From [Mycobacterium] holstebronense (GTDB taxonomy: Bacteria > Actinomycetota > Actinomycetes > Mycobacteriales > Mycobacteriaceae): DNA of 32,000 bases. A program made the translations under genes and the position numbers. The stretch is taken from contig NZ_OY726398.1 of the NCBI RefSeq assembly GCF_963378105.1, forward strand, positions 4,459,230 to 4,491,229, in the 5' to 3' direction. This document shows, in pieces, positions 1 through 32,000 of the stretch. The first letter of the stretch is position 1, and each line of letters starts with the position of its first letter. Under the pieces are notes generated by a model. That model saw nothing but the letters and a program-made list of their open reading frames with translations, did no database searches and was not told the origin of the DNA.

Positions 1-588
1 ACCAAAACCGCCCGCCGAACCACCGACACCACCAATGCCATCGGCCGACGTACCAGCAGCACCACCATCACCGAACCACAAACCACCAGAACCACCAGCA
101 GCCTGCGCCAGCGTCCCACCATCAATACCGTCAGCACCGTTACCGATCAGGATCTGACCGAAACCAAACAGGTTGATAAACGAATTAACCTGCTCACCAA
201 ACGGACTCAGAATCCACGCCTGCCCCAAGTCATGCAACGGCGTGTAGAACAACGAACCGAACCAGTCATCAGCGGCCGCCGAACCCGGCAGATCCGCCAC
301 CGACGCATCAAACGACAGACCCAAATTCGACAGCAGCGGCTCCCACGCCCCCTGGTCGAACAACGTGTCCCACGACGACGCCTGACTCAAATCACCCAAC
401 GCACCAGCCAGATCCGCACCGAACAGGTCAACCACCCAGTCCAGCTCATCAGCATGCGCCACAGGAGCCGCCGACAACGGCGACATCCCAAAGGTCAAAA
501 ACGCCCCAACCGCACTGCTGGCCCCCAACAGTCGCCGGCTACGCCGACCCTGCTGGCCGTTGCCCGAAGTGTTACGCCCTACTGCCAT
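1..588 (-). CDS. Signal-peptide PGRS-like glycine-rich protein; N-terminal 196 codons only, C-terminus runs off the window start
   Basis: Hand translation of the minus strand from ATG 588-586 gives 196 codons with no stop, ending in frame at nt 1. It reads MAVGRNTSGNGQQGRRSRRLLGASSAVGAFLTFGMSPLSAAPVAHA|DELDW...FGQILIGNGADG...GGSGGLWFGDGGAAGTSADGIGGVGGSAGGFG. AGGA (597-600) lies 8 nt upstream of the ATG. The leader is near-identical to that of the 17105-19609 protein. This ORF is absent from the supplied track, presumably because it has no stop inside the window. An alternative in-frame ATG at 639 lacks an SD. Confidence 0.65.
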   Translation of the reverse strand, partial: MAVGRNTSGNGQQGRRSRRLLGASSAVGAFLTFGMSPLSAAPVAHADELDWVVDLFGADLAGALGDLSQASSWDTLFDQGAWEPLLSNLGLSFDASVADLPGSAAADDWFGSLFYTPLHDLGQAWILSPFGEQVNSFINLFGFGQILIGNGADGIDGGTLAQAAGGSGGLWFGDGGAAGTSADGIGGVGGSAGGFG

Positions 589-675
589 TTGGGATGTCCT
601 ATCTGTGTGGCCCACAGTTGTGCTAGCTCTGTCTGTCATGAAGTTTGGATTTGGCGGCTTAGCTGCTCAGCAGGC

Positions 676-2430
676 TCAGCCGTAGAAGCCCAACGCCGCC
701 GCGATCTGGTTCGGAATGTCGTTGAGCCACTCCGACGCCACGCCGAAGAAGTTGCCGTTGATGCCCAGCACGCCCAGGTCGGACAGCCCCAGCCCGTCGA
801 TCAGGCCGTTGATATCGAGGCTGCCCAGGCCGAGGTCGGTGAGCAGCGAGTTGATCGTGCCGTCGAGGCCGAGGTTGGCAACGATGGTGTCCAGGTCGTA
901 GTTGTCCAGGCCGATCCAGCCGAGGAGGGTGCCCAGCGTGGGGTCGCCCAGCACGCTGGTCATCAGGTCGGTGATGAACTGGTCCAAGTGCACCTCGTCC
1001 AGGCCCAGACCACCCAGGATGCTCTCGATGGAGACACCGCCCAACAGGCTGTTGATGAACTCATCGAGAGACTGGTTGTCCAGGCCCAGGCCGGAGAGAA
1101 TGCCGGCGATCGAGATGCTGCTCAGCCCGAGGCGGTCGATGAACATGTCGATGTCGATGTTGTTCAGGCCCAGGTTGTTGAAAATCGACTGGATGTAGAT
1201 GTCGTTCAGGCCGAGGCTGTCGATCAGGCCGGACAGGCTCAGGCTGCCCATGCCCCAGTCCTCGAACAGGGTGAGCAACGTGGTGTCGGTCAGCCCCAGC
1301 CCCGCAACGACACTCGTGAAGAGTTCGGTCAACGTCGGGTCGAAGCCCCAATCGGTGAGGAACTGCCCCAGAGTGACATTGCCGGTCAGGTCGCCCAGAC
1401 CGTTGAACAGGTCCTCCAGCGTGAAGTCACCGATGCCCATCGCATCGACCCCTTGGATCACGGTGACGTCGTAGAGGTGCAGGTTCTGGAGAGTTACGCC
1501 AACGGTGTTGGTGCCCATCACCGCGCCGAGAGTGGGGTTGCCGGCCTTCTCGAGGAGGCTGGCCTGGTCGGGGGCGAGAATCCCCAACGGGGTGTCACCC
1601 AGGTTGGCGTAAGCCGGATCTGGGCTGGGAAGCGTGTACAGCAAGGCCTGAACCGGGATGTCGTTTACCGGAGTGTCGGGAGGGTAGCCCATGGTGTTCT
1701 CGCCGATCGGCATCTCCTGGAAGATGTCCCCGAGCGTCGTGTTGCCGTAATCGCCGATGAAGTCGCTCAAGGTGGCGCCGGGCGGGAACATGGAAAGCAG
1801 CATGTCCGTCAACGGAGTGTTGGCGCTGATGTCCGGTCCGAGGAAACCGTCGTTGAGCAGGTCAATCAGCGTCTGGTCGCCGTACTCGCCCAACATTCCC
1901 GCGAGCGCGCCGACGGTGACGGTGCCGAGGCCCATCTGCTCGAAGAAGTCGGTCAGCGGGGGGTCGCCGAACGAATCGGTCAGCAATCCGCCGATAGTCC
2001 AGGTCGGGTCGATCAAGCTGGCCAGGGACTCGTTGCCCTGAGCGCCGAGCAGGTCCTTGATCAGGCCACCGACGGTGGCGTCGTCCCCGCCGACGAAGCT
2101 CAGCACGAGTTCGGACAGGCTGGGGTTGCCGATGTCGGTCTGGTTGAGCAGGGCGATCAGCAGGCTGGCGACCGAGTCGCCGGGCTCGATGCCACCGAGG
2201 CTCTCCAGCAGCTCAGCGATGGTGGGGTTGCCGATGCCCGCCTCGTTGAAGAGGCCGATCAGCAACTCGGAGAGCGACTGAGTGCCGATGCCCATGTCGT
2301 TGAGCAGGTCCACCGGCGTCATGTGTCCGAGGCCGAGCCCGTCGAGCAGGTCGATGATCAGCGTTTCCAGCGGAACATCGCCGATACCGGCCTGCGACAG
2401 CAGGTCGGTGATGGTGGTGTCGCCCATGCC
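676..2430 (-). repeat. In-frame array of 14-residue G-[LI]-[GDNS]-x-x-[ST]-[LI]-x-x-[LI]-[LI]-x-x-[LM] units, often alternating with an 18-residue variant
   Basis: Read from the translation, e.g. GIGDVPLETLIIDLLDGL / GLGHMTPVDLLNDM / GIGTQSLSELLIGLFNEA / GIGNPTIAELLESL, and near the C-terminus GLNDIYIQSIFNNL / GLNNIDIDMFIDRL / GLSSISIAGILSGL. The boundaries are approximate. Confidence 0.7.
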
Positions 2431-3081
2431 GGACAGCTCGACCACGTCACCGATGTTGAAGTTGGCGTCGATCGGCTGCCCGGGGGTCAAGACACCGTTG
2501 AACAACGGGAAGTAGGCGCCCCCGAAGTCGACACCGCTGCTGCCGTTGAGGAAAGCGTCCAACAGCGTCGCCGGCGCGCCGATCAGAGCCGAGAACGACT
2601 TCATCGGGTCGGTGAAGATGTTGTTGACGATCTCGTCCATGATCTGCTGGAACGCGTTGCCCATGGTCACCCAAGGGCCAATGGCGGCCAGCAGCGAGTT
2701 CAGCCACAGCGGCATCTGCAGGTCGATGTCGACGGGGAAGGGGAAGGCCTGGACGCCGATGGTGGGCATCGAGTTGGTGAAGATGTTGATGACATCCGGG
2801 ATGCCGTTGATCGCCTCTTGCGGGTTCGCGAAGATGTGCTGCAGCAGACCCCACATGTCCACGGAGTTCTGGTTCAGCGCCTGCAGGTTCGCGATGGTGT
2901 TCTCGAACAGGTCGGTGTAGGGCGAGAAGAAGCCCGACGTGAGCGCAACACCGCGCTGCTCGACCGTGGCGAGCTGGTGCTGAAGCTGCGGCAGGTTCGA
3001 GGCCACGGGGGGAACCGCGACCAGGCCCACCCCGACGACAGCCAGGCCGGTGGTGACGTATGGACGAAGTGTTTGCTGCAT
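676..3081 (-). CDS. Acidic N-terminally anchored repeat protein (GLG 14/18-residue repeats), paralogue A; function unknown
   Basis: The track ORF is 676-3138. I prefer ATG 3081 (MQQTLRPYVTTGLAVVGVGLVAVPP...) because GGGAGGG (3086-3092) sits just upstream and the paralogue starts at the equivalent residue. The third codon position is C-rich, typical of mycobacteria. It has one N-terminal hydrophobic segment, a non-repeat domain of about 200 aa, then repeats to the C-terminus (...GNFFGVASEWLNDIPNQIAAALGFYG*). Confidence 0.8.
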   Translation of the reverse strand: MQQTLRPYVTTGLAVVGVGLVAVPPVASNLPQLQHQLATVEQRGVALTSGFFSPYTDLFENTIANLQALNQNSVDMWGLLQHIFANPQEAINGIPDVINIFTNSMPTIGVQAFPFPVDIDLQMPLWLNSLLAAIGPWVTMGNAFQQIMDEIVNNIFTDPMKSFSALIGAPATLLDAFLNGSSGVDFGGAYFPLFNGVLTPGQPIDANFNIGDVVELSGMGDTTITDLLSQAGIGDVPLETLIIDLLDGLGLGHMTPVDLLNDMGIGTQSLSELLIGLFNEAGIGNPTIAELLESLGGIEPGDSVASLLIALLNQTDIGNPSLSELVLSFVGGDDATVGGLIKDLLGAQGNESLASLIDPTWTIGGLLTDSFGDPPLTDFFEQMGLGTVTVGALAGMLGEYGDQTLIDLLNDGFLGPDISANTPLTDMLLSMFPPGATLSDFIGDYGNTTLGDIFQEMPIGENTMGYPPDTPVNDIPVQALLYTLPSPDPAYANLGDTPLGILAPDQASLLEKAGNPTLGAVMGTNTVGVTLQNLHLYDVTVIQGVDAMGIGDFTLEDLFNGLGDLTGNVTLGQFLTDWGFDPTLTELFTSVVAGLGLTDTTLLTLFEDWGMGSLSLSGLIDSLGLNDIYIQSIFNNLGLNNIDIDMFIDRLGLSSISIAGILSGLGLDNQSLDEFINSLLGGVSIESILGGLGLDEVHLDQFITDLMTSVLGDPTLGTLLGWIGLDNYDLDTIVANLGLDGTINSLLTDLGLGSLDINGLIDGLGLSDLGVLGINGNFFGVASEWLNDIPNQIAAALGFYG

Positions 3082-3130
3082 GACGCCCTCCCGGACGAAA
3101 GTTCCGAAGTTGCTTTGCCGTTCAGGTCGC

Positions 3131-4800
3131 TTAGCCACTGAGCACCGCCGTGATCTGGTCCCCTAGGCCGTCAAGCCAGTAGGACATGGAGCCCCAGAAC
3201 TCGCCGATCTGCGCGTTGATCACGGTCATATCCCCGAGCCCCAGGGACGCCAGGAGCTCGTCGACGGTCTGGAGGCCGAAGTCGCCGAGCAGCGCACTGA
3301 CCGTCGAGGTCCCGAACAGCGAGTCGATCAACTCGTTGAGGGTCTGGTCGCCCAGGCCCAGGGCGAGCATCTGGTCGGCGATGGTGCTGATGCCGAAGAA
3401 CTGGTCGAACAGGTCGCTGAGCGACTGACCGCCGAGGCCGAAGTCGTTGAGCATGTCGTTGACGGTCTGCGGGCCCAGCGCCTGACGGATGATGTCGTCG
3501 AGGTGCATGCTGCCCAGCCCACCGTCGTCCAGAGCATTGGCGACGGTCTGGTCACCGAAGGTCTGGTTGAGCAGTTCACTCATGGTCTGGTTGCCCAGAC
3601 CCGACTCAGCGAGCATGTCGATGATCGTCTGGTCAGCGGGCACCAGTTGGTCGATCAGGGCCGACAGGGTGGTGTCGCCCATGACGCCGAGCAGCGAAGA
3701 GAGCGGCGCGTCGGGCATGCCGGCCAGCACCAGGTCGGTCAGGGTCTGATCGGCCATGCCCGAGTCGGTGAGCATCTGACCCAGGGTCATCGAGAAGTTC
3801 GTCGAGATCATCTCGTTGAGGGTCATCTCGCCCATCGGGCCGAGCATCGAGATGAGGGGGTCGTTCAACTGGTCGCCCAAGAAGGAGGCGATGGTCGTAC
3901 CCGCCAGGGAAGCCGACAGCAGAGCGTCACCGCCCTTGTCCAGCGGGGTCATGCCGGTAGCGGCGAGCATGTCGTTGACCGTGAGGTTGCCGGTGATGTA
4001 GGACAGGTTGCCGAGGATGGTGCCCACCGACAGATTGGTGATACCCAAAAGGTCGGTGACGTCCCCGACCGTCACCGCGCCGAAGCCCGCGAAACCCATG
4101 ACCTCGGCGACTGTGGTGTCGCCGTAGGAACCGAGTACCACCGAAACCAACTGGCCGATGTCAGCGTCGGCAAGGCCGGCCGAACTGAGCAGGTCCATGA
4201 TCGTCTGATTGCCCAGGCCCAGCCCGCCGAGCAGCGAGGTGATGAACTCATGGGTGGTCTGGGTGCCGAGGCCCGTGGCGTCGAGCATGTCCGCCGCGCT
4301 CTGACCGCCGAGGCCCAGCGCGTCCACCGCTGTTTGCAGCAGGCCGTTGAGTGTCAGGTCGCCGGCGCCGATGTCAGCGATGAGCTCGTTGACGGTCGGG
4401 TCGCCGATGCCCATCGCGTTGAGCACGTCCATGCCCAGGTCGGCCAGCTTGAGGTCGGCCAGACCGACGTCGCCGGCGATGTCGACGATCGTCGGGTTGT
4501 CGAAGCCCAGTGCGTTGGTGAAGTCGATGGCGATATCGGCGACCTGAACGTCGCCGATACCCAGCATGTCCATGAGTTCGGCGATGGTGGGGTTGCCGAT
4601 GCCCACCGCGTCGAAGATCGTGCTCAGCACGCTGGAAACCTCAAGGCTGCCCAGGCCGAGGGCGTTGATGACGTCGACGGGGGTGTCGTCACCCAGTCCG
4701 ACGCTGTCCAGCAGGCCGGTCAACATGCCGGCGACCTCAAGCGTGCCGATGCCGGTCTGGTCGAGCAGGCTGGCGATGGTCTGGTCGCCGATGTTGAGGT
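3131..4800 (-). repeat. In-frame 14/18-residue GLG repeat array (about 32-residue super-repeat)
   Basis: Read from the translation of paralogue B. The boundaries are approximate. Confidence 0.7.
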
Positions 4801-5437
4801 TGTTGGCCAGCTCCTCAGCGGTCTGGTCGATGATGAGGTTCTGACCGGGGACCAGGATGCCCTGGAACGCAAGAACGCTGCTGCCGGCGATGTCGACAGT
4901 GCTGGTGCCGTTCAGCCACGCGTCGACCAGACGCGGGAACGCGGTGAAGATGGCCGCGAACGGGTCCAGCGGATCATTGGGGTTGAAGATCTGGTTGAGA
5001 ATGTCCTGCATCGCGTCATTGACCGTGACCAGCGGGCCGATGATGCCCATCCCGATGGTCAGGATCGGCGAGAGCAGGACCATCAGCGGGTCGGAGCCGC
5101 TGATCGACGGCATGATCGACGTCAGGAAGTCGAAGACCTCCGGCAGCCGCGACAGCGAGCTCGGGTCGCTGAAGATCTGCTCCAGCAGGTTTCCCCAGCC
5201 GTTGTCGGAGCCCATCGCCGCCAGGTTGGTAGCGGTGTTGCTGAACAGGTCCTGCCACGGTCCGAAGAAATCAGCTGTGAGCTTCACAGGATGGTGCTGG
5301 ACCAACTCATGGGCCTGGCGAGGCTCAACTTGGGGCCGCAGCACCGCCGCGGGAACTGCCCCGTTGACCGCGATCAACGCGGCACCCGCGATCGCGACAC
5401 CGGGGGTGACGTACGGGCGAAGCGCGAGCTGCATCAT
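3131..5437 (-). CDS. Acidic N-terminally anchored repeat protein (GLG 14/18-residue repeats), paralogue B; function unknown
   Basis: 768-aa ORF starting MMQLALRPYVTPGVAIAGAALIAVNG, with AGGAG (5441-5445) immediately upstream; the start may be the second ATG at 5434. It shows the same domain order as paralogue A and a clean 14+18 alternation: GIGNPTIAELMDML / GIGDVQVADIAIDFTNAL / GFDNPTIVDIAGDV / GLADLKLADLGMDVLNAM / GIGDPTVNELIADI. The C-terminus GEFWGSMSYWLDGLGDQITAVLSG* parallels that of A. A 49-nt gap to gene A suggests an operon. Confidence 0.8.
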   Translation of the reverse strand: MMQLALRPYVTPGVAIAGAALIAVNGAVPAAVLRPQVEPRQAHELVQHHPVKLTADFFGPWQDLFSNTATNLAAMGSDNGWGNLLEQIFSDPSSLSRLPEVFDFLTSIMPSISGSDPLMVLLSPILTIGMGIIGPLVTVNDAMQDILNQIFNPNDPLDPFAAIFTAFPRLVDAWLNGTSTVDIAGSSVLAFQGILVPGQNLIIDQTAEELANNLNIGDQTIASLLDQTGIGTLEVAGMLTGLLDSVGLGDDTPVDVINALGLGSLEVSSVLSTIFDAVGIGNPTIAELMDMLGIGDVQVADIAIDFTNALGFDNPTIVDIAGDVGLADLKLADLGMDVLNAMGIGDPTVNELIADIGAGDLTLNGLLQTAVDALGLGGQSAADMLDATGLGTQTTHEFITSLLGGLGLGNQTIMDLLSSAGLADADIGQLVSVVLGSYGDTTVAEVMGFAGFGAVTVGDVTDLLGITNLSVGTILGNLSYITGNLTVNDMLAATGMTPLDKGGDALLSASLAGTTIASFLGDQLNDPLISMLGPMGEMTLNEMISTNFSMTLGQMLTDSGMADQTLTDLVLAGMPDAPLSSLLGVMGDTTLSALIDQLVPADQTIIDMLAESGLGNQTMSELLNQTFGDQTVANALDDGGLGSMHLDDIIRQALGPQTVNDMLNDFGLGGQSLSDLFDQFFGISTIADQMLALGLGDQTLNELIDSLFGTSTVSALLGDFGLQTVDELLASLGLGDMTVINAQIGEFWGSMSYWLDGLGDQITAVLSG

Positions 5438-5888
5438 GCTCTCCTACGGACACTGACTACGGACGTTGCTTAAACTTACATGAGTTTTCCGTTTTGTCGA
5501 ACGGGAATTTTTGTAAGGAAAAACTTCATGAAAACCCCGGCGCATGACACGTAGTGCGATGCATTTCCGGCCCAGCGGACCGTGGTGGACCTGATATCGC
5601 AGCAGGCCCAGGAGTCGACCGAGGAGCTTCTCAGGTTTTGTTAACGGCGATTCGCGGCCGAGCCGCTCGTTAAGGCAGGAAGCGGCATGACCGCTACCAA
5701 CCTGATGACCCCGCTTGCCAGCAGGTTGCCCGATTCGACGACAAAGTCGCCGCCAGCTACTGGCCGGAAAGTGACGTCGATCACAGAAGTCAACGGCGCT
5801 TCGCTGCGCGGGCCGGCCTCGCTTCCTCAGCGGGGTTTCGCGCGCCGCGGCCGAGTGGCATGCGGCGGCGGGCTCAGCGGGGCTGACT

Positions 5889-7775
5889 TCAGCCCTGGCC
5901 CGGCGAGCCTTCCCGCCGGTGCTGCGCCAATCCGGCCGCGACGGCCCGCCCCAGTCCAGCCAACAGCGCACCCTTGATTCCCGGGCCCGTTTTTGCCGGC
6001 CGCGGCTCCGCCCACTCCGCCAACACTGTCAGCTCGCCGGCGACGTACTGGTCACGGCACGCACCGCGCTGAATCTTGCCGCTGGTAGTAGTAGGTATCC
6101 GCATCGGTTTGAGCAGCACGACGGCCTGAGCGTCGATGCCATGGTTGGTGCGGATAGCCGCCCGGATCGAATCGATCAGGTCTTTCGGATCGACCCCGAC
6201 CGCCTCGTGGTGGTGCACCTCCTGCACCACCACCATGTATTCGGGGGCGTAACGCTCGGTCGGCAACTGGAACACGGCGCCACGGCTGGGCATCAGCGCC
6301 GGGTGGCAGGCCTGCACGGTCAGCTCGATGTCATTCGGATAATGGCTGAATCCGTTGATCGTCATCAGGTCCTTGCACCGGCCGGTGACGTACAGTTCGC
6401 CTTCCCGGAAGAACCCCAGATCGCCACTGCGCAGGTAAGGACCCTCGCCGGTGTCGGCGAGGTGCGCTTGGAAAGCATGCTCCGTTTCCTCCGGCCGCCC
6501 CCAGTAGCCCACTCCGACGCAAGGGCCGGCAACCCAGATCTCGCCCACTTCCTCAGCGGTGCGGGGTAGCCGCGTCTCGGTATCGACGATTCGGACATCC
6601 AAGAGCTCCGACTTCTTGCCGCAGCCCACCAGCGGTAGAGCGGTTTCTGAGTGGGCGGCATCGGCTGCCACCTCGACGATCCGGTCCTCGCTCAGCGCGG
6701 TCCGGTCGAAGTGCCGGACCACCGGCAGTGGCGACTCGGACATGCCCGTCACGCCCAGGGTCGCCTCGGCCAGCCCATAGGCCGGAAGGAACGCCTCGGG
6801 ACGGAACCCGGCCGGTGCGAACGCCTCTGTGAAGGACTGCAGCGTCTCAGCACTGATCGGCCCGGCTCCGACCACGGCGATCGACAGGCTCGACAGGTCC
6901 AGGGCCGCCCGCTGCTCCGCGGTGCTGCGTTTGACGCAGGCCTCGTAAGCGAAGTTGGGGGCGGCGGTGATGGTCGCCTGGTAGCGCGAGATCGCCTGCA
7001 TCCAGCGGAGCGGACGCATCAAGAAGGCGCTCGGCGACATCAGCACGGTGGTGCGGCCGCCGTAGATGGTGCCGAGGATGCCCCCGACAAAGCCCATGTC
7101 GTGGTACTGCGGCAGCCAGGACACCCCGCTGATCGGGCTGTTCATCACTGGCGCGTCATCCGGCGGATTCAGCGCCCACCGCATTACCTCCAGATTGCTG
7201 AGGTAGTTGCGGTGCGTCAGCACGCAACCCTTCGGCACCCCGGTGGAGCCCGAGGTGTACTGGATCATGGCGAGGCTGTCGGCACGGACGCTCTGCGGCT
7301 CCCAGGCCGCCCCGTCGTCGGGGGCCTCATCCATGGCCAGCCAGGTCAGCTTCGGCCCGGCACTGAGGCCGTCCACCGCAGACTTCATCTTGGCCTGGGT
7401 CTTCGCCGTTGCCAGCGCGAAGCGCGCATCCGATTCGGGCACGACGGTCTCGATCCGGCGGATAGGCCAGTGCTCGTCGACCGGTATCGCGATAGCGCCG
7501 GCGTAGAAACAGCCGAACAGCCCGGCGATGCTGTCCACACCGGGGCGGCAGAGCACCAGCACACGCTCACCCGCGGCGCCGTGAAGCTGCAAGCTCGCCG
7601 CGATCGAGCGGGCACGACGGTCCAGGTCGCGGTAGGTGACCCGGTCCTCTTCGATATCGCCTTCTGGGCAGAAGATGAAAGCGGGCGTGTCCTGGAAACG
7701 CGCAGCCTGCTGCTGCATCAGGTCGACAAGGGTGTCCAACTCCAAGGGAGCCAAGGAACTCGTCAGTTCTGCCAT
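5889..7775 (-). CDS. Fatty-acyl-AMP ligase / acyl-CoA synthetase family (FadD, FAAL-like)
   Basis: Adenylate-forming enzyme core motifs are present: IQYTSGSTGVPKGCVLTH, GEIWVAGPCVGVGYWGRPEETEHAF, YLRSGDLGFFREGELYVTGRCKDLMTINGFSHYPNDIE, TSGKIQRGACR. The GR.KD....G.N.YP.DIE form is typical of mycobacterial FAALs such as FadD32 and FadD26. The track ORF extends to 7910, but the R-rich 45-aa extension looks non-coding; I place the start at ATG 7775 (MAELTSSLAP...). Confidence 0.88.
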   Translation of the reverse strand: MAELTSSLAPLELDTLVDLMQQQAARFQDTPAFIFCPEGDIEEDRVTYRDLDRRARSIAASLQLHGAAGERVLVLCRPGVDSIAGLFGCFYAGAIAIPVDEHWPIRRIETVVPESDARFALATAKTQAKMKSAVDGLSAGPKLTWLAMDEAPDDGAAWEPQSVRADSLAMIQYTSGSTGVPKGCVLTHRNYLSNLEVMRWALNPPDDAPVMNSPISGVSWLPQYHDMGFVGGILGTIYGGRTTVLMSPSAFLMRPLRWMQAISRYQATITAAPNFAYEACVKRSTAEQRAALDLSSLSIAVVGAGPISAETLQSFTEAFAPAGFRPEAFLPAYGLAEATLGVTGMSESPLPVVRHFDRTALSEDRIVEVAADAAHSETALPLVGCGKKSELLDVRIVDTETRLPRTAEEVGEIWVAGPCVGVGYWGRPEETEHAFQAHLADTGEGPYLRSGDLGFFREGELYVTGRCKDLMTINGFSHYPNDIELTVQACHPALMPSRGAVFQLPTERYAPEYMVVVQEVHHHEAVGVDPKDLIDSIRAAIRTNHGIDAQAVVLLKPMRIPTTTSGKIQRGACRDQYVAGELTVLAEWAEPRPAKTGPGIKGALLAGLGRAVAAGLAQHRREGSPGQG

Positions 7776-8058
7776 CTTCTGCGTCTGCCTTCGGAAGTGC
7801 TGGGGTGTGACGCCCACAGCGTAGCGGCGACTGCAAGCGCGTTGGAGCCGGACGAAGCAGCTCGCCGGCGGATCAGACCATATAGAGAGTTGCCCGCCTT
7901 GGCGCGACAACGGCTGTCAACTCACGTGCCGCCGCAACAGATCCACCTGACATAACGAGCGTTGTCGCTCAAAGCCGGGCAATCGTTCAGATCCTGTACC
8001 CGCCGTGCAGTTGGGACGAATGGGTTTCAGCCACCGACGGCGGCAACCCGGCGTCACC

Positions 8059-9255
8059 TCAGCCCAGCGACGCCAGCGCCCGAACCAGCTGGTCGACTTC
8101 GGCCATCGTCGAGTAGTGGCCCAGCCCGACGGTGACCGCTCCCCCGATGTCATTGACGCCGATCGCGTCGAGCACCCGGGACCCGGCATTGGCGATCGCC
8201 AGCACACCGTTGTCGGCCAACCGCTGCACCACTCGTTCGGCCGGCACCTTCTGTACTGCGAAGCTGACCACCGGGATGCGCGCCTCGGGCTGGCCGATCA
8301 GCATCACCAGCGGCAGCGACCGCAAGGAACTCAGCAGGTACTCGAACAGCCGGTTCAGATACGCCGCGGCAGACTGCATCGATACCGCCAGCCGCTCGCG
8401 GCGGCTACCCCGGGCCGACTCGTCCAGCGACGCCAGATACTCGACACTGGCCACCAGCCCCGCCAGCAGACCGAACTGGTGCAGGCCGACTTCCAATCGG
8501 GCCGGGCCCACGGCGTGCGGGTCCAGCGACACCGACCCAAACGTGTCGATCAGCGCCGGGTCGCGAAAGACCAGCGCGCCCACCGGCGGCCCGCCCCAGG
8601 AGGCCGCGTTGACGGCCACCACGTCCGCCTCGACCTCGTTGATGTCGAGTAGTTGGTACGGCGCCGTGGCCGAGTGGTCGACGACGGCCACGCCGCCCAC
8701 ATCGTGGACCAGCTTGGTGACCGGCCGAAGATCGGTGACGGTGCCCAGTACCCCCGAGCCCGAGGTGAGTGCCACCAACCGGGTAGACGGGGTGATCAGG
8801 TTCTCCCACTGCCAGCTGGGCAGCTCCCCGGTCTCGATGTCGACCTCGGCCCACTTGAGCTTGGCGCCATAAAGGTTGGCAGCCCGCACCCAGGGGGCGA
8901 TGTTGGCCTCGTCGTCGAGACGGGTGACCACCGTCTCGTAGCCCAGGCTCACCCGCGACGACGCGGCATCGGCCAAAGCGCTCAACAACACGGCGCGATC
9001 GGGACCCAGCACCACCGCGGCAGACTCCGAGCCCACCAGATCGGCCACCGCCTGGCGGGCCGCGACCAACACCGCGGCACTGCGGCGGGCCGCCGGGTGC
9101 GGGCCGACCGCCTTCGCCAACGATCCCCGGAACGCGGTCGACACGGTGGTGGCCACCGAGTCCGGAATCAACATGCCCGACGACGAATCGAAATGAACCC
9201 ATCCGTCACCGAGCGTCGGGTGCAATCCGCGCACGCGAGCGACGTCATAGGCCAT
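8059..9255 (-). CDS. Class-V aminotransferase / cysteine-desulfurase-like protein, Rv3778c orthologue
   Basis: From ATG 9255 ([13 protein letters not shown]...) the protein is 398 aa, the length I recall for Rv3778c. It is colinear with and divergent from the Rv3779-like gene as in Mtb, and ends ...[19 protein letters not shown]. The track ORF start at 9387 adds 44 implausible residues. Confidence 0.85.
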
Positions 9256-9361
9256 GCCAGCCACCTTAAAACTTCTCAAAATCGATCGGTGAACGTCTCG
9301 GATAACGAGATAGCTCCCCCGCAATACGGAGCCAGGCCACCTTGGCAGACATACTAGTGCA

Positions 9362-11314
9362 GTGCTTCTGGGCTTCGGAATGGTCACGGCGCTTTTGCTG
9401 CTGGTGCTTCCGGGTGCGCTCGTAGCGGCCGGCGCCGGGTTGAACTGGCCATTAGCCGTGGCGGTCGGCCCGGCGCTTACCTACGGAATCGTAGGCCTGG
9501 CCATCGTCCCTTTCGGCGCTATCGGAATCCCTTGGAACGCAACCACTGCAGCGGCTGCATTGGTGGTGGTCGGCGTCGCGGTGTGCGGCTTGGCGAGGGG
9601 AATGCGATCTTTGCTGGGGCGCCGTCCCGGCATCCATGTGGCGGCCCCCTCGCCGGCACTGTGGCCGATACTCACGGTGGCCGCCGGAACGCTGCTGGGG
9701 GTATTGCTGATCGGCTGGGCCGCGCTGCGGGGAATCGCGGACTGGCAGAGCATTCCCAGCACCTGGGACGCGGTGTGGCACGCCAACACCGTCCGATTCA
9801 TCCTCGACACCGGCCAGGCCTCACCAACTCACATGGGCGAGCTGCGCAATGTCGAAACCCACGCCGCGCTGTATTACCCGTCGGCATTCCACGCGCTGAC
9901 CGCGGTGCTGTGCCAACTGACCGGCGCCGCACCCACGACCGGCTACACCCTGGCCGGGCTGGCCGCCTCGGTGTGGCTGTTTCCGGTCAGCGCAGCGCTG
10001 CTCACCTGGAATCTGCTGCAGCGGGTGACGAGCACCGCTGTGACGGCGGTGTCGGCGGGCACCGCCGCCGCGCTGTCGGCGTCCTTCACCGCGCTGCCCT
10101 ACGTCGAGTTCGGCACCGCCGCGATGCCCAATCTGGTGGCTTACGGGCTGGTGGCGCCGGCCTTCGCGCTGATCACCGCGGTCCGCATCCTGCGGGACCG
10201 GATCTGCGTGGCGGTGCTGGCGCTACTGGGCGTGTTCTCGGTACACCTGACCGGGGGCGTGGTCACGGTCTTGCTGGTGGCGGCCTGGTGGCTGAGTCCC
10301 TCCGACGGTGCGCTGTGGAATCCGCTGCGCGGGAAGCGACGGGACACCCTCGCCCTGGCCGGGGTCCTGATCCCGACCGGGCTGCTGCTGTTGCCGCAGC
10401 TGCTGAGCGTGCGCAAGCAGGCCGAGATCATCGCCGGGCACGCGTTTCTGACCCACGAGGGCCGCAAGTCGGGTCTGCGCGACGCGCTGCTGATGCACAC
10501 CCGCCACCTCAACGACTTTCCGATCCAATACGCGCTGGTGGCGCTGGCCGCGGCGGGGGCAGCAGTGCTGGTGGCCCGCAAGGTGTGGTGGCCGTTGGCG
10601 CTGTGGGCGGTGCTGGTGGTGGCGGTGGTGCAGTCCTCGGCTCCGCTCGGCGGCCCGGTAGGCAACGTGGTGGGCACGTTCACCGACCTGTTCTACAGCG
10701 ACCCGCGCCGAATCATGGCGGCGATGACGCTGCTGTTGGTCCCGATGGCCGGAGCGGGCCTGGCGGCGCTGGCCGCGTTCGTTTCCAAGCCGGCGGGAGT
10801 GCGGGCGCGGCCGGTACTGACCGGGCTGCTGCTGGTGACCGCGACGGTCGGGCTGGCCTGGCATTACCTGCCGCGGCACGCGTTCTTGTTCGGCGACAAG
10901 TACGACTCGGTGATGGTCGACTCCCGAGACCTGCGGGCGTACGCCTACCTGGCCGACCTGCCCGGGGCCCACGACACCGTGATCGGCAACGCCAACGTCG
11001 ACGGCAGTGCCTGGATGTACGCAGTCGCCGGCCTGCACCCGCTGTGGACGCACTACGACTACCCTCAGCAGCAAGGCCCCGGCCCGGAGCGGTTCATCTT
11101 CTGGGCATACGCCGACGACGCCGACACCGATCCGCGAGTGGCGGCTGCCGTGCACGACCTCAATATCCGCTACGTGCTGATCAGCAGCCCGACGGTCCGC
11201 GGGTTCACCCTGCCCGACGGGCTAGTGTCACTGGAGAAATCGCGGTCCTGGGCCAGGATCTACGACAATGGCGGGGCGAGTATCTACGAATGGCAAGGAG
11301 AGACAGCGCGGTGA
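9362..11314 (+). CDS. Polytopic membrane glycosyltransferase (GT-C type), Rv3779 orthologue
   Basis: GTG start. The 650-aa protein has many Ala/Leu/Val-rich hydrophobic segments followed by a C-terminal soluble domain. Its position directly upstream of bpa matches Mtb Rv3779, reported as the arabinogalactan galactosamine transferase. Confidence 0.85.
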
Positions 11315-11868
11315 CCACCAGCGGCAGCAGCGCAGACGGCATGGACAGCGCCGGTGGCGTCGAGATCATCAGCGGCGCCGACCCGCGGCTGCTGGCGGCT
11401 GGGCTCAACGGCTCCACTGACGCCGCCGATGATGACGAGGCGTCGCTGACCGACCTGATCGAACAGCCCGCCAAGGTGATGCGGATCGGCACCATGATCA
11501 AGCAGCTGCTCGAAGAAGTCCGCTCGGCTCCCCTGGATGAGGCCAGCCGGATTCGGCTGCGCGAGGTCCACTCCGCCAGCATTCGCGAGCTCGAGGACGG
11601 CCTGGCCCCGGAGCTGCGCGAGGAGCTGGACCGGCTGACACTGCCGCTACGCGAGGACGCCACACCGTCGGACGCCGAACTACGGATCGCCCAAGCCCAG
11701 CTGGTGGGCTGGCTGGAGGGCCTGTTCCACGGCATCCAGACCGCGTTGTTCGCCCAGCAGATGGCTGCCCGGGCGCAGCTGGAGCAGATGCGCCACGGCG
11801 CCCTGCCCCCTGGCGCCGGCGGGCCCGGAAGTCACAGCCAGGGCCACGGCTCCGGCCAGTACCTGTAA
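11311..11868 (+). CDS. bpa: Bacterial proteasome activator Bpa/PafE (Rv3780 orthologue)
   Basis: This is the in-frame tail of track ORF 9532-11868. GTG 11311 overlaps the upstream TGA (GTGA). The sequence ...EQPAKVMRIGTMIKQLLEEVR...LVGWLEGLFHGIQTALFAQQMAARAQL...GSGQYL* carries the C-terminal GQYL motif that docks Bpa on the 20S proteasome. An alternative ATG start lies at 11341. Confidence 0.9.
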   Translation: MTTSGSSADGMDSAGGVEIISGADPRLLAAGLNGSTDAADDDEASLTDLIEQPAKVMRIGTMIKQLLEEVRSAPLDEASRIRLREVHSASIRELEDGLAPELREELDRLTLPLREDATPSDAELRIAQAQLVGWLEGLFHGIQTALFAQQMAARAQLEQMRHGALPPGAGGPGSHSQGHGSGQYL

Positions 11869-11887
11869 GCCAGCCAGCGGAATTGCC

Positions 11888-12697
11888 GTGTCTGACAACG
11901 ATCCTCGTATCGAAACCCGCGACGCCTGGGTCGAGTTCCCCATCTTCGACGCCAAGGCACGATCGCTGAAGAAGGCGTTCCTCGGCAAGGCCGGCGGGGC
12001 GATCGGGCGCAACAACTCCAATGTGGTGGTGGTCGAGGCGCTGCGCGACATCACCATGTCACTGTCCTTGGGCGATCGCGTCGGTCTGGTGGGGCACAAC
12101 GGCGCCGGAAAATCCACCCTGCTGCGGCTGCTTTCGGGAATCTACGAGCCGACTCGCGGGTCGGCATCGGTGGTCGGGCGGGTGGCGCCGGTCTTCGACC
12201 TGGGTGTGGGTATGGACCCGGAGATCTCCGGCTACGAAAACATCATCATCCGGGGGTTGTTCCTCGGACAGACCCGCAAACAGATGGCCGCCAAGGTTGA
12301 CGAGATCGCCGAATTCACCGAGCTGGGCGACTATCTGGCGATGCCGCTGCGCACCTACTCCACCGGTATGCGGGTGCGGTTGGCGATGGGCGTGGTCACC
12401 AGCATCGACCCGGAGATCCTGCTGCTCGACGAAGGCATCGGCGCGGTGGACGCCGAATTCTTGAAGAAGGCCCAGACCCGGCTGCAGAAGTTGGTGGAGC
12501 GGTCCGGGATCCTGGTGTTCGCCAGCCATTCCAACGAATTCTTGGCTCGACTGTGCAAGACCGCGATGTGGATCGACCACGGCACCATCCGGATGACCGG
12601 TGGGATCGAGGAGGTGGTCGGCGCCTACGAAGGCCCGGATGCGGCCCGGCACGTACGCGAGGTGCTTGCCGAGACGCAGGCCGGGGATCAGCCGTGA
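11888..12697 (+). CDS. rfbE: ABC exporter ATP-binding subunit (Wzt/RfbE, Rv3781 orthologue)
   Basis: GTG start, 269 aa. It has Walker A GHNGAGKST, the signature YSTGMRVRL and Walker B ILLLDE, and is syntenic with Mtb. Confidence 0.9.
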   Translation: MSDNDPRIETRDAWVEFPIFDAKARSLKKAFLGKAGGAIGRNNSNVVVVEALRDITMSLSLGDRVGLVGHNGAGKSTLLRLLSGIYEPTRGSASVVGRVAPVFDLGVGMDPEISGYENIIIRGLFLGQTRKQMAAKVDEIAEFTELGDYLAMPLRTYSTGMRVRLAMGVVTSIDPEILLLDEGIGAVDAEFLKKAQTRLQKLVERSGILVFASHSNEFLARLCKTAMWIDHGTIRMTGGIEEVVGAYEGPDAARHVREVLAETQAGDQP

Positions 12698-13614
12698 CCG
12701 AAACCGTCTACGCCGTCGTCGTCACCCACCGGCGGCCCCAGCAGCTGGCCGAGTCACTGAAGGCGCTGACAACCCAGACCCGGGCACCCGACCACGTGAT
12801 CGTGGTCGACAACGACTTCGGCTCTGGTGACCCGACGGTCGCCGAGCTGGTGGCCGGCCAACCGGTGCCGTGCACCTACCTCGGGTCGCGACGAAACCTG
12901 GGCGGCGCAGGAGGTTTCGCGCTGGGCATGCTGCACGCCCTGGCCGCCGGCGCGGATTGGGTATGGCTTGCCGACGACGACGGCCGTCCGGCGGACGCCG
13001 GCGTCCTGTCGGCGCTGCTGGACTGCGCGGCCAAACATCGGCTGGCCGAGGTGTCCCCGATGGTGTGCAACATCGACGACCCGTCCCGGCTGGCCTTTCC
13101 GCTACGACGCGGGCTGGTGTGGCGGCGCGAGGTCGGCGAATTGCGCAGCGGCGCATCGGATGAGGATCTGTTGCCCGGAATCGCGTCGCTGTTCAACGGG
13201 GCACTGTTCACCGCGGATGCCCTGGACGCGGTCGGTGTGCCGGACCTGCGGTTGTTCATGCGCGGCGACGAGGTGGAAGTACATCGCCGGCTGGCTCGGT
13301 CCGGACTGGCATTCGGGACGTGCCTGAACGCGGCCTACTTGCACCCGTGCGGTTCGGCGGAGTTCAAGCCGATCCTTGGCGGCCGGATGCACGCCCAGTA
13401 CCCGGATAGCGCCGCCAAACGTTTCTATACCTACCGCAACCGCGGCTATCTGATGGCTCAGCCCGGCATGCGCCGGTTGCTGGTCCAGGAATGGCTGCGG
13501 TTCGGCTGGTTCTTCCTGGTGTCGCGCCGCGACCCGGCCGGCCTGATGCAGTGGGCCCGGCTGCGCCGACAGGGACGCCGAGAACAGTTCGCCAAACCGG
13601 AGGGGCAGCAGTGA
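12694..13614 (+). CDS. glfT1: Galactofuranosyltransferase GlfT1 (GT2, Rv3782 orthologue)
   Basis: GTG 12694 overlaps the rfbE stop (GTGA). The 306-aa protein starts VTETVYAVVVTHRRPQQL...VIVVDN...LADDDG (GT-A DxD region). Length and position match Mtb GlfT1. The track ORF start at 12553 lies inside rfbE. Confidence 0.9.
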   Translation: MTETVYAVVVTHRRPQQLAESLKALTTQTRAPDHVIVVDNDFGSGDPTVAELVAGQPVPCTYLGSRRNLGGAGGFALGMLHALAAGADWVWLADDDGRPADAGVLSALLDCAAKHRLAEVSPMVCNIDDPSRLAFPLRRGLVWRREVGELRSGASDEDLLPGIASLFNGALFTADALDAVGVPDLRLFMRGDEVEVHRRLARSGLAFGTCLNAAYLHPCGSAEFKPILGGRMHAQYPDSAAKRFYTYRNRGYLMAQPGMRRLLVQEWLRFGWFFLVSRRDPAGLMQWARLRRQGRREQFAKPEGQQ

Positions 13615-14441
13615 GCTTCGACGACGTTGCCGCGCAGTCCAAGACGTTTGCGCGGGCACGGGCCGATCTGGTGGACGGGTTCCGCCGCCACGAGTTGTGG
13701 CTGCACCTGGGCTGGCAGGACATCAAGCAGCGCTATCGGCGCAGTGTGCTGGGCCCGTTCTGGATCACCATCGGCACCGCGACCACGGCGGTGGCGATGG
13801 GCGGCCTGTACTCCAAGCTGTTCCACCTCGACCTGGCGGTGCACCTGCCGTACGTGACGCTGGGGCTGATCGTGTGGAACCTGCTCAACGCCGCCATCCT
13901 GGAGGGCGCCGACGTGTTCGTCGCCAACGAGGGACTGATCAAGCAGTTGCCGACGCCGTTGAGTGTGCACGTCTACCGGTTGGTGTGGCGCCAGATGATC
14001 CTGTTCGCGCACAACATCGTCATCTATCTGCCGATCGCGCTGATCTTCCCGAAACCCTGGTCGTGGGCGGATCTTTCGGTGATTCCGGCACTGCTGCTGA
14101 TCGCCCTGAACTGCGTATGGGTGTCGCTGTGCTTCGGAATTCTGGCCACCCGCTACCGCGATATCGCTCCACTGTTGTTCTCGGTGGTGCAGCTGCTGTT
14201 CTTGATGACGCCGATCATCTGGAACTACGACACCCTGCGCGCTCAGGGAGCGTCACGCTGGACGGCGGTGGTGGAGTTCAACCCGCTGATGCATTACCTG
14301 GACCTGGTGCGGCTGCCGCTGCTGGGGGCGCATCAGCCGCTGCGGCACTGGGCAGTGGTGCTGGTGCTGACCGTGGTCGGCTGGGCGGTGGCGGCGCTGG
14401 TGCTGCGCCAGTACCGGGCCAGAGTGGCGTACTGGGTGTAG
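13611..14441 (+). CDS. rfbD: ABC-2 type exporter permease (Wzm/RfbD, Rv3783 orthologue)
   Basis: GTG 13611 overlaps the glfT1 stop (GTGA). The 276-aa protein contains WLHLGWQDIKQRYRRSVLGPFWITI, the typical ABC-2 permease N-terminal motif, followed by multiple TM segments. Confidence 0.9.
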   Translation: MSFDDVAAQSKTFARARADLVDGFRRHELWLHLGWQDIKQRYRRSVLGPFWITIGTATTAVAMGGLYSKLFHLDLAVHLPYVTLGLIVWNLLNAAILEGADVFVANEGLIKQLPTPLSVHVYRLVWRQMILFAHNIVIYLPIALIFPKPWSWADLSVIPALLLIALNCVWVSLCFGILATRYRDIAPLLFSVVQLLFLMTPIIWNYDTLRAQGASRWTAVVEFNPLMHYLDLVRLPLLGAHQPLRHWAVVLVLTVVGWAVAALVLRQYRARVAYWV

Positions 14442-14474
14442 CGCCGCACCGGGGCCGCCCCTACGCTGATAGCA

Positions 14475-14484
14475 CTGATATCAG
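14475..14484. promoter_or_regulatory. Perfect 10-bp palindrome CTGATATCAG overlapping the vapB SD; candidate antitoxin operator
   Basis: The palindrome is read directly from the sequence. It overlaps AGGAGG (14483-14488), which lies 9 nt before ATG 14498. Autoregulation of type II TA operons at palindromes is the general rule, but this site is untested. Confidence 0.3.
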
Positions 14485-14497
14485 GAGGTGAGCGCTG

Positions 14498-14722
14498 ATG
14501 GCTGACATTCTCATCCGAGGGTTGTCAGACACGACCGTCGCGCAAATCGACACCGAGGCGGCTGCCCAGGGACTCTCCCGCAACGAATACCTGCGCCGTA
14601 GGTTCGAAGCGGAGCGGTCAGCCGATGGCGGCGCTCGGCTGACAGTCGCGGACCTGCGTCGTGCCGCCGAAGCTGCTAGGGATCTCGACGATCCGAACGT
14701 GATGGAAGCTGCCTGGCGGTGA
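14498..14722 (+). CDS. vapB: Ribbon-helix-helix antitoxin (VapB-type, FitA/Arc-like)
   Basis: The 74-aa protein starts MADILIRGLSDTTVAQIDTEAAAQGLSRNEYLRRRF, an RHH pattern. It has a strong SD and a 4-nt overlap with the PIN gene. Confidence 0.75.
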   Translation: MADILIRGLSDTTVAQIDTEAAAQGLSRNEYLRRRFEAERSADGGARLTVADLRRAAEAARDLDDPNVMEAAWR

Positions 14723-15123
14723 CGACCTGGCTGATCGACAAGTCCGCCTACACGCGACTCGGGGAGTCTCCTGATGCACAGGAATGGGCGGATCGGATCG
14801 GACGCGGCGTGGTCCGCATCAGCACCGTGACGCGACTCGAGATCGGCTATTCCTTTCACAATGCGGAACAAGCACGCCACGAAACCCTCTCGCCCCCACT
14901 GTCTCTCATGCCGTTGGAGTATGTGACTCCGGCGGCCGAGAACCGCGCAATTGCGACTCAACTGCTGCTGGCCGATCGCGGCCAACATCGAGCACCGTCC
15001 GTTCCTGACCTTCTTGTGGCTGCTATAGCAGAAACCGCCGGCCTAACGGTCCTGGCGCTGGATAGGGGCTACGAGTTGATCGCCGACCTAACCGGACAAC
15101 CCATCGACCGGCTTCGGCTCTGA
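14719..15123 (+). CDS. vapC: PIN-domain toxin VapC
   Basis: GTG start within GTGA, 134 aa. Conserved acidic positions are in the usual PIN order: LIDKS, RLEIGYS, VPDLLVAA, LALDRGYE. Confidence 0.8.
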   Translation: MTTWLIDKSAYTRLGESPDAQEWADRIGRGVVRISTVTRLEIGYSFHNAEQARHETLSPPLSLMPLEYVTPAAENRAIATQLLLADRGQHRAPSVPDLLVAAIAETAGLTVLALDRGYELIADLTGQPIDRLRL

Positions 15124-15132
15124 CCGCGGGGT

Positions 15133-15496
15133 TCAGTCGCCGTCGCAGCGGTAGGCGCTGATCACGTCGGGATCGGGATCGGGATCGATGCCGAGGCCCG
15201 ATCCGTGCGGCACGGTGATCCGCCCGTCCGTCGTCGGCGTCGCGACCCAGACACAGCGGCGTGATGAGATCGACCAGCGCGTGGGCGGCCAGGCTGGCAC
15301 CGCGCCGGCCGAACGCCTCGGCCCAACCCACCATGCTGTCGTCGGTGGTCTCCTTGACCAGTAGTGAGTCCGCGCTCGACAGCTTTTCACTCCACAGCGT
15401 GGCGCCGGGCAGGCCCGGTTTGAGCGGAACCCGCAGCGGGACGACCTCGATTCCGGCAATGCTCCTGGCTATCCATGTATCCATGCATGTATACAC
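15133..15496 (-). pseudogene. Remnant of an enolase-superfamily (mandelate racemase / muconate lactonizing enzyme) gene with a large internal deletion and frame change
   Basis: One minus frame gives an MR/MLE-like N-terminus: IAGIEVVPLRVPLKPG...SLLVKETTDDSMVGWAEAFG...LVDLITPLCLGRDA. A different minus frame gives the typical C-terminus: GRITVPHGSGLGIDPDPDPDVISAYRCDGD*. The junction lies near 15225-15240, and about 250 residues of barrel domain are missing. Confidence 0.6.
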
Positions 15497-15506
15497 GGAT
15501 ACATGG
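15473..15506. promoter_or_regulatory. Inverted repeat CCATGTATCC-N14-GGATACATGG overlapping the second vapB start codon; candidate operator
   Basis: The arms at 15473-15482 and 15497-15506 are perfect complements. The spacer ATGCATGTATACAC itself contains the palindromes ATGCAT and GTATAC. The right arm contains ATG 15503. Confidence 0.35.
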
Positions 15507-15748
15507 CCACCAAGACGATCTCGATCGACATCGAGGCATACGAGCGGCTCAGAGCAGCTCGCCGCTCACCGGACGAATCGTTCTCCCGTGTCATCAAGCG
15601 CGCGCACTGGCGCAACGAGGCTCGTACCGCGGGCGCACTGCTGGCAGCGTTGGCCGCGCTGCCGGTTGCCACCGAGGACGAACTCGAACGCCTCGACGAG
15701 GCGCAGCGGATGGACTTCCCCCCGGATGATCCGTGGCGCCCCGCGTAA
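15503..15748 (+). CDS. vapB: Antitoxin of the VapB/DUF217-like type (putative antitoxin family common in archaea)
   Basis: The 81-aa protein starts MATKTISIDIEAYERLRAARRSPDESFSRVIKRA, matching the M.KTI.I.d.vYe.L...k....SFSevI pattern of that family. It overlaps the downstream PIN gene by 16 nt. Confidence 0.7.
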   Translation: MATKTISIDIEAYERLRAARRSPDESFSRVIKRAHWRNEARTAGALLAALAALPVATEDELERLDEAQRMDFPPDDPWRPA

Positions 15749-16137
15749 GCGTCGACACGACGTTCCTTATCGACTTGCGGCGAGAACAGGCTGCCGGGAC
15801 TCCGGGTGGGCCGGCGCATCGGTTCTTAGGCGAGTCGCCCGATACCGAATTGTTCCTCTCGACCGTTGCACTCGGTGAATTTGCCGCGGGGTTCGAGCGC
15901 AGCGACGATCCGATCATCGTCGGCGTGCGCGAACGCCACGTCCTCGTTCCGGTCGACGATGCTGTCGCGCTCACCTATGCGGAAGTCTCCCAGGATCTGC
16001 GCCGCCGAGGGAACATGATCGGCAGCAATGACCTATGGATCGGCTGCACCAGCCTTCGTCTCGGAATCCCGGTTCTGACCCACAACGTCGCGGACTTCCG
16101 CCGGATCCAGGGACTCGGAGTCATCTCCTACCGCTAA
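15733..16137 (+). CDS. vapC: PIN-domain toxin VapC (second, unrelated module)
   Basis: GTG start, 134 aa. PIN acidic positions are VDTTFLID, ALGEFAAG, SNDLWIG and THNVADF. Confidence 0.8.
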   Translation: MAPRVSVDTTFLIDLRREQAAGTPGGPAHRFLGESPDTELFLSTVALGEFAAGFERSDDPIIVGVRERHVLVPVDDAVALTYAEVSQDLRRRGNMIGSNDLWIGCTSLRLGIPVLTHNVADFRRIQGLGVISYR

Positions 16138-16186
16138 GACCCCGCCGCGGCGCTGTGCCACCGACTGGGTGTAGCGGCCCCGCGGA

Positions 16187-16849
16187 TCAGGCGATCAGGT
16201 CGCCCAGGCCCAGATCGGGAAGCACGACGTCGAAACCGTCCGCGGGCAGCGCGGTGTCAAAACCGTCTGCAGGGAGCACGCCGTCAAGGCCAACCGGAGT
16301 GAATACGTCATCCCAACTGCCGGCGTGGAATATGTCGCCCAAGCCGGTCAGGCCGATGGCCTCACTGGAGCCGGGATCGAGCAATTCACCGGTGAACCAG
16401 TTGCGGGTTTCATACCAGTCCAAGAGGTTGCCGGCCAGATTCGATACGGCGTCGAAGGCCGTGCCCAACAAGGTGACGGTGTCCACGACACCCTGCCAGC
16501 CTTCGGTGATCAGCAGCAGTGGCGCGCCGAACACCAGCGTCAGTGGGATAACCACGAACAACTCGCCAAGCGCCTCGAGGCTGATGACGAATGGGAACAG
16601 CGGATTGCCCGGGTCGTCCAGGAACGGGATGATCCAGCTCAATCCGGTTAGCGCACCGACGATGTCCATCAAGCTGGAATCGGCGGACAGTGCGGTCAGT
16701 TCGACCGGGGTGAAGACCGCCGCTGACGGAAGAGTCACCGGGGACGCTGCGGCGGGAATAGGTGTGACGGCGCCGGCCGTCAACGCGACCACACCAGCGG
16801 TTGTAACGCTGGCGATGGCCCGAGAATATCCGTTCGACGCAGTCCACAT
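16187..16849 (-). CDS. Small acidic membrane protein; possible repeat-less relative of the GLG-repeat proteins
   Basis: The minus frame has C-rich third positions and hydrophobic segments (AIASVTTAGVVALTAGAVTPI; LGELFVVIPLTLVFGAPLLLI) and ends ...LPDLGLGDLIA*. The start is uncertain: ATG 16849 is preferred and ATG 16951 is possible; neither has a clear SD. The opposite-strand ORF 16035-16991 is S/P/R-rich junk. Confidence 0.6.
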   Translation of the reverse strand: MWTASNGYSRAIASVTTAGVVALTAGAVTPIPAAASPVTLPSAAVFTPVELTALSADSSLMDIVGALTGLSWIIPFLDDPGNPLFPFVISLEALGELFVVIPLTLVFGAPLLLITEGWQGVVDTVTLLGTAFDAVSNLAGNLLDWYETRNWFTGELLDPGSSEAIGLTGLGDIFHAGSWDDVFTPVGLDGVLPADGFDTALPADGFDVVLPDLGLGDLIA

Positions 16850-17046
16850 AGCCAGTGATTGTATTGCAGTGCAGCGAGATCTTCGAATTGAAAACCGAGT
16901 ACTGGGACAAATCGGATTGCGGCACCTGAGAAATACGTTGCTCTGCTGCATCCGACGCGTGCGCAGTCGTGCTTCTTGCTCCAGATCGTAAGCGCGGCTA
17001 TGTCTTTCGGAACACCCGCAGTCGGTCGGCTAGTTCCGATAGACGC

Positions 17047-17092
17047 CACAAAAGAAACACCCCGCACATTCGTGCGGGGTGTTTCTTTTGTG
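17047..17092 (-). terminator. Perfect 21-bp stem / 4-nt loop hairpin immediately downstream of the 17105-19609 gene
   Basis: The stem arms are 17047-17067 (CACAAAAGAAACACCCCGCAC) and 17072-17092 (GTGCGGGGTGTTTCTTTTGTG), with loop ATTC. The hairpin lies 13 nt after the TAG at 17105-17107 in a locally low-GC spacer. Confidence 0.6.
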
Positions 17093-17104
17093 TTGTCGGG
17101 ACTG

Positions 17105-19609
17105 CTACGGCTGGCCGACGGGCGGCTCCGGAGCGGTACCCGGGGTACCGGCCTGGCCGGGGGCACCGTCGCTCTCAGCATCCGGGCCCACGCCACCGGC
17201 GCCGCCGTCGCCACCGGCGCCTCCCACGCCGTCAGCACCCGGGGTGTCACCGGCGCCACCGTTGAGGCCATCATCACCCAGCGCCGGGGTGACGACATCG
17301 CCACCGTTACCGCCGTTGCCGGCATTGCCGCCCTGGACCTCACCCGCGCCACCAGCGCCGCCGTCGCCACCAGCGCCACCCTGGACGCCGTCGATCGGGC
17401 CAGAGGTGTTCGGGAGGTTAAGCACAGCGTTCGGGTCGCCCCAGCGGATGTCGCCGCCGGCGCCGCCGTTACCACCGACACCGCCGTTACCGCCGACGCC
17501 GCCGGTGCCGTCGGTGTTCGCCAAACCTGCGCCACCGGCACCACCGTCGCCGGCCTCGCCACCGTTGGAACCAACGGCATTGAGGTCGTTACCACCGTTG
17601 CCGCCGGCACCACCGTTACCACCGGTGGCACCGCTGCCGCCGGCCCCACCGGCGCCACCGGCACCGGTGACATTGCCTGGCGACCCCACCGGGTTCTCAA
17701 CGGCAACAGCGGAAGTGATGTCGGGTGTGTCGCCACCGTTACCGCCGGCACCACCGTTGCCGCCATCGCCGATCTGGCCATCGCTGCCGTTTGTCGCTCC
17801 GAGGCCAGCAGCGCCACCGTCGCCACCTGCACCACCGGCACCACCGTTGCCGGAGCCGCTGAAGCCATGGATGCCGCCGTTCTCGCCATGAATCCCGAAG
17901 CCGCTGACCCCGCCGTCACCGCCGACAGCACCGCTGCCGCCGAGACCACCGTTGCCGCCGTTGCCGGTCTGGCCACCGCCATTACCACCGGCTCCACCGG
18001 AACCACCGGCACCACCGTTCTCACCATTGCCGGCCGGACCGCCGTCACCGCCGGCATCGGGTTCCACCGTTCCATCGGCACCGTTGGCGCCGGCAGTGCC
18101 GTTACCGCCGTTACCGCCGTTGGCGCCGTCAGCGTCCACACCCGCGGCACCTGCGTTGGCGCCAGCACCACCGGCCGCACCACCGGCCGCGGCCGCACCG
18201 CCGTTACCGCCCGCGCCACCGTTACCGGCGTTACCGCCAGTCCCAACGCCGTCCGCGCCGACGCCGCCGACACCACCGAGCCCGCCGTTTCCGCCGACGC
18301 CACCGTCGCCGTTGGCACCAACCACACCATCGACCGAGCCCTTACCGGCCGCGCCACCGACACCACCGACACCACCGATCGCGCCGGCGCCACCATTACC
18401 ACCGGTACCGCCGTCGCCATCGCCATTATTGGCGAAGCTGCCCTCGGCGCCGGCGATACCGGCACCACCGTTGCCGCCGGCACCACCGACGCCGGCCGCG
18501 CCACCGTTACCTGCGACGCCCACGGTGTGAACACCGAAGAACCCACCGCGGCCACCGTTACCGCCGACACCACCGTTACCGCCGACACCACCGTTACCGG
18601 CGTTGCCGCCGTTGCCGTCCTGGGTGTCCGCGCCTGCAGCCCCGTTACCACCGATGCCACCGACGCCACCGACGCCACCGGTACCACCGGCACCGGAGTT
18701 GCCGAAGAGGCCGGCCACACCGCCGTTACCGCCCGCGCCACCGTTACCGGCCGTCCCGCCAGCCAGGCCGACGCCACCCGCGGCACCGGTACCGCCGGTA
18801 CCGCCGGTGCCACCCGCGCCACCGTTGCCGATCAGGAAGCCACCGTTACCACCGACACCACCGGCGAAACCAATCACTCCGATGTCGCCGATGCCGCCCT
18901 GGCCACCGGCGCCACCGTTGCCCATGAAGAAGCCGCCGGCGCCGCCGTCGCCACCGAGGCCGAAGAAGCTGCCGCCGTCGCCACCGTTGCCGATGAGGCC
19001 CGCGTTGCCACCGTCAAGGTTGAAGGTGGTCGAAGCGAACTCGTAGGTGCCGTTCTCGATGTCAGCCAGGGTGACCGCGTTACCACCGTCCATCAGGACC
19101 GCGCCGTTGGCGCCGATCACGTCACCCTCGGCGTTGACAAACGCGCCGCTACCGCCGTCGCCGAACAGGAAGCCACCACCGGATGCAGCGTGGTAGACCA
19201 GGTCGCCGTCACCGTTGATGCTGACGTAGGCACTGTCGCCGTTGTCGAAAATGCCGTCGAGTCGCAGACCACTGTCGATCAGGAACTGACCGATGCCGTA
19301 AATCGGCTGGTAGATGACCAGATTGAGGGTGTTCGCTACGAGCGCGTTGAGGTCGTCCAGCGGGGTGGTGGCCGCCGAGCCGGCCACGTCGCCATCGAAC
19401 GCGCCAAAGCCGGACCAGTCAAACCCCGACGTGTCGGCCGACGGCAGCTCGATCCAGCTGAACAGGTCACCAAAGTCGAAATCGGCGCTAGCCGGCGCCG
19501 CCATGATCGGCGTCATGCCAAAGGCCAGGAAGGCGCCCACGGCACTGGTAGCGCCCACGACGCGGCTCACTTTGCGTTTGCCGTTCTTGTCAGCGAAGCG
19601 GTAAGACAT
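17105..19609 (-). CDS. Signal-peptide PGRS-type glycine-rich protein (no PE domain)
   Basis: The 834-aa protein has GAGGGG (19615-19620) 5 nt upstream of ATG 19609. The N-terminus is [42 protein letters not shown]|DFDFG. A non-repeat region of about 190 aa is followed by GGAGG/GGNGG/GGTGG repeats, ending ...[12 protein letters not shown]. Confidence 0.85.
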
Positions 19610-19966
19610 GGATTCCCCTCAGATGGATTGACTGGTCACAGTTGACGACGACGTAAGTAACTTAGCCAGCGTTAAGCTAACAGAAGTGTGATGGGCCGGC
19701 AAACGTATGCACATAATTGCTGAGAAATTTTTTAGGCAAGTCACCTGACCAGCAATTGAGCTGCAGAACCCCGCCCCAGGTAGTGAGGCTCTCCCGGCCA
19801 TCAACCCGGAGCTGGCCGACCGGATCCGTTGCCCCGAGGCGCCGGCTGTGCTTTTTATCAGACTGACGGGAACAGCGCCTGCTCACTTCGTCACACAGCG
19901 CGCCGCGGCGCCGGTGGGCCTGAGACCGGCAGGATCCCGCTCCCGGGCCCTGATTAGGCTTCCCGG

Positions 19967-20377
19967 GTGGATGAGACGAGCAGCGGTCCTTTGCGCCTGT
20001 CGACACAGGTGTGGCGTTTCCTGCTGACCGGGGCACTGTCGGCGGTGGTGGACTTCGGCCTATACCTGGTGCTGTACCTGGGGGCAGGCGTGCCGGTCGA
20101 CATCGCCAAGGCAGGCAGCTTCATCGCCGGCACCACCACCGCGTACCTGATCAACCGGCGGTGGACGTTCCAGTCCACGGCGCACGCCGGGCGGTTCATC
20201 GCGGTGATGGCGCTGTATGCGCTGACGTTCGCGGCCCAGGTGGGGATCAACCACCTGGTGCTGGAGCTGCTGGATTACCAGCGGTGGGCGCTGCCGGTGG
20301 CGTTCGTGGCGGCGCAGGGCACCGCGACCGTGATCAACTTCGTGGTGCAGCGGACGCTGATCTTCCGGGCGGGCTGA
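19967..20377 (+). CDS. GtrA-family small membrane protein (Rv3789 orthologue)
   Basis: The sequence ...[56 protein letters not shown]...[15 protein letters not shown] matches the GtrA signature. The start is GTG 19967 or, by length comparison with the 121-aa Rv3789, GTG 20009. Confidence 0.85.
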
Positions 20378-20381
20378 CTAA

Positions 20382-20431
20382 AGAAGGGCCCCGGTTGGAG
20401 CGCCTTTCGGCGGCCCGACCGGGGCCCTTCT
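20382..20431. terminator. 14-bp perfect stem hairpin between the convergent gtrA-like gene and the giant glycine-rich gene
   Basis: AGAAGGGCCCCGGT (20382-20395) pairs with ACCGGGGCCCTTCT (20418-20431). The 22-nt loop contains an inner CGCC-TTTC-GGCG stem. There is no U-tract, which is common for mycobacterial terminators. Confidence 0.5.
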
Positions 20432-20446
20432 CACGTGATGCCGCGG

Positions 20447-23400
20447 CTATATCCCCGGCTGGTTCGCCCCGTTCACCCCGGGAGCGTCCACACCGGACAC
20501 CTGGTCACCGTATTGGATCACCAGGTTGGTGTCTTCGCCGTTCCCGCCGACGTAGCCACTTCCGGTTCCGCTACCGCCGTTGCCGCCGGTGGAGCTGGAA
20601 TCAGTGACCGTCGATGCGGTACCGGCTCCGTCGTTGCCGTAGGCACCCAGCCGGGCCTGGCCACCGTCGCCACCTTCGCCGCCGTCGATGCCATCGCCGC
20701 CACGACCACCCACAGACGTTCCGTCGGCGACGTTGCCGATGTCACCACCGGTGACGATGCTCGCCTTGCCGCCGTCGCCGCCCTGGCTGTTCGCACCCGT
20801 AGCGTCACCGCCGGCACCGCCGGTGGACGTGCCGCTGGACATGCCTCCCGGTCCACCGCCAAGCCCGCCGTTGGTCAGCTTGGAGCTCTGGATGACCGAA
20901 CTACCGCCGTCACCGCCCTGGCTGTTGGCGCCGGTCGCGTTTCCGCCGGCACCACCGGTGGAGTGGCCGTAGCTGATACCGCCGACAGCGCTGGTCGCCG
21001 AGGCGTCACCGGACTCCAACTCACCCCAGCTGCCCTTGCCACCGGTGCCACCGTCGGTGCCGTCGCCGCCGCGGCCGCCCTGGGCGATCGCGTCGTAGCC
21101 GCGGTAGCCGATCGATCCGCCCGGGTTGTCGACCACCAGGTAGCCCGCGCCACCGTCACCGCCGATGCCGTTGTCGCCGGTACCGCCTTCGCCGCCGAGG
21201 GCTTGTGCGGTGGTGATCATCGAGTCGGTGCCGGTAGCCGAAGCAACCGCTTCACCACCGGCGCCACCCTGGCCGCCGTTGGCTGCACTGCCACCGTCAC
21301 CGCCGACGACCTCGACATCGTGGATCTTGGCCCCATCGGTGGCGGCGATGGCGGCGTCGCCACCGTCCGCGGTAGCGCTGCCGCTGCCGCCGGTTACCGA
21401 ACTCTCGGTGATCCAACCGCCGCTGGACGCAGTGGCCGTGGCGTTTCCAGCGCCGCCATCGGCTCCCACCTCCCCCGCTTGGGCGGTCACACCAGCAATG
21501 GTGCTGTTCGCACCGTCAGCGGTGATAGCAGCACTGCCGCCGCTGACGCCTGCTCCAGCGTCGGTTCCAGTGGCGCGACTGCCGGAGATCAAGCCGCCAT
21601 AGGTGGCCTGCACCAGACCGCTGCCGCCTGCTGCGCCGGCCGCACCGTCGCCGCCGGTAGCACTGCTGTTGTAGATGTTGATGCCTGCATCCGCCGGGTC
21701 AGAGCCATTGCTGGTGTGGCCGATCCGGCCCTCACCACCGGCACCACCGTTGACGCCATTGGCACTGTCGCCGCCGTTACCACCGGTCGCCGACCCGTTG
21801 GTGATGCTGCCGCCGTAGCCACCGGAGCTGATCCGGCCGGTACCACCGGCACCACCGGTGTGGCCGACGCCGCTTTCGGTGGTACCCGTACCGCCGTTGC
21901 CACCGTGGGCCGTACCGGTGACGGTGCCACCGCCACCGCTTTGCATGTCAGCACGGATCTGAGCGTCACCGCCGATACCACCGGTGCTGCCGTAGCCAAC
22001 ACCGTCGCCACCGTTGCCGTTGGTGGCTTGACCGCCGGCGTGAGCATCTGCACCGAAGGCGCCCACCTGCGCGTAGAAGGTGTAACTACCGCCCTTGCCG
22101 CCATCGAGACCGTCACCACCGTTACCGCCGGTGACAACAGTGTCCGCGTCCACGGTGGCACCGTCACCGGCGGCGTAAATCCGTCCACCGGAAGCATTTC
22201 CACCGATCCCACCGTGACCCGAGTTGTCCGCGGTGGCGTTACCGCCCGTACCGCCGTAGATGGTGCCGGCAGCCGAACCACCGTCTTGGTAGTACGAGCC
22301 GGTAGCGATACGGGCCGAACCGCCCAGACCACCCACACTGCCGCCGCCGGTTCCGTCACCGCCAACACCGGCCAACGCCTTACCCGTCACATCCCCACCA
22401 AGGTGGGCAGTGTGGTCGTTGGTCTGGTAGATGGTCCACAGCTCCGAGTAACCGCCGGCGCCACCCTTGCCGCCGTCGAACCCGTCACCGCCGTTGCCAC
22501 CGATGGCCTGCGCGTCGTGGACGCTGCCATCCAATTGCGAGGCCACCGACGCATACCCGCCAGCGCCACCCGTACCACCGTTGCCGTCACCGACGCCGGC
22601 GTTACCACCGGTCACGGTCACATTGGTGACGTCGCCACCCAACCGATCCGCCGTCCCGTTATCCGCCGCCGACGGCAGTGTCCCGCCAGCCATGATGTTG
22701 GCCGCACCACCGGCAGCACTATCCGAACCATCACCACCAGTCACGTGGCTGTTGTCGACGTTGCTGGAGTCAGTGGCCACCAGTGATGCGTTGCCACCCA
22801 GCGCGCTTCCGCCGGCACCGCCGTCACCACCGGTGACAGAGCTGTTCGAAACGGAGCTGCCCGAGGAGACGGTCGCCGTGGCCGAACCACCAGCACCGTT
22901 CACACCACCGTTACCGCCATCAACATCAAGACCGTTGACGGTGCCGCCGGTGACCGTGACGGTGGCACCGCCACCGGCCCCGGTGCCCGTACCGGCGTTA
23001 CCACCGGTGAGGTGAGCGTCGGTGACATTTCCGCCGCCGGTCACAGTCAAGCCACCCGAACCACCCAGCGTGGTACCGGTGCTCTCCCCAGCGGTCACCG
23101 AACTGTCAGCGACATGACCACCATCCGTGGTGATCCGCGCCCCCGGACCCTGCTGAGTACCGGCGCTGTTACCACCGGTGACCTGGCTGTTGGTGATGGT
23201 GTCACCCTCACCCCGGGCGATGATCACCGTGTCAGAGGTCACCCGGCCAGCGGCCCCAGGAACCCCGGCACCACCGTCACCACCGGTAGCAGTCACGCCG
23301 GTAACCGATGAGTCCTTACCGAGGGCCTGAACATAGGTGTAACCACCCTGACCGCCCAGGGCCCCGGCACCGGTGCCATCACCACCATCACCAGCGGTCA

Positions 23401-26400
23401 CCGTGCCGTTAGCCGTGGCGCCCTCATTGAGCGCCCCGACCTGGCCGGTAAAGCCCCGACCGCCGGTGCCGCCATCAATACCGTCACCACCGTTACCGCC
23501 GTGGGCAGTACCACTGGCCTGCGCACCAGCGCCACCAGCGACGACGCTGCCGGTATTGCCGACACCACCCGTGCTGCCAGCCCCGACCGCGTTACCACCG
23601 GCACCACCGGTCGCCACACCCTGCGCGGTACCACCATTGCCACCCAGGCCGCCACTGGCGAAAGCCCCTTGGATGTTGGCGCTGCCACCGTTACCACCCG
23701 TGCTGCCCACACCGGTTCCCGTACCACCGTTACCGGCAGTGGCCGAGCCGTAGGCAGTTCCGTCCTGGCCCGCGGTGACCTGCGCGTAGCTGCCGTTACC
23801 ACCGGTACCGCCATCGAAACCAGCACCACCGGCACCACCCTGGACCACCGTGTCCACATTCGCGTCACCGACCGTGCCGCCGTTGCCGACGAAGGCGTAT
23901 GCATTGTTGCCATTACCGCCATGGCCACCGTTCTCGCCTGCACCACCGGCACCGCCGATGGCGTGCACCTGGTCCGGGTCACCGGCAATACCCACCGTGC
24001 CATCCGGGGCCCGGACGATAGCGACACCACCCGTGCCGCCGGTGCTGCCAGTGCCATCCGCGGCACCACCGACACCACCGGTGGCATTACCCGAGGCGTG
24101 GTCATCGTTGCCGACGATCACACCCGCATCGGTGATCCCGGCGTCAACAAAGGCATTACCACCGGCACCCGCCTTGCCACCGGCCGTACCAGCACCGCCA
24201 TCACCGCCGCGGGCAGTGCCCTCCGCCGTGGTCTGAGCACCGCCAGCCATCACCCGCGCCGCACCACCAGCACCACCGATACCGCCATTGGCATCGCCGG
24301 AGCCACCATCACCACCAATCGCGTGGCCGTTGGTAACCGCACCACCCTGCTGAGCGGTCACAGTGGCGTTACCACCGGTGGAGCCGATACCGCCGCTGCC
24401 CGCAATGCCGCCAACCGCGGAACTGCCCGCCACGGTGGACCCCAAGCCATCAGCGGTGACGTCAGCTGCCCCGCCGGCCACACCGTTGACACTGTCACCA
24501 GCAGTGGCGATGCCATTGCTGATCACGCCACCATCGGTGGCGCTGATCGTGCCGGTGCTGCCGGCCGCGCCCGCCGCACCATTCGCGGCAGCAGTGGCGT
24601 TAGAGCCGTTACCGCCGTCACCACCGGTGGCCGCGCCACCGGCTGTGCCGCCGTCGGCGACCACCGTCGCGGCACCACCGACTCCGCCGGCACCACCGAT
24701 CCTGTTGGTGCTGAAGCCGTCACCGCCGTTACCACCCGTGCCGCCGGTAGCCGAAGTGGTGTCATCACCATTGACGTCGACGGTGTTGGTCACGGTGCCA
24801 CCGTTGTGCGCCTCGATCGAGGCGGCACCACCGTTTCCTCCGATACCACCGTTAGCGGTGGCGCCGATATTGCCGACGACGCCGCCAGCACCACCGGTCG
24901 CGGTCCCGCCCGCCACAGTGCTCGCACCATCAGCCGAGACCGTCGCCGCACCACCATTTCCAGCGGCGGCGGTAGCCAAACCACCCGTCGCCCCGGCGCC
25001 ACCGATGGCCGTACCCGACGCTGAGCTGGTGTCCGAAGCCGTCACCGTCGCGGCGCCGCCCTTGCCACCGACCCCGCCGGCCTTAACCAACGACGCCTCA
25101 CCGCCATCGCCACCGCGACCACCAGTAGCCGCACCACCGGCGGTCCCACCGTTAGCCGTGATCCGGCCATCTGCCCCAGCACCACCGGCGCCACCGTTGA
25201 AAGCCGTGGTGGCGTCGCCGCCGTCACCACCAGCACCACCGGTAGCCGCACCACTGGCCGTACCACCGTCAGCAATCACAGAGGCGTTACCGGCCAGACC
25301 ACCGGCACCACCGGCCTTGCCACCGATGGCCTCGCCGCCGCTACCACCATTACCGCCGGTAGCCGTGGTGGCGCTGGTTACGGTGCCACCGTTGTGCGCC
25401 TCAATGAACGCAGCACCACCGTTTTGGCCCTTGACACCATTGCCACCGGTACCGCCGTCGCCGCCGGTCGCGGTACCACCCAGCACGGTGCTATTGCCGT
25501 CTGCAGAGATGGCGGCCGCACCACCAGCACCGACAGAGCTGCCAGTCAGGCCGCCCATAGCACCCGCACCACCGATCGCCGTACCGGTAGCGGTGCTGGT
25601 GTCCGCTGACGTGACAGTCGCAGCTGCGCCCGCACCACCGGTACTGCCAGCCTTGTCGACACTGGCGTCACCACCGGTACCACCGGCACCACCGGACGCC
25701 GAGCCACCGGCCGTCCCACCCGTGGCCGTGATGCTGCCAGCACCGCCGACACCACCGTTACCACCGACACCGCCGGTGTTGGCATTGCCACCGCCACCCC
25801 CGACACCACCGGAAGCCGCACCGCTGGCCGTGCCACCGTCAGCAGTAATAGTGGCCTTGCCGCCGGCCGCGCCGTTACCGCCGGCAAAGCCAGCAGCCCC
25901 TTGCCCGCTACTGCCGCCGGCACCACCGACAGCCGTGGTGCCGTCCGTGTTGGTGACAGTGCCACCGTTACGCGCCTCAATGGTCGCCGCACCACCGGCC
26001 GCGCCCCGGCCATCACCGCCATTGCCACCGGCACCGCCGATGGCCGTACCACCCTGCACCGAGCTGGCCGCACCGTCAGCAGAGATCGTCGCCGCACCAC
26101 CGCTACCGGCAGTGTTGCCCGTCACGCCGGCCGTACCACCAGCACCACCGATCGCCGTACCGCTGGCACTACCGCCCGCTGACGCCTTGACCTCCCCGAC
26201 ACCCCCGGCAACACCGTTAGCGCCGGCCTTGTCGACACTGGCATCACCGCCGTCACCGCCAGCACCACCGGTGGCCGTGCCGTGGACCGTGCCACCATCG
26301 GCCGTGAGCCTGCCAATGGCGCCGGTAGCGCCGTTGCCGCCCGCGCCGCCGGCGTCGCCCGCGCCACCGTCGCCGCCGACGCCGCCGGTGGCCACACCGG

Positions 26401-29400
26401 TAGCGCTGCCACCGTTAGAGGCAGTGACGGTACCGGCACCGCCCGTCCCGCCAGTGCCACCCGCGCCGCCGTTGAGGGTGTCGCCGCCGCTACCGCCCAC
26501 GCCACCGGTGACGTCAGCGTCGGACACCGTGCCGCCCGTGTTCGCCGTGATGGTGGCAGCACCACCCCTGCCGCCGGCGCCGCCTCCGGCACTTCCGGCA
26601 CCGCCCGCGCCGCCGGCCAGCGTGCTGTTCTCAACTTGACCACCGTCGGCCGTGACCGTCGCCGCACCACCCGCGCCATAACCCGTCTGGCCATCGGCAC
26701 CGACAAGCACGGTATCGGTCACCGTGCCGCCGTTTCTGGTAGTGATCCCGGCCGTTCCGCCAGCACTGCCGGCAGCACCGGCGCCGCCAGTGACGTGACT
26801 ATCCGTGACGTGGTCACTACCAGTGCCCGGGTTGCCGCCGTCACCTCCGACGAAGTTCGTCGCGCGCCCGCCATTGCCGCCATTGACGCCATCAGCACTG
26901 TCGCCGCCACGTCCACCGGTCGCCGAACTGTCGGTGCTGGTGCTGTTAGCCGAATTGGCCTGCACATAGGCCTGGCCGCCATTACCGCCGGTCAGCCCAT
27001 CGCTACCCGTACCGCCATCGCCACCGTTTGATTGACCATCAGTGATTGTGGAGTTCTCGCCCAGTGCCCGGACCCAACCCAACCCACCGTCGCCGCCCTT
27101 GCCGCCCGCACCGACGCCGTCGCCGCCGCTGCCACCGTAGGCTTCGCCGTCAGCCTTGGCACCGTCAGCCAGCGCCGACACCTGACCACCGATGCCGTTG
27201 CCACCGGTGCCACCGGCGAGGCCATCCCCACCCGAGCCACCGACCGCGATACCGGAGGCTTCTGCGCCGGCACCGCCCGCGATGACGGAACCGTTGCGGG
27301 CAATGCCACCGGTACCGCCACCAGTCGCATTACCACCGGCACCGCCAGTCGCAGTGCCAGACGCGGTACCACCATTGCCGCCCAAACCACCGGGCTGCCC
27401 ATCACTCCAAGCCGCCTGAATACCGCCCGTGCCACCGGCACCACCGACACTGCCCGCACCCTCGGCACTGCCACCGACCCCGCCGATCGCCGTGCCGGAG
27501 GCATCGCCGCCGGTCCCGTAGCCCTCCAGACCGGCATACACGGCGCCGCCGCCACCGACACCGCCTACGCCGCCATCGCTACCGGTGCCGCCACTAGCCC
27601 CGGTGGCCGTCGCGTCATGAACGAAGCCGCCCTGCTCAGCGCTCGCATACCCGACACCGCCGGCACCACCCGTGCCGCCGGTCTCGCCAGCACCACCGGT
27701 ACCACCGGCGACAGTGACCTTGTCAACCATGCCACCCGAGTTGGCCTCGACCGTCGCGCTACCACCGACACCACCGGTACCGCCGTTGGCGTCACCGATC
27801 CCGGCATTGCCGCCGGTGGCCGAGCTGTCCGTGACGCTGCTACCGGTCCCGTCAGCGGTGATGACCGCTGCACCACCGGCCGCACTGTCGCTGGCGTTGC
27901 CGCCGGTCGCCAAGACCGTGTCGATCACGGCGCCGTCCGTCGCAGTCACGTTGGCGCTGCCGCCGGCACCGCCCGAACCACCGTTACCACCAGTGACCGT
28001 GGCGTTGATGACCGCGCTGTCCGCGCCGTCAACAGCAATGGCCGCCGCGCCGCCGTCGAAGCCGTCACCGGCGTTGCCACCGGTCACCGTGCTGCCAGCG
28101 ACACTGCCACCGTTGGTGACCAGCAGCGAGGCGCCGCCGCCAAGGGCGTTGTCGCTGTCTTGTCCGCTGGCCACCGTGGTGTTTTCGATGGAGCCGCCGT
28201 CGGTAGCGATCAGCGAGTTGCTGGCGCCGTCGCCGCCGACCACACCGTTGAGACCACCATTGCCGCCGTCGCCGCCGGTGACAGTGCCGTCGGTGATGTC
28301 GCTGCCCAGGCCGTCGGCGTGGATGGTCGCGCCGCCACCAGTACCGCCGTGGCCGCCGGCCGCGGTGGTGCTACCGGCGCCACCGTCGCCGCCCTTACCG
28401 CCGGTCGCAGTACCGGTAGCGGTGCCGCCGTTGGTGCCGCCCACATAGGCACCACCGCCACCACCACCGCCGGCACCGCCGAAGCCGGCATCCGTGCCGG
28501 CGCTCAGGGCGCCGCTGCCGCCGAGGCCACCGGACCCGCCGACCGCGCCGGCGCCGATGCCGGCACCGGTACCGCCGGCACCGCCGTCGCCGCCCTTACC
28601 GGCCGCGCCGCCATTTACAGCCGCACCACCGATGCCACCGGTACCGCCGATACCACCGGCTTGGCCGAGCAGCCCGTCGCTGCCGACACCATCGCCGTCG
28701 CCACCCTTGCCGCCGTTGCCGCCGTCGCTGGTCGCGCCCGACGTGCCAGCCGCACCGCCGGTACCGGCCGTTCCCGCACCCGTACCGGCCGCACCGCCAG
28801 CACCGGCCGCACCACCAGCGGCGCCGTTACCACCGCTACCGCCGGCACCCGCGGTGTCACCGCCACCGCCGCCGGCGCCGTCACCGCCCGCGCCGGCCGT
28901 TCCTGCGTTGCCGCCGCTACCACCGGTACCACCATTGCCGTTGACGACACCACCGCTACCACCGGCACCACCGGCCCCGCCCTGACCACCGGCTCCGGCA
29001 TTGCCACCGTTACCACCGGAGTTGTCGCCGCCGGTGGCGCTGAAGCCTTCGCCGCCGTTACCGCCAGAACCACCGGCACCGCCTTGACCTCCGGTGCCAC
29101 CGACGTTGCCGGTTCCGCCCGCGCCGCCGGTTCCACCGGCGCCACCCGCGCCACCGTGGTCGCCGTTGGGATCCCCGTCGACTCCTGCCAGGCCGTTGAA
29201 GCCCTGACCGCCGATGCCACCGGCACCACCATTGCCGCCGTCACCCTCCGCGGCCCGGGTGAGGCCATCGGTTTGTAGTCCGCCCTGGCCGCCGTTACCG
29301 CCGGCACCACCAGCACCGCCGGCGCCACCGTCGATGTCGAGCGCATCACCGGCAGTGCCAGCGGCACCGTCCTTGCCGTGGCCACCATTGCCACCGACAC

Positions 29401-32000
29401 CGGCGGTGCCATCGGCTGCGTTACCGCCGCCGACCTCTAGGCCACCCTTGCCGGCGTTACCGCCGGTACCACCATCGCCACCGGCCGTACCTGCGGCCGC
29501 ACCGCCATCGCTGGCGGCGTCATACCCGGCGCCGCCGGCACCACCGCTGCCGCCCTTACCGGCCGAGCCATTGCCGCCGCCGGCCGACTGAGCACCGTTA
29601 CCACCAGCCGCGAAACCACCCGCGCCACCGGCACCGGCGTTACCACCGTCGCCACCGTTGCCACCGATACCGCCCGTGGTGTTGACGGCGTCGCCGGCCA
29701 TGCCGACCGCCCCGTTAGCGCCGTCGGTGCCACTACCGCCCTGGCCACCGACACCACCGACGCCGTCGGCGCCGGCGACCGAACCGGTACCGCCGACGCC
29801 GCCGTTACCGCCGACGCCGCCATTGCCACCGGAAGTACCGGCCGCGGCACCCGCTCCGAGCGCGTCATAGCCGGCGCCACCGGCGCCACCCTTGCCGCCG
29901 TCACCGCCAGTGCCCGACGTCGCCCGCGTGGCTCCATCGGCCTGCAGACCACCTAGGCCGCCGTTGCCGCCGTTACCACCCGCGGTGCCAGCGGTGCCGT
30001 TGACGTTGAGGGCGTCGCCGGCAGTGCCCGCGACCCCGTCCTTGCCGTCGCCACCGTTGCCGCCGACGCCGGCCGCGCCGTCCGCGGCCCGGCCGCCACC
30101 GACCTGCAGGCCACCCAGACCGGCGTTACCACCGACACCGCCCTTGCCACCGGCGGTCCCAGCTGCGGCGGCACCATCAGAGGCCGCGTCATACCCGGCA
30201 CCGCCGGCACCGCCGCTGCCGCCCTTACCGGCCACACCGTTGCCGCCCGACGCGGCCTGAACCCCGCCACCGGAGAAACCACCGGCGCCACCAGCACCTG
30301 CGTTACCACCATTGCCACCATTGCCGCCGGCACCACCGTCGGGGTTCAGCGCGCTACCAGCCGTACCGACCGCGCCGTTGGCGCCATCGGTGCCCGAGCC
30401 GCCCTTGCCACCGACACCACCAGCGCCCTGGGTGCCGGCCGTCGAACCCGTACCGGCCACACCACCGTTACCACCGGCGCCGCCGTTGCCACCGGACGTG
30501 CCCGCCGCCGCACCAGCGGCCACCGCGTCATAACCGGCACCACCTACGCCACCGGCACCACCGTTGCCGCCCTTGCCCGCCGCCGCATGGGTGGTCCCAT
30601 CGGCCTGCAGACCACCCTGGCCACCGTTACCACCGTTACCACCGGAGGTGCCGGCCGTGCCGTTGATGCTGCCCGCGGTGCCCGCCGTACCGGCAGCGCC
30701 CGCCTTACCCGAGCCACCATTACCGCCGACACCGGCGGTACCGTCCGCGGCACGACCGCCGCCGACCTGCAGACCACCCTGGCCGGCGTTACCACCGATA
30801 CCGCCGTTGCCACCGGAGGTACCGGCCGCCGCCGCACCATCGGAGGCGGCGTCGTACCCGGCGCCACCGACACCGCCGCTGCCGCCCTTACCGGCCACAC
30901 CGTTCGCGCCACCGGCAGCCTGCGTGCCACCACCGGAGAAGCCACCAGTACCACCGGCACCGGCGTTACCGCCATTGCCACCATTGCCGCCGGCACCACC
31001 GTCGGGGTTCAGCGCGCTACCAGCCGTACCGACCGCGCCGTTGGCGCCATCGGTGCCCGAGCCGCCCTTGCCACCGACACCACCAGCGCCCTGGGTGCCG
31101 GCCGTCGAACCGGTACCGGCCACACCACCATTGCCACCGGCGCCGCCGTTGCCACCGGACGTGCCCGCCGCCGCACCAGCCGTCACCGCGTCATAACCGG
31201 CACCACCTACGCCACCGGCACCGCCATTGCCGCCCTTGCCCGCCGCCGCATGGGTGATGCCATCGGCCTGCAGACCACCCTGGCCGCCATTGCCACCATT
31301 ACCACCGGACGTCCCGGCGGTTCCATTGACGTTGACCGCATCCCCGGCCGTGCCCGCCGTGCCGTTCTTGCCGTGCCCGCCATTGCCACCGAGACCGGCC
31401 GTGCCATTCGCAGCGTTGCCGCCACCGACCTGAGCACCGCCCAGGCCGGCGTTACCACCGACACCACCGTTGCCGCCGGACGTCCCGGCCGCCGCCGCAC
31501 CATCGGCGGCAGCGTCATAGCCGGCACCACCGGCACCACCGCTGCCGCCCTTACCGGCCACACCGTTGCTGCCCGACGCGGCGAAGTTGCCGCCACCGGA
31601 GGCGCCACCGGCACCACCCGCGCCGGCATTGCCACCATTGCCACCGTGCCCACCGGCACCACCATCGGGGCTACCGGCAGTTCCCGCTGTACCGACCGCA
31701 CCAGTGGCGCCATCGGTACCCGAGCCACCATTGCCACCGACACCGCCGACACCGTGCAGACCGGCGACCAGGCCGGTACCGCCGACGCCACCGCTACCGC
31801 CAGCGCCACCGGCGCCGCCATCGGTACCCGGAGCCGCACCGGCGCCGACTGCGTCATAGCCGGCACCGCCCTTGCCGCCCGCGCCGCCGTCGCCGCCGAG
31901 TCCGGTCGCAGCACGCGTGGTGCCATCGGCCTGCAAGCCGCCCAGCCCGCCGTTACCGCCGCGGCCACCCGCCTGACCGGCGGTGCCGTCGACGTCGCTG
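20447..32000 (-). CDS. Giant glycine-rich PGRS-like repeat protein, more than 3,850 aa; 5' end lies outside the window
   Basis: The track ORF 20447-31936 starts at a TTG that is simply an internal Leu of the recurring GGLQADG motif. I translated 31937-31999 in the same frame ([21 protein letters not shown]) and found no stop, so the gene continues upstream. It ends ...GVDAPGVNGANQPGI* at TAG 20447-20449. It is a single uninterrupted frame over 11.55 kb. Confidence 0.85.
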   Translation of the reverse strand, partial: SDVDGTAGQAGGRGGNGGLGGLQADGTTRAATGLGGDGGAGGKGGAGYDAVGAGAAPGTDGGAGGAGGSGGVGGTGLVAGLHGVGGVGGNGGSGTDGATGAVGTAGTAGSPDGGAGGHGGNGGNAGAGGAGGASGGGNFAASGSNGVAGKGGSGGAGGAGYDAAADGAAAAGTSGGNGGVGGNAGLGGAQVGGGNAANGTAGLGGNGGHGKNGTAGTAGDAVNVNGTAGTSGGNGGNGGQGGLQADGITHAAAGKGGNGGAGGVGGAGYDAVTAGAAAGTSGGNGGAGGNGGVAGTGSTAGTQGAGGVGGKGGSGTDGANGAVGTAGSALNPDGGAGGNGGNGGNAGAGGTGGFSGGGTQAAGGANGVAGKGGSGGVGGAGYDAASDGAAAAGTSGGNGGIGGNAGQGGLQVGGGRAADGTAGVGGNGGSGKAGAAGTAGTAGSINGTAGTSGGNGGNGGQGGLQADGTTHAAAGKGGNGGAGGVGGAGYDAVAAGAAAGTSGGNGGAGGNGGVAGTGSTAGTQGAGGVGGKGGSGTDGANGAVGTAGSALNPDGGAGGNGGNGGNAGAGGAGGFSGGGVQAASGGNGVAGKGGSGGAGGAGYDAASDGAAAAGTAGGKGGVGGNAGLGGLQVGGGRAADGAAGVGGNGGDGKDGVAGTAGDALNVNGTAGTAGGNGGNGGLGGLQADGATRATSGTGGDGGKGGAGGAGYDALGAGAAAGTSGGNGGVGGNGGVGGTGSVAGADGVGGVGGQGGSGTDGANGAVGMAGDAVNTTGGIGGNGGDGGNAGAGGAGGFAAGGNGAQSAGGGNGSAGKGGSGGAGGAGYDAASDGGAAAGTAGGDGGTGGNAGKGGLEVGGGNAADGTAGVGGNGGHGKDGAAGTAGDALDIDGGAGGAGGAGGNGGQGGLQTDGLTRAAEGDGGNGGAGGIGGQGFNGLAGVDGDPNGDHGGAGGAGGTGGAGGTGNVGGTGGQGGAGGSGGNGGEGFSATGGDNSGGNGGNAGAGGQGGAGGAGGSGGVVNGNGGTGGSGGNAGTAGAGGDGAGGGGGDTAGAGGSGGNGAAGGAAGAGGAAGTGAGTAGTGGAAGTSGATSDGGNGGKGGDGDGVGSDGLLGQAGGIGGTGGIGGAAVNGGAAGKGGDGGAGGTGAGIGAGAVGGSGGLGGSGALSAGTDAGFGGAGGGGGGGAYVGGTNGGTATGTATGGKGGDGGAGSTTAAGGHGGTGGGATIHADGLGSDITDGTVTGGDGGNGGLNGVVGGDGASNSLIATDGGSIENTTVASGQDSDNALGGGASLLVTNGGSVAGSTVTGGNAGDGFDGGAAAIAVDGADSAVINATVTGGNGGSGGAGGSANVTATDGAVIDTVLATGGNASDSAAGGAAVITADGTGSSVTDSSATGGNAGIGDANGGTGGVGGSATVEANSGGMVDKVTVAGGTGGAGETGGTGGAGGVGYASAEQGGFVHDATATGASGGTGSDGGVGGVGGGGAVYAGLEGYGTGGDASGTAIGGVGGSAEGAGSVGGAGGTGGIQAAWSDGQPGGLGGNGGTASGTATGGAGGNATGGGTGGIARNGSVIAGGAGAEASGIAVGGSGGDGLAGGTGGNGIGGQVSALADGAKADGEAYGGSGGDGVGAGGKGGDGGLGWVRALGENSTITDGQSNGGDGGTGSDGLTGGNGGQAYVQANSANSTSTDSSATGGRGGDSADGVNGGNGGRATNFVGGDGGNPGTGSDHVTDSHVTGGAGAAGSAGGTAGITTRNGGTVTDTVLVGADGQTGYGAGGAATVTADGGQVENSTLAGGAGGAGSAGGGAGGRGGAATITANTGGTVSDADVTGGVGGSGGDTLNGGAGGTGGTGGAGTVTASNGGSATGVATGGVGGDGGAGDAGGAGGNGATGAIGRLTADGGTVHGTATGGAGGDGGDASVDKAGANGVAGGVGEVKASAGGSASGTAIGGAGGTAGVTGNTAGSGGAATISADGAASSVQGGTAIGGAGGNGGDGRGAAGGAATIEARNGGTVTNTDGTTAVGGAGGSSGQGAAGFAGGNGAAGGKATITADGGTASGAASGGVGGGGGNANTGGVGGNGGVGGAGSITATGGTAGGSASGGAGGTGGDASVDKAGSTGGAGAAATVTSADTSTATGTAIGGAGAMGGLTGSSVGAGGAAAISADGNSTVLGGTATGGDGGTGGNGVKGQNGGAAFIEAHNGGTVTSATTATGGNGGSGGEAIGGKAGGAGGLAGNASVIADGGTASGAATGGAGGDGGDATTAFNGGAGGAGADGRITANGGTAGGAATGGRGGDGGEASLVKAGGVGGKGGAATVTASDTSSASGTAIGGAGATGGLATAAAGNGGAATVSADGASTVAGGTATGGAGGVVGNIGATANGGIGGNGGAASIEAHNGGTVTNTVDVNGDDTTSATGGTGGNGGDGFSTNRIGGAGGVGGAATVVADGGTAGGAATGGDGGNGSNATAAANGAAGAAGSTGTISATDGGVISNGIATAGDSVNGVAGGAADVTADGLGSTVAGSSAVGGIAGSGGIGSTGGNATVTAQQGGAVTNGHAIGGDGGSGDANGGIGGAGGAARVMAGGAQTTAEGTARGGDGGAGTAGGKAGAGGNAFVDAGITDAGVIVGNDDHASGNATGGVGGAADGTGSTGGTGGVAIVRAPDGTVGIAGDPDQVHAIGGAGGAGENGGHGGNGNNAYAFVGNGGTVGDANVDTVVQGGAGGAGFDGGTGGNGSYAQVTAGQDGTAYGSATAGNGGTGTGVGSTGGNGGSANIQGAFASGGLGGNGGTAQGVATGGAGGNAVGAGSTGGVGNTGSVVAGGAGAQASGTAHGGNGGDGIDGGTGGRGFTGQVGALNEGATANGTVTAGDGGDGTGAGALGGQGGYTYVQALGKDSSVTGVTATGGDGGAGVPGAAGRVTSDTVIIARGEGDTITNSQVTGGNSAGTQQGPGARITTDGGHVADSSVTAGESTGTTLGGSGGLTVTGGGNVTDAHLTGGNAGTGTGAGGGATVTVTGGTVNGLDVDGGNGGVNGAGGSATATVSSGSSVSNSSVTGGDGGAGGSALGGNASLVATDSSNVDNSHVTGGDGSDSAAGGAANIMAGGTLPSAADNGTADRLGGDVTNVTVTGGNAGVGDGNGGTGGAGGYASVASQLDGSVHDAQAIGGNGGDGFDGGKGGAGGYSELWTIYQTNDHTAHLGGDVTGKALAGVGGDGTGGGSVGGLGGSARIATGSYYQDGGSAAGTIYGGTGGNATADNSGHGGIGGNASGGRIYAAGDGATVDADTVVTGGNGGDGLDGGKGGSYTFYAQVGAFGADAHAGGQATNGNGGDGVGYGSTGGIGGDAQIRADMQSGGGGTVTGTAHGGNGGTGTTESGVGHTGGAGGTGRISSGGYGGSITNGSATGGNGGDSANGVNGGAGGEGRIGHTSNGSDPADAGINIYNSSATGGDGAAGAAGGSGLVQATYGGLISGSRATGTDAGAGVSGGSAAITADGANSTIAGVTAQAGEVGADGGAGNATATASSGGWITESSVTGGSGSATADGGDAAIAATDGAKIHDVEVVGGDGGSAANGGQGGAGGEAVASATGTDSMITTAQALGGEGGTGDNGIGGDGGAGYLVVDNPGGSIGYRGYDAIAQGGRGGDGTDGGTGGKGSWGELESGDASATSAVGGISYGHSTGGAGGNATGANSQGGDGGSSVIQSSKLTNGGLGGGPGGMSSGTSTGGAGGDATGANSQGGDGGKASIVTGGDIGNVADGTSVGGRGGDGIDGGEGGDGGQARLGAYGNDGAGTASTVTDSSSTGGNGGSGTGSGYVGGNGEDTNLVIQYGDQVSGVDAPGVNGANQPGI
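24600..26370 (-). repeat. Three tandem 576-588-bp (about 192-196-codon) coding repeats in the middle of the giant gene
   Basis: CCGTT(G/A)(T/C)GCGCCTC, encoding IEA(H/R)NGG, occurs at 24801, 25389 and 25965. A second marker encoding S(V/L)(D/V)KAG recurs about 575 nt apart near 25080, 25655 and 26230. The outer boundaries are approximate. Confidence 0.8.
29266..32000 (-). repeat. Tandem 663-bp (221-codon) coding repeats at the 5' side of the giant gene
   Basis: The marker CATCGG(C/T)(C/T)TG recurs at 29266, 29935, 30598, 31261 and 31924, giving spacings of 669, 663, 663 and 663 nt. About 180 nt starting at 30341 and at 31004 are nearly identical. The array continues past the window end. Confidence 0.9.

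Follow-up and report, generated by a model that had tools for sequence, protein, structure and literature searches.

The 32,000-nucleotide window analysed here, from [Mycobacterium] holstebronense, carries two adjacent genes for long repetitive proteins and raises the question to which family these proteins belong and where they might act. A first-pass annotation had described tandem paralogues of about 800 and 768 residues, built largely from a regular repeat without a named family, and had suggested a solenoid displayed on the cell envelope. The observation was confirmed, while the interpretation is partly supported.

A conserved pair of acidic paralogues

Both open reading frames were confirmed and lie on the minus strand of a Mycolicibacter genome (Mycobacterium terrae complex). 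Gene B (5437..3131), the upstream paralogue, encodes 768 amino acids. Gene A (3081..676), the downstream paralogue, begins 49 nt past the gene B stop codon and encodes 801 amino acids; its product is 100% identical to the [Mycobacterium] holstebronense protein P0001. Direct reading of the sequence places an AGGAG ribosome-binding site at 5445..5441 (minus strand) in front of gene B, for which an alternative ATG at 5434 would give 767 residues. The ~450 nt upstream of this site, as far as a FadD-like gene, are non-coding and locally richer in A+T. The open reading frame of gene A reaches further 5′ to a GTG at 3138 (820 aa). Since a GGGAGG ribosome-binding site, likewise read directly (3087..3092, minus strand), is located 5 nt before ATG 3081 and every homologue starts with MQQTLRPYVT, this ATG was assigned as the start. 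The two proteins are 32% identical from end to end (E = 5e-74) and are true tandem paralogues. As had been remarked, both are strongly acidic with few Lys or Arg residues: Asp and Glu together number 94 in A and 91 in B, against 6 and 9 basic residues, the pI is about 4.05 in each case and Cys is absent from both.

Comparison with eight orthologues gave dN/dS values of 0.22–0.54 for gene A and 0.20–0.49 for gene B, from which it can be concluded that both are real genes; they are under purifying selection. The length is constant among orthologues (792–805 aa for A, 766–774 aa for B). Moreover, the pair itself is conserved. Every Mycolicibacter locus has an orthologue of B, 65–93% identical, on the upstream side of A, and the B-then-A order recurs in loci of metagenome-assembled genomes at 35–43% identity. 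In P0050, from another Mycobacterium, a B-like and an A-like module are fused in the same order, the second module lacking exactly the N-terminal residues, about 44 in number. Synteny and this one fusion suggest that A and B may form a heteromer.

A GjpA-like core probably interrupted by a repeat array

Residues 1–216 of A (2434..3081, minus strand) and 1–213 of B (4799..5437, minus strand) each consist of an LRPY motif with a hydrophobic segment (residues ~1–27 in A and ~1–30 in B), followed by a domain carrying the motif APATLLDAFLNG in A and RLVDAWLNG in B. The hydrophobic segment with its conserved start, described in the first-pass annotation, was found once in each protein. The second hydrophobic patch proposed there exceeds the Kyte-Doolittle threshold in B, where peaks lie at residues 10–16 and 115–122, but not in A; the N-terminal hydrophobic peak falls within residues 5–16. 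Leu5, Arg6 and Pro7 are invariant in the A and B families, Leu5 and Arg6 remain so after addition of the distant relatives P0081–P0083, and Arg6, Pro7 and Tyr8 are conserved across the GjpA-like set. The N-terminus has no clear A-x-A cleavage site. The segment is predicted to serve in export or anchoring, either as an inner-membrane anchor or as a cleaved signal. Export is also suggested by two conserved cysteines that some homologues have as a pair in the central insert, and by the presence of the repeats behind ordinary signal peptides in P0109, P0110 and P0139.

The absence of a named family, as noted in the first-pass annotation, holds for the repeat array and not for the anchor and the domain of about 200 residues behind it. 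The relevant profile is NCBIfam NF033942, 'outer membrane porin GjpA', with a curated cut-off of 100 bits. It did not match full-length A or B, but recognized the isolated N-terminus of A (38.8 bits, E = 6.2e-10) and, after deletion of the repeats, A (37.9 bits, E = 1.2e-9) and B (22.4 bits, E = 6.1e-5). Due to scores this far under the cut-off, A and B have to be regarded as remote relatives outside the curated GjpA family. A second line of evidence was obtained with a profile of 20 mycobacterial GjpA-like proteins, two of which score above the NCBIfam cut-off (P0329, 157.8 bits; P0124, 146.3 bits). In hhalign the joint A/B profile matched it with 99.5% probability (E = 4e-23), residues 1–186 of A aligning with template positions 1–222 in a collinear manner that includes the P-A-x-x-x-D-A-F-L-N-G motif. 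The profile comparisons thus show residues 1–186 to be a remotely homologous GjpA core.

The C-terminal tails, residues 766–801 of A (GINGNFFGVASEWLNDIPNQIAAALGFYG; 679..786, minus strand) and 733–768 of B (GEFWGSMSYWLDGLGDQITAVLSG; 3134..3241, minus strand), contain a conserved strand and helix, modelled by AlphaFold2 at residues 770–778 and 781–796 of A. Their conservation had been noted from the two sequences and is borne out by the conserved columns, Phe778, Gly780, Gln792, Ile793 and Leu797 of A being at least 90% conserved. In the profile alignments both tails fall collinearly on the helix that closes the GjpA-like core, that of A pairing with LINLSKAIARAIG. When the array was deleted from the profile, an alignment at a permissive setting extended over 237 columns and template positions 1–298 of 304 (E = 8.8e-25), placing the tail on this last helix. 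By itself the tail found its best match at the same collinear position, with a non-significant E of 0.03–0.05 over 13 columns. The tail is therefore probably the end of the GjpA-like core, and the array looks like an insertion in it. Intermediates occur: P0102 has core and tail without an array, and P0089 (81.5 bits on NF033942) has a core, LGDLL-type repeats and a tail.

An array of short amphipathic helices

Between core and tail lie residues ~218–765 of A (787..2430, minus strand; 75 Asp and Glu, 3 Lys and Arg) and ~215–732 of B (3242..4795, minus strand; 68 and 3), composed of helix-loop units of 13–18 residues with the consensus G-[LI]-G-[DN]-x-T-h-x-[DE]-h-h. We take the T-x-x-[DE] of this unit to be a helix N-capping box. 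An 11-column position-specific matrix detected 21 strong units in A, where shuffled sequences (n = 200) gave 0.5 ± 0.7, and 26 in B, where they gave 0.6 ± 0.7. BLOSUM autocorrelation at lag 14 reached z = 5.1 in A and 6.8 in B, with further peaks in B at lag 32 (z = 9.3) and lag 27 (z = 7.3). A tandem repeat at the DNA level was looked for in both genes and not found. The regular unit, noted earlier as extending over more than 500 residues, was recovered over ~520–550 residues, although the middle of each array (~400–548 in A, ~465–560 in B) is irregular; in A this stretch is also better conserved. Likewise, the alternation of 14- and 18-mers, giving a super-repeat of about 32 residues, is strict at 229–420 of B and 218–295 of A, roughly the first third of each array, but gives way elsewhere to runs of 14-mers (596–679 of A), a 14+13 pattern (613–719 of B) or irregular spacing. 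The array residues invariant across both families are glycines of the G-h-G turns.

The amphipathic character ascribed to the repeat was corroborated: the hydrophobic moment shows an α-helical periodicity (z = 2.8 in A, 5.2 in B), whereas the β-periodic moment is depleted. AlphaFold2 placed one helix in every repeat unit in both runs, which together with the moment supports a reading of the units as amphipathic helices. In the model of A the array is drawn as some 40 short helices with a loop ahead of each one, at a local pLDDT of 65–85, and in B helices of 7 and 11 residues alternate, separated by loops of 7 residues. The overall arrangement is predicted with low confidence (pTM 0.25 for the full-length model and 0.22; pLDDT 39 for the cropped array).

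The repeat unit is described by no curated family. Neither Pfam nor NCBIfam matched full-length A or B, Pfam found nothing in single super-repeats and no PDB profile scored better than E = 0.27; the earlier statement that the pattern is not an LRR, PE/PPE, PGRS or MPTR repeat was supported. Leucine-rich repeats were rejected on the length and consensus of the unit as well, the LRR being a 20–30-residue L-x-x-L-x-L-x-x-N.

Proposed arrangement, alternatives and related systems

With a confidence that falls a little short of even, we favour A and B as exported, heteromeric envelope proteins in which a GjpA-like core carries an acidic helical rod. Each would follow the plan of the GjpA family, in which an LRPY motif and a hydrophobic stretch for export or anchoring precede a helical domain of about 190 residues, with a strand and a helix at the end; ~520–550 residues would be inserted between the last strands of this core. 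The insert would consist of about 40 short amphipathic helices linked by G-h-G-[DN]-x-T turns, with a net charge near −70, and most likely forms an elongated, HEAT-like α-helical rod. Starting at the GjpA-like base, this rod may reach into the periplasm, the cell wall or the surface and serve there as a polyanionic spacer or for docking, and the base could mediate association with the membrane or mycomembrane and possibly form a cation-selective channel. A and B would act together in the Mycolicibacter envelope, probably as a heteromer. GjpA of Gordonia jacobaea, for which PMC9854905 cites Jimenez-Galisteo et al. 2017 as ref. 14, is reportedly a channel-forming cell-wall protein; channel activity of solvent-extracted proteins of this type is weak evidence for a function in vivo.

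Alternatively, and in the sense of the first-pass annotation, the array could be the functional part, a surface solenoid or fibril serving as adhesin, spacer or cation sink, with the N-terminus a mere anchor that has no channel or GjpA role. We regard this as possible, if on balance doubtful. The array accounts for two thirds of either protein and for nearly all of the negative charge, its length is constant between species, and the repeat module occurs directly behind ordinary signal peptides, without a GjpA-like domain, in P0109, P0110 and P0139. However, core and tail are conserved at least as well as the array, with dN/dS that in general does not exceed that of the repeats, and the core is common to more than 1000 mycobacterial proteins, which argues for more than a passive anchor.

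The neighbouring gene gives rise to a further reading, in which A and B are a dock, mycomembrane translocation pore or chaperone for a giant PGRS-like protein, and the three genes form a PGRS display module independent of PE and ESX, a Sec/Tat-type signal replacing the PE domain. We consider this unlikely. The gene in question (1..588, minus strand) starts 88 nt past the stop of A and runs off the window; a terminator-like site was not found between the two. Its product starts with a signal peptide (RRSRRLLG...APVAHA), which a domain of about 150 residues and a PGRS-like Gly-rich region follow; none of these matched Pfam, and the protein is a possible functional partner. Most Mycolicibacter loci have its N-terminal part directly after A, as do, at 39–42% identity, the divergent metagenomic loci L022 and L024; the M. 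terrae counterpart has 2985 residues, and assemblies often break just past A, as expected of a giant Gly-rich gene. On the other hand, L021 and the fused-gene locus L004 have a convergent gene of the β-lactamase family downstream instead, and two further PGRS-like genes in the window lack an A/B-like neighbour.

A broader combination of these ideas, to which we assign a low probability, would make the G-h-G-[DN]-x-T helix-loop unit the defining feature of an undescribed, Mycobacteriaceae-restricted class of extracytoplasmic acidic α-repeats. A heterodimer of the GjpA-type mycomembrane proteins B and A would then use its two rods to hold or export Sec/Tat-secreted giant PGRS proteins in Mycolicibacter, so that PGRS display would proceed without PE or ESX, and the invariant L-R-P-Y leader, common to more than 1000 mycobacterial proteins, would act as a sorting signal dedicated to this class of envelope proteins.

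That the units are helix-hairpin-helix (HhH) motifs, and A and B nucleic-acid-binding arrays as in topoisomerase V, is highly improbable. G-I-G-x-x-T-h-x-x-h-h resembles the HhH hairpin and second helix, and of the PDB profiles the N-terminal HhH domain of RadA matched best, but only at E = 0.27. Pfam HHH matched neither the full proteins nor single super-repeats, the super-repeat profile retrieved no HhH protein from the PDB, and a pI of 4, three basic residues per ~530 and the predicted export or anchor segment speak against nucleic-acid binding. An identity as PE-PGRS proteins, suggested by the automatic UniRef names of several orthologues, is almost certainly wrong, since the sequences, with no PE domain or other Pfam match, 13–15% Gly, no GGA/GGN runs and a different repeat consensus, contradict it, and the same label on GjpA-like proteins without a PGRS region marks it as a propagated misnomer.

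Among known systems, HhH arrays share with A and B a G-h-G hairpin followed by x-x-T-h-x-x-h-h between two helices, but A and B are acidic rather than basic, predicted to be exported and without a significant profile match. PE_PGRS proteins are likewise repetitive, acidic, confined to mycobacteria and associated with the envelope, the last as predicted for A and B, and a PGRS-like gene is the neighbour of the pair; A and B, however, have no Gly-Gly-Ala/Asn repeats or ESX-type signal in addition to lacking PE, and their secondary structure is predicted to be helical.

A partial resemblance is seen to the two-helix α-solenoids of the PBS-lyase type (HEAT_2/HEAT_PBS, period ~31–35), whose period and helix number the 18+14 super-repeat approaches. 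At the turn and helix start, G-I-G-[DN]-x-T-h-x-[DE]-L-L of A and B is similar to L-G-x-I-G-x-G-[DN]-x-x-A-I-x-x-L of HEAT-like repeats, and HEAT-like repeats in P0185 and P0123 were retrieved by the A/B profile. At the level of the unit hhalign scored 20.5 (probability 54%), compared with 7.6 ± 2.2 (maximum 16.5) in column-shuffled controls. Pfam HEAT_2, HEAT_PBS and HEAT gave no match at E ≤ 1 on A and B or at E ≤ 10 on single super-repeats. In contrast to HEAT repeats, the super-repeat of A and B has G-h-G in both turns, much shorter helices and longer loops, is extremely acidic and predicted to be extracytoplasmic.

With GjpA the pair shares the N-terminal R-P-Y and hydrophobic segment, the collinear helical core with its conserved hydrophobic G-P-V helix and P-A-x-x-x-D-A-F-L-N-G motif, a strand region behind it (FNG/FGG-h-L-x-P-G) and the restriction to mycolic-acid bacteria; the helix I-A-x-A-h-G at the end is probably shared as well. 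It differs in scoring 22–38 bits against the cut-off of 100, in the array ahead of the closing strand and helix, in lacking the low-complexity extension that GjpA-like proteins carry at the C-terminus and in being a conserved paralogue pair.

To PorA/PorH of Corynebacterium and NfpA/NfpB a sequence relationship was not detected; A and B are 10–20 times larger than PorA/PorH, and NfpA/NfpB are MspA-like, whereas A and B are predicted to be helical. All are encoded by two neighbouring, related genes of a mycolic-acid bacterium; at least one relative, GjpA, is reported to form channels, and the negative charge would be expected to favour cation selectivity. Both PorA/PorH and NfpA/NfpB of Nocardia farcinica (Klackta et al. 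2011, cited in PMC4559739) are hetero-oligomeric cell-wall channels of mycolata with tandem genes.

The tandem paralogues and their GjpA-like core

Genes B (5437..3131, minus strand, 768 aa) and A (3081..676, minus strand, 801 aa) lie in tandem, and B is preceded by about 450 nt of non-coding sequence. The start of B, an ATG at 5437/5434, is preceded by AGGAG. The open reading frame of A reaches further, to a GTG at 3138; since GGGAGG is located five bases upstream of the ATG at 3081 and all homologues begin with MQQTLRPYVT, the latter was assigned as the start. A protein identical to A, annotated as hypothetical, has been recorded for [Mycobacterium] holstebronense (Mycolicibacter, M. terrae complex). 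A promoter scan detected no sigma-70-like site, a criterion that is uninformative for mycobacteria. Two long antisense frames on the plus strand (232..3141 and 3503..5473) were discarded as by-products of GC-rich coding sequence.

A and B are 32% identical from end to end (E 5e-74). Both have a pI of about 4.05 and are devoid of cysteine, with 94 Asp and Glu against 6 Lys and Arg in A and 91 against 9 in B, which confirms the strong acidity noted in the first-pass annotation. In comparison with eight orthologues, dN/dS is 0.2–0.5 in every segment, and therefore A and B are functional coding genes.

An exhaustive profile search retrieved 1122 proteins at E ≤ 0.001; hits at E ≤ 1e-10 number 247. 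Most of these match over the first 90–120 residues only and are mycobacterial proteins of 350–500 aa without a Pfam domain, a relative of which is named "outer membrane porin GjpA". The NCBIfam model for GjpA, NF033942, has a cut-off of 100 bits; two GjpA-like mycobacterial proteins reach 157.8 and 146.3 bits on it, and a 567-aa relative with repeats reaches 81.5 bits. Scanned by itself, the N-terminus of A (215 residues) is matched with 38.8 bits (E 6.2e-10), whereas the full-length proteins are not; suppression of the score by the repetitive array is the presumed reason. After deletion of the repeats, A and B reach 37.9 and 22.4 bits, respectively, both below the cut-off; by this curated threshold they fall outside the GjpA family and should be regarded as remote relatives. 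When the A/B family profile was compared with that of 20 GjpA-like proteins, the probability was 99.5% (E 4e-23) over residues 1–186 of A, a region taking in a hydrophobic G-P-V helix and a P-A-x-x-x-D-A-F-L-N-G motif common to both. The N-terminal domain is thus remotely homologous to GjpA-like proteins.

Taken alone, the conserved C-terminal tail finds its best match, a weak one (E 0.03–0.05), in the final helix of the GjpA-like core, at the collinear position. With the array removed in silico, the alignment spans template residues 1–298 of 304 (237 columns, E 8.8e-25), and the homologue P0102 consists of core and tail without an array. On the simplest reading of these alignments, A and B would each represent a GjpA-like core that accommodates an inserted array of about 520–550 residues immediately ahead of its closing strand and helix. 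Comparison of the GjpA-like set with PDB profiles identified no solved structure in the superfamily (best E 0.22). To our knowledge, GjpA is the one relative for which experimental data exist. The searched literature mentions it as a porin in two citations only; its channel activity is reportedly described by Jimenez-Galisteo et al. 2017, cited in PMC9854905.

Both proteins open with a leader (3081..3001 in A, 5437..5348 in B, minus strand) that comprises L-R-P-Y-x-T-x-G followed by a hydrophobic and a Pro-rich stretch. The same leader is common to more than 1000 mycobacterial proteins without a Pfam family, including P0117–P0225, many of which carry the UniRef label 'PE-PGRS family protein'. 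It may serve as a dedicated sorting or anchoring signal.

Sequence and predicted structure of the array

BLOSUM autocorrelation displays a peak at lag 14 (z 5.1 in A, 6.8 in B), accompanied in B by peaks at lag 32 (z 9.3) and lag 27 (z 7.3). An iterated 11-column PSSM converged on the consensus G-[LI]-G-[DN]-x-T-[LIV]-x-[DE]-[LI]-[LI] and located 21 copies in A and 26 in B, compared to 0.5 ± 0.7 and 0.6 ± 0.7 in shuffled sequences. Together with the sequence identity and dN/dS, these values establish that the tandem paralogues and their regular repeat, as first proposed, are real and above chance. The alternation of 18- and 14-residue units noted at the same time is exact in B 229–420 and A 218–295 but is lost later, where 14-mer runs (A 596–679) or a 14+13 pattern (B 613–719) take over; the middle of both arrays is irregular. 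Since no tandem repeat was found in A and B at the DNA level, the units are old. Each array contains three basic residues.

The hydrophobic positions 2, 7, 10, 11 and 14 of the unit, joined by 15 and 18 in the longer one, fall on a single helix face. Measured by hydrophobic moment, alpha periodicity is enriched (z 2.8 in A, 5.2 in B) and beta periodicity depleted, and T6-x-x-[DE]9 reads as a putative helix N-capping box. In the AlphaFold2 model of full-length A, about 40 short helices, one per unit, occupy residues 210–770, each preceded by a loop of 6–7 residues, often with a one-residue bridge (local pLDDT 65–85, pTM 0.25). A cropped model of B 205–470, built for the fold search, displays alternating helices of 7 and 11 residues and was left out of the fold comparison owing to its pLDDT of 39. 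A helix-loop nature of the units is thereby supported; the helices may pack into a solenoid or in another way.

Scans of whole A and B against Pfam and NCBIfam gave no match, and single super-repeats hit only Xre_MbcA_ParS_C in Pfam, by chance. Among PDB sequence profiles the whole family query reached RadA at E 0.27 only and the super-repeat query a non-significant E of 1.1; Foldseek found no match in the PDB. The view that the architecture is unrecognised hence holds for the array, though it fails for the flanking GjpA-related domain. Several large proteins with unrelated Pfam domains (P0123, P0145 and P0196) were taken as repeat- or composition-driven matches, their HEAT_PBS similarity excepted. 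The A/B profile also matched P0207 (E 5e-13), a 964-aa non-actinobacterial membrane protein from the metagenome of a low-GC organism. In about 30 copies it repeats a 14-residue unit devoid of glycine, L-[DN]-L-x-[DE]-x-E-h-A-x-L-I-x-x-L, which shares its period and hydrophobic pattern with the A/B unit, and it may represent an analogous fold.

Pairing of the two genes and their proposed role

Full-length relatives are confined to Mycolicibacter species and a few uncultured Mycobacterium genomes. In all of their loci B is followed by A, including the loci L021, L022 and L024 from metagenome-assembled genomes (35–43% identity). L021 and L024 are two B-A pairs about 20 kb apart on one contig of an uncultured Mycobacterium (CAZGGK010000020.1); downstream of one pair lies a PGRS-like gene, and downstream of the other a convergent beta-lactamase-family gene. 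In Mycobacterium sp. GCA_008709575.1 (L004, 10001–13864) a B-like and an A-like module are naturally fused, in this order, in the 1287-aa protein P0050, whose gene is placed after clpC1 and lsr2. This fusion argues that A and B act together. The second module begins exactly past the leader position, at about residue 45, which argues that the first ~44 residues are an export or anchor signal and not part of the fold. The true start of P0050 probably lies about 36 nt upstream of the called one, because the frame preceding the latter reads MRRRSRAYIATGVVAVV.

We tentatively favor, at slightly less than even odds, a reading in which A and B are exported to the envelope and form a heteromer. The GjpA-like base would associate with a membrane, possibly the mycomembrane, and might constitute a cation-selective channel, as in the relative GjpA, which reportedly has channel activity. 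The inserted arrays would fold into rigid helical rods that are long, of fixed length and strongly anionic. An extracytoplasmic location is also suggested by a conserved cysteine pair, a candidate disulfide, in the central non-repeat insert of P0050, P0052 and P0099 (equivalent to about A 495–530), with the motif C-x(10-12)-C-S-x-T-L-N-S-x-(M/L)-G-x-N-(T/S)-V.

It is rather unlikely that the array is the sole functional part, acting as a surface solenoid.

The repeat forms a separable module: its units directly follow ordinary signal peptides, without a GjpA-like domain, in the ~430-aa proteins P0109 (from a Mycobacterium MAG), P0110 and P0139 (both from metagenome contigs), and P0103 of Mycolicibacter acidiphilus is another repeat-only match. 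LGDLL-type variants occur within other GjpA-like proteins (P0081–83, P0089, P0116).

PGRS-like neighbors and relation to known proteins

The product of a gene at 1–588 (minus strand, running past the left edge), 88 nt downstream of A, begins with a twin-arginine-like signal peptide (GRRSRRLLGASSAVGAFLTFGMSPLSAAPVAHA) and continues through a non-Gly domain of some 150 aa to 'GQILIGNGADG' and a Gly-rich, PGRS-like region; a PE domain and Pfam matches are absent. Its 'LIGNGA' is reminiscent of the junction between the PE and PGRS regions in PE_PGRS proteins. Most Mycolicibacter loci show the same arrangement about 90 nt past A, with a giant PGRS-like product (2985 aa in M. terrae) behind the signal peptide and ~150-aa domain. 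That the A/B pair is a dock or export partner for this giant is improbable. The link to A is not universal (exceptions L004 and L021). PE_PGRS and HhH or DNA-binding readings of A and B are essentially excluded, the HhH hairpin failing the profile and Pfam tests (RadA, E 0.27) in arrays with three basic residues each.

For many Mycolicibacter species, draft assemblies stop within about 250 nt past A (L005, L008, L010, L012, L016, L018–L020 and L025), consistent with assembly collapse in the Gly-rich giant gene and systematically incomplete annotation there. Two further PGRS-like genes without a PE domain, making three in 32 kb, lack Pfam matches as well: 17105–19609 (minus strand), whose 834-aa product combines a Sec-type signal peptide with a Gly-rich domain, and 20447–31936 (minus strand), a giant Gly-rich frame that spans at least 3829 aa and shows long higher-order repeats, a GC content of 0.70–0.75 and strongly negative GC skew. 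The FadD-like gene upstream of B varies in orientation among loci. The block of FadD, B, A and PGRS genes adjoins a region (8059–14441) encoding a class V aminotransferase, a DUF6541 membrane protein, the proteasome activator Bpa, an ABC ATPase, a family 2 glycosyltransferase and an ABC-2 permease, a gene order presumably resembling the Rv3778c–Rv3783 arabinogalactan region of M. tuberculosis.

Few proteins are known from the outer membrane and cell-wall space of mycobacteria, helical ones being especially obscure. More than 1000 unannotated mycobacterial proteins, often misnamed "PE-PGRS family protein", are now tied to GjpA, and A and B, though taxonomically narrow, bear on this poorly known inventory. 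As a GjpA-superfamily envelope pair, as which we would classify them by homology, they indicate that the core can tolerate a ~520–550-residue insertion of a novel repeat. Both the repeat family and the leader motif are missing from curated databases; at present, the practical gain lies in improved annotation and in a repeat family whose definition would allow submission to Pfam. B, A and the signal-peptide PGRS giant make up a three-gene module open to test; if the pair forms the proposed heteromeric envelope complex, it would provide a handle on the surface route of non-PE PGRS proteins in the M. terrae complex.

Among known repeats, the nearest sequence resemblance of the A/B unit is to PBS-lyase-type HEAT-like repeats, which the A/B family profile matched in a NACHT protein. 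At unit level, hhalign scored this resemblance at 20.5, compared to 7.6 ± 2.2 for column-shuffled controls, which is suggestive, though no proof, of a relationship between the A/B unit and the HEAT-like repeats.

What the first reader, a model, noticed from the sequence alone, without database searches (positions are those of the whole stretch)
17105..19609. PGRS repeat protein with a Sec-type signal peptide in place of the PE domain
The ORF opens with a textbook leader: a basic n-region (KNGKRKVSR), a hydrophobic core ([22 protein letters not shown]) and the site P-A-S-A|D. It is preceded by a good SD. After about 190 non-repetitive residues it becomes canonical GGAGG/GGNGG PGRS repeat.

In the described PE_PGRS families the PGRS repeat is fused to an N-terminal PE domain, whose YxxxD/E motif routes the protein through ESX-5. 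I see no PE-like sequence in this ORF and no in-frame extension upstream. If real, this protein would move PGRS cargo to the cell surface independently of type VII secretion.
Basis: partly seen in the sequence, partly recalled or inferred. Interest (0 to 1): 0.7.

Follow-up and report, generated by a model that had tools for sequence, protein, structure and literature searches.

The report
Signal-peptide PGRS protein, no PE domain
This gene encodes a glycine-rich "PGRS-type" envelope protein that starts with an ordinary export signal instead of the PE domain used by tuberculosis bacteria; it belongs to a large, unstudied gene family of the genus Mycolicibacter, which suggests PGRS proteins can leave the cell without type VII secretion.

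Summary
ORF 17105..19609 (minus strand, 834 aa) is intact. It has an SD, an in-frame stop 4 codons upstream, and a strong terminator hairpin after its stop.

It opens with a Sec/SPase-I-type leader: n-region charge +5, a 22-aa h-region, and A-S-A|D. No PE domain is detected, even at E<=10.

It is not a one-off. At least 100 relatives were found, all in Mycolicibacter, and they share this leader. The leader core is 70% identical across paralogs, against 34-39% for the mature N-terminus, and A-x-A|D is near-invariant. Synonymous sites in the leader are not conserved, so selection acts on the peptide.

Pfam PGRS (PF21526) hits 56 of 77 relatives and PE hits none. The window copy scores below threshold because an insertion splits the first PGRS unit. 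Only aa ~199-330 look like a canonical PGRS "sail"; the distal 500 aa are low-complexity.

The segment before the PGRS repeats is homologous to the PE_PGRS linker.

About one third of paralogs, but not this gene, sit directly behind a GjpA-like mycomembrane porin gene.

NCBI already names relatives "PGRS repeat-containing protein". I found no paper describing their export. Export by Sec is inferred, not shown.

The parts
19615..19620 (-). Shine-Dalgarno-like GAGGGG, 5 nt before the ATG. The in-frame TGA stop at 19619-19621 overlaps it.
   Evidence: Read directly from the sequence. Orthologs have only 3 in-frame codons upstream of the same Met.
17105..19609 (-). Complete CDS, 834 aa plus stop: a leader-type PGRS-family protein.
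   Evidence: ORF list; GC3; orthologs 66-78% identical in Mycolicibacter; dN/dS 0.14-0.33.
19484..19609 (-). Signal peptide, aa 1-42. n-region aa 1-16 (19562-19609, charge +5), h-region aa 17-38 (19496-19561), c-region P-A-S-A (19484-19495). Predicted cleavage is between A42 and D43.
   Evidence: The leader HMM scores 64.6 bits. Across 77 relatives, position -3 is A in 76, -1 is A in 77 and +1 is D in 76; the leader core is 70.5% identical. AF2 models a helix at aa 11-32.
19181..19483 (-). Mature N-terminus, aa 43-143: an acidic/aromatic segment, then the linker helix (aa 83-112, ..[16 protein letters not shown]..) and a degenerate GRPLI-like site (GIFDNG).
   Evidence: AF2 helix 83-112 with pLDDT 74-87. 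Family consensus is Y.P[LI]H...Q.WI.S..G...D..IN...LIGNG. The module is homologous to the linker of a PE_PGRS protein.
19142..19180 (-). First PGRS unit, aa 144-156 ([13 protein letters not shown]). It is the most conserved mature segment of the family.
   Evidence: 76% mean pairwise identity; G145, G146, G150, G152, G153 and G155 are invariant. It matches PF21526 positions 15-46.
19016..19141 (-). Insertion specific to this ortholog group, aa 157-198. It splits the Pfam PGRS unit.
   Evidence: Alignment A1. PF21526 positions 15-46 map to aa 140-171 and positions 43-68 map to aa ~200-226.
18620..19015 (-). PGRS core, aa 199-330. It has GGxGGxGG triplets with hydrophobic doublets ([26 protein letters not shown]).
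   Evidence: AF2 pLDDT is 70-87 (residues 201-320) with no helix or strand assigned. The only significant Foldseek/PDB hits are polyproline-II-helix bundle antifreeze proteins: 7jjv_A at E=5e-4, prob 0.99.
17189..18619 (-). Distal Gly/Ala/Asn/Asp-rich low-complexity region, aa 331-807. It has few aromatic residues and many GGxGx[DN] motifs.
   Evidence: Composition and motif counts. AF2 pLDDT is mostly below 50. No Pfam or NCBIfam hit.
17108..17188 (-). C-terminal Pro/Gly/Thr-rich tail, aa 808-834 (..[20 protein letters not shown]). It has no hydrophobic anchor and no sorting motif.
   Evidence: Similar G-x-P-G-rich ends occur in most complete paralogs.
17047..17092 (-). Intrinsic-terminator-like hairpin (21-bp stem, 4-nt loop, U-rich 3' side), 12 nt after the stop codon.
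   Evidence: RNA fold: dG -45.4 kcal/mol, z = -9.06, and 0 of 200 shuffles fold as well.
19967..20377 (+). Divergent upstream neighbour: a GtrA-family membrane protein. It serves as the synteny anchor.
   Evidence: Pfam PF04138 at 3e-19. It holds the same position in 11 related loci.
16187..16951 (-). Downstream neighbour, 220-254 aa, with a hydrophobic N-terminus and unknown function. It is syntenic in the orthologous loci.
   Evidence: tblastn finds 55-69% identity in L002-L007 and L009. No Pfam or NCBIfam hit. Not related to GjpA (hhalign probability 7%).
1..588 (-). Second member of the same family, cut by the window edge. It has the leader (..RRLLGASSAVGAFLTFGMSPLSAAPVAHA|DELDW), the canonical linker and the first PGRS unit.
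   Evidence: Leader HMM 65.9 bits; sequence.

Best explanation
The gene encodes a pre-protein of a Mycolicibacter-specific multigene family. In this family the PGRS module (linker helix plus polyglycine-II "sail" repeats) is preceded by a conserved, cleavable Sec-type signal peptide instead of a PE domain.

Proposed mechanism:
1. The basic n-region and 22-residue h-region target the unfolded, very acidic glycine-rich chain to SecYEG/SecA. This step is inferred.
2. Signal peptidase I cuts after A-S-A42 and leaves Asp43 as the new N-terminus. This step is inferred from the invariant A-x-A|D.
3. The 67-kDa mature protein (pI ~4) folds outside the plasma membrane. Its N-proximal PGRS core (aa ~199-330) forms a polyglycine-II sandwich whose Phe/Leu/Ile edge can sit in the mycomembrane or cell envelope. 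The long Gly/Asn/Asp-rich distal part is exposed. This step is inferred by analogy with the published PGRS model.

Export therefore needs no PE domain and, by inference, no ESX-5.

The unusually strong peptide-level conservation of the leader across paralogs suggests it does more than generic Sec targeting. What that extra role is remains unknown.
For: Gene reality and start:
- Intact ORF, SD, upstream in-frame stop and terminator.
- Coding-type GC3.
- Purifying selection and a conserved start codon.
- Conserved GtrA / gene / p254 synteny.

Signal peptide:
- Charge, hydrophobicity and A-x-A features.
- Position -1 is A in 77 of 77 relatives, -3 is A in 76 of 77, and +1 is D in 76 of 77.
- No Cys and no RR in this copy.

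No PE domain:
- Pfam at E<=10 on the first 213 aa finds no PE.
- None of 77 relatives hits PE, even with all upstream in-frame sequence included.

PGRS nature:
- PF21526 hits 56 of 77 relatives.
- Period-3 Gly and GGxGG motifs.
- AF2 is confident for aa 201-320, assigns no helix or strand there, and the only significant PDB fold hits are polyglycine/polyproline-II bundles.

Linker homology with a PE_PGRS protein.

Leader under peptide-level selection: 70% amino-acid identity, but only 0.37-0.43 third-position identity at identical four-fold-degenerate codons.

PGRS behind other signal peptides in GH5, YncE and DUF2599 proteins, including in fast growers.

Literature:
- Mycolicibacter has ESX-5 (PMC4779608).
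- It is listed with 0 pe_pgrs genes (PMC12209268, Table 1).
Against: - No dedicated predictor (SignalP, TatP) could be run and there are no experimental data. Cleavage, the Sec route and the final location are inferences.
- The 22-residue h-region is long enough to act as an uncleaved anchor.
- This copy fails the Pfam PGRS cut-off: 11.6 bits against 27.
- 60% of the protein is modelled at pLDDT below 50.
- The Foldseek matches are weak (TM 0.2-0.4, rmsd ~12 A).
- No pathway is known that takes Sec substrates into or across the mycomembrane.
Confidence: 0.7

Rival explanations
1. The leader is an uncleaved signal anchor. The protein stays tethered to the plasma membrane by residues 17-38, with the glycine-rich part in the periplasm.
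For: The h-region is 22 residues long and AF2 models a continuous helix at aa 11-32. The strong sequence conservation of the hydrophobic core would fit a helix that makes specific contacts in the membrane.
Against: Pro at -9 and -4 and A-x-A at -3/-1 are invariant or near-invariant, and Asp at +1 occurs in 76 of 77 relatives. This is the signature of a signal peptidase I site, not of an anchor.
Confidence: 0.12
2. Export is by the Tat pathway, with the leader acting as a twin-arginine signal peptide.
For: 60 of 77 relatives have an RR pair in the n-region, and 17 have it directly before the h-region. The h-region is only moderately hydrophobic and is rich in Gly, Ser and Thr.
Against: The window protein has no RR (KRKVSR). 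In the family, the residue before the invariant Arg varies (S, N, D, G, H, Q, K, R). A 790-aa glycine-rich chain with no cofactor has no obvious need to fold before export.
Confidence: 0.05
3. It is still a type VII (ESX-5) substrate that uses an unrecognised signal, or is co-secreted with a partner.
For: Mycolicibacter species carry ESX-5 and many PE/PPE genes (PMC4779608; PMC12209268). The linker is homologous to that of PE_PGRS proteins.
Against: No PE or WxG helix-turn-helix is present. The only YxxxD lies at residues 3-7 in the n-region and is absent from orthologs. A classical signal peptide is not a feature of known T7SS substrates; this last point rests on established knowledge.
Confidence: 0.05
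4. Most of the protein is not a PGRS sail. It is a generic disordered, glycine-rich secreted or cell-wall protein, and only a short PGRS-like stub is present.
For: PF21526 is below threshold on this copy. aa 331-834 have almost no aromatic residues and pLDDT below 50. phmmer against PDB sequences finds only compositional collagen matches.
Against: The N-proximal 130 repeat residues align to PF21526-positive paralogs at about 60% identity and are modelled confidently. GG-x triplet periodicity continues to the C-terminus.
Confidence: 0.15
5. It is a non-functional remnant: a 5'-truncated PE_PGRS pseudogene or a spurious ORF in GC-rich repeat DNA.
For: Long overlapping ORFs exist in other frames of the repeat.
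Against: The start codon, leader and length (772-980 aa) are conserved in at least 7 species. dN/dS is 0.14-0.33 with saturated dS. Synteny, SD and terminator are all present.
Confidence: 0.02

Closest known systems
PE_PGRS proteins of slow-growing mycobacteria (e.g. M. tuberculosis PE_PGRS33/Rv1818c)
   Same: Both have glycine-rich GGxGGxGG repeats with hydrophobic doublets, an acidic surface, and a helical linker followed by a (GRP)LIGNG-type motif before the repeats. Both have expanded into a multigene family with a highly conserved N-terminal export module and a polymorphic repeat part. The linker is homologous.
   Different: This protein has no PE domain, no YxxxD/E motif and a classical signal peptide instead. 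The host genus is listed as having no pe_pgrs genes. This copy's first PGRS unit is split by an insertion, and its distal two thirds lack the hydrophobic edge.
"PGRS repeat-containing protein" (NCBI name) / Pfam PF21526 in non-PE architectures
   Same: Relatives P0005, P0007, P0009 and others are so named and share the leader, linker and PGRS. This is the database family the gene belongs to.
   Different: These are annotation labels only. I found no paper on them, and no export route or function has been described. The window copy itself does not reach the PF21526 cut-off.
GH5 endoglycoceramidase/cellulase-PGRS, DUF2599-PGRS and YncE-PGRS proteins of Mycolicibacter, Mycolicibacterium and Mycobacteroides
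   Same: They have a signal-peptide-like N-terminus, the same Y.PLH..WI.S linker and the same PGRS module.
   Different: They carry a C-terminal enzyme or beta-propeller domain and a short PGRS. The window protein is PGRS-only with a long low-complexity tail.
PGRS-domain proteins of M. smegmatis noted in a 2025 review (PMC11939664)
   Same: They are PGRS sails in non-pathogenic species where a PE domain is doubtful.
   Different: The review leaves their N-termini and localisation unresolved. Here the N-terminus is defined and conserved as a signal peptide.
Polyglycine/polyproline-II helix bundle antifreeze proteins of springtails (PDB 7jjv, 2pne, 3bog)
   Same: They are the only significant structural matches of the AF2 models. 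They are glycine-rich with period-3 repeats.
   Different: They are unrelated in origin and function. They are about 80-125 aa with a low TM-score, so this is a fold analogy only.
Family-specific conserved signal peptides (YSIRK-G/S signal peptides of Gram-positive surface proteins; ESPR of autotransporters). This comparison rests on my own knowledge.
   Same: The signal peptide sequence is conserved far beyond what Sec targeting requires, and it is attached to one class of surface-protein cargo.
   Different: There is no sequence similarity, and no experimental evidence here for a special sorting role.

Membership tests
PE_PGRS (PE family, ESX-5 substrates) | N-terminal PE domain (Pfam PF00934) | tested here: not met
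   No hit at E<=1 on the whole protein or at E<=10 on aa 1-213. None of 77 relatives hits PE, even with upstream in-frame sequence included. An in-frame stop lies 4 codons upstream.
PE_PGRS (PE family, ESX-5 substrates) | YxxxD/E secretion motif after a helix-turn-helix | tested here: not met
   The only Y...[DE] is at residues 3-7 inside the n-region, and it is not conserved in orthologs.
PE_PGRS (PE family, ESX-5 substrates) | Helical linker ending in the GRPLI(GNG) motif before the repeats | tested here: inconclusive
   The linker helix is present (aa 83-112) and the module is homologous to that of a PE_PGRS protein. However, the window copy has GIFDNG where most paralogs have LIGNG.
PE_PGRS (PE family, ESX-5 substrates) | ESX-5-dependent secretion | not testable with these tools
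   This needs eccC5 or espG5 mutants.
PGRS repeat domain (Pfam PF21526; polyglycine-II sandwich) | PF21526 score at or above the gathering cut-off (27 bits) | tested here: not met
   The best score is 11.6 bits (aa 140-171), plus 7.2 bits (aa ~200-226), because an insertion splits the unit. 56 of 77 relatives do pass at E<=0.01.
PGRS repeat domain (Pfam PF21526; polyglycine-II sandwich) | Gly-Gly-X triplet repeats with Gly period 3 | tested here: met
   66 GG.GG motifs, of which 38 are GG[AN]GG. The Fourier peak lies at period 2.9-3.1, 22-25 times the mean. CGGCGGCAA occurs 4 times in the gene.
PGRS repeat domain (Pfam PF21526; polyglycine-II sandwich) | Regular hydrophobic/aromatic edge residues (Phe, Trp, Leu) between triplet runs | tested here: inconclusive
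   They are present at aa 144-330 (4 canonical [LIFVMW]{2}G.GG.GG sites). Beyond aa 330 there are only 0-4 aromatic residues per 100 aa.
PGRS repeat domain (Pfam PF21526; polyglycine-II sandwich) | Polyglycine-II sandwich fold | tested here: inconclusive
Sec / signal peptidase I signal peptide | Basic n-region, hydrophobic h-region, small residues at -3 and -1, no lipobox Cys | tested here: met
   Charge +5, a 22-aa h-region (KD maximum 1.77), P-A-S-A|D and no Cys. The site is conserved in 76-77 of 77 relatives.
Sec / signal peptidase I signal peptide | Predicted by a trained classifier, or cleaved in vivo | not testable with these tools
   SignalP and TatP were not available, and there are no proteomic data.
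Tat signal peptide | Twin-arginine motif at the n/h boundary | tested here: not met
   The window copy has KRKVSR-VVG with no RR. RR is adjacent to the h-region in only 17 of 77 relatives.
Mycolicibacter leader-PGRS family (defined here) | Leader R..G......AFLAFG..P....PA.A|D, followed by the Y.P[LI][HY] linker and GG[FL][LW]FGDGG | tested here: met
   The leader HMM scores 64.6 bits. Alignments are A1 and A2. Orthologs are 66-78% identical in conserved synteny.
GjpA-porin / leader-PGRS two-gene cassette (seen in paralogs) | GjpA-like gene (NCBIfam NF033942) ending within ~400 nt upstream on the same strand | tested here: not met
   The target and its orthologs have a divergent GtrA gene upstream instead. 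30 of 95 other family members have the cassette.

The most novel reading that the evidence does not exclude
The conserved leader marks a dedicated, type-VII-independent route for PGRS proteins. Sec carries them across the plasma membrane. A cognate GjpA-like mycomembrane channel then inserts or translocates them at the outer membrane, in the manner of two-partner secretion. That channel is encoded directly upstream of about one third of family members, and 31 of 35 GjpA-like genes seen are followed by a leader-PGRS gene.

On this reading, linker plus PGRS is an old Sec-exported envelope module of Mycobacteriaceae. The PE_PGRS genes of slow growers arose when a PE domain replaced the leader.
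Probability: 0.2. Interest if true: 0.85.

Novelty: new variant of a known kind. Interest (0 to 1): 0.58.

Why it matters
PGRS proteins are treated in the tuberculosis literature as PE-domain fusions exported by ESX-5 and typical of pathogenic slow growers. What PGRS domains do, and how they reach the mycomembrane, is still open.

A genus that has ESX-5 and many PE/PPE genes is listed as having no PE_PGRS. It nevertheless carries dozens of PGRS genes behind a conserved signal peptide, and these share the PE_PGRS linker. This matters in three ways:
1. The PGRS module is not tied to type VII secretion.
2. It points to a likely evolutionary precursor of PE_PGRS.
3. It offers non-pathogenic organisms in which PGRS export, folding and function can be studied with ordinary Sec tools.

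The frequent pairing with GjpA-like porin genes also gives a concrete candidate for the unknown step across the mycomembrane.

Tried and rejected
- Exact-sequence look-up of the protein found no record, so the source genome was not identified. The best relative is 78% identical, from Mycobacterium sp. UM_WGJ.
- A profile search with the leader alone returned only 23 short contig-end fragments from Mycolicibacter. It could not show which cargos the leader carries. A first attempt failed because the query was too short.
- phmmer against PDB sequences gave only collagen chains. I rejected these as compositional matches.
- Pfam and NCBIfam on the neighbouring giant glycine-rich ORF, on p254 and on the two 770-800-aa ORFs gave nothing.
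- I tested whether p254 is a GjpA relative and rejected it (hhalign probability 7%).
- I rejected Tat export, a T7SS YxxxD motif (residues 3-7, not conserved) and a lipoprotein (no Cys).
- I rejected gene conversion or an RNA element as the cause of leader conservation. Third-codon positions are no more conserved there than elsewhere.
- The simple terminator scan missed the hairpin. Direct folding found it.
- Literature searches for "PGRS repeat-containing", "PGRS-containing protein", PF21526, "PGRS-like" and PGRS plus endoglycoceramidase found no papers.
Full report
**1. The observation**

The ORF sits at exactly 17105..19609 on the minus strand, starts with ATG and encodes 834 aa.
- GAGGGG lies 5 nt upstream of the ATG.
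- An in-frame TGA lies four codons upstream, so the reading frame cannot be extended.
- The 357 nt up to the divergent GtrA gene (19967..20377; Pfam PF04138) contain nothing PE-like.
- Twelve nucleotides after the stop there is a perfect 21-bp hairpin with a U-rich 3' side (dG -45 kcal/mol, z = -9).

In this 68% GC window the repeat DNA is open in several frames, so the frame needs support. Three results give it. GC3 is 0.79 in the leader and 0.82 in the N-terminal part. Orthologs start at the same Met. dN/dS against seven orthologs is 0.14-0.33 with dS of 0.5-1.6. The gene is real, intact and under purifying selection.

**2. The N-terminus**

Residues 1-42 read [16 protein letters not shown] / [22 protein letters not shown] / PASA, followed by Asp43. 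The n-region has net charge +5. The h-region is 22 residues long. Small residues sit at -3 and -1. There is no Cys and no twin arginine. AF2 models residues 11-32 as a helix.

I could not run SignalP. The strongest evidence for a cleaved signal peptide is comparative and is given in section 4.

Pfam finds no PE domain at E<=1 on the whole protein or at E<=10 on the first 213 residues. NCBIfam finds nothing.

**3. The repeat part**

Residues 201-834 are 46% Gly, 14% Ala and 9% Asn. There are 66 GG.GG motifs, and Gly has a period of about 3. The historical 9-bp PGRS consensus CGGCGGCAA occurs 4 times in the gene. It occurs 24 times in the window against 1 expected.

The mature protein is 792 aa with pI about 4.05. 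It has 69 Asp+Glu against 4 Lys+Arg.

Pfam's PGRS model (PF21526) stays below threshold on this copy. Model positions 15-46 match aa 140-171 and positions 43-68 match aa ~200-226. A 42-residue insertion specific to this ortholog group therefore splits the unit.

Hydrophobic doublets of the LIGNGG / FFMGNGG type, and aromatic residues generally, stop at about aa 330.

AF2 with a 63-sequence alignment gives pLDDT 70-87 for aa 201-320 and assigns no helix or strand there. From about aa 390 onward pLDDT is almost entirely below 50; aa 331-390 is mixed (43-69). A second model of aa 44-340 reaches pLDDT 69.7 and pTM 0.63.

With both models, the only significant Foldseek hits in the PDB are polyproline/polyglycine-II helix bundle antifreeze proteins (7jjv_A: E = 1.3e-3 and 5.2e-4). 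This agrees with the published polyglycine-II "sail" model of PGRS (PMC9436101), but TM-scores are low.

So "canonical PGRS" holds for roughly aa 144-330. The distal 500 residues are a glycine-rich low-complexity extension of unknown structure.

**4. A large family, not a one-off**

A scan of one genome per species returned at least 175 relatives. The 76 best loci are all from Mycolicibacter, the M. terrae clade. Several paralogs occur per genome, with at least 7 each in the complete genomes SMC-11 and SMC-14.

Upstream in-frame sequence is usually only 3-60 codons, too short for a PE domain.

In an alignment of 77 members the leader is the best conserved part:

| Segment | Mean pairwise identity |
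|---|---|
| Leader core (aa 16-43) | 70.5% |
| Next 80 mature residues | 34-39% |

R16, G19, A26-G31 (AFLAFG), P34 and P39 are at least 90% conserved, and L28 and P34 are invariant. Position -3 is Ala in 76 of 77, -1 is Ala in 77 of 77, and +1 is Asp in 76 of 77.

At identical four-fold-degenerate residues, third codon positions agree in only 37-43% of pairs in the leader. That is no more than elsewhere. The conservation therefore acts on the peptide, and is not due to gene conversion or an RNA element.

Pfam finds PGRS in 56 of the 77 and PE in none.

A profile search of 5.8 billion proteins gave 842 hits. Of the top 120, 110 carry PF21526 and only one also carries PE. NCBI names many of them "PGRS repeat-containing protein".

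The same linker plus PGRS also occurs behind signal-peptide-like N-termini in three other architectures. These are GH5 endoglycoceramidase-like enzymes, DUF2599 proteins and YncE proteins. Some are from fast-growing Mycolicibacterium, and a GH5 example from Mycobacteroides abscessus has no recognisable signal peptide in the deposited sequence.

**5. The "non-repetitive 190 residues"**

They contain the family's linker, with consensus Y.P[LI]H...Q.WI.S..G..VD..IN....LIGNG..GT....GG.GGL.FGDGG. AF2 models it as a long helix (aa 83-112 here).

The same module follows the PE domain in a PE_PGRS protein found in the search (P0102). Without the repeats, it is 47% identical over 53 residues to a leader-type paralog (pairwise E = 7e-14).

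A full HMMER scan with the linker of the window's second family member found 63 cluster representatives. Of these, 28 have PGRS and 2 have PE. Most of the rest begin with leader-like signal peptides.

Leader-PGRS and PE_PGRS therefore share a homologous linker+PGRS unit and differ in the export device in front of it.

**6. Context from the literature**

- M. terrae complex species possess ESX-5 (PMC4779608).
- A 2025 table lists M. terrae and M. engbaekii ATCC 27353 with 42/26 ppe genes, 12/11 pe genes and 0 pe_pgrs genes (PMC12209268). Two of my loci (L007, L033) come from that very M. engbaekii strain.
- A 2025 review noted PGRS-domain proteins in M. smegmatis and left their N-termini and localisation open (PMC11939664).
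- I found no paper describing signal-peptide PGRS proteins.

**7. Mechanism**

The best-supported reading is Sec targeting, cleavage by signal peptidase I after Ala42, and folding of the PGRS core outside the plasma membrane. The protein would then associate with the cell envelope or mycomembrane through its hydrophobic edge, as proposed for PE_PGRS. No PE domain is needed and, by inference, no ESX-5.

What is shown is the sequence architecture, its conservation and the absence of PE. The route, the cleavage and the final location are inferred.

The rivals are less likely. They are an uncleaved anchor, Tat, cryptic T7SS dependence, a largely disordered glycine-rich protein, and a pseudogene. 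They are scored in the Rival explanations section.

**8. An unexpected lead**

I clustered the flanking genes of all loci. A ~400-aa protein family lies immediately upstream and on the same strand as leader-PGRS genes in 22 loci, often as tandem [X]-[PGRS]-[X]-[PGRS] arrays.

X matches NCBIfam NF033942 "outer membrane porin GjpA" at 343-480 bits against a cut-off of 100 (NCBI name). GjpA is the channel-forming cell-wall protein of Gordonia jacobaea (Jimenez-Galisteo et al. 2017, cited in PMC9854905).

The association is strong in one direction:
- 30 of 95 leader-PGRS ORFs have a GjpA-like ORF ending within 400 nt upstream.
- 31 of 35 GjpA-like ORFs are followed by a leader-PGRS ORF.

The sample is biased towards PGRS loci, but the tight adjacency and shared orientation are not forced by the sampling.

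The target gene and its orthologs lack this partner. The window does hold a second family member at its left edge (1..588). Two 770-800-aa genes precede it (679..3081 and 3134..5434). They share only the GjpA N-terminal ~70 residues and then consist of LG-rich repeats.

This suggests, without proving, a porin-assisted step at the mycomembrane.

**9. Verdict**

It needs three corrections.
- The gene is one member of a large family that NCBI already labels.
- Only part of it is canonical PGRS.
- Surface exposure and independence from type VII secretion are untested.

Relative to the described PE_PGRS system it is a new variant of a known kind. Its interest is moderate to high because it separates PGRS from type VII secretion and offers a testable route, and a candidate partner, for PGRS export.

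Noticed in passing
L017, L023, L024, L026, L027, L034, L039, L040, L042, L045, L046, L049, L052-L056, L060, L062, L067, L069 (e.g. L042:4729-5925 followed by 5929-8733): A GjpA-like "outer membrane porin" gene (NCBIfam NF033942, 343-480 bits) lies directly upstream and on the same strand as leader-PGRS genes, often in tandem cassettes. 31 of 35 GjpA-like ORFs are followed by a leader-PGRS ORF, and 30 of 95 leader-PGRS ORFs have such a partner. The target gene does not.
   Followed up: partly
window 1-588 (-): A second member of the leader-PGRS family, cut by the window edge. It has the canonical leader (..GASSAVGAFLTFGMSPLSAAPVAHA|D), the canonical YTPLH..WILS..LIGNG linker and the first PGRS unit.
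   Followed up: partly
window 679-3081 (-) and 3134-5434 (-): Two adjacent 800-aa and 766-aa genes lie upstream of the second family member. Their first ~70 residues (MQQTLRPYVTTGLAVVGVGLVAVPPVA..) match the GjpA family (hhalign 98%). The rest is made of acidic Leu/Gly-rich ~12-residue repeats (..GLGDQTLNELIDSL..) with no Pfam or NCBIfam hit.
   Followed up: partly
window 20447-32000 (-): A giant glycine-rich ORF of more than 3829 aa runs off the window end, so its N-terminus is unseen. It has PGRS-like GGxGG arrays, a long middle section of T/V-x-T-GG-type repeats and 19 copies of CGGCGGCAA, with no Pfam hit. Its C-terminus has counterparts upstream of GtrA in L002 and L003.
   Followed up: partly
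window 16187-16951 (-): A 220-254-aa protein with a hydrophobic N-terminus and an acidic Gly/Leu/Asp C-terminus lies directly downstream of the target. It is syntenic in 7 orthologous loci (55-69% identity). It has no family hit and is not related to GjpA.
   Followed up: partly
A2 alignment columns for aa 16-43 of the target (all 77 loci): The signal peptide is the most conserved segment of the family (70% identity, against 34-39% for the mature N-terminus), while its synonymous sites are not conserved. No explanation was found for why a Sec leader should be under such sequence-specific selection.
   Followed up: partly
window 5892-7916 (-); also L023, L024, L038, L039, L043, L044, L053, L054, L060: A FadD-like AMP-binding enzyme (PF00501 plus a DIP2-like domain) recurs near leader-PGRS/GjpA cassettes in 10 loci that belong to different paralog groups.
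   Followed up: no
window 8062-16137: Housekeeping context resembling the mycobacterial arabinogalactan region: a class-V aminotransferase, a DUF6541 membrane protein, an ABC ATPase, an ABC-2 permease and a VapB/VapC (PIN) toxin-antitoxin pair at 15503-16137. The PGRS genes appear inserted around the conserved GtrA gene.
   Followed up: no
L009, L016, L025, L027, L048 (and protein records P0009, P0083): Many family members in draft genomes switch into Arg/Pro/Ala-rich out-of-frame translation or contain runs of N. This points to frequent frameshifts or assembly errors in these GC-rich repeats. Database proteins of this family are mostly partial for the same reason.
   Followed up: no
L077:913-2034 (protein P0102); proteins P0168 and P0180: Rare proteins from metagenomes combine a true PE domain with the full Y.PLH..I.S linker and PGRS. 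They may be intermediates between leader-type and M. tuberculosis-type PE_PGRS. Their organisms were not identified.
   Followed up: no

Follow-up and report, generated by a model that had tools for sequence, protein, structure and literature searches.

PGRS proteins are usually regarded as PE/ESX-5 cargo and as a hallmark of the slow-growing pathogens among the mycobacteria. The PE_PGRS proteins of M. tuberculosis and M. marinum combine a PE domain with a GRPLI linker and a PGRS region folded as a polyglycine-II (PGII) sandwich or "sail", and they are ESX-5 substrates. They are Gly-rich, acidic and Cys-free, carry GGxGG motifs and vary in length between species. The largest PE_PGRS of M. tuberculosis is about 1,900 aa long, and PPE_MPTR giants of the same species, such as PPE56 and PPE8, are about 3,300-3,700 aa long. 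The latter are built of short Gly/Asn-rich repeats with the MPTR motif and carry a PPE domain. PGRS sails are strongly acidic, and it was proposed that a regular hydrophobic/aromatic edge embeds them in the mycomembrane (PMC9436101).

PGRS-type repeats also occur outside the PE/ESX-5 setting in environmental mycobacteria. Non-PE "PGRS repeat-containing proteins" with "questionable" N-termini were reported from non-pathogenic mycobacteria, with examples in M. smegmatis (PMC11939664), and those described are small. Outside the mycobacteria, the Gram-negative adhesins (Ag43, TibA and pertactin; TpsA/FHA) are long, repetitive, acidic and Cys-poor beta-solenoid rods that are exported unfolded and acquire their fold outside the cytoplasm.

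The window analyzed here, i.e. the whole stretch of DNA under study, comprises 32,000 nucleotides of [Mycobacterium] holstebronense. This organism belongs to the M. terrae complex (Mycolicibacter) and is not an Mtb-like species. The last part of the window (20447..32000, minus strand) is occupied by the C-terminal part of a giant Gly-rich ORF. On balance we favour the reading that this frame represents the last 11.55 kb, at the 3' end, of a single genuine giant gene, with an exported, acidic fibre of the envelope or cell surface as its product.

Layout of the open frame

When the minus strand was translated, positions 20447-31999 gave 3,850 sense codons closed by a single terminal stop (20447-20449), and no stop was met up to the window edge. 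The 5' end lies beyond base 32000. Because the frame is still open at the edge, 3,850 codons is a lower bound, and the uninterrupted Gly-rich frame of more than 3,850 codons described earlier holds in this sense. The TTG at 31936, from which the ORF list counts 3829 aa, is merely the first start-like codon in a frame already open at 31999.

The visible 3,850 aa consist of Gly (38 %), Ala (17 %), Thr (9 %), Ser (6 %), Val (6 %), Asp (6 %) and Asn (5 %) as the main residues, contain no Cys and have a net charge of -182. No hydrophobic segment was found in the visible protein (maximum KD19 1.13). A lipoprotein or a transmembrane protein was rejected, as both Cys and a hydrophobic segment are lacking.

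Self-comparison revealed an array of 221-aa Gly-rich super-repeats (29282..31999, minus strand; 75-96 % aa identity) at the upstream end of the visible part. The units cover fragment aa 21-241, 242-462, 463-683 and 684-906, with a partial unit at the window edge, and each consists of two half-repeats of ~110 aa marked by AGYDA. No hydrophobic "keel" motif is present in the array. Among themselves the units share 75-88 % nucleotide identity, with dS of 0.36-0.88 and dN/dS of 0.17-0.24. At such divergence between copies the repeats are not very recombination-prone, contrary to what had been assumed. The most Gly-rich stretch (28400..29281, minus strand; fragment aa ~907-1200; 51 % Gly) follows and, by composition and self-comparison, is a degenerate continuation of the super-repeats.

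The remainder is modular. Four paralogous supermodules (A1-A4) of ~450-540 aa show a mutual identity of 42-46 % when aligned. Supermodule A1 (26780..28399, minus strand; fragment aa 1201-1740) was delimited by alignment and self-comparison. Self-comparison also identified three copies of a ~190-aa repeat (24800..26599, minus strand; fragment aa 1801-2400), which are 57-66 % identical with a dN/dS of 0.45 and are made of short units of the type ATITADGGT.SG.ATGG.GG.GG. Supermodule A2 (23150..24742, minus strand; fragment aa 2420-2950) is collinear with part of a 5,766-aa M. algericus homologue at a mean identity of ~75 % (59-82 % over 200-aa tiles; dS 0.60, dN/dS 0.32). It is followed by A3 (21650..23152, minus strand; fragment aa 2950-3450), the segment modelled with AF2, and by A4 (20450..21712, minus strand; fragment aa 3430-3850). 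A4 closes with a conserved tail of ~95 aa (20450-20734, minus strand) ending in GVNGANQPGI, to which the C-terminal ends of nine family members (five species) and the metagenomic fragment P0006 could be aligned.

The gtrA-dprE1 junction and the family in the M. terrae complex

A GtrA-family gene (Rv3789-like; 19967..20377, plus strand; Pfam PF04138, E 3e-19) lies next to the giant gene. Its product matches the GtrA listed by NCBI for [Mycobacterium] holstebronense at 100 % identity, and the gene was used as the anchor for all locus comparisons. The two genes converge, as the first-pass annotation had observed, and are separated by 69 bp; a search of this convergent spacer for a terminator was unconvincing (one weak match versus 0.8 expected). 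On the other side of gtrA is an 834-aa paralogue (hol_834; 17105..19609, minus strand) with a signal peptide, an N-domain of ~180 aa (type 1) and a PGRS-like region, in which GG-FF/FL-x-G-x-GG motifs are found. Orthologues of 849 aa (M. minnesotensis) and 790 aa (M. engbaekii) are found at the equivalent place in these genomes.

When the loci were compared, open Gly-rich genes of 1,220-5,766 codons were found to adjoin gtrA in seven relatives (M. kokjensenii, M. minnesotensis, CSUR Q5927, M. algericus, AP022562, M. kumamotonensis and M. engbaekii), which, together with the present one, brings the number of M. terrae-complex genomes with an occupied locus to eight. The visible homologous frames, 417-3,298 codons long, are without an internal stop in all seven. 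The super-repeats are 81-86 % identical to the M. minnesotensis homologue and 62-72 % to that of M. kokjensenii, and the modules are shuffled between species and not collinear overall. Annotated homologues of 4,333-5,766 aa exist within the clade, against which the size of this protein, previously singled out, is not exceptional. We conclude that the giant gene belongs to a little-studied Gly-rich family of 2,000-5,800 residues, found mainly in the M. terrae complex, whose members are probably exported fibres. It shares with them the conserved C-terminal tail, the super-repeat or A-type modules, and the position beside gtrA.

The first-pass annotation had suggested that the giant gene sits inside the dprE1 neighbourhood. 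In M. kumamotonensis, gtrA is followed by a 2,163-aa homologue, then by a 186-aa gene and DprE1, and the gtrA/dprE1 junction is occupied as suggested; the adjacency itself is seen in this relative only, the sole genome in which dprE1 was found beyond the giant gene. Of 63 environmental mycobacterial contigs, 55 have gtrA upstream of dprE1 at a distance of less than 200 bp. Between species the junction differs in content: one or two giant genes (1,220-5,766 aa) are present, interspersed with toxin-antitoxin pairs and a desaturase or racemase-like gene.

Such a position could be explained by a role in arabinogalactan or arabinan assembly, e.g. as a periplasmic scaffold or ruler. The recurrence of the family beside gtrA in all eight genomes, a signal-peptide PGRS protein found upstream of gtrA in one environmental contig, the predicted export and a length sufficient to span the envelope are in line with this idea. 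However, we consider it unlikely, as the junction content is highly variable, the modules are shuffled, most mycobacteria including Mtb make arabinan with gtrA abutting dprE1, and the giant gene is on the strand opposite to both neighbours. For the first three of these reasons, an insertion hot-spot accounts for the locus better than an operon partner does. In our reading the gtrA-dprE1 position reflects an insertion hot-spot of the clade and does not by itself argue for a role in arabinan synthesis.

Leader, motifs and predicted fold

Seven complete family members (hol_834, min_849, eng_790, alg_872, Q5927_1829, kok_2447 and kum_2163) were examined for their N-termini. All seven start with a leader containing 5-7 basic residues (K/R) and a hydrophobic core (KD 1.6-1.85), followed by AxA↓D at residues 37-46 and by an N-domain that is not of the PE type. 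No PE domain was detected by Pfam in the six members scanned (all but eng_790). In Q5927_1829 and kum_1569 the N-domain of the 834-aa protein is joined to the C-terminal tail of the giant protein, and kum_2163, the positional counterpart adjoining dprE1, has both a signal peptide and this tail. Judged from the paralogues and this one positional counterpart, the leader of the giant gene would be of the signal-peptide type.

The visible part was then compared with the motifs of the known systems. It contains 253 GGxGG motifs versus 80.5 +/- 9 in shuffles, most densely in fragment aa 1-1200. The Pfam PGRS repeat model (PF21526) gave no match to the whole fragment or to ten sub-segments at E <= 10, a result that the HMMER composition filter may have brought about by suppression. 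Within the visible 3,850 aa GRPLI does not occur, and the count of the hydrophobic edge motif GG-Phi-Phi-x-G-x-GG is 0; the complete relatives have 2-4 such edge motifs, all within aa 120-300, just past the N-domain. P0005 (M. sinensis), which has the same leader type as the giant family, scores 51 bits with the PGRS model. The MPTR motif (N.G.GN.G) was found 0 times in the visible protein versus a shuffle mean of 0.6, and no PPE domain was found by Pfam in any family member tested; PPE_MPTR was rejected, as the motif is absent. This protein resembles the PPE_MPTR giants in being mycobacterial, several thousand residues long and built of short Gly-rich repeats. Its length is two to three times that of the largest PE_PGRS of Mtb, and it exceeds any known PE_PGRS, PPE_MPTR or other PE/PPE protein of Mtb, as had been remarked on first reading.

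A bona fide PE_PGRS (or PPE_MPTR) protein, with its PE or PPE domain just past the window and ESX-5 (type VII) as its route, is very unlikely. The roughly threefold GGxGG enrichment, the acidity typical of sails (PMC9436101) and a marginal PGRS match in kok_2447 (aa 112-181; 27.7 bits versus a cut-off of 27) are points in its favour, and the N-terminus of the giant gene is outside the window. Like PE_PGRS, the relatives have GG-aromatic-x-G-x-GG motifs in a short stretch after the N-domain. However, all seven complete members, including the one beside dprE1, have a signal peptide and an unrelated N-domain, and Pfam PE, PPE and PGRS are absent from the tested members apart from the marginal kok_2447 match. 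In addition, the visible protein is without GRPLI, MPTR and keel motifs, and its C-terminal two-thirds consist of beta-strand-containing modules and not of GGA/GGN triplets. The giant protein is therefore probably not a PE_PGRS, and the PE_PGRS/PPE_MPTR frame in which the first-pass annotation had viewed it does not fit either the leaders of the relatives or the motif content of the visible part. From the small non-PE PGRS proteins described so far, the family is set apart by its length of several thousand residues.

Structure prediction by segments, as proposed earlier, was applied to A3 and to the super-repeat. The AF2 model of A3, calculated from a 4-row alignment of internal paralogues, has a mean pLDDT of 79.5 and a pTM of 0.82. 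It is all-beta and periodic, with strands that recur at intervals of ~29 aa and, further on, of ~40 aa. When this model was compared with the PDB using Foldseek, mostly beta-helix proteins were listed, headed by the autotransporter adhesins Ag43, TibA and pertactin, but none of the matches was significant (best E 4e-3, TM <= 0.25). When the PDB was searched by sequence, neither the module profile nor the N-domain found a match. The C-terminal ~2,650 residues consist of modules of which one is predicted to have a repetitive all-beta, solenoid-like fold, unlike the PGII sandwich of PE_PGRS. The single-sequence AF2 model of the super-repeat was uninformative (pLDDT 30.7), and the super-repeat third could be disordered rather than polyglycine-II-like.

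Similarity to the Gram-negative adhesins ends with the predicted general build: there is no sequence similarity, no structure match reaches significance (E >= 4e-3, TM <= 0.25), the envelope and export route differ, and any anchor would be N-proximal and not C-terminal. An RTX-like Ca-binding exoprotein, or a polymorphic toxin or adhesin with a dedicated secretion system and an active C-terminal tail, is highly improbable. RTX-like nonapeptides (GGxGxD/NxUx) are enriched (20 versus 3 expected), the protein is very acidic and Asp-rich, its C-terminal module is conserved, and the Foldseek list contains the adhesins named above. However, the nonapeptides are dispersed and form only a single tandem pair over the 3,850 aa, and for this reason an RTX array was rejected; HemolysinCabind (Pfam) did not match the visible fragment. 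Toxin, immunity and T1SS domains were not found by Pfam/NCBIfam, nor was a C-terminal beta-barrel translocator or a TPS domain, the N-terminal position of the latter being examined in the complete relatives. The tail is Gly-rich, conserved among paralogues and not polymorphic. A polymorphic toxin was rejected on account of this conserved Gly-rich C-terminus and the lack of a toxin domain.

The complete members have one architecture in common, and by analogy it is proposed for the giant gene as an exported envelope fibre; the N-terminus of this gene and the export, localisation and function of its product are all inferred. A long cleavable signal peptide with a basic n-region, a core of a 13-residue type and an AxA↓D cleavage site would be followed by a small globular N-domain and a classical PGRS stretch of ~100-150 aa that carries aromatic motifs. 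Next would come a long acidic, GGxGG-rich region without aromatic motifs (here the 221-aa super-repeats), then several modules of ~190-540 aa predicted as beta-solenoid and, last, the conserved C-terminal tail. The protein would cross the plasma membrane unfolded, most likely by Sec or, given an RR pair in four of the seven leaders, perhaps by Tat. Folding outside the cytoplasm may then produce an elongated, strongly acidic fibre. With 30-40 aa per solenoid coil, the ~2,650 residues could form a rod of ~30-45 nm. The N-proximal aromatic PGRS segment might hold the protein in the envelope, and the remainder might project as a surface, capsule or adhesion structure.

More tentatively, the family may represent undescribed, signal-peptide-dependent giant envelope fibres (to ~5,800 aa) in which a PGRS "anchor" is combined with keel-less super-repeats and beta-solenoid modules; the latter would be of a type for which Pfam has no model and the PDB no close analogue. 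The literature retrieved contains no description of the super-repeats, beta-solenoid modules, C-terminal tail, giant size or gtrA/dprE1 placement. If true, PGRS-type Gly architecture exists and diversifies independently of PE/ESX-5, and the gtrA-dprE1 junction is an M. terrae-complex hot-spot for the expansion of such genes. The family would show that relatives with a largely saprophytic life use the Gly-rich principle at a far larger scale, preceded by an ordinary signal peptide and fused to a different repeat fold, which bears on the origin of PGRS and its route to the cell surface. With genes of 12-17 kb, several per genome, it would indicate a major and so far ignored component of the M. 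terrae-complex envelope or capsule.

Coding status and detection of the giant gene

When the same 11.55 kb was read in the remaining five frames, 9, 45, 55, 112 and 181 stops were found and the longest open runs were 101-779 codons. In simulated sequences of the giant-gene region (200 order-2 and 200 order-5 Markov sequences), the longest open run had a mean of ~300 codons and a maximum of 530; the real open run is seven times the longest simulated one. The codon choice is distinctive: GGT accounts for 47 % of the Gly codons and GGG+GGA for only 8 %, versus 5-18 % and 24-45 %, respectively, in the neighbouring genes.

Across all comparisons of the giant gene dN/dS was 0.14-0.46, with dS of 0.36-1.3. 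The lowest values (0.14-0.15) were obtained for the super-repeats versus M. minnesotensis, those versus M. algericus were 0.30-0.32, and those among internal copies 0.17-0.45. The 20447-32000 frame is a genuine giant gene under purifying selection. The earlier suggestion that selection keeps it free of stops is borne out by these ratios and by the homologous frames open in seven further genomes.

An assembly artefact, which the first-pass annotation had named as a possible refutation, was checked with independent data. Positions 18718-27075 of the window (8.4 kb) are 100 % identical to a separate short-read Logan contig (run ERR11843496), and the exact GtrA was found on only two short-read contigs, both of which end inside the giant gene. 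The source genome, M. holstebronense Mu0102, is closed and was assembled from ONT and Illumina data and checked with both (PMC11706282). That the frame is a mis-assembled repeat, a pseudogene remnant or an untranslated compositional frame is extremely improbable: GC-rich GGY/GCC repeats do yield long spurious frames, including antisense ones here and some annotated as genes in relatives, short-read assemblies break within the gene and HMMER-based searches find no homologues, but the length of the run versus simulation, the closed hybrid genome with its identical 8.4 kb, the open frames of the relatives, the codon choice and a dN/dS well below 1 with synonymous divergence near saturation all argue against it.

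Pfam and NCBIfam gave no match to the whole fragment or to ten sub-segments even at E <= 10. An exhaustive phmmer search of 1.84 billion representatives returned three short fragments only (E 3e-5 to 5e-4). Exact look-ups were made for six proteins of the family, some of them annotated NCBI products, and none was present in this 1.84-billion collection. The scarcity of matches is consistent with the composition filter acting on a 38 %-Gly query and with the absence of these proteins from the collection, and we do not read it as an absence of homologues. MAFFT gave no super-repeat alignment by default and worked with --amino; the G/A/T/N-rich protein was probably taken for DNA. In practice, such genes fragment short-read assemblies, evade HMMER/Pfam, defeat default MAFFT and spawn annotated antisense ORFs.

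On the antisense strand of the giant gene, "shadow" ORFs of 750-780 codons were observed; in M. minnesotensis and M. engbaekii, ORFs of this kind have entered the annotation as genes.

The giant open reading frame and its support

The giant glycine-rich gene (20447-31999, minus strand) reads as 3,850 sense codons, ends in a single stop at 20447-20449 and is still open where the window ends; the 3,829 aa with a TTG start in the ORF listing merely mark the first start-like codon of this frame. The remaining five frames contain 9-181 stops across the same 11.55 kb. When the region was simulated with order 2 and order 5 Markov models (400 simulations in total), the longest open run arising by chance had a mean length of about 300 codons and was at most 530. 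Thus, the glycine-rich ORF of more than 3,850 codons reported at 20447-32000 by the first-pass annotation was confirmed, as was its convergence on a gtrA-like gene. The GtrA-family gene (gtrA) is located at 19967-20377, separated by a 69-bp spacer.

The GtrA protein is 100 % identical to the NCBI protein of [Mycobacterium] holstebronense. Strain Mu0102 of this species belongs to the M. terrae clade (PMC11706282), and the source organism is therefore not M. tuberculosis-like. Its 4.79 Mb genome was closed with ONT and Illumina reads, both of which were also used for checking (PMC11706282). As a Logan short-read contig (run ERR11843496) is also identical to window 18718-27075, without a single mismatch in 8,358 bp, mis-assembly of the giant gene region is unlikely.

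The visible giant stretches of relatives (417-3,298 codons) all lack internal stops. The super-repeats are 81-86 % identical to those of M. minnesotensis (dN/dS 0.14-0.15; dS 0.8-1.0), and for supermodule A2 the mean identity to a section of the giant of M. algericus is about 75 % (59-82 % across 200-aa tiles; dN/dS 0.30-0.32). Outside these matches, modules are shuffled between species and are not collinear. GGT accounts for 45-47 % of the glycine codons in the giant gene and its 834-aa paralogue, and GGG+GGA for only 5-8 %, compared with 5-18 % and 24-45 % in the neighbouring genes. Together, the open homologous frames, low dN/dS and distinctive glycine codon use establish, on sequence grounds, a translated gene under purifying selection. 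The earlier proposal that selection keeps the frame free of stops is therefore upheld (dN/dS 0.14-0.32 against relatives).

Avoidance of G-runs and slippage, or else tRNA-Gly(GCC) usage, could account for the glycine codon preference in both genes. The GGY/GCC codon repeats give rise to antisense shadow ORFs (750-1,200 codons), which cross the giant genes on the plus strand (window 20435-22786, 24363-26639 and 27032-29278; 17955-20411 in retrieved contig L006 and 14218-17829 in L013, an M. engbaekii draft contig). Such ORFs are annotated as proteins (1,164 and 1,203 aa) in public gene calls of M. minnesotensis and M. engbaekii.

Architecture, leader and relation to PGRS proteins

The visible fragment consists of Gly (38 %), Ala (17 %), Thr (9 %), Ser, Val and Asp (6 % each) and Asn (5 %), with a net charge of -182; no cysteine and no hydrophobic segment was found in its 3,850 aa. 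Numbered from the window edge, four 221-aa super-repeats (aa 21-906; 75-96 % mutually identical) follow a partial unit at the edge, so that further units may lie upstream. Next comes the stretch richest in glycine (51 % Gly; aa ~907-1200). Four paralogous supermodules, A1-A4 (450-540 aa each; 42-46 % identical), occupy aa 1201-3850, with three ~190-aa repeats between A1 and A2 (aa 1801-2400) and a conserved tail of ~95 aa at the end.

At the DNA level the repeats are old: super-repeat units share 75-88 % nucleotide identity, with dS 0.36-0.88 and dN/dS 0.17-0.24 between copies. It is because of this divergence that Tandem Repeats Finder detects no more than short arrays of 9-30 bp. The super-repeat protein was aligned using MAFFT with --amino, as the G/A/T/N-rich sequence is probably auto-detected as nucleotide under default settings; searches with HMMER or SEG filters are likewise defeated by its glycine-rich composition.

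In each of the seven complete family members, the leader has 5-7 basic residues, a shared type of hydrophobic core (13 letters, not shown) and, at residues 37-46, an AxA|D site; a small N-domain of one of two types comes next. An RR pair occurs in four of the seven, so Tat is a possible export route. None of the seven has a PE domain; the Pfam scan covered six of them, all but the 790-aa M. engbaekii protein. CSUR Q5927 (1,829 aa) and M. kumamotonensis (1,569 aa) proteins join the N-domain type of the 834-aa paralogue to the giant's C-terminal tail, which the 2,163-aa M. kumamotonensis member adjoining dprE1 also carries. The 834-type N-domain has homologues in proteins of M. arupensis and M. 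sinensis, in two fragments of Mycobacterium or metagenomic origin and in one Logan fragment, and one of these homologues carries the name 'PGRS repeat-containing protein'.

PE_PGRS identity was considered and judged unlikely. GGxGG motifs are enriched three-fold in the fragment, and the Pfam PGRS model matched neither the whole fragment nor ten sub-segments, even at E <= 10. The hydrophobic GG-Phi-Phi-x-G-x-GG motif, proposed by Berisio and Delogu as a membrane-embedding edge (PMC9436101), is absent from the 3,850 residues, as are the GRPLI and MPTR motifs. In complete relatives the hydrophobic motif occurs in only 2-4 copies directly after the N-domain, the segment in which the 2,447-aa M. 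kokjensenii member barely reaches the Pfam PGRS cut-off. Given these absences and the non-PE leaders of complete members, the giant protein is probably not a PE_PGRS. RTX-like nonapeptides are present (20 observed, 3 expected) without tandem arrangement.

The gene is real, under selection and has the family architecture, and one module has a confident predicted structure model. The giant's own N-terminus lies beyond the window, and its leader, export route, localisation and function are inferred. The best-supported reading is that a signal peptide would direct export of the protein, which would form a strongly acidic fibre in the cell envelope or at the surface. An N-proximal PGRS segment could serve as its anchor, followed by a long glycine-repeat region and a putative C-terminal solenoid rod that would project outward by roughly 30-45 nm (estimated from 30-40 residues per coil). 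We found no paper describing this family in the literature, the closest being a review that mentions M. smegmatis PGRS-domain proteins with uncertain N-termini (PMC11939664). Among glycine-rich mycobacterial surface proteins, the family is already in public genomes, but unnamed.

The gtrA-dprE1 junction

When GtrA orthologues were used as anchor, all M. terrae-complex genomes examined had convergent-strand glycine-rich genes adjoining gtrA: M. kokjensenii (2,447 and 3,428 aa), M. minnesotensis (4,333 aa, plus an 849-aa orthologue of the 834-aa gene), CSUR Q5927 (1,829 and 1,803 aa), M. algericus (872 and 5,766 aa), AP022562 (950 and 5,737 aa), M. kumamotonensis (2,163 aa, plus the 1,569-aa member across gtrA on the opposite side) and M. 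engbaekii (1,220 and 4,362 aa). The size of the giant is unexceptional within its clade. In the M. engbaekii contig (L013 10502-17829), the 1,220-aa gene, first after gtrA, is called from a start within super-repeats and a shadow ORF is next to it, which suggests a larger gene split by a frameshift or assembly error.

The first-pass annotation placed the giant gene inside the dprE1 neighbourhood. This holds in M. kumamotonensis, where gtrA (+) is followed by the 2,163-aa homologue (-), a 186-aa gene (-) and a 463-aa FAD_binding_4+ALO protein that, by its sequence, is plainly DprE1; for M. holstebronense itself it is likely by extension. Environmental mycobacterial contigs that extend 600 bp or more upstream of dprE1 numbered 63; in 55 of them gtrA lies <200 bp upstream of dprE1 on the same strand, and none has a glycine-rich ORF between the two. 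The giant genes are thus a clade-specific insertion at this junction, probably also in M. holstebronense. What the junction contains differs widely by species (giant gene number and size, toxin-antitoxin pairs, desaturase, racemase-like gene), a pattern that points to a hot-spot more than to a functional operon.

In the environmental contig L069, gtrA abuts dprE1, whose product shares ~86 % identity with M. kumamotonensis DprE1. Upstream of gtrA, the other strand encodes a signal-peptide, N-domain and PGRS protein with GGLFFGNGG motifs (3-1058, minus strand). Signal-peptide PGRS proteins next to gtrA may thus not be confined to the named M. terrae-complex species.

Neighbouring genes in the window

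Two tandem paralogous ORFs (~829 and ~771 codons; 676-3162 and 3131-5443, minus strand), without a Pfam or NCBIfam family, each have a hydrophobic segment at the N-terminus and, after it, long degenerate Asp/Leu/Gly/Thr-rich repeats (..GLG..T..ELL..). Genes for a FadD-like ligase, class-V aminotransferase, DUF6541 membrane protein, ABC ATPase, GlfT1 and ABC-2 permease are also found upstream of the giant gene, in an order which we take to be that of the M. tuberculosis Rv3778c-Rv3783 region. These are followed by two PIN/VapC-like ORFs, the 834-aa signal-peptide glycine-rich protein (17105-19609, minus strand) and gtrA.

Between the permease and 834-aa genes, the PIN/VapC-like toxin ORFs (14719-15123 and 15733-16137, plus strand) adjoin a short ORF (15023-15496, minus strand) resembling the N-terminal remnant of an MR_MLE (racemase-like) gene. 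In CSUR Q5927, M. algericus and M. kumamotonensis this gene is intact at the corresponding position; in M. holstebronense it was probably disrupted. Directly downstream of the 834-aa gene is a small ORF with a hydrophobic N-terminal region (16187-16951, minus strand). As ORFs of 220 aa (M. minnesotensis) and 201 aa (M. engbaekii) occupy the same position, its product is a possible partner for the 834-aa protein.
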